Assembly (NCBI GenBank): GCA_030390025.1
Contig: CM059432.1
Coordinates: 79,486,001 to 79,550,000, forward strand
From: Squalus acanthias
Taxonomy: Eukaryota
DNA length: 64,000 nt
Direction of reading: 5' to 3'
Part shown: in pieces, positions 1 through 64,000 of the stretch
Layout: each line of letters opens with the position of its first letter
How positions within the stretch are numbered: the stretch's first letter is position 1
Notes under the pieces: generated by a model
Databases searched by the model: none
The model's input: only the letters and a program-made list of their open reading frames with translations
What the model was told of the DNA's origin: nothing
Position numbers and translations under genes: made by a program

Positions 1-3000
1 GGGACCAGAGTTCTAGCGAATCGAATAACTAGGGAGATAGATAGGGCTTTAATCTAAATAAGGGGGGTGGGGGGGTGGTCCTGGTGGAGAGAAATCTAGA
101 ATGCTAAAGAGAAAAGACAAGGAAGCAGTGCATGAAAGTGATTGGGGTAAGGATAACCAGATTGTGTCAGGAAGGGACAGAGCATACAAACAAAAGAGTG
201 CACTAACAAATAGGGTCTGGGTAACAAAAAATGGTAATAAGACAAATAGGGCTACAGTACAAAAAAAATGTTAAGATGTCTAAAAATGTTAAAAAGACAA
301 ATCTAAAGGCATCATATCTGAATGCACGAAGCATTCGTAATAAGGCAGACGAATTAACAGCGCAAATAGCTGTAAACGGATATGATATAATTGCGATTAC
401 GGAGACATGGCTGCAGGGTGACCAAGGCTGGGAGCTGAATATCCAAGGATATTCGATATTTAGGAAGGACAGGCACAAAGGAAAAGGAGGTGGGGTGGCG
501 TTGTTAGTAAAGGATGAAATCAGAGCAATAGTGAGAAAGGATATTGGCTCAGAAAATCAAGATGTAGAATCAGTCTGGGTGGAGCTAAGAAGCACCAAAG
601 GGCAGAAAACATTGGTGGGAGTTGTCTACAAGCCTCCAAACAGTAGTGGTAATGTATGGGAAGGCATCAAACAGGAAATTAGAGATGCATGTAACAAGGG
701 TACTACAGTAATCATGGGTGACTTTAATCGACATATAGACTGGCCAAACCAAATTAGCAATAATACTGTGGAGGATGAATTCCTGGAGTGTGTACGAGAT
801 CTTTTTTTAGACCAGTATGTTGAGGAGCCAACTAGGGAACAGGCTATCCTAGATTGGGTATTGTGCAATGAGAAGGGGTTAATTAATAATCTTGTTGTGC
901 GGGGTCCTTTAGGGAAGAGTGACCATAACATGATAGAATTCTTCATTAAGGTGGAAAGTGAAGAAGTCAAATCCAAATCTAGGGTCCTAAATCTAAACAA
1001 AGGAAACTACGATGGTATGAGGAGTGAGTTGGCTATGATACATTGGGGAGCTTCATTAAAATGCATGACGGTGGATAGGCAATGGTTAACATTTAAGGAA
1101 CGAATACATGAATTGCAACAGTTATACATTCCTTTCTGGTGCAAAAACACAAAAGGAAAAGCAGCCCAACCATGGCTAACAAAAGAAATTAAGAATAGTA
1201 TTAGATCCAAAGAGGAATCATATAAAGTTGCCAGAAAAAGTAGCAAGCCTGAGGATTGGGAGCAGTTTAGAGTTCAGCAAAAAGGACCAAGAGATTGATT
1301 AAGAGGGGATAAATAGAGTAAGAGAGCAAACTTGCAAGGAACATAAAAGCGGACCGTAAAAGCTTCTACAAGTATGTAAAAAGATAAAGATTAGAGAAGA
1401 CAAATGTAGGTCCCTTACAGTCAGAAACGGGAGAATTTATAATGGGGAACAAGGAAATGGAGATCAATTAAACAAATACTTTGGTTCTGTCTTCATGGAA
1501 GAGGACACAAATAACTTCCCAGAAATGCTAGGGAACCAAGGGTCTAGTGAGAAGGAGGAATTAAAGGAAATTGTTATTAGTAAAAAAAATAGTGCTGGAG
1601 AAATTAATGGGACTGAAAGCTGATAAATTCCCAGGGCCTGATAATCTGCTTTCCAAAGTACTAAAAGAGGTAGCCATGGAAATAGTGGATGCATTGGTTG
1701 TCATCTTCCAAAATTCTATAGATTATGGAACAGTTCCTGCAGATTGGAGGGTAGCAAATGTAACCCCACTTGGAGGGTAGCAAATGTAACCCTACTATTT
1801 AAAAAAGGAGGGAGAGAGAAAACAGGGAACTACAGACCGGTTAGCCTAACATCAATAGTAGGGAAAATGCTAGAGTCTATTATAAAGGATGTGATAACAG
1901 GACACTTAGAAAATATCAACGGGATTAGACAAAGTCAACATGGATTTATGAAAGGGAAATCGTGTTTGACAAACCTACTGGAGTTTTTTGAGGATGTAAC
2001 TGGTAGAATAGATAAGGGAGAACCAGTGGACGTGGTGTATTTGGATTTTCAGAAGGCCTTTGATAAAGTCCCACATAAGAGGTTAGTGTGCAAAATTAAA
2101 GCACATGGGATTGGAGGTAATATACTGGCATGGATTGAAAATTGGTTAACAGACAGGAAACAGAGAGTAGGAATAAATGGGTCTTTTTCGGGGTGGCAGG
2201 CGGTGACTAGTGGGGTACCGCAGGGATCAGTGCTTGGGCCCCAGCTATTCACAATACATATCAATGATTTGGATGAGGGAACCAAATGTAATATTTCCAA
2301 GTTTGCTGACGACACAAAACTAGGTGGGATTGTGAGTTGTGAGGAGGATGCAAAGAGGCTTCAAGGCGATTTAGACAAGTTGAGTGAGTGGGCAAATACA
2401 TGGCAGATGCAGTATAACGTGGATAAATGTGAAGTTATCCATTTTGGTAGGAAAAACAGAAAGGCAGAGTATTATTTAAATGGTGATAGATTGGGAAATG
2501 CTGATGTACAAAGGGACCTGGGTGTCCTTGTACACCAGTCACTGAAAGCAAACATGCAAGTGCAGCAAGCAGTTAGGAAGGCAAATGGTATGTTGGCCTT
2601 CATTGCAAGAGGATTTGAGTACAGGAGCAAGGATGTCTTACTACAGTTATACAGGGCCTTGGTGAGACCACACCTGGAGTACTGTGTGCAGTTTTGGTCT
2701 CCTTACCTAAGAAAGGATATACTTGCCATAGAGGGAGTGCAGCGAAGGTTCACCAGACTGATTCCTGGGATGGCAGGACTGTTGTATGAGGAGAGATTGG
2801 GTCGACTGGGCCTGTATTCACTAGAGTTTAGAAGAATGAGAGGGGATCTCATTGAAACGTATAAAATTCTGACAGTGCTAGACAGACTGAATGCAGGGAG
2901 GATGTTTCCCCTGGCTGGGGGTGGTCTAGAACGAGGGGTCACAGTCTCAGGATACGGGGTAGGGCATTTAGGACTGAGATGAGGAGAAATTTCTTCACTC

Positions 3001-3235
3001 AGAGGGTGGTGAACCTGTGGAATTCTCTACCACAGAAGGCTGTGGAGGCCAAGTCACTGAATATGTTTAAGAAGGACATAGATAGATTTCTAGACACAAA
3101 AGGCATCAAGGGGTATGGGGAGAGAGCAGGAATATGGTATTGAGATAGAGGATCAGCCATGATCATATTGAATGGCGGAGCAGGCTCGAAGGGCCAAATA
3201 GCCTACTCCTGCTCCTATTTTTCTGTGTTTCTATG
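1..3235 (+). mobile_element. CR1 LINE (runs off the left edge): end of ORF1, disrupted ORF2 (APE endonuclease and RT), 3' UTR
   Basis: 1-57 reads GTRVLANRITREIDRALI* (ORF1 esterase end). ORF 231-1298 has APE motifs (ITETW, MGDFN, SDHN). ORF 1744-2982 has RT motifs (DFQKAFD, GVPQGSVLGP, FADD). Tail ends TTTCTATG. A 26-bp tandem duplication at 1744-1795 shifts the frame. Confidence 0.95.
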
Positions 3236-3980
3236 CACTTTTACCTCCTCCCTTCCCAGGTGAAACAGCGATTTAATTGTACTTCTTGTAAGTTAGTATA
3301 CTGTGTTCGCTGTTCACGATGCGGTCTCCTCTACATTGGGTAGACCAAACGCAGATTGGGCGACTGCTTTGCGGAACACCTCCGTTCAGTCCGTAAGCGT
3401 GACCCCGAGCTTCCGGTTGCCTGTCATTTTAATTCTCCGCTCCACTCCCACCCTGACCTCTCGGTGCTCGGCCTCTTACACTGTTCCAACGAAGCTCAAC
3501 GTAAGCTCGAGGAACAGCAGCTCATCTTTTGATTAGGCACTTTACAGCCTTCTGGACTCAACATCGAGTTCAACAATTTCAGACAATAACCTGTGCCCTT
3601 ACTTTTTCACATGGCAGCTGTTGATGATTCTGCCATTCCCATTTACACCTCTTCTAGACTTACCTTTTGTTTCTTTACTTGTCCCATTACCATCTCTTTT
3701 TGCTTTGTACTATCATACCTTTAGTCATTTAAATCAATCTTGCCTTCCACCCTATCACAGACCTTCCCTTTTGTTCTTTCCTCCCCTCCCCCCTTTCCCT
3801 GCCCCTGCACTTGTTTAAAATCTGTTACATCTCTAACTTTTTCTAGTTCTGATGAAAGGTCATTGACCTGAAACGTTAACTCTGTTTCTCTCTCCACAGA
3901 TGCTGCCTGACCTGCTGTGTATTCCCAGCATTTTCTGGTTTTAGTTCAGATTTTCACCATCCGCAGTATTTTGCTTTTGT
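3236..3980 (+). mobile_element. Penelope-like element 3' fragment: GIY-YIG endonuclease remnant plus terminal repeat
   Basis: 3257-3589 translates QVKQRFNCTS..LVYCVRCSRCGLLYIG*TKRRL..FAEHL..PVACHFN..RKLEEQQLIF*LGTLQPSGLN. It is followed by a pyrimidine-rich UTR and a repeat unit that recurs five more times in the window. Confidence 0.9.
3845..3881 (+). ncRNA. Minimal type-I hammerhead ribozyme motif in the Penelope-like terminal repeat
   Basis: AGTT-CTGATGA-A-AGGTC att GACCT-GAA-ACGT-T-AACT: intact core, 5-bp stem II, stem I AGTT/AACT, palindromic ACGT helix III. Confidence 0.75.
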
Positions 3981-5329
3981 AAAGTAATAACTGAAGCTGG
4001 CACCGACTGTGAACTCAAGGTGAACAAGGAGGTAGTGAGCTATTTTTGGAACGTTAGGAAGACATCAGGGAGTTGGTATATGATAATTATTTGGGGATTT
4101 CAATATCCCAAAATTAAAGTGGGCAGTCCAGGGACAACCATAAAGACAAGGTGAAAATACAAGCAATGCCACAGAGATAATCAATGGCTGCTTAACACAA
4201 TATGTGAACCAAACCAAGCTATACTAGATTTGGTATGTAGCAGATCATTAGATCTGATTAATAACCAGATGGTGGGTGTACACTTGGGTTGAAGTTAGAT
4301 TTGATCTCATAATAAAGATGAAACCCAAAAATAACACAGATGTGTAGGAATTGAAAAGACCGTTTAGGGCTATGGGAAGAATTTTAGGGAGGATAATATG
4401 AGAAGTAGAACTAGAAAATAAAGCAAAATTGAAATTACTCCAACAGTGGTTTGTGCTTAGAAAGGACAAATTGTCCTTGGTCTATCGAAAGAATCAACTC
4501 AATAGGCCAAATGACACTTTCTTGTACCATACTTTATTACTTTGATTCATAAATTTAGCATTTTGTTTTCTGAAATGCTCTGATGCATTCCTCTGGTTGG
4601 AGATCTTTTGGTTTGCTTATATATAATCAGGAAGATCAAAATTTAAGATCAAAATAACCTCCAACAACTTTGGTCTTAACAGAAGTAAGAAAAACTCGTG
4701 TGTGTGTATAATTTTTGTAAAGCAACTAACATCTGGTTCAAGAGTAGGGATTTAGAAGTTGGTCTGAAGGCCTGCCTTCTTAGCTGAGCAATGAAGTTTT
4801 AAAAAAAGGAAAATATTAAAACAAAACACCACTTTGAAAAATAACATGCAACATTGTGATTTATGAATTCAGGTCTTTATTACTTATGGAATTATTTCAC
4901 GACTAGGGCCACGAAACTTGGCTCCGTAGTGCCCGGTTTTTCGGTGCTACGGATGAAGTTTTGTGCCCAAAATGGGCTGCCGCTGCACACTTCTGGTGTG
5001 GACCGTGCTGGACGCCATTTTGGTGAGGTCGCTAACGTGAGCGCTGGGAGCGTGCACTGGAACTATGCAGAGTACGCAGATTGTGATGCGGATTTGATGC
5101 CAGCACTGCCATTTTCGACCTCAACGCTGCAGCCAAAGCCCTCTCTTAAACATGCAGAGCTGAACATGCGTTCAGCAACAGGAAGGACTCCCCACCAGCG
5201 CTATTTAAAGGGTACATCAACTGCTTTCAGGTTAGTTGCTGACTGATTTCTACTGGCTCTTGGTGAGTTTGTAGAGGTATTTCTTTCTTTGGTGTCTTAT
5301 TTGAAGTTGCTGAAGTCTCAAGGCAGTGG

Positions 5330-6402
5330 TGTGGCAGGTTACTTCAAGGCTTCTGCTCAGACCAATTGCCCCCTTGGCCTGCAGCACGATAGGGAGAATA
5401 AGCAGAGGCAACACAGAGGAGGACAAGTTGCTCGAAGAGGGAGGAGGTGGAGAAGGGCTCTCAGCAGGAGGTCATTTCCACCCAGGGTCCTCAGGTAGCA
5501 CTTCTCCTACCTCAACCTCAGTGAGGAACAGTGCATGCGACATCTCCGCTTCACTAAGGAGGTGCTCACTGAAATCTTCAACCTGGTGCAGGCAGACCTG
5601 CAGCGTCAGAACACGATGAGGACGGCATTGCCAATGGCTGTGAAGGTGAGCGTGGCCATGAATTTTTATGCGTGGGGCTCCTTCCAGGCTGGAGCAGGCG
5701 ACATTTGCAACACCTCACTGTTAGCTGTTCACCATTGCATAAGGGAGGTCACTGAGGCTCTGTCTGCAAAGAGAGCTGAATACATTTCATTCTCTCTTGC
5801 CAGAGAGAAGCAGGCGGAGTGAGCACACAGCTTCGCCAGGATAGCAGGCATCCCCCATGGTGCAGGGTGCCATTGACTGCACACATGTTGTACCGCAACT
5901 CCCTCAATGTCCATCATGCAAGTCAATGCTTGGCAGCAGCCATGATGCCTTCATTCTGGGGCAGTCCGCTGTACCATTCGCTTTTCAGCAACCATGATGA
6001 ACCAGAGGGTGGCTACTGGCTGACCACCTAGCTCATGACTCCGATGCGCAACTCAACCACAAGCCAGCAGCATGCATATAATGAAAGCTATGGTGCCACA
6101 TGGAATTTGATCGAGCAGACAATTGGGGTCCTTATGGAACGCTTCCGCTGCCTGGACCACTGTGGAGGAGCCCTGCAGTAGTCGCCAGAGTGCGTCTCAA
6201 GATTTGTTGTGATCTGCTGCACGCTGCACAACCTTGCCATCATGAGGGCATAGCCTTCGCCACCAGGTTATATGGCAAAGAGCTGAGGAGGAGGAGGAGG
6301 AAGAGGAGCAGGAAGAAGAGGAGGAGAAGGAGGAGGCAATCAACACAGCCCCTTTCTGGCCGGGCTGCCCATGATCAACTGATCCAACTGAGGTACCAGT
6401 GA
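5330..6402 (+). pseudogene. Harbinger DDE transposase (HARBI1-like), with frameshifts and stops
   Basis: Motifs LRFTKE..ALPMAVKVSVAMNFYAWGSFQ..DIC, VQGAIDCTH, IEQTIG..RFRCLD and CCTLHN, followed by an acidic tail. The start coordinate is approximate. Confidence 0.88.
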
Positions 6403-6571
6403 ACGTAACCCCAATTCCCCATTCATCCACAGTCCCACACCTTACCTTCCCTCTGTTGTGGACCATCACAGCATCCTCTTGGCCACAATGCTATAATAAA
6501 AGTCACCACAAATTTAACATTCCAAACCAACTTTATACATCAATCCATCCATTATTACATAACAAAGTCAA

Positions 6572-9014
6572 CTAATCACCCTTGTGCATTCCCTTAGTGA
6601 CTGTCTTCTGTGTGCCTTTGCCTGTCCTAGTACTCCTACGCAGGGCTGCAGCACGGATAGTGGAAGGCTGCTGACTTTCAGTGTGGGAGACTGCAGATGG
6701 CCTTGCAGGATGACCTCCAGCAGCTCTGGGCCTAGAAGGCCCAGCTTTAGAATGCACCACCTCGGCATAGGCGCCAGCAGTCTGGGCTGGCTGGCTGACA
6801 CGCAACAGCAAGGGCACAGGCGGAGTGGCAGTGGTGGGAGGACTAATGCTGTCATCCTGAGAGAGGACAGCAGGTTTGTGTTCCACAGAGCAACTGCCAC
6901 TCTCCTGTGGCAGTGCCTCAGCCATCCGACTAATCTGTTGGAGGACAGATTGCTGGACTGCTGTGACACCCTGCAAGCCCCTTTCAACACTGGTAGCTGT
7001 AGCCATGATGCCAGCAGTCTGTGCTTACGTGGTAGCAAGCTGCGTTTGCATGGCAACAAGCTGAGCTTGCATGACTTCAGTCTGTTCTTCCATTGCAGCA
7101 CTCAGACATTGGGTGGCTTTTGCTTGTGCTGCAATGGAAGCTGAGACATCGGCCATCAGACGCTGCATCATGGTTGGGTCCACAAGTGCGCTAATGGAGT
7201 TGCCCATCACTTCCATGCTGGAAAGGATGGACCCCAAGCTCTGCGCAAAGCCCTGTGCAAGATTGGTGTCGGACGCCTCCATGCTCCTTAACATTGCACT
7301 CAGGCTTTCTGGCAGGCACAATGCACCAAGCATTTCATTGTGCATACCTATCAGCCTCCTTCTGTAGGCCGCCCCATCGAAGTCCTCTGCAGCAGAACTT
7401 GCGTGCGACCTCGCCCTCCGGGGAGCTGGTACCTGCGCTACCCTTTCCCCCTGCCCTTGCTGCAGTTCATTTGTGCCCAGAGTCTTACCACGTGCAGATC
7501 CCGCATATAGCCTATCCTCTAAAGTACGCGGAGTGCCAGTATCTGAGCTGGTGGCTGTGAGTGTGAAATCGAGTGACGGTGCGTCTGCTGCATCACTTCC
7601 TTCTTCCTCTTGCACTTCCTGCTCCTCCACCACTGCATGGCCAGGTTGCAGTTCTTGGCTATCTGGAAGGAGAAAAGCACAAGGATAGGGTTGTGGTGAG
7701 GGGAGGGGGAGGAAAGTAAGAGTTGCATGCTTACACCATCTGCAGCTGGTAAATCAGAACAGATTGTAGGATGAGGGGGAAGTGGGACGTGAAAAGGAGG
7801 ATTAGGTATGAGGATACCGTCATCTTGTATTGTTTCAGCCCCGCCGCTGGCCAAAGGCTCAGCGATGGCAGCTCCAATTATCACCAGCACCGTCTCCACC
7901 GGGAGGGGTTAGGTCATGCAGGTGCGCCTGCCCCCGCCGGTTAGGTCCTGCTGCCTCCGGTTGTTTTTTTTTCGTTCATGGGATGTGGGCGTCGCTGGCA
8001 AGGCCAGCATTTATGGCTCATCCCTAATTGCCCTTGAGAAGGTGGTGGTGAGCCACCTTCTTGAACTGCTGCAGTCCGTGTGGTGATACTTCCTTGTAGT
8101 GGTTTGGTACAACTGAGTGGCTTGCTAGGCCATTTAAGAGTCAACCACATTGTTGTGGGTCTGGAGTCACATATAGGCCAGACCAGGTAAGGACGGCAGA
8201 TTTTCTTCCCTAAAGGACATTAGTGAACCAAATGGGTTTTTACGACAATATGGTAGTTTCATGATCACCATTACTGATACTAGCTTTTTATTCCAATTTA
8301 TTTAAAGTAACTGAATTTAAATTTCCCAGCTGCCATGGTGGCATTATGAACTCATGTCTCTGAATCATTAGTCCCAGCCTCTGGATTACTAGTCCAGTAA
8401 CATAACCACTATGCTACCGTACCCACAAAAAGCCACCTTGTCCTGTAAGAGAAAGGGAAGTGTGTTGGTGAGTGTGGCACAATGTGTTTGGGTGATGTGC
8501 CTGTCATGGTTGAATAGCTGGCAGTGTGTGCAAGCTGTGAGATGTGGCTGTGAGGCTTGCAGCAGTAATAAGTAATTCCAGCATTTTCTGTTTTTATTTC
8601 AGATTTCTGGCATCTGCAGTATTTTGCTTTTGAATAAGTATATGAGGTTGAGGTGAAGTGAGGTATGAGTCGTGTTTGATAGAGATTGTTGGTAGGTGAG
8701 TTATGGGTGTGTGGTGCACTGAGCAGTGTGTGAGGCTGGTGGTGCATTTGAAGATGAATTCACTGACCTTGACCACTCGTGTGAGGTCATTATACTACTT
8801 CCTGCACTTCATCCAGGTTCTCAGGGTTACATTGATTGCTTTGACAGCGACGGCCACCTGCTCCCATTTCCTTCTCAGCATGTGTCTGGAGGGCCCCCTG
8901 GCCCCTTGTGGATAAGAGGACACCTCTCCTCCTGTCCACCTCCTGCACCAGAGCCTCAAGTGTGGCATCAGAAAATCTGGGAGCCCTCTCTCTGCCATGT
9001 TGTGCCATCTTCAC
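6572..9014 (-). pseudogene. Harbinger Myb/SANT-like (trihelix) DNA-binding partner gene, three exons, interrupted by SINE and PLE inserts
   Basis: Exon 1 (9014-8768) reads RERAPRFSDATLEALV..KWEQVA..RTWMKCRK and ends GTCAAG|gtcagt. Exon 2 starts at the acceptor at 8442 and ends near 7818. Exon 3 starts near 7663 with an acidic and coiled-coil-like tail. Confidence 0.8.
7963..8424 (-). mobile_element. tRNA-headed SINE (about 460 bp), bipartite derivative of the Zenon-like LINE
   Basis: A box TAGCATAGTGG and a degenerate B box. The first ~320 nt match the leader of 58502-60110. The last ~130 nt match the 3' tail of 30883-31864 and 28895-29323. Ends in an A-tail. Confidence 0.85.
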
Positions 9015-9244
9015 TCTTCCTGTAGGTCACACACTCTTCTACAATGATTTCCAGTATCTGCTGCAGCCAGAATGCAGAATGCACTTTCCCTTTAAGAGGT
9101 GCAGGCTGGCTTTAAGAAATGCAGGCTAGCTTTAATTGGTGCTAGCCTTGCACAAACTTGGGCCCCCTGCTGAGGTGTGCAGCCACACAACAGCGCATTT
9201 AGCACTAGGCTGCACACTGCTGTAATTTAAACTAGCAGTCAATA

Positions 9245-10106
9245 GGGAATGGTGGCATAGTGGTTATGTTACTGGATTAGTAACCCAGAGGCCTGGACTA
9301 ATGATGTGAGTTCAAATCCCACGATGGCAGCTGGGGAATTTAAATTCAGTTAATTAAATAAATCTGGAATAAAAAGCTAGTATCAATAATGGTGACCATG
9401 AAACTATCAGATTGTTGTTAAAAACCCATCTGGTTCACTAATGCCCTTATCCTTACCTGGTCTGGCCTATATGTGACTCCAGACCCACAGCAATGTGGTG
9501 GATTCTTAATTGCCCTTTGAAATGGCCTAGCAATCCACTATAAGAATAAAACCGGATGGACCACCCTACATCGACACTTGCTTCGGGACACCCAGCCCAG
9601 TTGACCCTGCACTAACACCTCACTAACATCTGGGGAATTGTGCCAAAATTGAGAGAGCTGTCCCACAGACTAGTCAAGCAACAATATGACCCTCACAGAA
9701 TCATACCTTTCAGCCATATGTCCTGTTCCACTGGCAGGACTGACCCACCAAGGGTGGTGGTATACAGTTGGGAAGGAGTGGCCCTAGGAGTCCTCAACAT
9801 TGACTCTGGACCCCATGAAGTCAAGCATGGGCAAGGAAACCACCTACTGATGAATCAGTACTCCTCTGTGTTGAGCACCACTTGGAAGAAGCACTGAGGG
9901 GGTAGCAAGGGCAAAGAATGTATGCTGGGTGAGGGACTTCAATGTCCATCACCAAGAGCTGGTTGAGTCTTGAAGGACATAGCTGCCAGACTGGGCCTGT
10001 GCCAGGTGGTGAGAGAACCAACACGAGGGGAAAAACCTACTTGACCTTGTCCTCACCAATCTACCTGTCGTAGATGCATCTAGTCCATGACAGCATTGGT
10101 AACAGT
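9245..10106 (+). mobile_element. tRNA-headed CR1/Zenon-like LINE, 5' portion with decayed APE domain
   Basis: Same head and leader as the 58502 copy, followed by TNIWGIVPKL, GVALGVLNIDSGPHEV and DFNVHHQE motifs. Confidence 0.85.
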
Positions 10107-10659
10107 CCTTGTGGCCAGGAAGCGGCTGGCTGGCTGTTAAAATCGTCCGTCTCAGAGGCCACCAGTTGGGTCCAAGGTAAGGATGGAGTGGGAAACAGGG
10201 GTTCCGGGTACTTGGTGGGGTGGAGGAGAAAGAGTCTGGGCAAAGGAGGCCCACGCTTCCCGGTGGGGCCTGGAGGAGCAGCATTGCTCCTCCTGGTCCC
10301 TGGAAAGGCCTCTTCTCGCTAGCTTCATTCTGCATTGGCATAGTTAAAGAAAGACCCCGCGCTGGCTTTGGACTAGTGTTTTTGTCGCCTGTAATTTAAA
10401 ATTGCAGTCAGCAGGCTCGGGGAGGGTTACCATTGGGCAGGAGCAGTTTAAATTCCCCCCATAGGTTACAAGGCAGTAACACAATCTTGAGATTCAAATG
10501 AATTTTGTTCATGTGAATTATGAAATTACCTGAACCTGCTATTGTGTTACAGATTTAGGCCAACAAGTGTTTCCAATATCTAATGAACAGGCAATAGCAA
10601 AATATGGTAAATATCGCTAACAAGACAATTCATAAGTAATTAAATAATTACTTTAACAT

Positions 10660-10829
10660 GGTTTAACGTCCCATCTGAACGACGGCACCTCAGACAGTGC
10701 AGCACTCCCTCAGTACTGCACTGGAAGTGCCAGCCTAGGTATTTGCTCAGGTCTCTGGAGTGGAACTTGAACCCACGACCTTCTGACTCAGAGGCGAGAG
10801 TGCTACCAGCTGAGCCATGGCTGACACCA
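10660..10829 (-). mobile_element. DeuSINE/SacSINE1-like SINE, tRNA head plus start of Deu domain
   Basis: Reverse complement reads TGGCTCAGCTGG..GGTTCAAGTTCC..GCAGTACTGAGGGAGTGCTGC..GATGGGACGTTAAACC. Confidence 0.7.
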
Positions 10830-11270
10830 GAGTAAAACGACCCAAGATCTCTAATCCTATTGTGGTAACTATGGGCTTTTAAGATAGGTATCAATCCAGT
10901 GGCCCTCCTCTGAATCTTTTCCAGGGCCTCCATATCACCCACCCTGTGAGGGGACCAAAACTGGACACAATATTCAAGACGAGGCCTAACAAAAGGTCTT
11001 ATACAAAGACAATATAATGCTTTTTTAATATTGCATTGTCCTCGTAATACATTCTAATACTCTATTTGCTTGTCCTATAGCCTCACGGCATTGTTCGTGA
11101 ACTTTGAGATATTCATATACTATAACACCTAGGTCTCTTTCCCACTCAACAGACATTAACTAGGATCCCTACTTGGTATACACATGGTTGGCATTAGTCT
11201 TACTCACATGCATAAAATTTATCTATATTAATTGCACCTGCCAGACATGAGTCAATTCCCTCATCCCATG
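10830..11270 (-). mobile_element. Old CR1 ORF2 fragment
   Basis: Reverse complement encodes VRPRLEYCVQFWSP..GDMEALEKIQRRAT. Confidence 0.75.
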
Positions 11271-13168
11271 TTTTGTTTTCAGCAAAATATAAGTTATCTT
11301 TTATTTGTTTACATAATACTTTATCTATTATTTTAAACAATGATTAATATGAAGAAATAAGTTTTATGTTACATCATAAATACACGAGCTAGTCATATGA
11401 ACAGGCTGGAAAGAAAGCCCATAAATAATCCATGAGATGCAACAGATTGTTTACAGGCCTCTGCGCATCCCCAGTACTAAACTTCAATTAGTTAATCAAA
11501 TGCTGCTTTTTCCAATGGGAATGTATAGTTCCATTATTAATAACCTGAGGTCCAGCATAATTTATTTAAGTACTAGTGTGTTTATAGCAGATGTAAAATG
11601 TCCTAACAGACTAAATATGATGCAGGTATACAGTATTGAACCTAGACCTAGAGGGGTCAATGGGATAATTTTGTAGAATGTCAAATGCCATTATTATTTT
11701 ATACAGATTCACCAAACAAAGATCATTTCCCCCCCATCACCCCCCACCCCCCCCCCCCCCCCCACCCCAACCAGGAACTGTAGGCTGCATAGTTGTACAG
11801 GTCTCAATTCAGCACTCCAGGAATGTAAAGTGTTCCAATTTCAGTAAGTTGGAATACAAAACCAACAAATTTTAGTCTAAGCAGGGCCCCCTACATAGTG
11901 GTATATAGTCATTCCAACTATGAGACTCGAGCACGTTACAAACTGCAATGATCCAGAAACCCGAAAATGTGGCACAGTATTTAAACCCAATTACAGTAAA
12001 CAGTGAAACAATGGACAGCTTACATGACAAAGGAAGTTATCTCACTTAAACATGCCTGCATTTGACACAGGACAGTCAATATCTAGTGGGAAGAAATGCA
12101 TGCATTCATGGCATTTTAGGGCCAAAGACGATGCTATAATAATAATGAAATAGTCCATTGTAGACAAGTGAATGCACAGTAGGTGTTGTGAAGCCATTAT
12201 TACATAATGTTATTAGGAAACAATTTAGATCCAAATCTAGTAGCATGTGTAGTTATTTTTAATCAGGCAAAGGTTGAAAAACCACAACTAACTTGTACAG
12301 CACTAGCTTTTACAAGAACAAAGGCTTCCACCACCCAAACAGGAGAAGAGACATTGCAGTGGTTTCCCAAAATACCACAGTGCATGTGGTGGGGTGCAGA
12401 ATCCCTCGCACAATGTCACTCAGGGCACAGATGTCTGGGAAACCTGGAAGGTTTGAAATAAATAAATCTGACAGGGAATCAGCAAACAGGTTCTACAATA
12501 AAGACTGTGTGATCAATCAGCTACAGCCTGAGCCAGTAAGGTTGCTCAGTTACAAGGAAGGGCTACTGGTACAATAATGGAGTCTGAAACCAACTTGGAA
12601 AGGAAATGGAAATATTTTAGCAAGTAGTATCATAGGCATATCGTAAACAATTATTAAAATTAGCCTACAACATTCCATTTGTTATACCTCAAGGGATAGT
12701 TCAAACAAAGCATTTTAGTTGGCAATTATTTTCAATACTGTGGCACAATGCTGCAGAAAGTATAACCAGTGACAGATAATAAATAAATCATTGTATCAAA
12801 CCAAAGCAATGTTACATTATACCTCACAAGGAGGAGACTCTCATGTAGCTAGGACACACTAAACACCTAACAACTCTCGACCTGACCAAAAGGTTCTGTT
12901 AGGCACTGTGGGACAGCCATCGCATCCGTGTCACATATTTAATGACCCTATTGCAAAAGGCAGTAATACCTGAAATGTGTCTTATCAGTATGGCTGAAGT
13001 ACTGTACCTTAGTCACCATGTTAGGAGAAGGCAGCAACAAAAATCTGACTGGTTCTGACCTATAAGAAAAAAAGCAAGTATGGGCTTTTTTGGTCATACA
13101 GGTTATTACTGGAATCTCACACTGAATTAAGTGGAAGAATAGCTGTATTGCCTTAACACCTAACTCAA

Positions 13169-13488
13169 GAACATAAGAACATAAGAAATAGGAGCAGGAG
13201 TAGGCCATTTGGCCCTTCGAGCCTGCTCCGCCATTCAATAAGATCATGGCTGATCTTCTACCTCATCTCCACTTTCCTGCACTATCCCCATATCCCTTGA
13301 TTCCCTTAATATTCAAAAATCTATCGATCTCTGTCTTGAATATACTCAATGACTGAGCCTCCACAGCCCTCTGGGGTACAGAATACCAAAGATTCACCAC
13401 CCTCTGAGTGAAGAAATTTCTCCTCATCTCAGTCCTAAATGGCCGACCCCTTATTCTGAGACTGACCCCTGGTTCTAGACTCCCAGCC
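13169..13488 (-). mobile_element. CR1 3' end with (TTCTTATG)n tail
   Basis: ORF 13263-13490 contains RRNFFTQRVVNLW; typical CR1 3' UTR. Confidence 0.9.
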
Positions 13489-14905
13489 AAATAGTACAGT
13501 CAATGATTCTATACATTTTATGAGACTCCAACGTAGTTATATGGTACACCTTTTACAGTTCTCTGGTATGACTAAATTTGACGTACAACAAAAAGATATG
13601 GTAAGTTAGTGTATCACAATACAGGCATATACAAGATGGGAGCAGTGAATTGTAATGCAAATGAATTATTGCAACTAGAGTGGCACAGTGTTGGTTCACA
13701 TGGACATTATATGTGTGGCACCCGCAGAACCTCCTCCAGGGTGTTGAGAGCTACATCATAAATTTTGTTTTGTTTCATTGTGAAATAAGCAAAGCTTTTT
13801 GGATCGTTCATCAGATTGGTTTGCTGATTTAAATTGCTAATGGTTTCATCAACATAGCAGAGGTTTTTTGTAAATTAAATGAGCTAATGTCCATTGTAAA
13901 TGTATAGTTCCACCTCATCATAGAAATTACAGCATAGAAAGAGGCCATTTGGCCCATCTTAAACTGGAGATATCTGCTCTCATCTTATTCCCTGCTTTTT
14001 CTACATACTCCTATTGGTGTTTCTGCCGAGTAGCATTCCTGTCGAGCGTCATGCACTTTTAAAAATGTTTTATTTATGTAAAAGAAAGAAATACAGCTAT
14101 CCTTTATTTATGTATGTAACATCAATTGTAATATTTGAATGCAATACTCCTGATTTCATCTTAAAATCTGATTTAAAACAAACAACTTTTTAGATAGCGA
14201 TATTATTGTAGAAAAACATCCCAAAGTGCTTCACAGTTACGTAAATAAATAATGGACAGCGAGCTAAGAGATTTTAGGAGGGGTGACCAAAAATTTGATC
14301 AAAGAGGTGAGTTTTAAGGAGGGCCTTAGAGGACGAGAGGTGGAGATGTGGAGGGGTTGATGCCTGCCAAGGATCAAAGGATGATGTTTATGAGGCACCT
14401 TTATGTTGTGCTCTGGCAATGTACGAGAGTCATTCAGCCAAGCCCGGTCAATACCATGGTGAAGGACCACCTGTTCAGATGCTGGTCATTGGAGTCTTCG
14501 CAATGGGGGAAAACTTGTCTAGGCACTGCTAAATTAATGACAGCTTCAGCTAGAACTACAAATGCAACATGGGAAGTGGGGGAAAATATATTTTATAATC
14601 ATGTAAATAACTGAGAATGATGATGATTTTGGGAGCAATGAATGAATGAATAAAATACTTGCATCTTAGAAAATGCTGCAAATCCACCATGGGAGGAATA
14701 GCAAAAATGCATTATAATATAATGCTTTATAATATAAATAACTGGGAACAAGAGGTTTTGGGGAGAGAAGAACATAAATGAATTGCATCTTAAGCAAACC
14801 TCGTAACGTGGTAGGTAAACAGTATTACAAATATTGTATCAATTAATCCTGTACTTGTCCTCATCAGTAAAGTATGTAATAATTTTATCTTACGTCAGCC
14901 ATATT

Positions 14906-15841
14906 GGCCTGGATTTTAGCCCGGAGGCGAGTTCCGTGCAGGGGGGCTATTGTAGCCTGGAGGCGAGTTCCGTGCTGGGGATTGGTGGGGGGGCTGTTGT
15001 GAGGAAGAATGGGTTTCCCGAATGTCCTGCAGTTTTTAACTGCAGCACTCCTTTAAATTTTTTTCTGGCAGTTTCCCACCCACAGGTGGCCTGATTGGCA
15101 GGCTGGAGGCCTGTCGGGCAGGGAAGCCTGCTTCACAAGGCTACAGCCAAGGAGATCAGGTAAATCTAGTGGCAGGGTTCGATCGGGGGTGTGGGTGGGG
15201 TCCAATGGTGGTTGGGGGGCCCGATGGTTGTGGGGGGGGGGGGGGGGGGGGGAGAGGAGAAGGTCATCGGAGCCCCCGATGATGGTTGGGGGGAGCAGAT
15301 GGTGGTCGGGGGAGCAGACAGAACGCGGGGCGGGGGGGGGGGGGTGCGTTTATTGGGTAGCTTGTTTGGCCTGGGGGCAATATTCACTTTAAGCTGGGTG
15401 GCCGCAGGTCCCGTGCAGCCAGTGAGCCGGCTTTTAAATAGAAAAACCACGCATGGTTGGAATTTTGAATGGCCCCGCAGCCCGTTAAAGGGGTTGCGCA
15501 GGCCAAAAAGAAATTAGAGGGGACATTGCCTAGAGGAAACATTCCTGCTCCTCCTGGCTCACAAGCTGTGCTGCAAAGGCACTTACCTTATGGATTCAGC
15601 CCTTCATGTCTCCTTTCAGCTGCCGGGTTTCCCGAGGCCTGGGAAACCCTGCCGACATGAGTTGAAAATAGAGTGACTGTTAAAATTAAGGCAGGCAGTC
15701 TCATTATAATATTTAAATGACTGATCCACGTCCTGCCTCTGTTAAAACTGGTATTGGCGGGTTGGGTTCGTGTTTCAATTTAGAATTTTAACCTCTGACC
15801 TGACACCAACCCACCCATTTTTGGGAGTTAAGTTTCAGCCC
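14906..15841. mobile_element. Non-autonomous Harbinger-type element (MITE-like) with G-rich interior
   Basis: ATT duplicated at 14903-14905 and 15842-15844. Imperfect TIRs GGCCTGGATTTTAGC and GGGCTGAAACTTAAC (reverse complement). Confidence 0.7.
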
Positions 15842-15894
15842 ATTTGCTGTATTAGAGCAAAGGGTGTTTATGCTGCAGTAGGACTGTGGTAAGC

Positions 15895-16480
15895 ATTGTC
15901 CATCTCCACCCCTGTCTCAGCTCATCCGCTGCTTAAATCCTCATGAAACATGCCTTTGTTACCTCTAGACTTGACTATTCCAATGCTCTCCTGGCCGGCC
16001 TCCCACCTTGCATGCTCTGTAAACTTGAGCTCATCCAAAACTCTGCTGCCCGTATCCTAACTTTCACCAAGTCCTGTTCATCCATCACCCCTGTGTTCGC
16101 TGACCTAAATTGGCTCCCAGTCCTGGATTTTAAAATTCTCATCCTTGTTTTCAAATCCCTCCATGGCCTCACCCCTCCCTATCTCTGTAACCTCCTCCAG
16201 CACTACAACCCTCTAAGATCTCTGCACTCCTCTAATTCTGGCTTCTTGTGCATCCCCAATTTTCATCGCTCTACCATTAGCCCTAAACAAAGAATTCCCT
16301 CCCTAACCCCTCTATCCTTCTTTAAGACGCTCCTTAAAACCTATCTCTTTGATCAAGCTTTCAGTCACCTGTCCTAATATCTTATGTGGATTGGTGTCAA
16401 ATTTTGTTTGATAGCGCTCCTGTGAAGTGCTTTGGGATGTTTTACTTCGTTAAAGATGCTATGTAAATTCAGGTTGTTGA
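15895..16480 (+). mobile_element. L2 LINE 3' fragment
   Basis: ORF 15943-16377 reads HAFVTSRLDYSNALLAGLP..IQNSAAR..FKTLLKTYLF, followed by an L2-type tail. Confidence 0.9.
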
Positions 16481-19400
16481 AATGACTTTCTGTGACACCA
16501 CCACAGGAGATTTACTGGGACTTCATGAAAATTTCAGTTGCAATATTCACTGAATAAGCATTATTAACATGATCAGTTGCAAGTCATATTTCAAAATTTA
16601 AATGCCTTTATTTTGTATAAAGTCTTTATCACAGTTTTACTAAATGAAATCTGATGGTATATGCATTTTCTTTGCAAAGAAAATAATTTGCTCAAGGTAT
16701 CCTATATGCATATAATCAGGAAAGTCAGACAAATGGAATGATGAACTTCCCAATGAATAAGACTGCTTTGTGTTGGTATTTAAATAGCTAACAAAAGACA
16801 TACTTGCTGCAGGGCAATGAGGACAATGTTAGATTTTTTTAATAACATGCAATGAAAGCTTAGAACTAACCAGAATGTAAAATTGGAATATTTTTGGTTC
16901 CTTAAACAAAGCATTATGTTTGCCTTATTTCTAAACAAAAATTGGAAAAAAAGAAAGCCTATTCACTGTTTTGTTCCAGACATGGCATTCTTTGCTAGAC
17001 ACGTAGATAGGCTACTTATCGCACTTTGCTTAGAAGCATTAGTTATGGATCAAATGCAGCAAATGCCTATTGTCAAACAGCTCATCAAATCTAATGTGGT
17101 CTTGTTCATTTGGCTTCTGGCAGGGTGGACATGCAAGAAAGCAAACAGAATGGTTCAGTGAAATTACTGAATTAAAGCTAATTGGTTCTTCCAAACTATA
17201 TCGCATTGTTTAAGTCCCGTTTCACTTGTTTTGTTGTTGAGAGTAGCCACAATTCCGTACAAATATCTAATATATCTGGGCATTTTAATGAACTTAAATA
17301 CTTAGGACAAAAATAATTATAAAACGAATAAAGAATTGGTCATACCATTATCACACTTATATAATTTATTTTCAGGATTATATTACTGGTAAAGAGACAT
17401 GAAGGGCTACTTCTCTCCTCTCTGTGCACAATAGTATTTGTGTTGGTAAACAGTGCTTGTGGCCAAATCATAATTCACCCCTCAATCTTCCAGCAGCTGC
17501 AACAAAGGATGAACTTCGGCTAGCGGTAGGGCACAGACCAAATGCAATGGGGGTTCGACATCCTGTCAGCCTATCCTCTGCTTGACTGCAATTGAAACAC
17601 GAGGAGGAACGTCTACTCAGAGAAGACCTACTTAAAGTAGCTTTTATTTGTGTATAATGGCCCATTTGAGGTTTTCAAAATCATTGTAAGACAACATCTG
17701 CACAATGGACTTCTGTTTCTGTCAAAACACCAAAAGCTTTAGGTGAAGAGGAGGTCTAATAGACTAGGAAGAAAGTTTAAATGCATGAATAAAAAGAGAG
17801 CGCACTGGAACACCATTGCACTAAGTCAGGCAGTAATGGTACCTGAATATATGCACATGATCCTCCATATATAAGCTTAGATTTTCCTTGTTTGGTATTA
17901 TTACTGCCAGAATGGTTATTGGTCTGTTTTAGACAGATTCAAATGGAAGTGGGTTGTGTACACCTAATTTTTCTAGGTCAGCTCATTAGCATAACTTCAG
18001 ATCTGGATTTGGATAAATCTAAAAGAGCATTTTAATGATGGGAAATTAAAATTAGCCCCAGTCTGGCAGACTCTAGCTGTAACTTCAGTGGAACAGCCAC
18101 AAACTTGGGTCCTAGACTAGTGATGGAGTTTCCACTTGGCTTTGTAAAGGGGAGAGCCTCTGCCTGCCCCTTACAAAGTCAGTGACTTGGAAGGGTGGGC
18201 CAAAGGCAGTCAGTCTCTAAGCTTTTTTTGTGCATTTTGGCCTCAACTGGACCTGGTGTAAGTTTGCAGAGTGAGCTGTCTGAAAGATGGAAGTGGGTCC
18301 CACCTAGAAAAAAAAGACTTGCATTTATATAGCGCGTTTCACGACCTCAGGACATCCCAAAGCGCTTTATAGCCAATTAAGTACTTTGGAAGTATAGTCA
18401 CTGTTATAATGTCAGAGGGATGGAGGGTTTAGGCCAGGGAAGCAGCCTGGACCCTCAAGTCAACTCAGGTAAAAAAAAATGTTTTATGATGTTATCAGCT
18501 GCCTTGCAAAGGAGGTCATAGTGGCCACAAAGTCATCTTTCCCGGGGGACACAAGGCACTGCACTCCTCCCCCCCACCGCCTCCACCTCCCAGATGGTAG
18601 CATGTGCTGGGCATTCCAGCTAGTGTGGGCTGGTAGGGACCATGGATGCCCCCTCCAAGTGGTGTGGTTTCCCACCAATATTTAAATAGGGTGACCTCCC
18701 ATGGACCCCACACACTTGGGCAGGGTCAACACTGGAGGTGTTTTACCAGCGTAAATGCTGGGATTGTGTCTCCAAGCACTTTCAAAGCCATCGTGTTGAA
18801 GATAAATTCAAAGGCAATTAAAGAGGTGCGTTACAATAGTGGGACAAAAATTCTACCCAGAGTCTCAAAAGGCATCTCAGCCAATTATCAACACTGTCTA
18901 AGCTGAAAGGGCAGAGGACTAAAAAGAGACAGGCAAAAATGAAGGAAAAGAAGCGCAAAGTTCAAGCAGGAGTCTGCAGTCAGGTAATGGAGCAGTGCAG
19001 CACACAACCCCCGGTTTGATGGCTAATAATGTGGAGGTGGTGCTGAATGATATGAGTGCAAGGAAGGGTTCCCTCTGTAACCTTTCAGGGTGCCATCCCT
19101 ATAGGTCAGCATTGCAGCTTGTCTGTAAAGTGGTGCAGCCAAATTTCAGGCCACATCTGACCATGTCACTTCATGGGGTAGCTGCAGGCATCCTTGCAGC
19201 AGATGGCACAGCTCTGCATCTGTCTCTTTGCTGACCTGGACATTAAGAAGACAGATCTCCATGGTCACTGTCAGGTTAGTATGCCAGAGCCTGCAAAAAT
19301 GGTTGGTGGCATCTCGGCATGAGCAGCCAATCAGGCAACGCTGGTTCTTTATCACCCTGGCATGTCTTTTTTCATGCAGTACCACTCACAACATTGTGTG

Positions 19401-19739
19401 ATTGGGATACTGACAAATGAAATATCCAACAATATAGTAAATCAGGCATCTTAGTGATGTCATCTGTCCTGCTGTCCTGGCTTTCTTTGGGAAAAGGAGC
19501 CTGAACCAACAGAAAGGTATCTTTTGCGCCAATTTCAGCTGAAAAAAACCAGCGCAATCAAGCGGAAACTCCAGGCCTATATCCCTTGCCATAAAACACA
19601 TTATCCACTTGAGGTGCTGCCTTTATTCGCCTGACTTTTTGTTGAGTGGCAAAGGGAGATCCAAAATAATAAAAAGCAGGTTTGAAAAGGAGTGAAGATG
19701 AGATAAATGATGAGTGGTTACACAACACCATGTTCCCCA

Positions 19740-21200
19740 CCCACATCAGTGTGGGTCTCATCACCAAGTCCCATTTTGGGCTCTCCCCCATAAACCTCAG
19801 GCCCCTTTTCCTCATTCAAGCATCTCACCCTGCATCCACCCCTCTCACTTTTCATTCAAAGTCCTTGCCCTCTACTGCCCTCCCAAGTCATTTACTGAGA
19901 TCCTCTAACTTCTCTCCCCACTTCAGCCTGTTCACCAAATGATTCGTCATTCTCAGGAATTTTAACCTCTACTTTAATTCGCCTTGCTCCTGACTTCTCT
20001 GCCCTCATGCCCTCCCTTAACCTCACTGTTCACATCAACTCCCTTACTGACACCCATTTCCACTTCCTCAACCTCAGTATCTCGTGGCCTCACCACCTCC
20101 AAGGTCTTGATCACATATAGCCATCTCCGATCACGTCCTCATCTCGTTCACCATACAAATCTCCCTGCCTACCTGAAGCCTGACTACCCTTCATTCATGA
20201 AAAAAAACTGCTCCCATCAGCTTCCTCATCAATTCATTCTTGATCTCCTAGCTACCCTTTCCTTAGCCTTCCACAGTCATCACAATGCTGCCGATGTTGA
20301 CTTGCTAAACATTTCCCTCACTTCTTGTTTCAACTCTTCTGTCCATACCAAGTAACTCACCATCTTCCATTCAGGTTGTTGCTCAGAATACAGCTTCCAC
20401 TTTCATACCCTTAACATTATAGGCCACAGACTGTAGAGCACGCAGGTCTTGTTGTCCACTGCCAAATTTGTCTGGACCTTATCAAGCCCTACCACACTTC
20501 CCTCGTTATGACCAAATTACTCCAGAATCATCCTGGAAGGCAAGAACAATCCACAACACCATTCATCCATGAAAAATGGCCTTTCTTCCCTTTGACCTTT
20601 CCATCCTCAACTCTAACACTGTCTGAGGAGCTCATAGGATTTCCTTGACACGTAAGAGTGAGACCATCTGCGCAGCTGTCTCAGGTGCCATCTTCTCCTG
20701 CTCCTCCACTGATCATCTCCCAATCCCATACTCATTCTAACACAGTCCCACCATCACTTTGCAACTTCTCTGCAATTCCCACACCCTCCAAGCCTGTCTC
20801 TTCTACAAGACCAGCCTCCTGCCTCCTTGATGCACTCCCCGTGCAAATCCGGACATTTCAACTACCTTTCCTGGCTCTAATGCTTACTAACATTGTTCAA
20901 TGGCTCTCTCTTCCTTTCAAACCCACCATCACTGTGTCCTCAAAAAACTGCCCTTTGATCCAAATGCTTCCATCCAAGTACACCCAATCACAAGCCTCCC
21001 TTTCTTGCTCACGCTCCTTAAACATGTCATTGCCTCCCTGCTGTGCACTCACCTTTCCCACAACTCCATCTTTGAACTTTTCAATCCTGTTTCCGCCTGC
21101 CCAGAGCACAAAAACCAACCTGGTCAAAGTTGCAAAGGACCTCTTCGACTTCTTTATACAGTGGCACTTCAGCCCTCCCTGACCTCTCTGCAGAGAATTT
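19740..21200 (+). mobile_element. Strongly decayed L2-like LINE (APE to RT region)
   Basis: C/T-rich sense strand with remnants of ILGDFN, PITSLPFL..K and HSTET-like motifs. Boundaries are approximate. Confidence 0.55.
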
Positions 21201-21300
21201 TTAACCAAGATTTCAGTTACAGCAACAACTTGCATTTATATAGCACCTTTAATGTAGTAAATGTCCCAAGGTACTTCACAGGAGCATTATTAAACAAAAT

Positions 21301-22654
21301 GAGCAGAATTTTCCAGGGGGTCAGCGGGCACGATCGGTGGCAGGTCGGGTGGGAAAATGTTTTTTTTGACAGCAGGTCAGGACCCTGCTGTCAACCCGCC
21401 GCCACACGCCTTTCCCAAATGTCGAGTCTGCCAGCGCTGAGCAGACCCGACACGCAGCAGCGGGAGAGGCAATTGAAATCATTAGTGGCTTGTTTATAGC
21501 CTCTTAACAATGCTTTTTCCCAGCTTTTTGATTTTGACTGGTCGCCCGCCGGTTTCCCGCTGTGCCTAGACCTTGTCAGTGAAGCTGAGGCGGGTGGTGA
21601 CTTGCCATTGTTTCAGCTGATGAGTTGACAGCTTCAAATGTCAAGTCAAAGCTCCCAGTTGAACCAGATATCTTCCCTAAACTGCATTTCCACTACAGAT
21701 TCAGGATGCTGCAAGTCTTTACACAAGTCTTTATCCAATCTGACCTTACTACCTCTCCCACCATTGACAGATTGCTTCTGTCATCTCTACTTCACCTGCC
21801 ATCTATTCCATCAGCATCGGTGCCCTTGAAACTCTCTCGCCTTGGTCCTCAGAATCTCACCACGATCAGCCCAACACCAGCAGCACCAGGCACACCACCA
21901 ACCTTCTCCGCAATCAACTGATGCTGCACAGCATCAGCACCCGACCTCATTGCTGCCCGGGAGGCCAGGGATGGCCTCACCATGGCCAGATTTACTTCAC
22001 TTGACATGATGCCACATGATGCGCCAGGTTGGCACCACCCCACATCAACTCCATAAAGCATCCCTACAATGCCCAAGCCACTCCTTTCACACTGATCACC
22101 ATTGCGGGGGGTACCGTTATGTCTCACCATTCATTGCAACTCACTAAGGTACACACAAATCTGTCCAAGAACGCAAAGTGTTGAAAATAAAGGTTTCAAT
22201 GTTTGACACCACATTAACAGAAACTTTACATGAACATTGCATAAAACACACAAGTGGCTACCCTTGTGTGTTATTAGTTGGTATGATTGCACTAGGATGA
22301 GGGTGAGTGTGAGGGGTGGCTAGTGAGATGGGGAAGTGATAATGTAGATAGAGAGGGATGGGTGGAGGTGCAAGGTAAGTTGGTGTGAGTAAGGATGTGC
22401 AGGAGTAGGGTAGGGAAGGCAGAGTGATGGGGATGTGATGAGTGGCACAGCAGGATGAGGTTGAGTTTGGCTTTGCAGTAATTATTCGTGATCTACTGAG
22501 ATCATTGAAAGGTTTGCGCCACTGCAGCCTGGTCCTCCCGACATGAGACATCCCTGCTTGTGTCCTCCTTTGCAACGTACAACCAGCAGCGAGGCTGGGA
22601 TCCGCCACCGACGTTGCCCGCCACGGACCCACCGAGGTTGGTAAAATCCAGCTC
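21301..22654. mobile_element. Internally deleted Harbinger element inserted in an L2 tail
   Basis: AAT TSD (21298-21300 and 22655-22657). TIRs GAGCAGAATTTTCC and GAGCTGGATTTTAC (reverse complement). Myb remnant TRLQWRKPFNDL on the minus strand near 22500-22540. The L2 tail is contiguous across the insertion. Confidence 0.8.
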
Positions 22655-22686
22655 AATGTGATACCGAGCCACATAGAAGATATTAG

Positions 22687-22900
22687 AAAAGCAAAATACT
22701 GCAGCTGCTGGAAATCTGAAATAAAAACAGAAAATGCTGGAAATACTCAGTAAGTCAGGTAGCATCTGTGGAGAGAAAAACAAAGTTAACTTTTCAGGTT
22801 GATGACCTTTCATCAGAACCATGTTTCCATCGTTCTGATGAAAGGTCATCGACCTGAAATGTTAACTTTGTTTCTCTCTCCCCAGGTGTTGCCTGACCTT
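22687..22900. mobile_element. Inverted pair of Penelope-like terminal repeats with hammerhead motifs
   Basis: Arms at about 22753-22819 and 22832-22898 with a 12-nt spacer, flanked by a duplication of L2 sequence agaagatattag / agaaaatattag. Confidence 0.85.
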
Positions 22901-25007
22901 AAGAAAATATTAGGACAGGTGACCAAAAGCTTGGTCAAAGAGGTAGGATTTAAGGAGCTTCTTAAAGGAGAGAGAGGTAGACAGATGGAGGGGTTTAGGA
23001 GGGAATTTTTGAGCTTAGGGCCTTAGGCAGCTGAAAGCACGACGCCAATGCCGGTGCGATGAAAATTGGGTATGCGCAAGAGGTCCGATCCTAACCCACC
23101 TGTAAAGTTTCAGGATCTACTCTTTTTCTCCTGTATGAACTTCTTTGGAACATTTTGGTAAGTTAAAGGTGCTCTACAAATGTAAATTGCTTTTGTTGGC
23201 AGTGATGAAGGACAGGAGTACTGAGGGAGATGTGAAGTTCCACCGTTTGACATCCCTGGAGAGAATATATATATATTAACAATACTAATCACTGAGGTTT
23301 AGTAGGAAAGAAGAACTGGCTCACTTGGACGAGCATCTTTGTGATATTAAAAACAATATCCTCATAAAAATGAAAACCAGCACATAAAGATTTTATACAA
23401 CAGATAACTCACTGATGCATGAATATTTCTGTTAAATAAATCTAAATTCAAATTCTGAACCATCTCTGTCTCCTGCTATTTTCGGTTCAGAACACAAATT
23501 TACCATGCTTACAGGCCAAATTACATCATCCCCTTCTATGGGAAATAATTTTCATTAGCTCAACAATTTTCCATCTAATATCTGACAGTATTTTAAAACT
23601 ACAGTGTGAAAAGAATGAAACAGCTCAGATTTCAGTTATTTTTCCAATGCTTTTTAATTTTTTTCAAGATATTGTGCAACTTCTATTAACTTTATTCTAA
23701 AGCTCACTATGTGGGGCTGTGACATATATATACTGGTTTTCCCCACTTTCTGAATTGATTTCTAGTAATGTATAGTTAGCATTCACATATGCCAGTCTCA
23801 TTATATGCATCACGTTTTCTTGACCAACACTGTCAATAATTGAGGCTCGATGCAATTTTGTAGAAAAATCATTATGCACTTATCAGTAATTGACTGTAAT
23901 ACTATTTTAACAAATGTAAATCATGCAACTTTAATAGAATGTGTATATTGTTTAAAGCAACATAAGTTAACCTAAAAAAATTAAATATATTTATCTGAAT
24001 TCCAAAGGTAGTGAATTATACACTGGATGCAGAAATTGTTATTTTTTTGGAATGAACAAGCTTAATAACCAGAAAATCCACAAGCTTAACAGCCAGAAAG
24101 AGAATTCATTTCATTTTTTTCCCTCAGGAGGCATGACCAGAATTAATCAAGCAAGGCAGACCTCTGTTATGAAATGTCAGAGAACAAAACTTTTTTGAAA
24201 AATTCTGGGTTCGAGACTGAAAGTCTACTTTTCTCCTTTAATAATACAACCTTTGGGTCATTAACAGAAAAGAAAATGTTGTTTATTTGCTGGAAAAAAA
24301 ACTTTGAGACTGGATTGGAAGGTACAAACAGTAGGCTATTCATCAATCTTATTGATGGGGAGCTAAAAGGAAGGAAATAAGTATTTAAGTAAAACCTGTT
24401 TTTAACTACTATTATTCATACAATTATTTAATTGTACTCTCAATTTTCCAAACTTCATTAAGTACATATTAATCTTTTCCATTTCACCTTCACCCAACCA
24501 AACATTCTTGAATGCAAGGAGCAAACTAATGTTTACATTTTCTTACTGAACCATCTAAAGTGACTAGTTGTCAAAAGGTCAAAGACATACATCAATGCAA
24601 TGTTGATTAAAACAGGACTAAAGTTGGGCATGCTGCATTCCGTACTCAACATGTAATCAAGACAATTAGATTCTGAACAAAAATGTGTAACCTATGTACT
24701 ATAAATTCTGTTTCATAATATAAAATTGATATCTCCATAAATATGAATTCCAGTTTTCTATTAACACAAAATGTATGCATTATGGAGACATTAGTATATT
24801 TAAAGATAGGCAGCAATTACTTCCTTTCCCTCATAAATTAATGCAAATTATCAGTCTGACCCACAAATTGGCAAAGAATTTTTAACATCCAAACATGAAA
24901 ATAAATTATAGGTATTTTTTTCAGAATCTGTTACTTCCATGGATTATTTATATATATATATGGGTAGCTAGCAGACAGTACAGGAGACAGAGCAGGTACT
25001 ACACAGA

Positions 25008-25063
25008 TCAGCATGATACAGGTTTTAACATTTTGTGAAATTGTGGAAGCTTTTGTTCAAAAC
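25008..25063 (-). CDS. PPP1R42: Tentative terminal coding exon of PPP1R42
   Basis: Acceptor ctctgcttcacag|G. Phase 1 reads GFEQKLPQFHKMLKPVSC*; phase 2 gives GF*. AT-rich UTR-like sequence follows, with minus-strand ATTAAA near 24430 and AATAAA near 24285. No homology support. Confidence 0.3.
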
Positions 25064-25415
25064 CTGTGAAGCAGAGTACTAACTACACTTTGACAAGGAG
25101 AAAACTGTATAATAATGGTCTTCAATTTAGAAAAAACTGTTCTTATTTTCTTTTCACTTTAGGGGTAATACAAATTATCATAACTTCTATCTGTGGCTTG
25201 ATGTGCATTAACTGATCTTAATAACTAATACTTTCCTATTAGATAAACAAGAAACAAAATCCAAAGAGCACCTGCACATTAGACTCTTGCTATGCTGAAA
25301 ATTATTACACTGTGCATTGTTTTGATTAAAAAAAACTAGCTATTCTAATACAAAACTAATCATTTAATGCTATGTAGACCCATACCTGTTTTATTCTAAA
25401 TAAATTAGACCCATT

Positions 25416-26002
25416 GGGGGGAATTTTAACATGGGGTGAGCGGGTGGAAGTGGGTGTGGGTGGGGGGTTAAATGGGAAAAAACAAATCGAAGCGTGTTGG
25501 GAAGCCGGCTTCAACCTGTCAACCTCCGGGTTTTACTGAGGTGGGACAAGGGGCGGGCAGCCAATCTGCTCCCTGGAGGCTGGTTGGCATTTTAAAATGT
25601 CGATGAGACTGGAAGCCTCGGATTTAATCTGCTTTGCAGGTTTATCTGTGGCCGGCCGGGTTTCCCAGCCCACCAAGCTCCCCCGCCTTCAGACACTGCT
25701 CAGGATCGGACTCCCCCCGGGGTTGGGGATCGGACCACTACCAGGGTCAGGGATCGGACCCCCCGGGGTCGGGGATCAGACCTACCTGGTCCTGCAGCAT
25801 CCTCCGGAGCATTTCCCACCTGACTGGAAGCCAAGCCTGTCAATCAGGCTGACTTCCGGGTGGGGAACCTGTCAATGACGAAAGATGCATGCTGTGGAGT
25901 TAAATCTCCACAGCATGCGGGAAAATCCAGACGCTCGGGTTTCCTGTGCACCACTGGACCCTCTCCCACCTCCCATCGCATCTGGAAGTAAAAATTCCCC
26001 CC
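25416..26002. mobile_element. Harbinger-type MITE
   Basis: Perfect 12-bp TIR GGGGGGAATTTT / AAAATTCCCCCC with ATT TSD on both sides. Confidence 0.85.
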
Positions 26003-26469
26003 ATTCTCTGAACGTCATGGTGACCCACCATAACTTCAGTGGGAGACTCTTGGAACCCCCAGCGAAATTACAGTGAAGACCTGAAGAACCCCTGCAGAAT
26101 TTCAGAGCCATTATATTCAGTTTTTGAAGTCTACGCATGAATATGTGGTCCTAGCATTAGGTCCTAAGTTGACTAAAAATTAAAATCAAACCAACAACAA
26201 AAATCTCTTTAGCACAGTAAGATAAGAACTTGATTTTCTTTTTCAAATTTAGAAGTTTTTTTTATTAGGAACTCTACATTAAAATTAAAGAACATTGGAA
26301 TGGAGTAATGCCGTTTTAGTTCTATAGCACTTGGACCTATGTAGCAAGAAATGTTAACCTAAATAATTCTAGTACGAGGTTCCTGACCGTATAATGCTGC
26401 GTTGGGTTCTGTCAAATTAATTTTCATTGTTGCATATTTTGCACATTTTAGAAGACATTAGGACCTTAC

Positions 26470-26659
26470 CCGATTCCTTCCATACCATCACCCATACCCC
26501 TAGACTCGAGCGCTGGTGGTAAAGCACCATTTCCATCATCTCCGGAGTTTGCAAGGTTGGGAGTCTTCGCAAGAAGAACATCAACAGGTTTCCTGAATCT
26601 ACGAATACCAGGAGAGGTATAGTTTCTAGGTGCATGGTGCTGAATTATTTGTGGATGGT
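26470..26659 (-). CDS. PPP1R42: Probable PPP1R42 C-terminal-region exon, 190 bp
   Basis: Pyrimidine tract plus aag acceptor. Open in the required phase-1 frame for the whole exon (DHPQIIQHHAPRNYTSPGIRRFRKPVDVLLAKTP...MEGI), with a strong donor GG|gtaagg. Non-repetitive sequence, but only weak similarity to the mammalian tail. Confidence 0.6.
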
Positions 26660-26749
26660 CTTGTAGACAAAGAGCAAATAGATTAACTTATTTTTGATCA
26701 GCAGAAGATAACAAAAATTAAGACAGAGAGCTCATTTTTACAATATATT

Positions 26750-27446
26750 GGGCCAAAAATTGCGGTTGGCAGCGTACCTCAGGAGTACGCTGCCAACCTG
26801 CAAAAAGAATATGCACCTACCTGATGGCTGCCCTCCTGCAAAAACTTGCGGTCTAACGCTGCGAGTAGGAGGGCAGCGTAATGGCCCACGGATCCCAGGG
26901 ACGCAGCCTGTGCGGAAGCATACCTGGGATCACGTGGGCCTGGTCCTCCAATCAGAAAACAGACTTACATTTTAATAATTTCTGAAGGAAATCTCGTAAT
27001 CAGATTTAATGGAATCCCGTAATCAGATTTAATTACAATTTACAGGATTGGAATTTAATTCCTAATTAGCTTCATTCCACCAACTTTAATTTAATTTTGC
27101 TGATAATTTTCGACATAATTAAAACTCTAATATTTGCAGAAACAAGAAAAACTAATTTGATACAGTTAAACTATATGATTTCTGAGATGAAAATGTTTAA
27201 AACATGCCTGAGGTAGCCCCTTACATTTCCGTACGGATTTTCTGGCCATTCGGTGGGCAAAAAGCCCAACTCTGCGCCAGGAGTTGGTTTTTTATGGGCC
27301 GTGCGGATGGGATGTCAACGCGTATGTTGACAGACTGCAAGTTCGGGATTTAGCGCATGGAAATCCCGAAATTGCGGTGGATTTCAAAGGAGGTATGACG
27401 GCGTACTCTGAGAGTACGCCGCCATACTCACCGCAAAATCCGGGCC
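26750..27446. mobile_element. Harbinger-type MITE with subterminal hairpins
   Basis: ATT TSD. TIRs GGGCCAAAAATTGCGGT and GGCCCGGATTTTGCGGT (reverse complement). Hairpins at 26764-26798 and 27393-27427. Confidence 0.8.
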
Positions 27447-27497
27447 ATTCTTTTTTAAGCAGTGAGTGTGTCAGTTGACAGAAATCAGCATTGGCCT

Positions 27498-28245
27498 GTC
27501 TACTCCAATTCAAGTAATGCATGGGAGGCTTGACAGGATTGCGTTGGAATAGTCAAGTCTAGAAGTAACAAAGGCATGGATGAGGGGATGAGGGTTTCAG
27601 CAGCAGATGAGCTGAGGCAGGGGCGGAGTCGGGCGATGTTATGGAGATGGAAATAGGCAGTCTTAGTGATGGCGCGGATATGTGGTCGAAAGCTCATCTC
27701 GGGGTCAAATATGATACCAAGGTTACGAACAGTCTGGTTCAACCTCAGACAGTTGCCAGGGAGAGGGATGGAGTCGGTGGCTAGGAAGTGGAGATTGTGA
27801 CAGGGACCGAATGCAATGGCTTTGGTCTTCCCAATATTTAGTTGGAGGAAATTTCTGCTCATCCAGTACTGGATGTCAGACAGGCAGTCTAATAATTTAG
27901 AGACAGTGGGGGGGCCGAGAGATGTGGTGGTGAGGTAGAGTATACATGTGGAAACTGATGCTGTGTTTTCAGATGATGTCGTCAAGGGACAGCATGTAGG
28001 TGAGAAATAGTAGGGGGCCCAAGGATAGATCTTAGGGGGACACCAGAGATAACGGTGCAGGAGCGGGAAGAGAAGACATTGCCGGTGATTCTCTGGCTAT
28101 GACTGGATAGATAAGAATGGAACCAGGCGAGTGCAGTCCCACCCAGCTGGACGACGATGGAGAGGCATTGGAGGAGGATGGTGTGATCAACCATTTTAAA
28201 GGCTGCAGACAGGTCGAGAAGGATGAGGAGGGATAGTTTACCTTA
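27498..28245 (-). mobile_element. L2 LINE RT fragment
   Basis: ORFs contain VDHTILLQ, ALAWFHSYLS and DIQYWMSRNFLQLNIGKT. Confidence 0.9.
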
Positions 28246-28894
28246 TAATCCTCAATCCTGTTCTGAATGGGACATTTATTCAGCGTTTAAAAAAAAAATG
28301 CTATTAATTAACATCACATTAACAACTAAGTCTGCTCTACATATCCACAATTCTATAAAGGGGGAGGTTAAGAAACCCTTCGAATCTCAAATCCTGCTTG
28401 AGGCTTGTTAACTTTATCCTCAATTCCTCTACTCTACCCTCACAGTGCAAGTTAAATAAAATGCTTGCATATACACAGGCATTCCTCCCACCATTTAAGA
28501 AACTTGGATAATATCTCCTCTGAGTCACCTCTTCTCTAATGAAAACAAGTTTAGTTCTTGTCAGTCCTTTCATAACTTAGAGCTCCAAGTTTGGGAATTA
28601 TCCTTGTTGCTCTTCTCTGAAGGAAAAGTACTCAAAACTGCACATAGTAATTCAAATGGGGCCTCACCAAAGATCTATACAAGGATAAGGTGTTTTAACT
28701 TAGTCAATACGGTCAAAATGCATCCCAGTACACGATTAGCCGCTTTGGCGTGACTGTATACTTTCAGTGAATAGTCAACAATCACACTCAAGTTTTTTTT
28801 TACCTTGTTAAGAAACATCCCATATCTTGCACACGTGTTCAATGTTTTCTGTTCCAATGTGCATAGCCTTATATTTATCCATATTAAAAGCGAT

Positions 28895-29323
28895 CTCAAG
28901 TCAGAATTGTGATGGAATACTCATCATTACATAGATGAGTCCAGCTGCAACAAAACTCAAGAAGCTTGACACCATCCAGGACAAAAACGGTTCACTTGAT
29001 CCATGTCCCTGCCACTGGACAGCACCTCCCTCCCCTGCTACCTTTACTACCAAGAGAGTCAAGAGCAGCACTTTGATGGGAACACCATCTCCTCAAAGTT
29101 GTCTTCCAAGTCACACACCATCCTGAGTTGAACATATAATCGCCGTTCTTTCATTGTTGCTGGGTTAATATCCTGGAATTGCCCATCTAACACCATCATG
29201 GGAATACCATCACAAGGACTGCAGTGGTTCAAGGCAGCGGCCTATCACCTTCTCAGGGCAACTAGGGATATCAATAAACTTGGCTTTGTTAGTGTAACAC
29301 TAAATTCCAAGAACACATCTTTT
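28895..29323 (+). mobile_element. Zenon-like LINE 3' fragment (older copy)
   Basis: Encodes MSPAATKLKKLDTIQDK and has a tail homologous to that of the 7963 and 30883 copies. Confidence 0.75.
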
Positions 29324-29456
29324 AAATATCACTTAATTTGTCCAGATCCCTATAAATGCTAATTATAGGTCAAGTGATTTATTATCACTCAGTTCTGCTT
29401 AATAACTGCTGGTTTTGCTGTGTTCAGGACTTGTACAAAATTGCAATAAAAACAAA

Positions 29457-29840
29457 AGAACATAAGAAAAAGGAGCAGGAGTAGGCCATACAGCCCCTCG
29501 TGCCTGCTCTGCCATTTAATAAGATCATGGCTGATCTTCAACCTCAACTCCACTTTCCCACCCGATTCCCATATCCCTTGATTCTCTTAGAGCCCAAAAA
29601 TCTATTGATCTCAGCCTTGAATATACTCAATGACTGAGCATCCACAGCCCTCTAGGGTAGAGAATTGCAAAGATTCACAACCCTCTGAGTGAAGAAATTT
29701 CTCTTCATCTCAGTCCTAAATGGCCGACCCCTTATCCTGAGACTATGCTCCCTAGTTGTAGACTCTCCAACCAGGAGAAACAGCCTCTCAGTATCTACCC
29801 TGTCAAGCCCTCTCAGAATATTATATCTTTCAATGAGATT
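29457..29840 (-). mobile_element. CR1 3' end
   Basis: Encodes KRNFFTQRVVNL and has the CR1 3' UTR. Confidence 0.9.
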
Positions 29841-30289
29841 AATACTCGAACAGCCAACTGCACTACACATGGAAAGTGTAGGAATTTGTACGTTTTCTTG
29901 CAGGATGTGATGTCTTGACAAATGACTTGCCCTAACTTTTAAATGTTGGTCACTTGGCCATATAGCTTAGCATAATCAACAAACATATTACGAAAGTACC
30001 CATCGCTATATCATTCATGAATAGTATTAAGGAAAGTATTTTTCAAAAAAAATCTTAATTTTCTTTGCTAATAAAGGTAGCAATGGGAAAAGTACCAATT
30101 TTCTATATATTATCTATGGCTTCAACATCAAACACTTCCAAATCAGGCAGAGCAAAGGCCACATACATAGTAAAACTTCCTCTACATTCTTAACACACCT
30201 AAACCCCAACCTCAGGAGAAGATGAGGTTTAGGGAGAACGTTCTTGAAGGTGGGACCTATACAATTGAAAGCTGTCGATAAGTGAAGAA

Positions 30290-30690
30290 CGCCAGCCTTT
30301 CAGACTCAACACTGAGTTCAACAATTTCAGATCATAACTTCTGCCCCCATTTTTAGGACGGCAGCTGTTGATGATTCTGCTATTCCAATTTACACCTCCT
30401 CTATACCCATCTTTTGTTTCTTTACTTGTCCCATTACCATCTCCTTTCACCTTGCACCACCATCCCTTTTGTCATTTAATATTTTTGCTTGTGTCATTTA
30501 ATCTCTCCTGCCTTCGACTCGATTACTTACCTTCCCTTTTGTTCTTTCCTCTCTTCCCTGCCTCTGTACTTGCTTAAAACCAGTTACATCTCTAACTTTT
30601 CCAGTTCCGACAAAAGGTCATCGACCTGAAACGTTAACTCTGTTTCTCTCTCCACAAATGCTGCCTGACCCGCTGAGTATTTCCAGCTTT
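30290..30690 (+). mobile_element. Penelope-like element 3' fragment with mutated hammerhead core
   Basis: Homologous to 3545-3930; the core reads CCGACAA instead of CTGATGA. Confidence 0.85.
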
Positions 30691-30882
30691 TATTATAGAC
30701 AGTTGAGGAAGATAAATTGTCATGAGAATAAGTAGGGTAATCATGCCATAGACACAGTTAAGGAGGATGCCATTGGTGACTTTGACGATATTGGTACAGT
30801 GAGTAGGACAGAAAGAAGTAAGTTGGGAGTTAGAGAATGAACTGGAAGGTTCTTTTTTCCAAGGGTGGGCTGTGATTTTTTT

Positions 30883-31864
30883 AAAAATTCATTCCTGGGA
30901 TGTGGGTGTCGCTGCAACATTTATTGCCCATTCCTAATTGCCCTCGAGAAGGTGAGCTGCCTTCTTGAACCGCTGCAGTCCATGTGGTGAAGGTACTTCC
31001 ATAGTGCTGTTAGGGAGGGAGTTCCAGGATTTTCACCCAGCGATGATGAAGGAACGGATATTTCCAGGTCAGGATGGTGTGAAACTTGATGGGGAACTTG
31101 CAGGTGATGGTGTTCCCCTGCGCCTGCTGCCTTTGTCCTTTTAGGTGGTAGAGGTTGTGGGTTTGGGAGGTTTGCCTTGGCAAATTGCTGCAGTGCATCT
31201 TGTAGATGGTACACACTGCAGCCATGGTGCACTGCTGGTGAAGGGAGTGCTATTGTCCTGGATGGTGTCAAGTTTCTTGAGTGTTGTTGGAGCTGCACAC
31301 ATCCAGGCAAGTGGAGAGTGTTCCATCACACTCCTGACTTGTGCCTTGTAGATGGCTTTGGGGAGTCAGGAAGTGAGACACTTGCTGCAGAATACCCAGC
31401 CTCTGAATACCCACAGTGTTAATGTCATAGAGTGGCTGGTCCAGTTAAGTTTCTGGTCAATGGTGACCTCCAGGATATTGACGGTGGGGGATTCGGCGAT
31501 GGTAATGTCAAGGGGCGGTGGTTAGATAGTCATTGCTTGGCACTTGTGTGGTGCACATGTTCAGTTTTATTCTTATTATTGTTTTTTGTAACAGGCAGTT
31601 AAGAGTCAACCATATAGCTGTGGGTTTGGAGTCACATATAGGCCAGACTCAGATTTCCTTCCCTAAAGGACATTAGTAAACCAGATGGGTTTTTACGACA
31701 ATCCGATAGCTTGTGGTCACCATTACTGATACTAGCTTTCTTATTCCAGATTTATTTAATTAATTGAATTTAAATTCCCCGTGGTGGGGTTTGAACTCAC
31801 ATCTTTGGATCAGTTAGTCCAGGCCTCTGGGTTACTAATCCAGTAACATAACCACTATGCTACC
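30883..31864 (-). mobile_element. Internally deleted tRNA-headed Zenon-like LINE (about 1 kb)
   Basis: Head and leader (31864 to about 31565) joined directly to C-terminal coding sequence MEHSPLAWMCAAPTTLKKLDTIQD..AAVCTIYKMHCSN and the 3' tail. Confidence 0.85.
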
Positions 31865-34325
31865 AGTCCCAAGAGGGAAGACATGAAGGGAGAACTAGAT
31901 GGTGAGGGAAATGGCCTAGTCAATGATAAAATGCTTTCACTGCCAGTGAGATGAGGCAGCTCCGCAGCCTAAAGGGATGAAGCCTGGAGGAAGAAGCAAA
32001 GGTAAGTAATCTTATTAAAACACACCACACTCACCTCACACACTTACCTCTCCACACTTGCACTCATCACTCACCTGCACACCGGACATTTCGGCCCCTC
32101 CGACCCCCGCCTCGCCTTGCTGACCCTGGCGAGGTTCGGAGCCATCGGGATGCCCACACTTTAGATCGCAAAATAGGGATTAGCCAAAAAACTGCCTGTT
32201 AACTACCTGTTAACAGGCAGTTAATTGGCACTAATCCCCTTCCCGCCTCGAGGAGACAGGACCCGGAGCGGGTTGGGTACCCGCCTCCTGGGAAGATGGC
32301 ACAGAGGCGGGTTGGGGGTGGGATGGGTACCTGCTCCCAGATTCTGCCATTTTCCCGGCAGTCCCACCTCCATACCCGCCTCCCCAGGGCTGGCAAAATT
32401 GTCCCCCAAGAGTTACCTCAGTGAACATGGTAGAGAATATTTAGGGTGAAGCAGAGGGAAACTCTGGGCATATCCAAGAGGAATTGGACCCTGCAGCAAT
32501 GGCAGGTTTAAAGGAGTGGGAAGCACAAAGGTATGTTGCAGAATAAAAGGGAAAGAGAAGGGAGGCAGAGGCAGAAGTTATAGTTCATGAAGCGAGCAGA
32601 GAGATCCAGAAGGCAGCCATCAGGGGTAGGGACCTCAGGTGGCAGCAATATGCACACCCAAGTGGACATTGTGGTAGTAATTATGTTACATAAGTAAAGA
32701 TACAAGTGGTGGTCTTAGACTACAGAGTGCCTTCACTGTTGGAAACTATTGAGTCTTTTTAGTGCCGGGCTTTAGAGAGGAAACTTTTTAGCAGCGGAGT
32801 TGCGTGTCACTCCTCTTAGCAGCTATACGGCTCCTACTTTCCTCTTGGAATTTTCATCAGTCACCCAATTAACTTATCTACTCCCTACCTGGTTTCAGTT
32901 GAGCAGAGCCTCAGGCAGGAACAATACAGCAGAGGACAGATTTGAAGGACGAGACACATGTGGGAGAAGGTGAGGCCTGTTTATGCATAAAGAGGCAGAG
33001 AGAAGACCTAGTGAGTAGGAACAGCAATGGCCCATTGATCTGATGACAGGCAGTGCTGGTGGCTAAAAGCAGCCATGGTGCACAGAACAGAGTCCCAAAG
33101 TGGGGGACAAGAGCAAAGATCAAAATGGAGTGGAGCTGAAGTCGGTGGAGTGGTAGAGCAGAGCAGTGCAGCATAGAGACTCTGTGGCAGAAGTAACATC
33201 CTCAGATAGAGACTTGGTAGCAGAAACGGTGTGCTGAATTGGAGCAGAGTCTTGCCAATTTCAGAAGAAACTGAGTCGGGAGCTGGAAAGGTATTGGGAG
33301 TAGTTAAATTGCGAACTTGAAACTTTTAGAGTTAAATTTTAAGCTTTTGATGAGACAGCAATGTCTTCAGTAGCAAGGAGGAGAGACTGGGAGGGCAAGC
33401 ATAGTTGCAGATGGAGCTTTTAAGATTTCCCACACTGGCTAACTTTGAAGTAGTTTGTTATAGGTAAATGCAACCTGAATCTGGTATCGGGGTCTAACTC
33501 GACACTGCAATGAAGCAGAGTGAGACTCTCTGCAGTCAGTTTGGACCTTACAACCCATTTACATGGCAAGTTTTGAGTCAGTTTGAAGTGGTTTTGCCTT
33601 GGACCAATGCTAAACTTGTGGAGTGTGAATGCACCATTAGAATGTCAATTTGGTACAAATTCATATTGAATTACAGGTTGTTTTCTGTTGTAGCCCCATC
33701 CACTGGCCTAAACTGTTTTCATTATTTGAGATCCTCACAACCAGCACAGAAAGAAGACTTTCAACTCAATAATCTAGATTCAATTCAGTCCAGACTAATG
33801 GGATGAAAGCCCATTTCACCCATTTTTACTTCGGTTTTCTCGGCATTTAGCATTAAAATTTACAATTATGTTTGGTTGAGCAGATTGAAAATCAGTGCTC
33901 TGAAAATAAAATGTGAATTATTTGTCTACCGGGGGTAAATTGTCCGCCTCACTAGATAATCTATATCCTGTTTTACTACAAGATGAAATTAGTGAGCAAT
34001 AGCTAACCAGAAAATAAATAATCCAAATGTCTGGAAGTAGGAAGCATTTATACAACTGTGAAAAAAGTAATTGCAAAAAGTCTTGTAAATATACAAAAAT
34101 GGTTGGCTGGAGAGGAAAGTCTTAAGAAGATGCAAATGAATCATTGTTTTCATAAGTTCTGCCATTTCTTTTCTCTTGAACTGTTTTGTATGTGATACAA
34201 TACGATCAATATAACTTCCCCAGAATAAAATATTTGTATTTTGCTACCACTGTTTCAACATCAGATTTCCAATGTCTAATTGAGAATAAAGTGGTTAAAA
34301 CAATTATTCTTTCTATGCAACTTAC

Positions 34326-34454
34326 CTAACTTTTGTTCGACTTCCTGCTTGTCTGTCTTTTCCTTGGCAATTTTCTTCTTGGTTTCTCGGAAAGCTTTCC
34401 AGTTCAATAAAAACTGTCTGGCTGTATTATTTACCTCCTTTCCATCAAGGACCT
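34326..34454 (-). CDS. PPP1R42: PPP1R42 internal coding exon, 129 bp, phase 1 to 1
   Basis: Splices in frame to the previous exon, giving EVLDGKEVNNTARQFLLNWKAFRETKKKIAKEKTDKQEVEQKL (human as recalled: [27 protein letters not shown]). Acceptor ttctttttatctgcag| and donor TTAG|gtaag. Confidence 0.9.
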
Positions 34455-34826
34455 CTGCAGATAAAAAGAACGCTTTTAAAATATAAGGTCAGCTGAAAAC
34501 AAGCAACAACTAAAGATGGTCATTCATTTCAATGAGTTCACTTTCAACAGCACTATGAAATCCTAACAGATACAGAATTAGAAATGATCAGTGACAATAA
34601 AATAAATCAGATTTGTTATGAGTCATGAACAATTAACAAACCTACAAGGTAAACAAGTATAATTTAAAAAAACTATGTTATAACTATTAAATGCCAAGAT
34701 TTGCAAATGACCCAAAAGTAACTGAATTATTTATCTCTCTCTACAGTGTTATCGTAATGAATACAATGTCAGAGAAAGCACGGTACAGTTGCATAAGCAG
34801 ACAAATAAGACACTCTGCAAAATAGA

Positions 34827-35025
34827 AGCCTACGTATTATTTTTGGCTGTATTAGTGGACGAACGCTTAACGCATTCATAGGACATTCCTCTGACTCTAA
34901 CTTTAACTGAGGCGTTAACCCATTTAAAATAAATGTATTAACGCCCCGTTAAAACAAATAGAGGAATGTCCTATGAACACATTAAACATTCATTAGTTAA
35001 TAACGTCAACAGTAATCTCTAGGCT
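34827..35025. repeat. Approximately 200-bp imperfect palindrome (old foldback MITE)
   Basis: Perfect 18-bp arms at 34875-34892 and 34960-34977, with looser pairing out to termini AGCCTACGTATTA / TAATCTCTAGGCT. Confidence 0.8.
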
Positions 35026-36441
35026 ATAGCTGTATAATGGCTGCTAAAATAGGTTTCCGGAGCTTGCAAATGTAAATCACCTTTGCCCTGAAAAGGGCAT
35101 TTTTATCAGTCTGGGTTTGGTTATCTGTTGAAAGGGCGGGAAAACTAATATGGGGCGCTCCTTTTCTACACATTCACTGGTACAGTAACCAAATAGTGTT
35201 ATCTGGAGTCTTCATGGGCTAATTGTGGGAAAACTTTCACCAAAAGATGTTTATACAGTAATTATAATGGAAAAAAACTTTGGTTAAAACCTCAAAGAAG
35301 CATTTACAAACTAGAGTATTAGTAAATTGTATCTCTTCACCCCTTAAGCAAGTATTTTAACATGAGAATATGTATAAACAACAAGCGGAAGAATTTTGTG
35401 ATTAAAAAAAAATTATTTATTTTATTTTCTCTTCCAAGCCTCCAACACCATGACTGCATACACCATTCCACAGCTGAAAATGTGTAGATGACCTTGTCCC
35501 AAGCTTGGAACCTATCACTGAAATATGCTTAAAAGTGGTCTAACGTCCCTGCTCTTCCCTTCCTTACTGGCAGAAAGCTGATCTCCCAGCAGCACCTCTT
35601 CTGAGCCAGACTGAGATCAAGAACTCAACATGTGAAGAATTATGAACACAGTGTTACATCCTACTGTTCTGCAGCAATATTACACCTAATCAGTTAATAC
35701 ATGCAGTGTTTTTGCAGTTTTTGACCACAATGGGAATTCTTCGGATGTTTTACCTACTGTATTTGGAAACTGAAGTAATCTATAAAAAGAGCCGAGCTTC
35801 TGACAAGTATTTTTCTGATGGAGTTATTTATGTAATCTAGGGGAAAAGTGTAGTTATCTCTAAATAATCAAACATCTTATCTGTGCATAATTCTGATTTA
35901 AATGTGGGAATTAAATGTACAAAACTATATCCATTGTATAGAATTCCTGATGCATGCATAAATGTTCCCCAATTACTCATGTTCTCATCAGAGTGCAGAG
36001 TATTGCGATTCTAGTACATCAATCATCTTTCACACACTAATTAAGTGTAGGAAAAGGTCATACAAAAGTAAGCATGTTGCATTTGATTGTTGCAAATGTG
36101 TGATTAAATGTACTGAGGTATAAATATATTTTATAATATCCTGACCCAAGAATAGAATTTCTTGGGGAAAACCCATTTTGAGTCTAATTCATTTCATTTT
36201 GATTTACAGAATGTCATCCCTAGGCATCTATCATATTTAACTGAATGCATAGTCTTAATTGTGTTACAAGGTAGTAACTCATTAAAGGGGTTTAGATGTC
36301 ATAAAACCATTACAGTGAAACTCAATCAATTCATACTCAGACCTTTCCCCCCTCCTTGACATTTGATTATTTAGAGATAACCTTCCCCAGAAAGCATAGC
36401 CGAGATCGGAACACCATGATGATATCTATATGGAGAATAGT

Positions 36442-37200
36442 GGCCCAGATTTTGCAGTCAGCGGCAAATGAATGGCACTCGCTGTTAATTATGCTTACAG
36501 CCGCCCACAGACTTTTCATGGGCTTTTGCGCGGCAACTTACGGTAATTAGAGATCCTTTTCAGCATGGCGCCCTCTACAGGGGATCTGTGGCGTGTGTGA
36601 GCAGACAAGCAACAGCGTGTCTCTTCAACCAATCAGACTGAAGAATCCTTATTGAGACACGCAAAGTCTAAACCAGGAAGTATTAATTCAATGTAAAATC
36701 ATGTACAGAAAGCACAATAAAGAGAGGGAAAGAAAAATGGGATTAAGAGAGAGAGATAAGAGCCAGAAAGAAAAAGTAAAAAATAATGTTTTATTTTAAT
36801 TTTCATGAAATCTCCAACAATAATTAAAATCTGAAGGAATGAGACCCGGCACTTGTAAAAGTAAATTTTCAGTGTCAGAAAGGTTGTTTGGTAGTAATTA
36901 ATTCTTATCACATCGTTAAAAATATGTTAATGGACAAGTCCTAATTTTTTCTGGCATGTTTAGTGGGTATCTAGTGGGTAAGTAGCGTAGCTTCAAGCCC
37001 TTCATGTGTTTTAATGCCAAATCTATTGGCGAGGTACCGGTGTAGCAAAGCTCGTGGAGGACCAGGGCATCTCAGACAACAACTTTTTGATTTCCGCACA
37101 TTTACTACGCATGTGCAGATGCTGGAAGTTGCTGTCCAATTTACTCCATAATAACAGTGAGCGCTGATAGCCTCACCGTTATTATCGCAAAATCCAGGCC
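36442..37200. mobile_element. Harbinger-type MITE
   Basis: TIRs GGCCCAGATTTTGC / GCAAAATCCAGGCC, flanks AGT and AAT, and a subterminal hairpin near 37148-37185. Confidence 0.75.
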
Positions 37201-37780
37201 AATATGTCAAAATGATATCCTGTCATTCCATCTTGTAGCATGCTGTTACAAACTCACACCCATCATTTTTGAAGAAAACTTGTGTGGCATGAGAGCAAAT
37301 CACTTGTGACATTCAAACAAAATCTATTAAAGTATGTTTGAAAGCAGACTTCAATGGCAAATTATAGAATTACATTTATAAATGTTGGCAAATTTTTGGA
37401 TGTCAATGCCGATTTTTTTTAAGCATTATTCACTTCTGTTTTCCAGTATCAGCACTGAGTACAACACAGCTATTTGCAGCATAACATTCCTGTGTTCTTC
37501 CCCAAAAATTGTGCCTTTACCCCAACCTCAGAGGAGTCTTTCCCTTATTACATCAGGGCGATTTCCACCCCACCACCACCACCCCATTTTCCCGCACGTG
37601 TGATCCTAATTACTGTTCTGTGATACTGTTGTGCCGAATTAGTGGGCAATGTTGTGTACTGTGGATTGGTGACCATCAGGAACTATATAAAAAATCTTTG
37701 ATCTATTGCATGTTTTGCCCATTATATCACACTTCCTGTGTCACACTTCAGACATTACGCAATCTTCTTTTGTAGCATAT

Positions 37781-40700
37781 TGTGGCGGATCGCCACCTAA
37801 AACGGGCATAATCCACTCTTCCGTCTGTGGACAAATTTCCAGCCCCTCCCCTTTAAGGCACATTACCTTTAAGGCAGAAGGGGGCGGGGCCTCAGGTTTT
37901 ACCCAGAGAATTCTGGGGGTTTTCCAGAGAATTCTGGGAGCAGCTCTCGCAGCCATTTTGATATAGCATGCAGTGAATAAAAGTTTCTTGTTTTCCACAC
38001 ATGGATTCAGCCTCCATTCGTGTTTCGCGGCAGCCTCAACATTGGTGACCCCGACGCTCAGAACGTATTCCGAGCACTGCAATGGCGGACACGAACGCAG
38101 TTTCCGTGAAACTGCCGGAGTTTGGGGAAAACCGGCCCGAAGCCTGGTTTCTCCAAGCTGAATCTCGCTTCCGGCTGCGAAATATCACCACAGATGGGAC
38201 GAAGTACGACTATCTCGTCACATCACTCAGTAACGCCACAGTTTCCAAGGTTTGGACAACACTTCATCCCCACCACAGGCCCCCCAGTGTACGCCCACGC
38301 CCGCAGGCTGGACCCGGCCAAACTGGAGATCGCGCGGACCGAGTTTGCCACCATGGAACAGCTCGGCATCATCCGCCGCTCCAACAGTCCCTGGGCCTCC
38401 CCACTCCACATCGCCCCCAAACCAGGCGGAGGTTGGCGCCCCTGCGGGGATTACCGCCGCCTCAATGACGCCACCACCCCTGATCGGTACCCCGTGCCGC
38501 ACATTCAGGACTTCTCGGCTAGACTGGCCGGCCGCTCAGTCTTTTCCAAGGTCGACCTGGTGCGCGGCTACCACCAAGTCCCCGTCCACCCCGCGGACGT
38601 CCCCAAGACGGCCGTAATCACCCCCTTCGGCCTGTTCGAGTTCCTGCGGATGCCCTTCGGCCTCAAAAATGCAGCCCAGGCATTCCAACGGCTCATGGAC
38701 TCGGTCCTTCGGGACCTGAAGTTCCTGTTCGTCTACCTGGACGACATCCTGGTAGCCAGTTCCTCCAAGCAGGAACACCTCGAACACCTTCGCATCCTGT
38801 TCGGGCGCCTCAGCGACCACGGGCTCATCCTCAGCCCAGCCAAATGCCAGTTCGGCCTGGACAAGATCGACTTCCTCGGCCACCACATCACCCATGCTGG
38901 GGCCATTCCCCTGCCCACCAAGGTGCAGGCCGTCCAATAATTTCCCCGCCCCACCACCATCAAAGGCCTCCAGGAGTTCCTCAGGATGGTGAATTTCTAT
39001 AACCGCTTCATCCCCAAAGCGGCGTCTCTCATGAGGCCCCTGTATGAAGCCCTCCGGGGCAGGAGCGGCAAGATGGCGGTCGAATGGACGGCAGACGCGT
39101 CCGCCGCCTTCGATTCCACCAAGACCGCGCTCGCCAACGCCACCCTGCTCGCGCACCCACGGCCCAATGCCAGGGTAGCGCTCACCACGGACGCCTCCGA
39201 CCACGCGGTCGGCGCCGTGTATGAGCAGTGGGTCGACGGCGCCTGGCAACCACTTGCCTTCTTCAGCCGCCAACTACGCCCCCCGGAGGTCAAGTACAGC
39301 ACCTTCGACCGCGAGCTCCTCGCGCTGTTCCTGGCGGTCCGCCATTTCCGGTTTTTGCTTGAGGGCCACCCCTTCACTGCGTTTGTCGACCACAAGCCCC
39401 TGACATTCGCAATGGCAAAGACAACCGACCCCTGGTCCGCCAGGCAGCAGCGCCAGCTCGCGGCAGTGTCCGAGTTCACCACGGACATCCAACACGTCTC
39501 CGGCCGAGACAATGTGGTAGCCGACTGCCTCTCCCGCCCCGCCATCCACGCCGCACACCTAGCAGTCGACTACACTCAACTCGCAGCAGACCAGATCACC
39601 GACCCTGATCTGCTCTCCGCACCCACCAACCTACCAGGGCTACGCCTGGCCGACGTCGCCTGTGGCCCGACCGCAGTCACGGTCAAGTGCGACATATCCC
39701 TATGTCAACCTCGGCCCGTCGTCCCAGCGTCCTGGCGCCGCCGGGTATTCGACATTCTCCACAACCTCTCCCACCCCGGCGCCCGCGCATCCATCAAATT
39801 GGTAGCCAACCGCTTTGTCTGGCGCGGCCTTCGCAAGGATGTGCGTCTTGGGCCAACTCCTGCCTAGCCTGCCAACGGGCCAAGGTACAGCAACACACGA
39901 AAGCACCCCTCGAGGAGTTTACCGTCCCCTCGCGGAGATTCGACCACATCCATGTGGACATCGTCGGGCCCCTGCCGCCGTCGCAAGGCCACACGCACTT
40001 GCTGACCATCGTTGACCGCACCACACGCTGGCCTGAGGCAATTCCACTGACCTCTACCACCACCGCCGACATCGCCAGAGCCTTCGTCAGCACCTGGGTC
40101 GCACGGTTCAGCGTCCCCTCCGACATGACGTCGGACAGAGGTCCGCGATTTACCTCTGAACTCTGGACCGCCGTCGCACGCAATCTCGGGGTGACCATTC
40201 ACCGCACCACAGCGTACCACCCCCAAGCCAACGGACTGTGTGAGCGGTTCCACAGATCCTTGAAGGCATCTCTTCGAGCCAGCCTCCAAGACGGTGCCTG
40301 GACCGACCGACTTCCGTGGGTCCTCCTCGGCCTGCGCACCGCGGTTAAAGAAGACCTCCACGCATCGGCAGCAGAGCTCGTGTACGGTCAGCCGCTGCGC
40401 GTACCCGGCGAGTTCCTGCCCACCGCCACAACACCCTGGTCAGCCGACCAGCAACGCCACAACTTCGCCTCACCGGCGCTGCAGTTCGCCCCGATGCCCA
40501 TTGCCCGACACGGCGAATCCACCTCACACGTCCCACTAAGCCTGCACCAGGCACGGTTTGTTTTCGTCCGGCCCGACGCCCACCGCGGACCCCTTCAATC
40601 CCCGTACGACGGGCCCTACAAGGTGCTACAGGCTGGGGACAAATTTTTCACCCTGCAAGTGGGCGACAGGACCGAAAAAGTGTCGGTGGACCGACTCAAG

Positions 40701-41164
40701 CCAGCACACTTGGAGCCCGGGGAGCAGGTCCCTGTAGCTCGTCCACCTCCACGCGGCCGACCTGCCCTCAAGCCGGTTCACCCGGCTGCTCCACGCCCGG
40801 CCGTTCCACGTCCACCGGCGTCCTACAAGAGCCGCTCCGGCTGGCCCACCAGACCGCCGCACCGTCTCGTCCACACCTCCTGAGCGGATTCTGGGGGGAG
40901 CTGTGTGGCGGATCGCCACCTAAAACGGGCATAATCCACTCTTCCGTCTGTGGACAAATTTCCAGTCCCTCCCCTTTAAGGCACATTACCTTTAAGGCAG
41001 AAGGAGGCGGGGCCTCAGGTTTTACCCAGAGAATTCTGGGGGTTTTCCAGAGAATTCTGGGAGCAGCTCTCGCAGCCATTTTGATATAGCATGCAGTGAA
41101 TAAAAGTTTCTTGTTTTCCACACATGGATTCAGCCTCCATTCGTGTTTCGCAGCAGCCTCAACA
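37781..41164 (+). mobile_element. Ty3/Gypsy LTR retrotransposon (CsRn1-clade-like), internally deleted
   Basis: 261-bp LTRs at 37781-38041 and 40904-41164 (TG..CA, 3 substitutions by eye). ATAT TSD. PBS TGGTGACCCCGACG (tRNA-Trp). PPT at about 40893-40900. Confidence 0.97.
38082..40883 (+). pseudogene. Gypsy gag-pol remnant: gag N-terminus fused out of frame to RT, RNase H and integrase
   Basis: Gag start AVSVKLPEF..PEAWFLQAE, RT YLDD, RNase H TDAS..DRELLA, integrase HVDIVGP..SDRG..ANGLCERFH and GPY module. Stop at 38938-38940 and a frameshift near 39848. No protease. Confidence 0.93.
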
Positions 41165-41222
41165 ATATTGATTTAAATTTCATATTACTCTAACAATAAC
41201 AAATCAGAATTTAAGAACCTTG

Positions 41223-42628
41223 GGCCTAGAAATTGGATTTAGCCAAGAAATGGGCAGGGTTAAGACTAAATGAGGTTAAGCTGTGCCACCTGAAAATCGT
41301 CTAGGTAGCATGCAAAATTCGTGCTCACTCTTCATTAACATGATTATAGCCATGATTCTAGCGCTAAAATTGATGCTCATTGGCTTTACACTCAACAGGA
41401 GGGTGCCCGCCAGCATGCTCGAGGCCTTCCGCGACAGGTTGCTACCACAGGGACTGGAGTGCATCAGCAATCCCGGCAACCAAATTTTAATTAAATTTGT
41501 TAAGTTTAATTGAATGTATTTTTGTTAAGTTACAGTTTATTTGTTTATCGTGTGCATCAAAAGAGTACACTCAACAGGGGGACCAATATCGGGGCCAGTC
41601 TAATTCATTCATGATTGCTACAGGCTTTTTCCACTACTTAAAGGGGAGGTGCATTAATGCTGCAGCACCTCATTGTCAGGATGTTCAGCTGCCCCAATAG
41701 CAAAGTAAAGAAGGCTCACAAAAAGAAACTGAAGTTACAAGTGCTCATGACAGAACCTAGGTGGAAGGAGAGAGCTCCTAGGTTCTCCGATGAAGCTCTG
41801 CAGACACTGGTATTGCGGTGGAGAGGAGGCGGGCAGTACTATACCCGTAGACTGGCAGGAGGCCCTCCCAGCACACATACTGGACCATGTGGCGTGAGGT
41901 GGCGGACCACGTCACGGCCAGCACTGAGGTCCTCAGGATTCACACCCAGTGCAGGAAGAAGTTTAACAACCTCACATGGGTGGTCAAGGTGAGTGAAGGC
42001 TTCAGCAAATGCCATATGCCACCATCTGCACCACAAACCTCACACTGCTCAATGCACCAAACCCTCAGCACCCTCAAACCAAACAATCTCTACTTATCAA
42101 CACTCACACCCACATCTCACACCTTGCACACAATGGCAGCTATTCAACTATGGCAGGCACATCACCCAAACACATTGCGCTAAACTCACTCACACACTTC
42201 TCTTTCTCTTATAGGGCAAACGCGCACATAAGCGGAGGGAGCAGGAGCAAACAGGCAGGGGCCAAGTGGCCCTTCAACACCTCAGCCAGCTTGAGGAGAG
42301 CGTACTAGAAATCATTGGGCACCACGTGGGGAGTAGCCTGTCCCCGAGGGCACCGCTGAGAGCGAGGGGAAAGAAGAAGACACCGTGTCACGGCATCTCT
42401 CACTGGCAGACAACAGCTCAGAAACTGGCACTGTGCGTACTTCAGGGGCTAATGTAGAAGCGGGATCTGCACTGGGTGATGCACCGGGCAAGAGTGGGCT
42501 GCAGGAAGGCATGGGGGCAAGGGTAGCTCGGGGGGAGGCCAGCTCCCCAGAGGGAGAGTTCGCACGTGTGTTCTGCCGCACAGGACCCAGAGGAGGACTT
42601 TGATGTGGAGGCCTTCAGAAGAAGCATT
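41223..42628 (+). mobile_element. Truncated Harbinger element (Myb-gene end)
   Basis: TIR GGCCTAGAAATT. Encodes KERAPRFSDEALQTLV..WREVA..QCRKKFNNL with donor GTCAAG|gtgagt. Confidence 0.85.
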
Positions 42629-44098
42629 CATTAACCCTAATCTTTTGTTTCCTATTTGCCAACCAACTTTCTATCCATGCAACTACATTTCTTCTTACAC
42701 CATACACCTAAATTTTTGTAAGAAGCGAAACACCTTATAAAATGCTTTCTGAAACTCGATATACACAACATCTGCTGCATTTCCTTTAACCATGCAACAG
42801 GTTACTTATTCAAAAATATTACTTTTGTCAAACATAACTTGACTTAAAGCTGTTCTGGGTGCTCTTGATTATCCTATGCATTTCTAATTGCTCACTGATT
42901 TAATCTTGAGATAACAAATCAAAAATGAGGAAAGTGGGTCAGGGCATAGGAAAGCAATGAATCAAGGATGAGCAGTCAACAAAATCTACCAATAAAAGAA
43001 AGATGAAATTGCTCCAAATAATTTTTGGAAATCCTTCCAGTTACCATCTTGGTTTCTTTACTAAGCTGAGGCCTTAAGGTTTGTAATATAAGAAATGACA
43101 ACATTTACAAGAAAACAATTAAACTATGCAAATATTTGTTGCGATTTAAATGTGCCTACCAGCATTTTCCATGGGAGGTCTACTATCCCTCTGATAAGCC
43201 TAGGGCTTGAGTTAATTGACCTTCCCAGAGTAATCTCTAAAGACACTCAACAAAATAGCAGTCGATAATTTCCAGCTTGCATCTGTGCTTACAACTAACA
43301 GAAATGTTTTATGATTGGCATCAAGACGGGCCTCTCACAGATTGTGCCACGATTTGCTGTTTGTAACACATCCTCTCCACTCCAATGGAAAATGACTGAT
43401 GACAACTCCCCCCACCCCCTCCCCCTGCCAAAGGAAACAATGCTAATGAGAAGTTGCTAGCATATTTTTTGTATATCTCAAGGGAAGATAAAACATAAAC
43501 TCAACCTTTCCTGGAAAAAGGCTGTTTATTTAGTAAATACATGTATGCAATATCAAATGAAACCTTCCACTTGGAAATATGACACTGTTTAATTGTTATA
43601 TTTGTACTGTATTTTAAATAGTTACATCAGCTGCATTGCTTTTACTTATGTTTATCTCAGCATTTTTTTTAAAAAGTGGAAATCTGAAAAGGACTATTCA
43701 ATTATTCAAGTTTGGAGGGAGTTTCTGAATAAAGTTCCTGAATGTAAACATTTTTCTTGGAGCAGAATCGTTTAGTAACATTTTGGCCTAGAAATGGGAG
43801 AAGGCCCGAAAACAGGTGCAGGCATCGCACAGCACTAGGTGCCTGTGCCCGTTCAAAGTCGTGCACGCACCACACAAAATTCGTGCTGCCTGCTCTTATA
43901 ATGATTGCATTGCTGATCTCTGTGCTAAATGCATTGCTGATTGGCTTAGCACTGAACAGGGGGCTGCAGGGAGCCAATATCAGGTGCAATCTACTGGCCA
44001 ATAAAGTTTGGCCTAGACTCTCTGCACTACTTAAAGGGGAGATGCTTTGTTGCAGAAGCACCTCATTGTCATTGTGAACAGAGCCATGGCCTAACAAC

Positions 44099-44163
44099 CA
44101 AGGGCAAGGGCAAGGGCAAGGGCAAGGGCAAGGGCAAGGGCAAGGGCAAGGGCAAGGGCAAGG
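44099..44163. repeat. (CAAGGG)10.8 perfect hexanucleotide microsatellite
   Basis: Read directly from the sequence. Confidence 0.98.
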
Positions 44164-45296
44164 AGATTTTCTGATGCGGCACTGGAGGCCTTTGTCCTGG
44201 GGATACAAAGATGTTGTGAGGTCCTCTATCTGCAGGGGGTCAGGATGCCTTCAAGGTTGAACACCAGAAGGCTGTGGGAGGAGATCACTCAAGCCGTCAC
44301 TGCGATGAGTATTGTCTCCAGGACCTGGATCCAGTGCTGTAAAAAGTTTAATGACCTCACACGAGTGGTCAAGGTGAGTGAATGCATCATCAAATGCCAT
44401 ATCCCACCATCTGCACCATAAGTTTCACACACTGCTCAATGCACCACACCCCCATCACTCACCTACCAACAATCTCTAGCAATCACCACTCATCACTCAT
44501 ACCTCACAATTATAGCAACACCCACATCTCACACCTTGCACGTGCTGTTAGCTATTCAACCATAGCAGGCACATTTCCCAAACACATTGCACCACACTCA
44601 CTAACGCACTTCCCTTTCTCTTGCAGGCAAAGGTGGCGCACAACCGCCGGGAGCACCAGCAGGTGGGTGGACAAGAAGCCAGACTTCAGAACCTCATGGA
44701 GCTGGAGGAAGCAGTCCTCAACATAATTGGAGAGGTAGTCACAGGGTCTGTGGCGAGCAGGGAAGTTGAATGCATTGCTGATGATGATGGTTTGCTCATA
44801 CCTAAACCTTTATCTCACATCCCACTTCCTGCTCATCCCACAATCTCTTCTCACTTACAAGCTGCTGATGGTGTATGCCTGGATATCTTGCTTTACCCCC
44901 TCCCCTCACCAGAACCCAACCCTTGTGAATTTCTCCTTTCAGATACCCAAGAACTGCCAGCAGCCAGCCTGTCCCTGAAGTGATGGAGGAGGACAGTGAT
45001 AGAGGAGAAGACGACACATTGGTACTGCATCTAACACTCATAGACACAAGCTCAGAAAATGGCACTGCGCGTACTTTAGTATAGAGGCAAGATTTGCACG
45101 TGGTGAGTCACCGGGCACGAGTGGGCTGCAGCCAGGCCAGGGGGAAAAGGTAGCTCCCCGGAGGGTGAGTTCGTGCAGAAGACTCAGATGATGACCTCGA
45201 TGAAGCAACCTTCAGAAGGGGGGGATGGGCATGCACACAGAAATGGTGGTGCAACGGCAAACCTGCCAGAGAGCCTCTCATCAGTGTCCAGGCGCA

Positions 45297-46793
45297 TAGA
45301 ATCATAGAAATTTACAGCACAAAAGGAGGCCATTCGGCCCATCGTGTCTGTGACGGCCAAAAACGAGCTATCCAGCCTAATCCCACTTTCCCGCTCTTGG
45401 TCCATAGCCCTGTAGGTTACGGCACTTCAAGTGCATATCCAAGTACTTTTTAAATGTGATGAGGGTTTCTGCCTCTACCACCCTTTCAGGCAGTGCGTTA
45501 CAGACCTCCACCATCCTCTGGGTGAAAAAATTTCTCCTCAACTCCCCTTTAATCCTTCTACCAATTACTTTAAATCTATGCCCCTGGTTATTGACCTCTC
45601 TGCTAAGGGAAGTAGGTCCTTCCAATCCGCTCTATCTAGGCCCACCATAATTTTATACAACCCAAATAAGTCTCACTCAGCCTCCTCTGTTCCGAAGAAA
45701 ACAACCCCAGTCTATCCAATCTTCCTCATAGCTAAATCTCCTCTGTACCCTCTCTAATGCAATCACAGCTTTCCTGTAATATGGTGACCAGAACTGTATG
45801 CAGTGCTCTAGCTGTGGCCTAACTAGTGTTTTATACAGTTCAAGCATAACCTCCCTGCTCTTATAGAATCATAGAATGGTTACATCATAGAAAGAGGCCG
45901 TTCGGCCCATTGAGCCCGTGCCGGCTCTCTGCAAGAGCACTTCAGCTAGTCCCACTACCCCGCCCTTTCCCCGTAGCCCTGCAAATTATTTTCCTTCAGG
46001 TACTTATCCAATTCCCTTTAGAAAGCCACGATTGAATCTGCCTCCACTACCCTTTCAGGCAGTGCATTCCAGATCCTAACCACTCACTGCGTAAAAAAGT
46101 TATTCCTCATGTCGCCTTTGGTTCTTCTGCCAATCACCTTAAATCTGTGTCCTCTGGTTCGCGACCCTTCCACCAATGGGAACAGTTTCTCTCTATCTAC
46201 TCCACTCATGATTTTGAACACCTCTATCAAATCTCCTCTCATCTTCTTTGCTCTAAGAAGAACAACCCCAGCTTCTCCAGTCTATCCACGTAACTGAAGT
46301 CCCTCATCCCTGGAACCATTCTTGTAAATCTTTTCTGTACCCTCTCCAAAGTCCATTGGTATCTTCCTGAAGTCTACAGCTTTCTTCCTCACTATCAACC
46401 ACACGGCCAATTTTTGTATCATCTGCAAATCTCTTAATCATGCCCCCTACATTGAAGTCTAAATCATTGATATGTACCACAAAAAGCAATGGACCTAGTA
46501 CTGAGCCCTGCGGAACCCCACTGGAAACAAACACCCGTCAACCATTACCCTTTGCTTCCTGCCACTGAGCCAATTTTGGATCCAACTTGCCACTTTTCCT
46601 TGGATGCCATGGGCTTTTACTTTTCTGACCAGTCTGTCATGTGGGACCTTGTCAAAAGCCTTGCTAAAATCCATGCAGACTACATCAAACGCACTACCCT
46701 TATCAACCCCCCTTGTTACCTCCTCAAAAAATTCAATCAAGTTAATCAGACACGACCTTTCTTTAACAAATCCATGCCGACTGTCTTTGATTA
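45297..46793 (-). mobile_element. Nested CR1 fragments with (ATTCTATG)n tails
   Basis: Two 3' tails (starting near 45297 and 45862) plus RT remnants DFSKAFDKVPH, GVPQGSVLGP and FADD. Confidence 0.88.
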
Positions 46794-47075
46794 AGCATGG
46801 GGGAGTTCGGCTCCAACATTGCACGGGGCTTTGCGCGGAGCTTGGAGGCCATGATTTCCATAATGGAAATGATGGGCAACTCCATGACCTTGTGGACCCA
46901 GCCATGATACTGCACGTGATGGCTGATGTCGCAGCTTCCATTGCAGTACAGGCGGAAGCGACACAATGTCTCAGTGCTGCAATGGAAGCTCAGACTGCTG
47001 CCATCGTGGCTGGGTTTACAAGTGTAGAAAGGAGCATGCAGGGTCTCACAGCACTCCAGCAATCTCTCCCCCAAC

Positions 47076-47191
47076 ATCGACCAAAAACGTTAACTCTGTT
47101 TCTCTCTCCACAGATGCTGCCTGACCTGCTGAATATTTCCAGCATTTTCTGTTTTTATTTCAGATTTCCAGCATCATCAGTATTTTGCTTT
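47076..47191 (+). mobile_element. Penelope-like terminal repeat fragment
   Basis: Homologous to 3861-3980; begins inside stem II of the hammerhead motif. Confidence 0.8.
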
Positions 47192-47362
47192 GGTCCTATA
47201 AACTGTTAGTTTGATTAAGCTGGAATGGGTTAATAAATGCACGTGAAGGAGTTAATTTTAATAAGTAGTTTAAAGTGACTAAACACCTCAAAGTCAATCT
47301 GATGGAATATTCACTACTTACCTGGATGGATGCAGTTGCAACAACACTCAAGAAGCTCGACA

Positions 47363-48607
47363 CAACAACAACGTGTATTTATATAGCACCTTTAACATAG
47401 TAAAACGTCCCAAGGTGCTTCACAGGAGTATTAAAAGACAAAAAATTTGACACCGAGCCACATAAGGAGAAATTAGGGCAGGTGCCCAAAAGCTTGGTCA
47501 AAGAGGTAGGTTTTAAGAAGTGTCTTAAAGGAGGAAAGAGAGGTAGCGAGGCGGAGAGGTTTAGGCAGGGAATTCCAGAGCTTAGGGCCTAGGCAACAGA
47601 AGGCATGGCCACCAATGGTTGAGCGATTATTATCAGGGATGCTCAAGAGGCTAGAATTAGAGGAGCGCAGATATCTCTGGGGTTGTGGGGCTGAAGGAGA
47701 TTACAAAGATAGGGAGAGGCGAGGCCATGGAGGGATTTGAAAACAAGGATGAGAATTTTGAAATCGAGGCGTTGCTTAACCGGGAGCCAATGTAGGTCAG
47801 CGAGCACAAGGGTGATGGGTGAACGGGACTTGGTGCGAGTTAGGACATGGGCAGCCGAGTTTTGGATGACCTCAAGTTTACGTAGGGTAGAACGTGGGAG
47901 GCCAGCCAGGAGTGCGTTGGAATAGCTAATTCTAGAGGTAACAAGGGCATGGATGAGGGTTTCAGCAGCAGATGAGCTGAGGCAAGGGCAGAGACGGAGG
48001 TGGAAATAGATGTTCTTAGTTATGCTGCGGATATGTGGTTGGAAGCTCATTTCAGGGTCAAATATGACACCAAGGTTGCGAACAGTGTGGTTCAGCCTCA
48101 GACAGGTGTTTGGGAGAGGGATGGAGTCGGTGGCTAGGGAACGGAGTTTGTGGTGGGGACCGAAAACAATGGCTTCAGTCTTCCCAGACACTTGGAGAAA
48201 ATTTCTGCTCATCCAGAACTGGATGTCGGATAAGCAGTCTGACAATTTAGAGACCATGGAGGGGTTGAGAGAAGTGGTAGTAAGGTAGAGCTGGGTGTAG
48301 TCAGCGTACATGTGGAAACTGACGCTGTGTTTTCGGATGATGTCACCAAGCAGCAACATGTAGATGAGAAATAGGAGGGGGCCAAGGATAGATCCTTGGG
48401 GGACACCAGAGGTAATGATGCGGGAGCGGGAAGAGAAGCCGTTGCAGGTGATTCTCTGGCTATGATTAGATAGATAAGAATGGAACCAGGCGAGTGCAGT
48501 CCCACCCAGCTGGACGACGGTGGAGAGGTGTTGGAGAAGGATGGAGTGGTCAACCGTGTCAAAGGCTGCAGACAAGTCAAGAAGGACGAGGAGGGATTGT
48601 TTACCTT
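47363..48607 (-). mobile_element. L2 LINE 3' half inserted into a Zenon-like fragment
   Basis: ORF 47643-48635 contains LLDLSAAFDTVDH, GVPQGSILGP and YADY, and ends in a (TTG)n tail. Zenon-like sequence KKLD|T..QDKA continues across the insertion (47283-47362 and 48608-48930). Confidence 0.92.
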
Positions 48608-49756
48608 TGACAACACCCAGGACAAAGCAATCCACTTAATCGGCAGCCCATCCACCACCACCTTAAACATCTATCCCTCCACCACCGGCGACCATGGCTG
48701 CAGTGTGCACTATCTACAGGATACACTGCAAGGTTTCTTAGACTGCACCTCCAAAACCCACAACCCCCACAACCTAGAAGGACAAGGGCAGCAGGTGCAT
48801 AGGAACAGCATCACCGCCAAGTTCCTCTCCAAGTCACACACCATTCCAACTTGGACATATATCACCCTACCTTCATCGTCGCTGGGTCAAAATCCTGGAA
48901 CACCCTACCTAACAACACTGTGGGAGTACCTTGTGTCTTGTAGGTGGTAGAGAGGCTTTGGAGAGTCAGGAGGTGAGCCACCAACTGCAGAATACCCAGC
49001 CTATGAACAGTTCTCGTAGCCGCAGCATTTATGTGGCTGGTCCATTTGAGTTTCAGGACAATGACGACCCCCAGTATTTTGATAATAGGGGATTATACGA
49101 TAGTAATGCCATTGAAGGTCAAGGGGAGGTGGTTAGACTCTCTTGTTGGAGATGGTCATTGCCTGCCACTTGTGTGGCGTGACTGTTACTTGCCACTTAA
49201 CTGCCCAAGCCTGGATCTTGCTGCATGCGGGCATGGACTGCTTCAGATTGATTCACCTTCTCTTTTATTGTTATGTTCTCCTGACTGGTCATTCAAGATT
49301 GATTATTTTCATAAATCCTTAGTAGTTTTCTACCTACTTTCCTCACTTTTGATTTGTATATTCCCTGATTTGCTGCTATTTACTTTGAGACATTCAACTT
49401 GGCATGATGGTGACAGAAAAAAATGACCATTACAGGAAGTAAATGTTCACAAGATTGTAAAATAATTACAGATGGAGAAAGTCATTCCAGAATAACCTTA
49501 GAAGTCCCCCCCCAATGCGGTATCCATTTGGTTCCTAAATTATTGCCGAGATTTCACCTCCACTACACTAGCCAACTCCATTCCATGCATTGATCACTCT
49601 TTGCATGACAAACTTCCCGATAGTTGTAAATTTACCTTTTACTAATTTGAACCTGTGGCCCCCTACTCTTGAAATTTAAAGTAATTTTCAGGATTTACTT
49701 TTCCATACCCTTTACGATCTTGTATACATTTATAAAGTCTTTCAAGCCTCCTTTCA

Positions 49757-52300
49757 TAAGAACATAAGAAATAGGAGCAGGAGTAGGCCATATGGCCCCT
49801 CGAGCCTGCTCCGCCATTCAATAAGGTCATGGCTGATCATCAACTTCAACTCCACTTTCCCGCCCGATCTCCATATCCCTTGATTCCCCTAGAGTCCAAA
49901 AATCTATCTATCCCAGCCTTAAATATACTCAAAAGACTCAGCATCCACAGCCCTCTGGGGGCAGAGAATTCCAATGATTCACAACCCTCTGAGTGAAGAA
50001 ATTCCTTCTCATCTTGGTCTTAAATGGCCTACCCCTTATCCTGAGACTATGCCCCCTAGTTCTAGGCACTCCAGCCAGGGGAAACAACCTCTCAGCATCT
50101 ACCCTATCAATCCCCTTCAGAATCTTGTATGTTTCAATGAGATCACCTTTCATTCTTCTAAACTCCAGAGAGTATAGGTCCATTCTACACAATCTCTCAT
50201 CATAGGACAGCCCTCTCATCCCAGGAATCAATCTACATAGAAACATAGAAACATAGAATCTAGGAGCAGGAGTAGGCCATTCGGCCCGTCGAGCCTGCAA
50301 CGCCATTCAATACGATCATGGCTGATCATTCAAATCCAGTACCCTGTCCCTGCTTTTAATCCCCACAGTACACATATCCCACCCGACCCCCGTAACCCCA
50401 CGTATTTAATTCCCCCTAACATATCCCATCCTATCCCCATAACCCCACATATTTAATACCCCCCTAACACTAAGGGTCAATTTATCATAGCCAAATCAAC
50501 CTAACCCGCACATTTTTGGACAGTGGGAGGAAACCGGAGCACCCGGAGGAAACCCACGCAGACACGGGGAGAATGTGCAAACTCCACACAGACAGTCACC
50601 CGAGGTCAGATTCGAACCCGGGTCTCTGGCGCTGTGAGGCACCAGTGCTAACCACTATGCCACCGTAGTGAACCTTCGTTGCACCACCTCCAAGGCAAGT
50701 ATATCCTTCCTTAGATAAGGAGACTAAAACTGTGCACAGTACTCCAGATGTGGTCTCACCAAGGCCCTGTACAATTGTAGCAAGACTTCCTTACTCTTAT
50801 ACTCCAACTCCCTTGCAATAAAGGCTAACATGCCATTTGCCTTCCTTATTGCTTGCTGTACCTGCATGCTAGCGTTCTGTGTTTCTTGCACGAGGACACC
50901 CAAATCTCTCTGAACACCAACATTTAAAAGTTTCTCACCATTTAAATAATATTCTGTTTTTCTATTCTTCCTACCAAAGTGAATAACCTCACATTTCCCT
51001 ACATTATACTCCATCTGCCACCTTACTGCCCACTCACTTAGTCTATCTATATCCCTTTGCAGACTCTTTGTGTTCTCCTCACAGCTTGCTGTCCCATCTA
51101 GCTTTGTATCGTCAGCAAACTTGGATACATTACACTCGGTCCCTTCATCTAGGTCATTAATATAGATTGTAAATAGCTGAGGCCCCAGCACTGATCCTTG
51201 CAGCACCCCACCAGTTACAGCCTGCCAACCTGAAAAAGACCCTTTTATCCCTACTCTCTCTTTTCTGTCCATTAACCAATCCTCTATCCATACCCCCAAT
51301 CCCATGAGCCCTTACCTTGTGTAATAACCTTTTATGTGGCACCTTATCGAATGCCTTTTGGAAATTCAATTATACTACATCCACTCATTCCCCTTTATCT
51401 ACCCTGCTAGTTACATCCTCAAAAAACTCTAATAAATTTGTCAAACACAATTTCCCTTTCATAAAACCATGTTGACTCTGCCTAATTATGTTATGATTTT
51501 CTAAGTGCCCTGATACCACTTCCTTAACAATGGATTCCAGCATTTTCCCGATGACTGATGTCAGGCTAACTGGCCTGTGGTTCCCTGTTTTTGAATCCAC
51601 TGGGACCGTTCTAGAATCTAGGGAATTTTGAAAGATCAAAACCAATGCATCCACTATCTCTGCAGCCACCTCTTTTAGAACCCTAGGATGCAGGCAGTCA
51701 GGTCCAGGAGATTTGTCGGCTTTTAGTCCCATTAGTTTCTCTAGTACTTATATTAATTACGTGAAGTTCCTCACCCTCATTAGACCCTTGTTTCCCCACC
51801 ATTTTTGGTATGCTTTTTGAGTCTTCTACTGTGAAGACAGATACAAAATATTTGTTTAACGTTTCTGCCATTTCCTTATTCTCCATAATAATTTCTCCTG
51901 TCTCAGCCTCTAAGGGACCAATGTTTACTTTTGCTACTCATTTCCTTTTTACATACTTGTAGAAGCTCTTACAATCTGTTTTTATATTTCTTGCTAGTTT
52001 TCTCTCATTCTATTTTTTCCCTTATCATCAATTTTTTGGGTCATCCTTTGCTGGTTTCTGAAACTCTCCCAATCCTCAGTCTTACTACTATTCTTCGCAA
52101 CATTATAAGCTGCTTCTTTCAATCTAATGCTATCCTTAACTTCTTTAGTTAGCCACAGATGGATCACTTTTCCTGTGGAGTTTTTGTTTCTCAATGGAAT
52201 GTATTTTTGTTGAGAATTAGGAAATATTTCTTTAATTGCTAGCCACTGCTTATCTACCGCCATATCTTTTAATCTATTTTTCCAATCTACCTTAGCCAAG
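49757..52300 (-). mobile_element. CR1 LINE, 5'-truncated, carrying a SINE insertion
   Basis: ORFs 51385-51732, 50724-51305 (FADD) and 49938-50306, with a (TTCTTATG) tail. Confidence 0.93.
50236..50666 (-). mobile_element. HE1-type V-SINE (tRNA head, V domain, CR1 tail)
   Basis: Reverse complement reads TGGCATAGTGG..GGTTCGAATC, then V-domain GTGTGGAGTTTGCACATTCTCCCCGTGTCTGCGTGGGTTTCCTCCGGGTGCTCCGG, then a (TTTCTATG)n tail. Confidence 0.9.
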
Positions 52301-53445
52301 ACTGAAAAGCACACACTTTTCCAGTCTTTCCTTATAACTCTAGGGATCAGCATTGTGGCTCTTTTCTACACTGCTTTCAATGCTTGGATGTTCCCCTCAT
52401 TTCTCAGTGACCAGAAATGGAGACAATGCTCAAGGTGTGGTCTGACCAAAGCACTATACAGTTTGATCACAATTTGTCCTAATTTGTCCCTCCACTTCCT
52501 ATTTGCTGTGAGTTCTGTAAATTCCTCTGAACTCTGTTCCTCTGACTCTGGCTGCTTGTGCATTCCCTCTTCCTTTGTCCTACCATTAGCAGCCGTACCT
52601 TCAGCCGCCTACACCCACACTCTGGAATTCCCTTTGTAAACTCCTCCGCCTTTCCAATGCCCTCTCCTAATTTAAGACTCTCCTTAAAACCCACTTCCTT
52701 GACCAAGCTTTGACCTTCTGATATTTACACCTTTTTGATTATGCCTCTGTAAAGTAATTTGGGACATTTATCCATGTTAAAGGCACTACGTAAATGAAAG
52801 TTGTTGTTGACTCAGTGAACAATGACACAAAAAATCAGCTATTATACAAAATATAAAAATGGCTTTGTTTTAAATAAATTTAGTGTGCATCAGAAAATTG
52901 TCAACAGTTTGAGCTTCTAATTCCTACTATAAATATGGCACTATTCTAGAGTTTCGAACTATAAGGAACAGTGATCGATAATTCTGAATATGACATATAC
53001 TGTATTATTTTCTGAATGTCGATTAGTTAAAACATTGAATGTAAATGACTTGTTTGATTTAATTGCTTTTAATGCATATAGTCATTTTATTTCTGCTAAT
53101 TCTTTAAGAAAGATAACAGAAATTTTGTAACTCAGGATTTGTCAAGCTTTATACAGCATGCAAACATGACATACCATATAGGTGGCTGAAGCTGTACACC
53201 ATATCTAGCTTCTGCTAATAGGATTTTTAATATTTAATTAGTATAACCTAGACAGTCTTACTGCACCTTGGATTCCACTTCATGGAATGTCAGATAATAC
53301 TATGGAGGAAGTATACTGCTATACTGTTTTGTGTCTGTAAAAGATTGAATTGAAAAACACACCATCACCTCCCCACTTAATAAAAATGAATGCTATTTCA
53401 ATTCTGCCTATTGGAATATTGAAACTAACACACAATATTTCTTAC

Positions 53446-53563
53446 CCAGGCTTGTAGACATCACCATTACTTTGTCTCTGTATTTTGCTTTCCGGCACAC
53501 AGGATTTCCACTCAGATCCAGATACCAGAGTTTTTGCCACTGGCTCAATACATATTCCAGTTC
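53446..53563 (-). CDS. PPP1R42: PPP1R42/LRRC67 internal coding exon (last LRR plus LRR cap), 118 bp, phase 0 to 1
   Basis: Translates ELEYVLSQWQKLWYLDLSGNPVCRKAKYRDKVMVMSTSL, resembling human PPP1R42 as I recall it ([28 protein letters not shown]). Acceptor tccag|GAA and donor CTGG|gtaag. Confidence 0.9.
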
Positions 53564-55269
53564 CTGGATTTGTGAATAAAGGAAGATTTCAATATCTAAC
53601 ATTTCTAAGCTCATTCTTGCTCAGTTTTAATAAGAACCTTGTTAATTTGCATCATTCCTCACGAAAAATTAGGAACCTTTAAAAAAGTTTATATTTTTAT
53701 TTAAAATATTAAATTGACAGCTATAAAATAAATTATTCCTCACTTCTATATTTATAGAATGCATTTACAGTGTATAGACAAATAATAGGATACATTGTAA
53801 AATATGGCTTAATAAAGGTATCAGTACAGCACAACAAACTTTCCTCAAGCAAATTCTCTGTTGCATTAAATGCAAGTACAAACTTTAAGCACAATTCATT
53901 TCATTATTGTAAATATTACATAAATAATAAGTTCAGGTATTCTTTCACTTCAGATTCTTTTTTAATCTAGTTACAAAGTTAAAAAAGCACATACAATAGG
54001 CAACTATACTCACTCATCTTTGAACAAAACCTGCCTAAAGAAGCTTGGTTGATTTAACTGACAGTTAACTCGGTTTCAAGCTAGACAAGTGTCTCAAGAA
54101 GAGAGTGTTTATCTAACAGACCATTAGTCCTAGTGGAAATATGATTAGCCTTTGGACTTGGTTTTATTGTACATTGCCTTCCTGCCTCTAATAAAGCGGT
54201 TCCACTTTCCAACTATTCGATAATCAGTTCTAAAGGGACTCTCTTTGGGGGGTTTCCTTTGCTTTGATAAATGATCATGTCATGCTCGTCACTCAGAGGT
54301 CTGCCACAAAATACTCAAGAGTAAATTATATTCAAGGCAGGAGCATCAACTGGCTCAGCAGACACTGCAGCAGACTTTTCTTCAGCTAATGATGGCTAGT
54401 TATGAACCTGTATTTGACCACTGTGCTCCAATCTTTATGTTGCCTGTCTTGCTCAACTCTGCTAACTGCATCTGCAGACACCAATTTGTCAACTAGCTGA
54501 CTGTCTGTCATAATCTATTTAAGAAAATCTATAATTTTCCACTTGTTTCTGACTAAATTGTGAGGGGAATAAATTTATCTTTTCTGATACAATCTATGGC
54601 CAATCAATTACGTACCAAGGTCGTATAAATTTAATACTTTGGAGAAAATGTTGACGAGTGAAGCATGAACACAACAAAGACATATTATGAATAACATAAA
54701 ATGTTTTCTTACAATTTTATTTAAAAAATTCAGAGCAACTATCAGTTTAATTCTTTGCTTGTTATCCATATATGCCATTGTCACATATATTTCTCATCAT
54801 AACATGCATTAAGAAAATTGGAGAAACACCTTCCCATTTAAAGGTAAATAGTAACACTAGAAAACTAGTTATTCAAAACAATTGATCGATGATCTATGCT
54901 CTAGATCACTGAATGCTTTAGCAATAAAAATGGAAAATGGCTTTACAAATATTAAAATGGCAATTTAAAATGTATTTTGCAATATCTCTCCTTGAGAATA
55001 TATGCAGTTTCTTGTAAAATAACAAACATATTGTGGATAAATTCAAATGTTGATGTCAGTATCACATATTGAAGGCATTTCATATTTTATATAGGTTTTT
55101 GAGACTGGCTGTGCTTGCCAATAAAGTTTTCTTAAATCACTTTCTATGATTAGAGCAACCAGTTCTTTTCAGTCATAAATTTTAAATATGCATGAGACAT
55201 AGTATTCAGAACATGAAAAGGCAATTCAGCCCATCAAGCCCACTCCCTTCAGAGTCCATATATGACTAC

Positions 55270-55498
55270 TGTCATAAATCGCAACTTCTACAAGAAGTAA
55301 CTCAGGAAGTACTACTGGGCGGCCAGCTGGGGCGCCGTCCGGGGAGTATAAATACTCAGGGCGTGGGCCCACCTTGAGCAGAGACAATCTGGAAACAGGA
55401 AGCTAGTGACTGCTAACTAGACCTCCATGTTTTGTTACAAGTCGATTAAAGCCTCGCTTTATGTTCAACCAAGTGCGTAGTGAGTCTTTATTACGTCA
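55270..55498 (+). mobile_element. Solo LTR (229 bp)
   Basis: TGTCATAA..TTACGTCA termini, 5-bp TSD ACTAC, TATAAATA near 55348 and ATTAAA near 55445. Confidence 0.8.
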
Positions 55499-55561
55499 AC
55501 TACTATATTGTAGGCTTCTTTCCCACATGACTTGTTGATCACCTCCTTTAAGGAACACTAA

Positions 55562-56911
55562 GGCCTAGAAATTGGAACATTAGCGCCGGCCGCTAAGGCC
55601 GGTTTTAAAGAAAAAATGGCGGCCGCCTGGCTTCCGTCCACTTCCAGCGCGGAATGCGGCAGACGCCATATTGGGCATGTTGGCAGTGCTGCCGTTGCCT
55701 GCTTTCGCCTCAAATATTTTAATTATCAAGAACGTGACGTCAATCAGCGTGCAACACCGAATTGATGCACGCTGAGCAATTTTTGGATGTCACCGCTCCT
55801 CTTACTGTCTCTCCAAAGCATGCCCATGCGTGCAGCCGTTGCCAGTGCGTCGACCCGGGAGAAAGCGGCGGAAATCTCTGTCAAAGTCTTCAATAACTAT
55901 GCAGAGTATGTTCAGTCCAGTGAGTTCTGGCACGTAATGTGTACAGAACAGCATATGGTTAAAAATAGTCTGGAGGACTTGTACTGCATCTAAAGGCCTG
56001 ATCCATAGTGTTGGTCAGTTGTGTAATGCAAGGTGTACACTTGTACATCAGATTTTCAAATCTTACTAATAAGCGCTTGCAGTTTTGTCAGTAAACTGAA
56101 AATTAAATGATATTTGGACTTTGTAAATGTTTACTGTTATTGTTACAAACGTCCGTATTGAATATGCATCCTGTTCCTCTGAAATAACAGGTGTGTGCTT
56201 ATTACATTTTTAATTAAAGGAGTCCCTGTTTCTGAAGAAATTTGTACATCTGCATTTACTCGTATCGATATTCAGGTGTTCAGGGTATCCAGTAAACTTT
56301 TCATATCTCTTGGTCTATTCAGGGAGGTATCATGGATCACCTATGCCGGCTCTGACATCCAGTATTGCAAACAAATCTCCCAATTGCAGTGCACCATTGC
56401 CCTTTCAAAATGCTCATCCGGGTACTTTCTAGAGAGATATATTCAAAAAAAGACTTAGTGAAAAGCCTCTATAATAACAAAGCTTATTCACTATGTCTGT
56501 GTATTAAAAGAATAAGTTGCTTTTATTTGTATTCTAAGGAGTAGAATCAGAAATATTGGTTGCATTCTTTAAAATATGACAGATTAATGTATTTTTACGC
56601 TTTGATTCATCTTGCATACCCTTGCTGTCAACCTACAAAACACGAGAAACACAACCAGAAACATTGCACTTCACTTTAATAAATTGCGATTTCCTGATAA
56701 TGCCGCACAGATAGATTAGACCCGACCTTCGACTTCCTGCTGATCTTACCGCCTGAAAAAGCATGTTGCACGGGAGGTTCTGTGCTGCGCTCATTTAAAT
56801 CAGGAGGCAGCACCAAAATAACGATGCTGCCTGCGCTCTTTTTATGGGCGGCTGTTAACCTTGGCCCACGGTGGCATCGCCCGTTTTCAGGCTTAATCGA
56901 ATTTCTAGGCC
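55562..56911. mobile_element. Non-autonomous Harbinger element with unrelated interior
   Basis: Perfect 12-bp TIR GGCCTAGAAATT / AATTTCTAGGCC with TAA TSD on both sides. Confidence 0.9.
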
Positions 56912-57384
56912 TAAGTTTCTTCCCCTTTCTCCCCTGTAAAATTACTCATCCTCTCCCCACACTCATCACCTCCCTCCCCTTCTCTCCTCATATCTCTTCC
57001 CCACTCCTCTTCTCTCCCTCCTGCATCCCCTCATATCTGCTCCCCTCCAGCTTATCTCTTCCTGTCCTCTCCTGTAATGTGCTCTTGGTCTTAACTCACT
57101 GAATGCAATGCCATGGGGAATCAGCTAGTAATATATTGAAAATGGTGCGTGGCACTGTTAGAATATTTTTAAATGGTTTAAATTGGGCAAAGTATCCCAG
57201 CATGCTTTGCTTTAGCATTTTAGCCAGAGAGCAAATGTGGAAGAAAGGGAAAATGTATGAACAAAGACAGTTTGGAAGCTCAAAAGACAGAGAATTATAA
57301 ACACCCAGGTCAAGAGATGGCCCATATCGAGTTAAGGGGAACATTGCTAAGACACCATATACCACAGTAAAAGATAGTACAAGG

Positions 57385-57688
57385 AAAAGAAAGAAAGACT
57401 TGGATTTATATAGCGCCTTTCACAAGCTCAGGACGTCCCAAAGCACTTTACGGCCAATGAAGTACTTCTGAAGTGTAGTTACTGTTGTAATTTAGGAAAC
57501 GCAGCAGCCAATTTGAGCATAGCAAGCTCCCAAAAACAGCAATGTGATAATGACCAGATAATCTGCTTTTTTTAGTGATGTTGATTGAGGGATAAATATT
57601 GGCTTTTCTTTAAAATAGTGCCGTGTGATCTTTTACATCCATTGAGAGACCAGACGGGGCTTCGGTTTAACGTCTCATCCAAAAGACA
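57385..57688 (-). mobile_element. DeuSINE/SacSINE1-like SINE, Deu domain plus L2-type tail
   Basis: Reverse complement reads GATGAGACGTTAAACCGAAGCCCCGTCTG..GTAAAAGATC, with tail GCGCTATATAAAT..(TTTC)n. The same tail occurs at 18306-18415. Confidence 0.75.
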
Positions 57689-58501
57689 ATCAGAATTATG
57701 GAAGCCTTCAAGTCCACTTGGCCTACACATTAAACAAAGCTTGTAGAATAAAGATGAAGGCTAAAAGGTTAGAAGTGGGGTAAACACCTAAATACGTGGC
57801 CTCAGCCAACGTGCACCTAAGCATACTGTTGTGCATAGGTGCTGCCCAAGGTAGCCGAATAGTATATGATTTGGGACCTTTCCCTTCTTAACTTCAGAGT
57901 GCTCTCGGGATAGTTGGAAGTCCATCCACGAAAGATTACAAGTCTGATCAGCTTGAACGAAACTTTGTGAAGACAAACAGGTTGCATTAATTGCTCGCCA
58001 TTTAATGTAATACTGTAGGACAATTGTTTAAAAGCAATACTGTTATTAGTCAACATATAGTAAAGCTTGTTGTTTAAAACCACTTGGGCCCGAATCTGAG
58101 CGGAGGTTATTCTTTTGCCGGACTAACAACCCTTTGTTGCGACCGTAACCACAGGAATTCCGCTAACAGATGCTTAATGGATTTGTACCTGTATGTCATG
58201 CTGTAAGCACAACGTAATGTAACATGACCAATTGTTTACAATGGAGACGAACTTAACAGAACAAAACATGCACACAGGAATAAGAACATCAACTCCTTTA
58301 GGTTGAAACCGTCAACTCCCTCCAGTCACCTCCTCCCACTGAGAAAAAACTCTCCTGACTATCGCCCACATCGAAACTCACCCCCAGCCCCCCACACCAC
58401 AATGAGCAAATTAAAGCCCACACCGCCTCCCCACCATCCACCAGAAACATGGTTTTGGCCCCTCTCTCTTCCCCTCCCCTGCTTTCTCTATTTCCTGTTA
58501 C

Positions 58502-60110
58502 GGGAACAGTAGCATAGTGGTTACTGGACTAGTAATCCAGAAGCCTGGACTAATGATCCGGAGACGTGAGTTCAAATCCCACCATGGCAGCTGGGGAATT
58601 TAAATTCAGTTAATTAAATAAATCTGGAATAAAAAGCTAGTACCAGTAATGGTGACCATGAAACTATCGGATTGTCGTAGAAACCCATCTGGTCCACTAA
58701 TGTTCTTTAGGGAAGGAAATTTGCCATCCTTACCTGGTCTGGCCTATATGTGACTCCAGACCCACAGCATTGTGGTTGACTCTCAACTGCCCTCTGAAAT
58801 GGCCTAGCAAGCTACTCAGTTGTAAAAAACTGCTATGATAAACAATAAGAATAAAACCGGACGGACCACCCGGCATTGACCTTGGCACCAGCTATGAACA
58901 CGACAACAGCACACCCAGCCCAGCTGACCCTGCAAAGTCCTCCTCACCAACATCTGGGGACTTGTACCAAAATTGGGAGCGCTGTCCCACAGACTAGTCA
59001 AGCAACAGCCTGACATAGTCATACTCACAGAATCATACCTTTCAGCCAATGTCCCAAACTCCTCCACCGGCAGGACAGACCCACCAGGGGTGGCGGCACC
59101 GTGGTATACAATCGGGAAGGGGTGGCCCTGGGAGTCCTCAACATTGACTCCGGACCCCATGAAGTCTCATGGCTTCAGGTCAAGCATGGGCAAGGAAACC
59201 TCCTGCTGATTACCACCTACCGCCCTCCCTCAGCTGATGAATCAGTACTCCTCCATGTTGAAAACCACTTGGAAGAAGCACTGAGAGTAGCAAGGGCACA
59301 GAATGTACTCTGGGTGGGGGACTTCAATGTCCATCACCAAGAGTGGCTCAGTAGCACCACTACTGACCGAGCTGGCTGACTCCTGAAGGACATAGCTGCC
59401 AGTCTGGGCCACTGGGTGGTGAGAGAACCAACACGAGAGGAAAAACCTACTTGACCTCGTCCTCACCAATCTACCTGTCGCAGATGCATCTGTCCATGAC
59501 AGCATTGGTAGCAGTGACCACCGCACAGTCATTGTGGAGACGAAGTCCCGTCTTCACACTGAGGACACCCTCCATCGTGTTGTGTGGCACTACCACCGTG
59601 CTAAATGGGATAGATTTAGAACAGATCTAGCAGCTCAAAACTGGGCATCCATGAGGCATTGTGGGCCATCAGCAGCAGCAGAATTGTATTCCACCACAAT
59701 CTGTAACCTCATGGTCCGGCATATCCCTCACTCTACCATTACCATCAAGCCAGGGGACCAACCCTGGTTCAATAAGGAGTGTAGAAGAGCATGCCAGGAG
59801 CAGCACCAGGTGTAACACAGGACTACATGTATGCTAAAAAGCAGAAGCAGCGTGCTATAGACAGAGCTAAGCAATCCCACAATCAATGGATCAGATCAAA
59901 GCTCTGCAGTCCTGCCACATCCAGTTGTGAATGGTGGTGGACCATTAAACAGCTAATGGGAGGAGGAGGCTCCATGAATATCCCTATCCTCAATGATGGT
60001 GGAGCCCAGCACGGGAATGCAAAAGACAAATCTGAAGCATTTGTAACCATCTTTAGCCAGAAGTGCCGAGTGGATGATCCATATCGGCCTCCTCCTGAGG
60101 TCCCCACCAC
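58502..60110 (+). mobile_element. tRNA-headed CR1/Zenon-like LINE, 5' 1.6 kb, cut by a CR1 insertion
   Basis: A box at 58510-58520 and B box at 58570-58579. APE coding from about 58937 (LLTNIWGL, DIVILTES, YRPP, VGDFN, SDH), then the PWF linker. Confidence 0.9.
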
Positions 60111-63100
60111 ATAGAAACATAAAAACATAGAAAAATAGGAGCAGGAGTAGGCCATTCAGTTCTTCGAGCCTGCTCTGCCATTCAATATGATCATGGCTGA
60201 TCCTCTATCTAAATACCATATTCCCGCTCTCTCCCCATACCCTGTGAAGGAATAAGCCATATAACCTATTCAGAAAAATACACCATTCTATGAAAGAATT
60301 CTGGCCTTATTAAAACATGACAAACTGGGTTTGGAAATCTGGAAGCCTCAACAATCTAAAGCTGTGATAGAATTCTGGCTATAGAGATAAGATAGTTGTT
60401 GACACTGAATCAATAACCTTATTGAAACAGAAGGTTAAAGGCTCCCGACAGTCTGAACCTTTCGGAACAAAACAAAGGTCCACCCTGTACAAGGTGTTCT
60501 AATTTACACTTCGTAAAGAGGCACAAACAGAAGGCCTTAGTAAAAATGACATCAAATAAAATGCACCTGCTGTTACACCGTTTTTTATGGTAAGCTTGGA
60601 ACACCTAGAGGAGAGACATGATTCTGCATTACTACCAGCTGAGGTGACTAAGAATTGCATAGATCACCCTGGTTAAGGTGTTCTAATTTACACTTCGTAA
60701 AGAGGCACAAACAGAAGGGCTCAGTAAAAATGACATCAAATGAAACGCACCTGCTGTTACACCGTTTTTTATGGTAAGCTTGGAACACCTAGAGGAGAGA
60801 CACGAGTCTGTATTGCTACCAGCTGAGGTGACTAAGAATTGTAGAAGTCAGCAGAAAAATAACTAGAGATAATTAGCTTACATCAGCAGAAAACCTTAAA
60901 GGAAATACCACTGAAAAAGGGTATAAATATTGAACTCTCAATTAGGATAATAGATTCGCTGTAAAGTGGAAAAGCGATTCTCAGGCTTCAGAGGCGGCTC
61001 TGTAAGTCTACAACTCTTTGTACCTCGGGGATCAAAGGTACTGTATTTGATTTTGGTGGATATCCTGAATAAGACTAAGAACTGTAAAACTGTAGCGAAG
61101 TTAAGATTTGAGAGTAAGGATCTCTGATAATAGAATTGTAAAGATTTCTCTTTTTGGAACTGTTAATGTTGCGATTGACTCACCAACTGTAAAATACATG
61201 TCGGTTCTTTAATAAATCTGTATATTTTTAGAATTGTCTCGCATAATACTTCTGTATCAAACTCGCGAACTCAATCTCTGTATGCTCTTTGGTGAGGAGT
61301 TGCAGAATTCCGGGGGAGTTTTCTGGACACTCATAATATCCGGAACGTTACAGTCTAGCTAAACTTATTAAAAGTGCTATCTGGAGGACGGTAACATTTT
61401 CAGGTTGTTCCTTTCCTTTAGGGAGAGATGGTCCAGACCTTTAGACTCAATTAAGCGTCTTTAGGATTCGGCTACCTCAAACTTTAGTTGAAAGTGAACG
61501 TTTGGGGAATACGCCTGATCTGGGGTAGCCCTAAAGGGGCTAGGACTAGTAATTATCCCTTCAACCCCTTGATGCCTTTTTTGTCGAGATATCTATCTAT
61601 CTCCTTTTTAAATATATTCAGTGACTTGGCCACCACAGCCTTCTGTGGTAGAGAATTCCACAGGTTCACCACCCTCTGAGTGAAGAAATTTCTCCTCATC
61701 TCAGTCCTAAATGTCCTACCCCATATCCTGAGACTGTGACCCCTCGTGCTAGACCCCCCAGCCAGGGGAAACATCCTCCCTGCATCCCGTCTGTCTAGCC
61801 CTGTCAGAATTTTATACATTTCAATGAGATCCCCTCTCATTCTTCTAAACTCTAGTGAATACAGGCCTAGTCGACCCAATCTCTCCTCATACGACAGTCC
61901 TGCCATCCCAGGAATCAGTCTGGTGAACCTTCGCTGCACTCCCTCTATGGCAAGTATATCCTTTCTTAGGTAAGGAGACCAAAACTGCACACAGTACTCC
62001 AGGTGTGGTCTCACCAAGGCCCTGTATAACTGTAATAAGACATCCTTGCTCCTGTACTCAAATCCTCTTGCAATGAAGGCCAACATACCATTTGCCTTCC
62101 TAACTGCTTGCTGCACATGTATGTTTGCTTTCAGTGACTGATGTACAAGGACACCCAGGTCCATTTGTACATCAACATTTCCCAATCTACCACCATTCAA
62201 ATAATACTCTGCCTTTCTGTTTTTCCTACCGAAGTGGATAACTTCACATTTATCCACGTTATACTGCATCTGCCATGTATTTGCCCACTCACTCAACCTG
62301 TCCAAATCGCCTTGAAGCCTCTTTACATCCTCCTCACAACTCACAATCCCACCTAGTTTCGTGTCGTCAGCAAACTTGGAAATATTACATTTGGTTCCCT
62401 CATCCAAATAATTGATGTATATTGTGAATAGCTGGGGCCCAAGCACTGATCCCTGTGGTACCCCACTAGTCACCGCCTGCCACCCCGAAAAAGACTCATT
62501 TATTCCTACTCTCTGTTTCCTGTCTGTTAACCAATTTTCAATCCTTGCCAGTATATTACCCCCAATCCCATGTGCTTTAATTTTGCACACTAACCTCTTA
62601 TGTGGGACTTTATCAAAGGCCTTCTGAAAATCCAAAAACACCACATCCACTGGTTCTCCCTTATCTATTCTACCAGTTACATCCTCAAAAAACTCCAGTA
62701 GGTTTGTCAAACACGATTTCCCTTTCATAAATCCATGTTGGCTTTGTCTAATCCCATTGATATTTTCTAACTGTCCTGTTATAAAATAGACTCTAGCATT
62801 TTCCCTACTACTGATGTTAGGTTAACCGGTCTGTAGTTCCCTGTTTTCCCTCTCCCTCCTTTTTTAAATAGTGGGGTAACATTTGCCACCCTCCAATCTG
62901 CAGGAACTGTTCCATAATCTATAGAATTTTGGAAGATGACAACCAATGCATCCACTATTTCCATGGCTACCTCTTTTAGTACTCTGGGATGCAGATTATC
63001 AGGCCCTGGGGATTTATCAGCTTTCAGTCCCATTAATTTCTCCAGCACTATTTTTTTACTAATACTAATTTCCTTTAATTCCTCCTTCTCACTAGACCCT

Positions 63101-64000
63101 TGGTTCCCTAGCATTTCCGGGAGGTTATGTGTGTCCTCTTCTGTGAAGACAGAACCAAAGTATTTGTTTAATTGCACTGCCATTTCCTTGTTCCCCATTA
63201 TAAATTCTCCCGTTTCTGACTGTAAGGGACCTACATTTGTCTTCACTAATCTTTTTCTTTTTACATACATGTAGAAGCTTTTACAGTCTGCTTTTATGTT
63301 CCTTGCAAGTTTACTCTCATACGCTATTTTTCCCCTCTTAATCAATCTCTTGGTCCTTTTTAGCTGAACTCTAAACTGCTCCTAATCTTCAGGCTTGCTA
63401 CTTTTTCTGGCAACTTTATATGACTCCTCTTTGGATCTAATACTATCCTTAATTTCTTTTGTTAGCCATGGTTGGGCCGCTTTTCCTTTTGTGTTTTTGC
63501 GCCAGAAAGGAATGTATAACTGTTGCAATTCGTGCATTCATTCCTTAAATGTTAGCCTTTGTCTATCCACCGTCATGCCTTTTAATGAAGCTCCCCAATC
63601 TATCATAGGAAACTACAAAGGTATGAGGAGTGAGTTGGCTTTGTTTAGATTTAGAACCCTAGTTTCGGATTGGACTTCTTCACTTTTCATCTTAATGAAG
63701 AATTCTATCATGTTATGGTCACTCTTCCCTAAAGGACCCCGCACAACAAGATTATTAATTAACCCCTTCTCATTGCACAATACCCAATCTAGGATAGCCT
63801 GTTCCCTAGTTGGCTCCTCAACGTACTGGTCTAAAAAAAGATCTCGTACACACTCCAGGAATTCATCCTCCACAGTATTATTGCTAATTTGGTTTGGCCA
63901 GTCTATATGTCGATTAAAGTCACCCATGATTACTGTAGTACCCTTGTTACATGCATCTCTAATTTCCTGTTTAATGCCATCCCCTACATTACTACTACTG
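60110..64000 (-). mobile_element. CR1 LINE (same subfamily as 1-3235; runs off the right edge), interrupted by a solo LTR
   Basis: ORFs 63613-63927, 62779-63345 and 61553-62728 are nearly identical to the ORF2 of the first copy. The tail lies at 60110-60242. Confidence 0.95.
60243..61563 (+). mobile_element. Long solo LTR (1321 bp), ERV-like
   Basis: TGTGAAGGAATAA..TTATCCCTTCA termini and a 4-bp TSD ACCC that restores the CR1 3' end. TATAAA near 60922, AATAAA at 61211, and a 184-bp tandem duplication at 60481-60664 / 60665-60845. Confidence 0.88.

Follow-up and report, generated by a model that had tools for sequence, protein, structure and literature searches.

The window analysed here, a 64,000-nucleotide stretch of Squalus acanthias DNA, carries near its right-hand end the 5' half of a Zenon LINE, along with further pieces of the same family, and the features that matter for what follows are these.

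58502..60113, plus strand: Zenon LINE 5' half, family positions ~1-1689, 92% identity to the family majority line
58502..58590, plus: tRNA-derived head; one hairpin resembles an anticodon arm (loop CTAGTAA, 58529-58535), another arm is similar to it, and the stems were read from sequence
58510-58520, plus: A box TAGCATAGTGG, also in five published elasmobranch Zenon 5' ends
58570-58579, plus: B box GTTCAAATCC, in canonical form GTTCGAATCC in the CarCar, RhiTyp and ScyCan consensuses
58591..58819, plus: leader body common to LINE and SINE, with several short hairpins; by motif likeness it is probably the Deu domain
58794..58819, plus: last leader hairpin, with a 4-bp stem, an internal loop, a 4-bp stem and a 7-nt anticodon-like loop CU-AGC-AA (58804-58810)
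58799-58807, plus: AUG-GCC-UAG mini-frame inside the last hairpin, in frame with APE-RT
58832..58835, plus: GCU(A), complementary to the loop (U)AGC and in the APE-RT frame; predicted codon mimic at the translation start
58832..58933, plus: basic N-terminal extension, frame-constrained in the family, with stops in this copy at 58877, 58895 and 58925
58934..60113, plus: part of the single ORF that covers the APE endonuclease and the linker; stops and frameshifting deletions break it in this copy
60118..60242, minus: CR1 3' fragment at the interruption point of the focal Zenon copy
7961..8424, minus: SINE form (likely SacSINE1), in which family positions 2-341 run directly into 3190-end
9245..10106, plus: more diverged copy (75% identity) that has head, body and APE and carries several deletions
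28897..29278, plus: diverged 3' fragment
30876..31870, minus: copy with an internal deletion, in which head and body are followed directly by the C-terminal part of RT and the tail
48609-48932, plus, and 48930-49245, minus: two adjoining 3'-part fragments in opposite orientation

The focal copy opens with GGGAAC at 58502, and this start, the A box and the B box, all noticed in an earlier note on this DNA, are confirmed. That note described 1.6 kb of element; its 5' start stands, and its other end is an interruption by CR1 at 60113, more than a plain truncation. Collinear pieces lie past the window end, at window-equivalent positions 64742-65739 and 69472-70106, so that the focal copy was probably full-length until later insertions split it; the last piece has one T4 inside it and a T5 just before the A tail. 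Within the interrupting sequence is a 177-bp direct duplication (94% identity, window 60481-60841), and the copy also carries a 3.7-kb insertion at window-equivalent 65740-69471 (L051-L052 region), which gave no match against CR1, L2 or Zenon lines. The distance of about 350 nt from head to APE can be made more exact: the open frame runs from ~330 nt after the 5' end and the APE core from ~430 nt. The ATG at 58894 is out of frame as claimed; contrary to the other claim, that this copy has no in-frame ATG, one stands at 58835, where it is closed by TGA at 58877 and is most likely the product of CpG decay of the family's ACG.

Other elements share the window. CR1 copies lie at 1-3235 (plus), 61553-64000 (minus) and 50235-52300 (minus), with CR1 3' fragments again at 13170, 29446, 49755 and 60118, and L2-type LINE fragments, used below as controls, at 47360-48640 (minus), 27500-28290 (minus) and 15890-16480 (plus). 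A Gypsy-type LTR element at 37781-41164 is bounded by 261-bp terminal repeats of 98.9% identity; its RT, RNase H and integrase-like frames are split into three. Repeated fragments with frames occupy 4860-8820 and 41570-47200; we take these frames to resemble Harbinger-type transposase and Myb/SANT-like proteins. Imperfect palindromes lie at 22754-22897 (86%) and 34827-35025 (70%), the former made of a small repeat that is also present at 3846-3982, 30604-30691 and 47075-47194.

Genome-wide, the Zenon unit measures 3.3 kb and consists of a tRNA head, a body of ~240 nt, one APE-RT frame and an A tail. A search of the genome gave 40 scored matches of 16,619 candidates, and 17 of 20 extended loci share a 3' end ~3.3 kb from the head. 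We drew the family majority line from 16 of the 20, leaving out one large-insertion locus and three that stop early. Its frame runs for 973 codons from nt 331, with APE and RT domains identified by Pfam and, in agreement with the earlier claim, no ORF1; the first Met is codon 287, after the whole APE domain, and no in-frame ATG lies upstream of it. In a 664-kb sample (the window plus 600 kb, chosen regardless of the family), Zenon makes up 55 pieces and 7.3% of the sequence, 34 pieces reach the 3' end, and truncation at the 5' side is of the ordinary LINE kind. All eight pieces across the APE start continue into the leader, and among the matches listed all 29 copies picked by a protein query that contained the N-terminal extension extend to position 351 or lower, seven of them to 20 or lower. 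The head-to-APE junction at 9245, present there and genome-wide, is thus family architecture, and the idea that head plus APE-RT ORF is the standard genomic unit is borne out by the 17 loci and the eight pieces. The longest family frames seen are 399 aa and, with stops inside the match, 931 aa, and no fully intact copy was found among those examined. No convincing target-site duplication was found in the seven of the 20 loci with both ends located, and an apparent frameshift near majority position 679 proved to be an alignment artefact. Contigs from RNA runs span the whole element; being assembled, they are silent on start, strand, cap and polymerase, and two are only guessed to be RNA. Small family shares in two metagenome RNA runs and one coral-metagenome RNA run were given no evidential weight, and the raw-read runs X23 and X24 yielded 14 and 0 reads.

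The element is a Zenon, as the earlier note proposed from C-terminal motifs. By eye, its first 400 nt match the published SquAca_Zenon-1 consensus near letter for letter; the lengths are 3314 and ~3315, and both lack ORF1 and end in an A tail (PMC13343379). Like Zenons, which belong to the CR1 group, the element has a single APE-RT frame, and the lack of ORF1 and the poly-A tail are as the published account describes (PMC13343379). A quick RT tree of 87 rows, without a named Zenon protein, places the element outside the shark CR1 and L2 group with support 97, and its closest proteins are P0001, P0002, P0012, P0014 and P0017. P0011 of Heterodontus, annotated as 'storkhead-box protein 1-like', has a stretch 80% identical to Zenon APE over 17% of the query; its gene model has probably taken in a piece of Zenon. 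L111, the nearest relative represented by DNA, carries an in-frame ATG and 36 T4 runs and lacks a tRNA head. In the first 400 nt given in Table S2, the CarCar, HypSab, RhiTyp and ScyCan Zenons show a tRNA-like head followed by the same body as SquAca (PMC13343379); these consensus 5' ends may partly reflect SINE copies. The five species' consensuses measure 3.2-3.3 kb and are over 84% alike, and no tRNA head appears in the first 400 nt of the hagfish and coelacanth Zenons (PMC13343379). In its first 400 nt the leader of the hagfish EptBur_Zenon-2 has an 11-nt hairpin word and an A-run/CCCATC word as in shark, in reversed order, which may be chance.

What might transcribe such an element? By sequence, the head has the A box near +9 and the B box of a type 2 Pol III promoter. 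The Rfam tRNA match of the focal head is weak (20.7 bits, E 0.15, under the 29-bit cut-off; 22.6 bits in another copy), and ARAGORN called no tRNA gene in it. In the five published consensuses (Squalus, CarCar, HypSab, RhiTyp and ScyCan), both boxes and the hairpin arms are kept by eye while nearby sequence differs. Forty-nine LINE and 31 SINE copies begin at the identical base, 8 nt upstream of the A box, as would be expected if one promoter serves both, and an extra G before that base is not in excess (LINE 10/49; SINE 7/31). Of 80 metagenome loci, 3 have a lone B-box-like word upstream, and viral contigs showed no relative and no leader motif.

Pol III terminates at runs of four or more T, and the counts made by eye for the earlier note have held: positions 58502-60110 contain no sense run of four or more T and nine such runs of A, the copies at 7963, 9245, 28895 and 30883 contain none inside, and the CR1 at 1-3235 contains seven. 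Sense T4 density is 0.30/kb in Zenon (42 pieces), against 2.9 in CR1 (38 pieces) and 6.2 in L2 (33 pieces), and the majority lines hold, observed versus expected, 0 versus 4.0 (Zenon), 7 versus 7.6 (CR1) and 6 versus 5.3 (L2). The depletion relative to CR1 and L2 is supported, and the absence of T4 exceeds chance only moderately. Zero T4 compares with 3.9 expected by base composition (p=0.018), with 1.8 in synonymous shuffles that fix protein and codon usage (p=0.13) and with 1.6 in dinucleotide shuffles (p=0.18); once codon or dinucleotide content is held constant, the missing T4 runs by themselves lose significance, since the frame contains little T (19%). TTT is scarcer than in synonymous shuffles (5 versus 11.2, p=0.0055; p=0.07 with dinucleotides fixed). 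In a set of 37 frames, made up of this one, the partial frames of shark CR1 and L2, and those 34 of 80 metagenome loci whose N-free frame reaches 800 aa, Zenon is lowest in TTT ratio (0.45), in TT observed/expected (0.70) and in Phe share (1.85%), in a comparison limited by mostly AT-rich controls. One of the 34 controls, L121, an unrelated LINE outside the Zenon branch, likewise has no T4 (5.6 expected in synonymous shuffles), and L118 (z -2.6), L119 (z -2.2) and the partial shark CR1 frame (z -1.95) are T4-depleted too. L121:1-3018 is a metagenome contig with a CR1-like LINE whose 912-codon frame is 24% T and whose 5' end is missing; it is possibly a second case of T-run avoidance. P0017, near the element in the RT tree, is also Phe-poor (2.1%).

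At the 3' end the first interpretation has to be amended. The T4-T5 run that it noticed at the end of two copies is a minority state, seen at 10 of 72 scored ends (of 75), with a single T as the mode, and we rejected an own T4 terminator as a family feature; not every SINE needs one. T4+ before the A tail is not clearly more frequent than in the genomic background (p=0.06) and shows a weak trend towards older copies (rho -0.21, p=0.07). An A5+ tail is present at 68 of 75 3' ends, and AATAAA lies ~45 nt upstream of the tail. Pol III transcripts carrying AATAAA can be polyadenylated (PMC8466645), which offers a route, one that our data do not show, for Pol III-made Zenon RNA.

Where would translation begin? 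Frame constraint starts near family position 337, that is, at the GCU. Among 94 copies, 62 of 79 indel events between GCU and APE are triplets, including all six shared events; the corresponding figures are 16 of 98 for the leader body and 19 of 96 for decayed APE. AAT repeats and hexamer motifs can yield triplet indels without selection and may contribute to the 62. Of 46 scored copies, 41 keep the GCU in frame, as do the CarCar, HypSab, RhiTyp and ScyCan consensuses, and the published SquAca_Zenon-1 line, unlike the genomic copies, is 1 nt short between GCU and frame. By eye, the hairpin and GCUA are invariant in the five published sharks and rays with a variable linker, and the GCU-to-frame length differs by triplets only in four species; RhiTyp has a 1-nt deletion upstream of GCU, in the linker. 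The one ATG that the family has near the start, which is out of frame, reads ATA in 18 of the 58 copies scored, the most diverged ones among them, and shared non-CpG changes at positions 359-460 are silent in 5 of 6 cases in the long frame and in 1 of 6 in the ATG frame.

The complementarity of the hairpin loop and the GCU suggests a possible pseudoknot. The strict motif, defined after the sequence was seen, falls in frame within the first 20 codons in 8 of 20,000 shuffles (44 with wobble), and a loosely defined pseudoknot in 561 of 1,500. No compensatory change between loop and codon was seen. A loop variant, CCAGCAA, in 12 of 91 copies loses the fourth pair uncompensated, and by eye a second register, GGUUG with the bases right before GCU, fits equally well. 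Loss of the pairing G had looked specific to the SINE (CA in 16-17 versus TG in 1 of 30 copies, found with a query that itself had A at this position), an idea we did not keep, since A occurs also in 4 of 8 old-type LINE copies; one old-type copy has a stem-breaking variant. Folding energies of the leader and its 3' parts do not surpass those of shuffles (z -0.6 to +0.1). By eye, one pair of a neighbouring leader stem runs through A-U, G-U and G-C in different species, which makes a structured leader likely. Published PKI linkers measure 6-10 nt (PMC3517527); that of Zenon would measure 8-9 nt if the stem extends three pairs and 11-12 otherwise. No PKII, PKIII, SLIV or SLV was identified in the leader, and Rfam gave no IRES family match at E up to 5 and 10; we therefore say that the leader 'may work like' a type 6 IRES and do not claim membership.

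The SINE form bears on both questions. Its majority line of ~465 nt, from 30 copies found with the window element at 7963-8424 as query, is 98% identical to the LINE over positions 2-344 and 99% over 3190-3314, and the opening codons of the LINE frame survive in it, in the version carried by eight old-type LINE copies. Several distinct junctions occur among the SINE copies, and on sequence grounds internal deletion of the Zenon LINE is the simplest reading of their origin. The search for old-type copies returned mostly ATA-type common copies, and the eight-copy majority, too noisy beyond ~500 nt for dN/dS between the old and common subfamilies, was discarded. A last-hairpin variant with changed loop and 3' stem occurs in SINE loci L262, L263, L265, L273 and L278 and in the LINE-length L227, which suggests LINE/SINE recombination or an alternative fold. 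The SINE is likely SacSINE1, which was described from spiny dogfish at 463 bp (PMC2746220), since length, host group and layout agree.

How are these observations best explained? The tRNA-type promoter, the near-absence of T-runs and the lack of a usable start codon together suggest that Zenon RNA is likely made by Pol III and possibly translated by tRNA mimicry. To the reading that Zenon is transcribed by Pol III and translated in a cap-independent, non-AUG manner, we give a probability of roughly 0.55. The earlier interpretation survives in its architecture, Zenon identity, ORF1 loss, lack of AUG and T-run depletion relative to CR1 and L2, and fails in its 3' terminator. In mechanistic terms, TFIIIC and Pol III would start 8 nt upstream of the A box, and avoidance of T-runs would carry the polymerase through all 3.3 kb, with termination in the flanking DNA as in Alu. 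The anticodon-like loop of the last hairpin may then pair with the in-frame GCU in a pseudoknot like PKI of dicistrovirus IGR IRESs, so that translation would start at the codon after GCU (ACA, ACG or AAA); this tRNA-mimic step, argued by analogy, we hold tentatively, at somewhat less than even odds. The protein would copy the RNA from its A tail by target-primed reverse transcription with no need of ORF1, and the ~465-nt SINE would be a product of deletion inside the LINE. Pol III-made RNAs retrotranspose without ORF1p, whereas Pol II-made Alu needs it (PMC2666806); this fits Pol III transcription of Zenon and does not prove it, and other Zenons lack ORF1 with no visible head.

The same element could instead be a Pol II LINE that acquired a SINE as its 5' end by template switching, in which case the boxes would merely ride along or serve as a minor promoter, transcription would come from Pol II promoters of the host or within the element, and the low T content would follow from the general strand bias of LINEs or from the avoidance of signals for Pol II processing. 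A SacSINE1-type head, Deu domain and tail also occur in holocephalan (chimaera) and coelacanth SINEs (PMC5499810), a distribution that makes the SINE older than any headed LINE shown so far, so that in deep time either of the two may have come first. Together with the headless Zenons and L111, the non-significance of T4 absence under codon control and the AATAAA near the tail, this speaks for such a capture, which we consider rather unlikely. It sits poorly with the first base common to LINE and SINE, which carries no extra G, with the T4 runs that CR1 and L2 of the same genome hold at expected rates, with boxes and arms conserved in five species, and with the nine upstream ATGs that a capped, scanned RNA would meet and the absence of an in-frame start.

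Two further alternatives concern the frame. Whatever the polymerase, translation could start at the hairpin AUG with readthrough of the UAG two codons on, or at a near-cognate codon (ACG), with no tRNA mimicry. A CAA after UAG favours readthrough, and AUG-GCC-UAG-CAA is in frame and in good start context; the 9-nt spacer that preserves this frame is present in 54 of the 57 copies scored and in four of the five species. Readthrough from the hairpin AUG is thus the chief rival for the translation start, weakened by a common subfamily with a second in-frame stop (TAA) six codons later and by RhiTyp, whose 8-nt spacer breaks the frame; the ACG is ACA or AAA in other species and in old-type copies, and overall we consider an explanation of this kind improbable. 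More improbable still, to the point that we give it very little weight, is a long non-autonomous SINE, made by Pol III, with the frame as a dead passenger and the enzyme supplied by another LINE. The missing start codon and the lack of an intact copy would suit it, but the majority line is open throughout, shared substitutions are mostly silent, shared N-terminal indels are triplets, and the consensuses of five species agree in length and sequence as described above.

The broadest version of the Pol III reading would make Zenon an autonomous Pol III coding retrotransposon with a dicistrovirus-like start, Deu its ribosome-recruiting leader, and the DeuSINEs (SacSINE1, LmeSINE1, AmnSINE1 and SINE3) its deletion descendants; we regard this as speculative and quite probably wrong in at least some part. 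On that version, Deu would be kept in DeuSINEs because ribosome docking lets them capture newly made LINE protein. If true, a conserved SINE domain would gain a function and an origin, and an IRES of the factorless type would sit in a cellular genome. The usual view is that LINEs are Pol II transcripts and that Pol III retroelements are non-coding; a SINE promoter joined to a full LINE frame, amounting to ~7% of a shark genome and kept in sharks and rays, would break this division, and the element would test whether the polymerase sets the need for ORF1. Two open questions become testable, the role of conserved SINE central domains (PMC4824008, PMC5499810) and the origin of factorless IRESs (PMC12221177).

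Several known systems resemble parts of this element. SacSINE1 and the DeuSINEs share with the short form a tRNA head, a body and a LINE-like tail, at 463 bp versus ~465 nt, but are non-coding, whereas here head and body also open a coding LINE; CR1-4_DR-like or L2-2_CM is named there as the partner of SacSINE1, and no function is known for the Deu domain (PMC2746220, PMC5499810, PMC4824008). The PKI of dicistrovirus IGR (type 6) IRESs has, like the leader, a bulged stem, an anticodon-like loop, a short A-rich linker, a codon-like partner and a non-AUG frame, ACA being the commonest predicted start in subtype 6f (PMC3517527, PMC12221177); it differs in having five pairs against four predicted here, and the IRES type is known from RNA viruses, IGR IRESs in non-LTR elements having been raised as no more than a possibility (PMC3894237). 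R2 likewise combines a single ORF with an RNA other than a normal capped Pol II mRNA, but it is an rRNA co-transcript released by an HDV-like ribozyme, is site-specific, uses another endonuclease and has no promoter of its own. The bipartite SINEs of RTE and Vingi of the Bov-tA type also join LINE 5' and 3' parts; there, unlike here, the tRNA head was added after deletion and the parent LINE is taken as Pol II (PMC5786205). That source holds that SINEs cannot encode protein and lists such derivatives from RTE, Ingi, Vingi and R2 only. Within the literature covered, to which Repbase Reports and subscription papers do not belong, no tRNA-headed coding LINE, T-run depletion of such a LINE or IRES role for Deu is described. 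The main text of PMC13343379 has no occurrence of 'tRNA', 'polymerase III' or 'Deu', and its account, as far as that text goes, leaves out the head, the T-run depletion, the missing AUG and the SINE link. The Zenon family itself is known, and what is new here is the last leader hairpin with its predicted pairing to the GCU.
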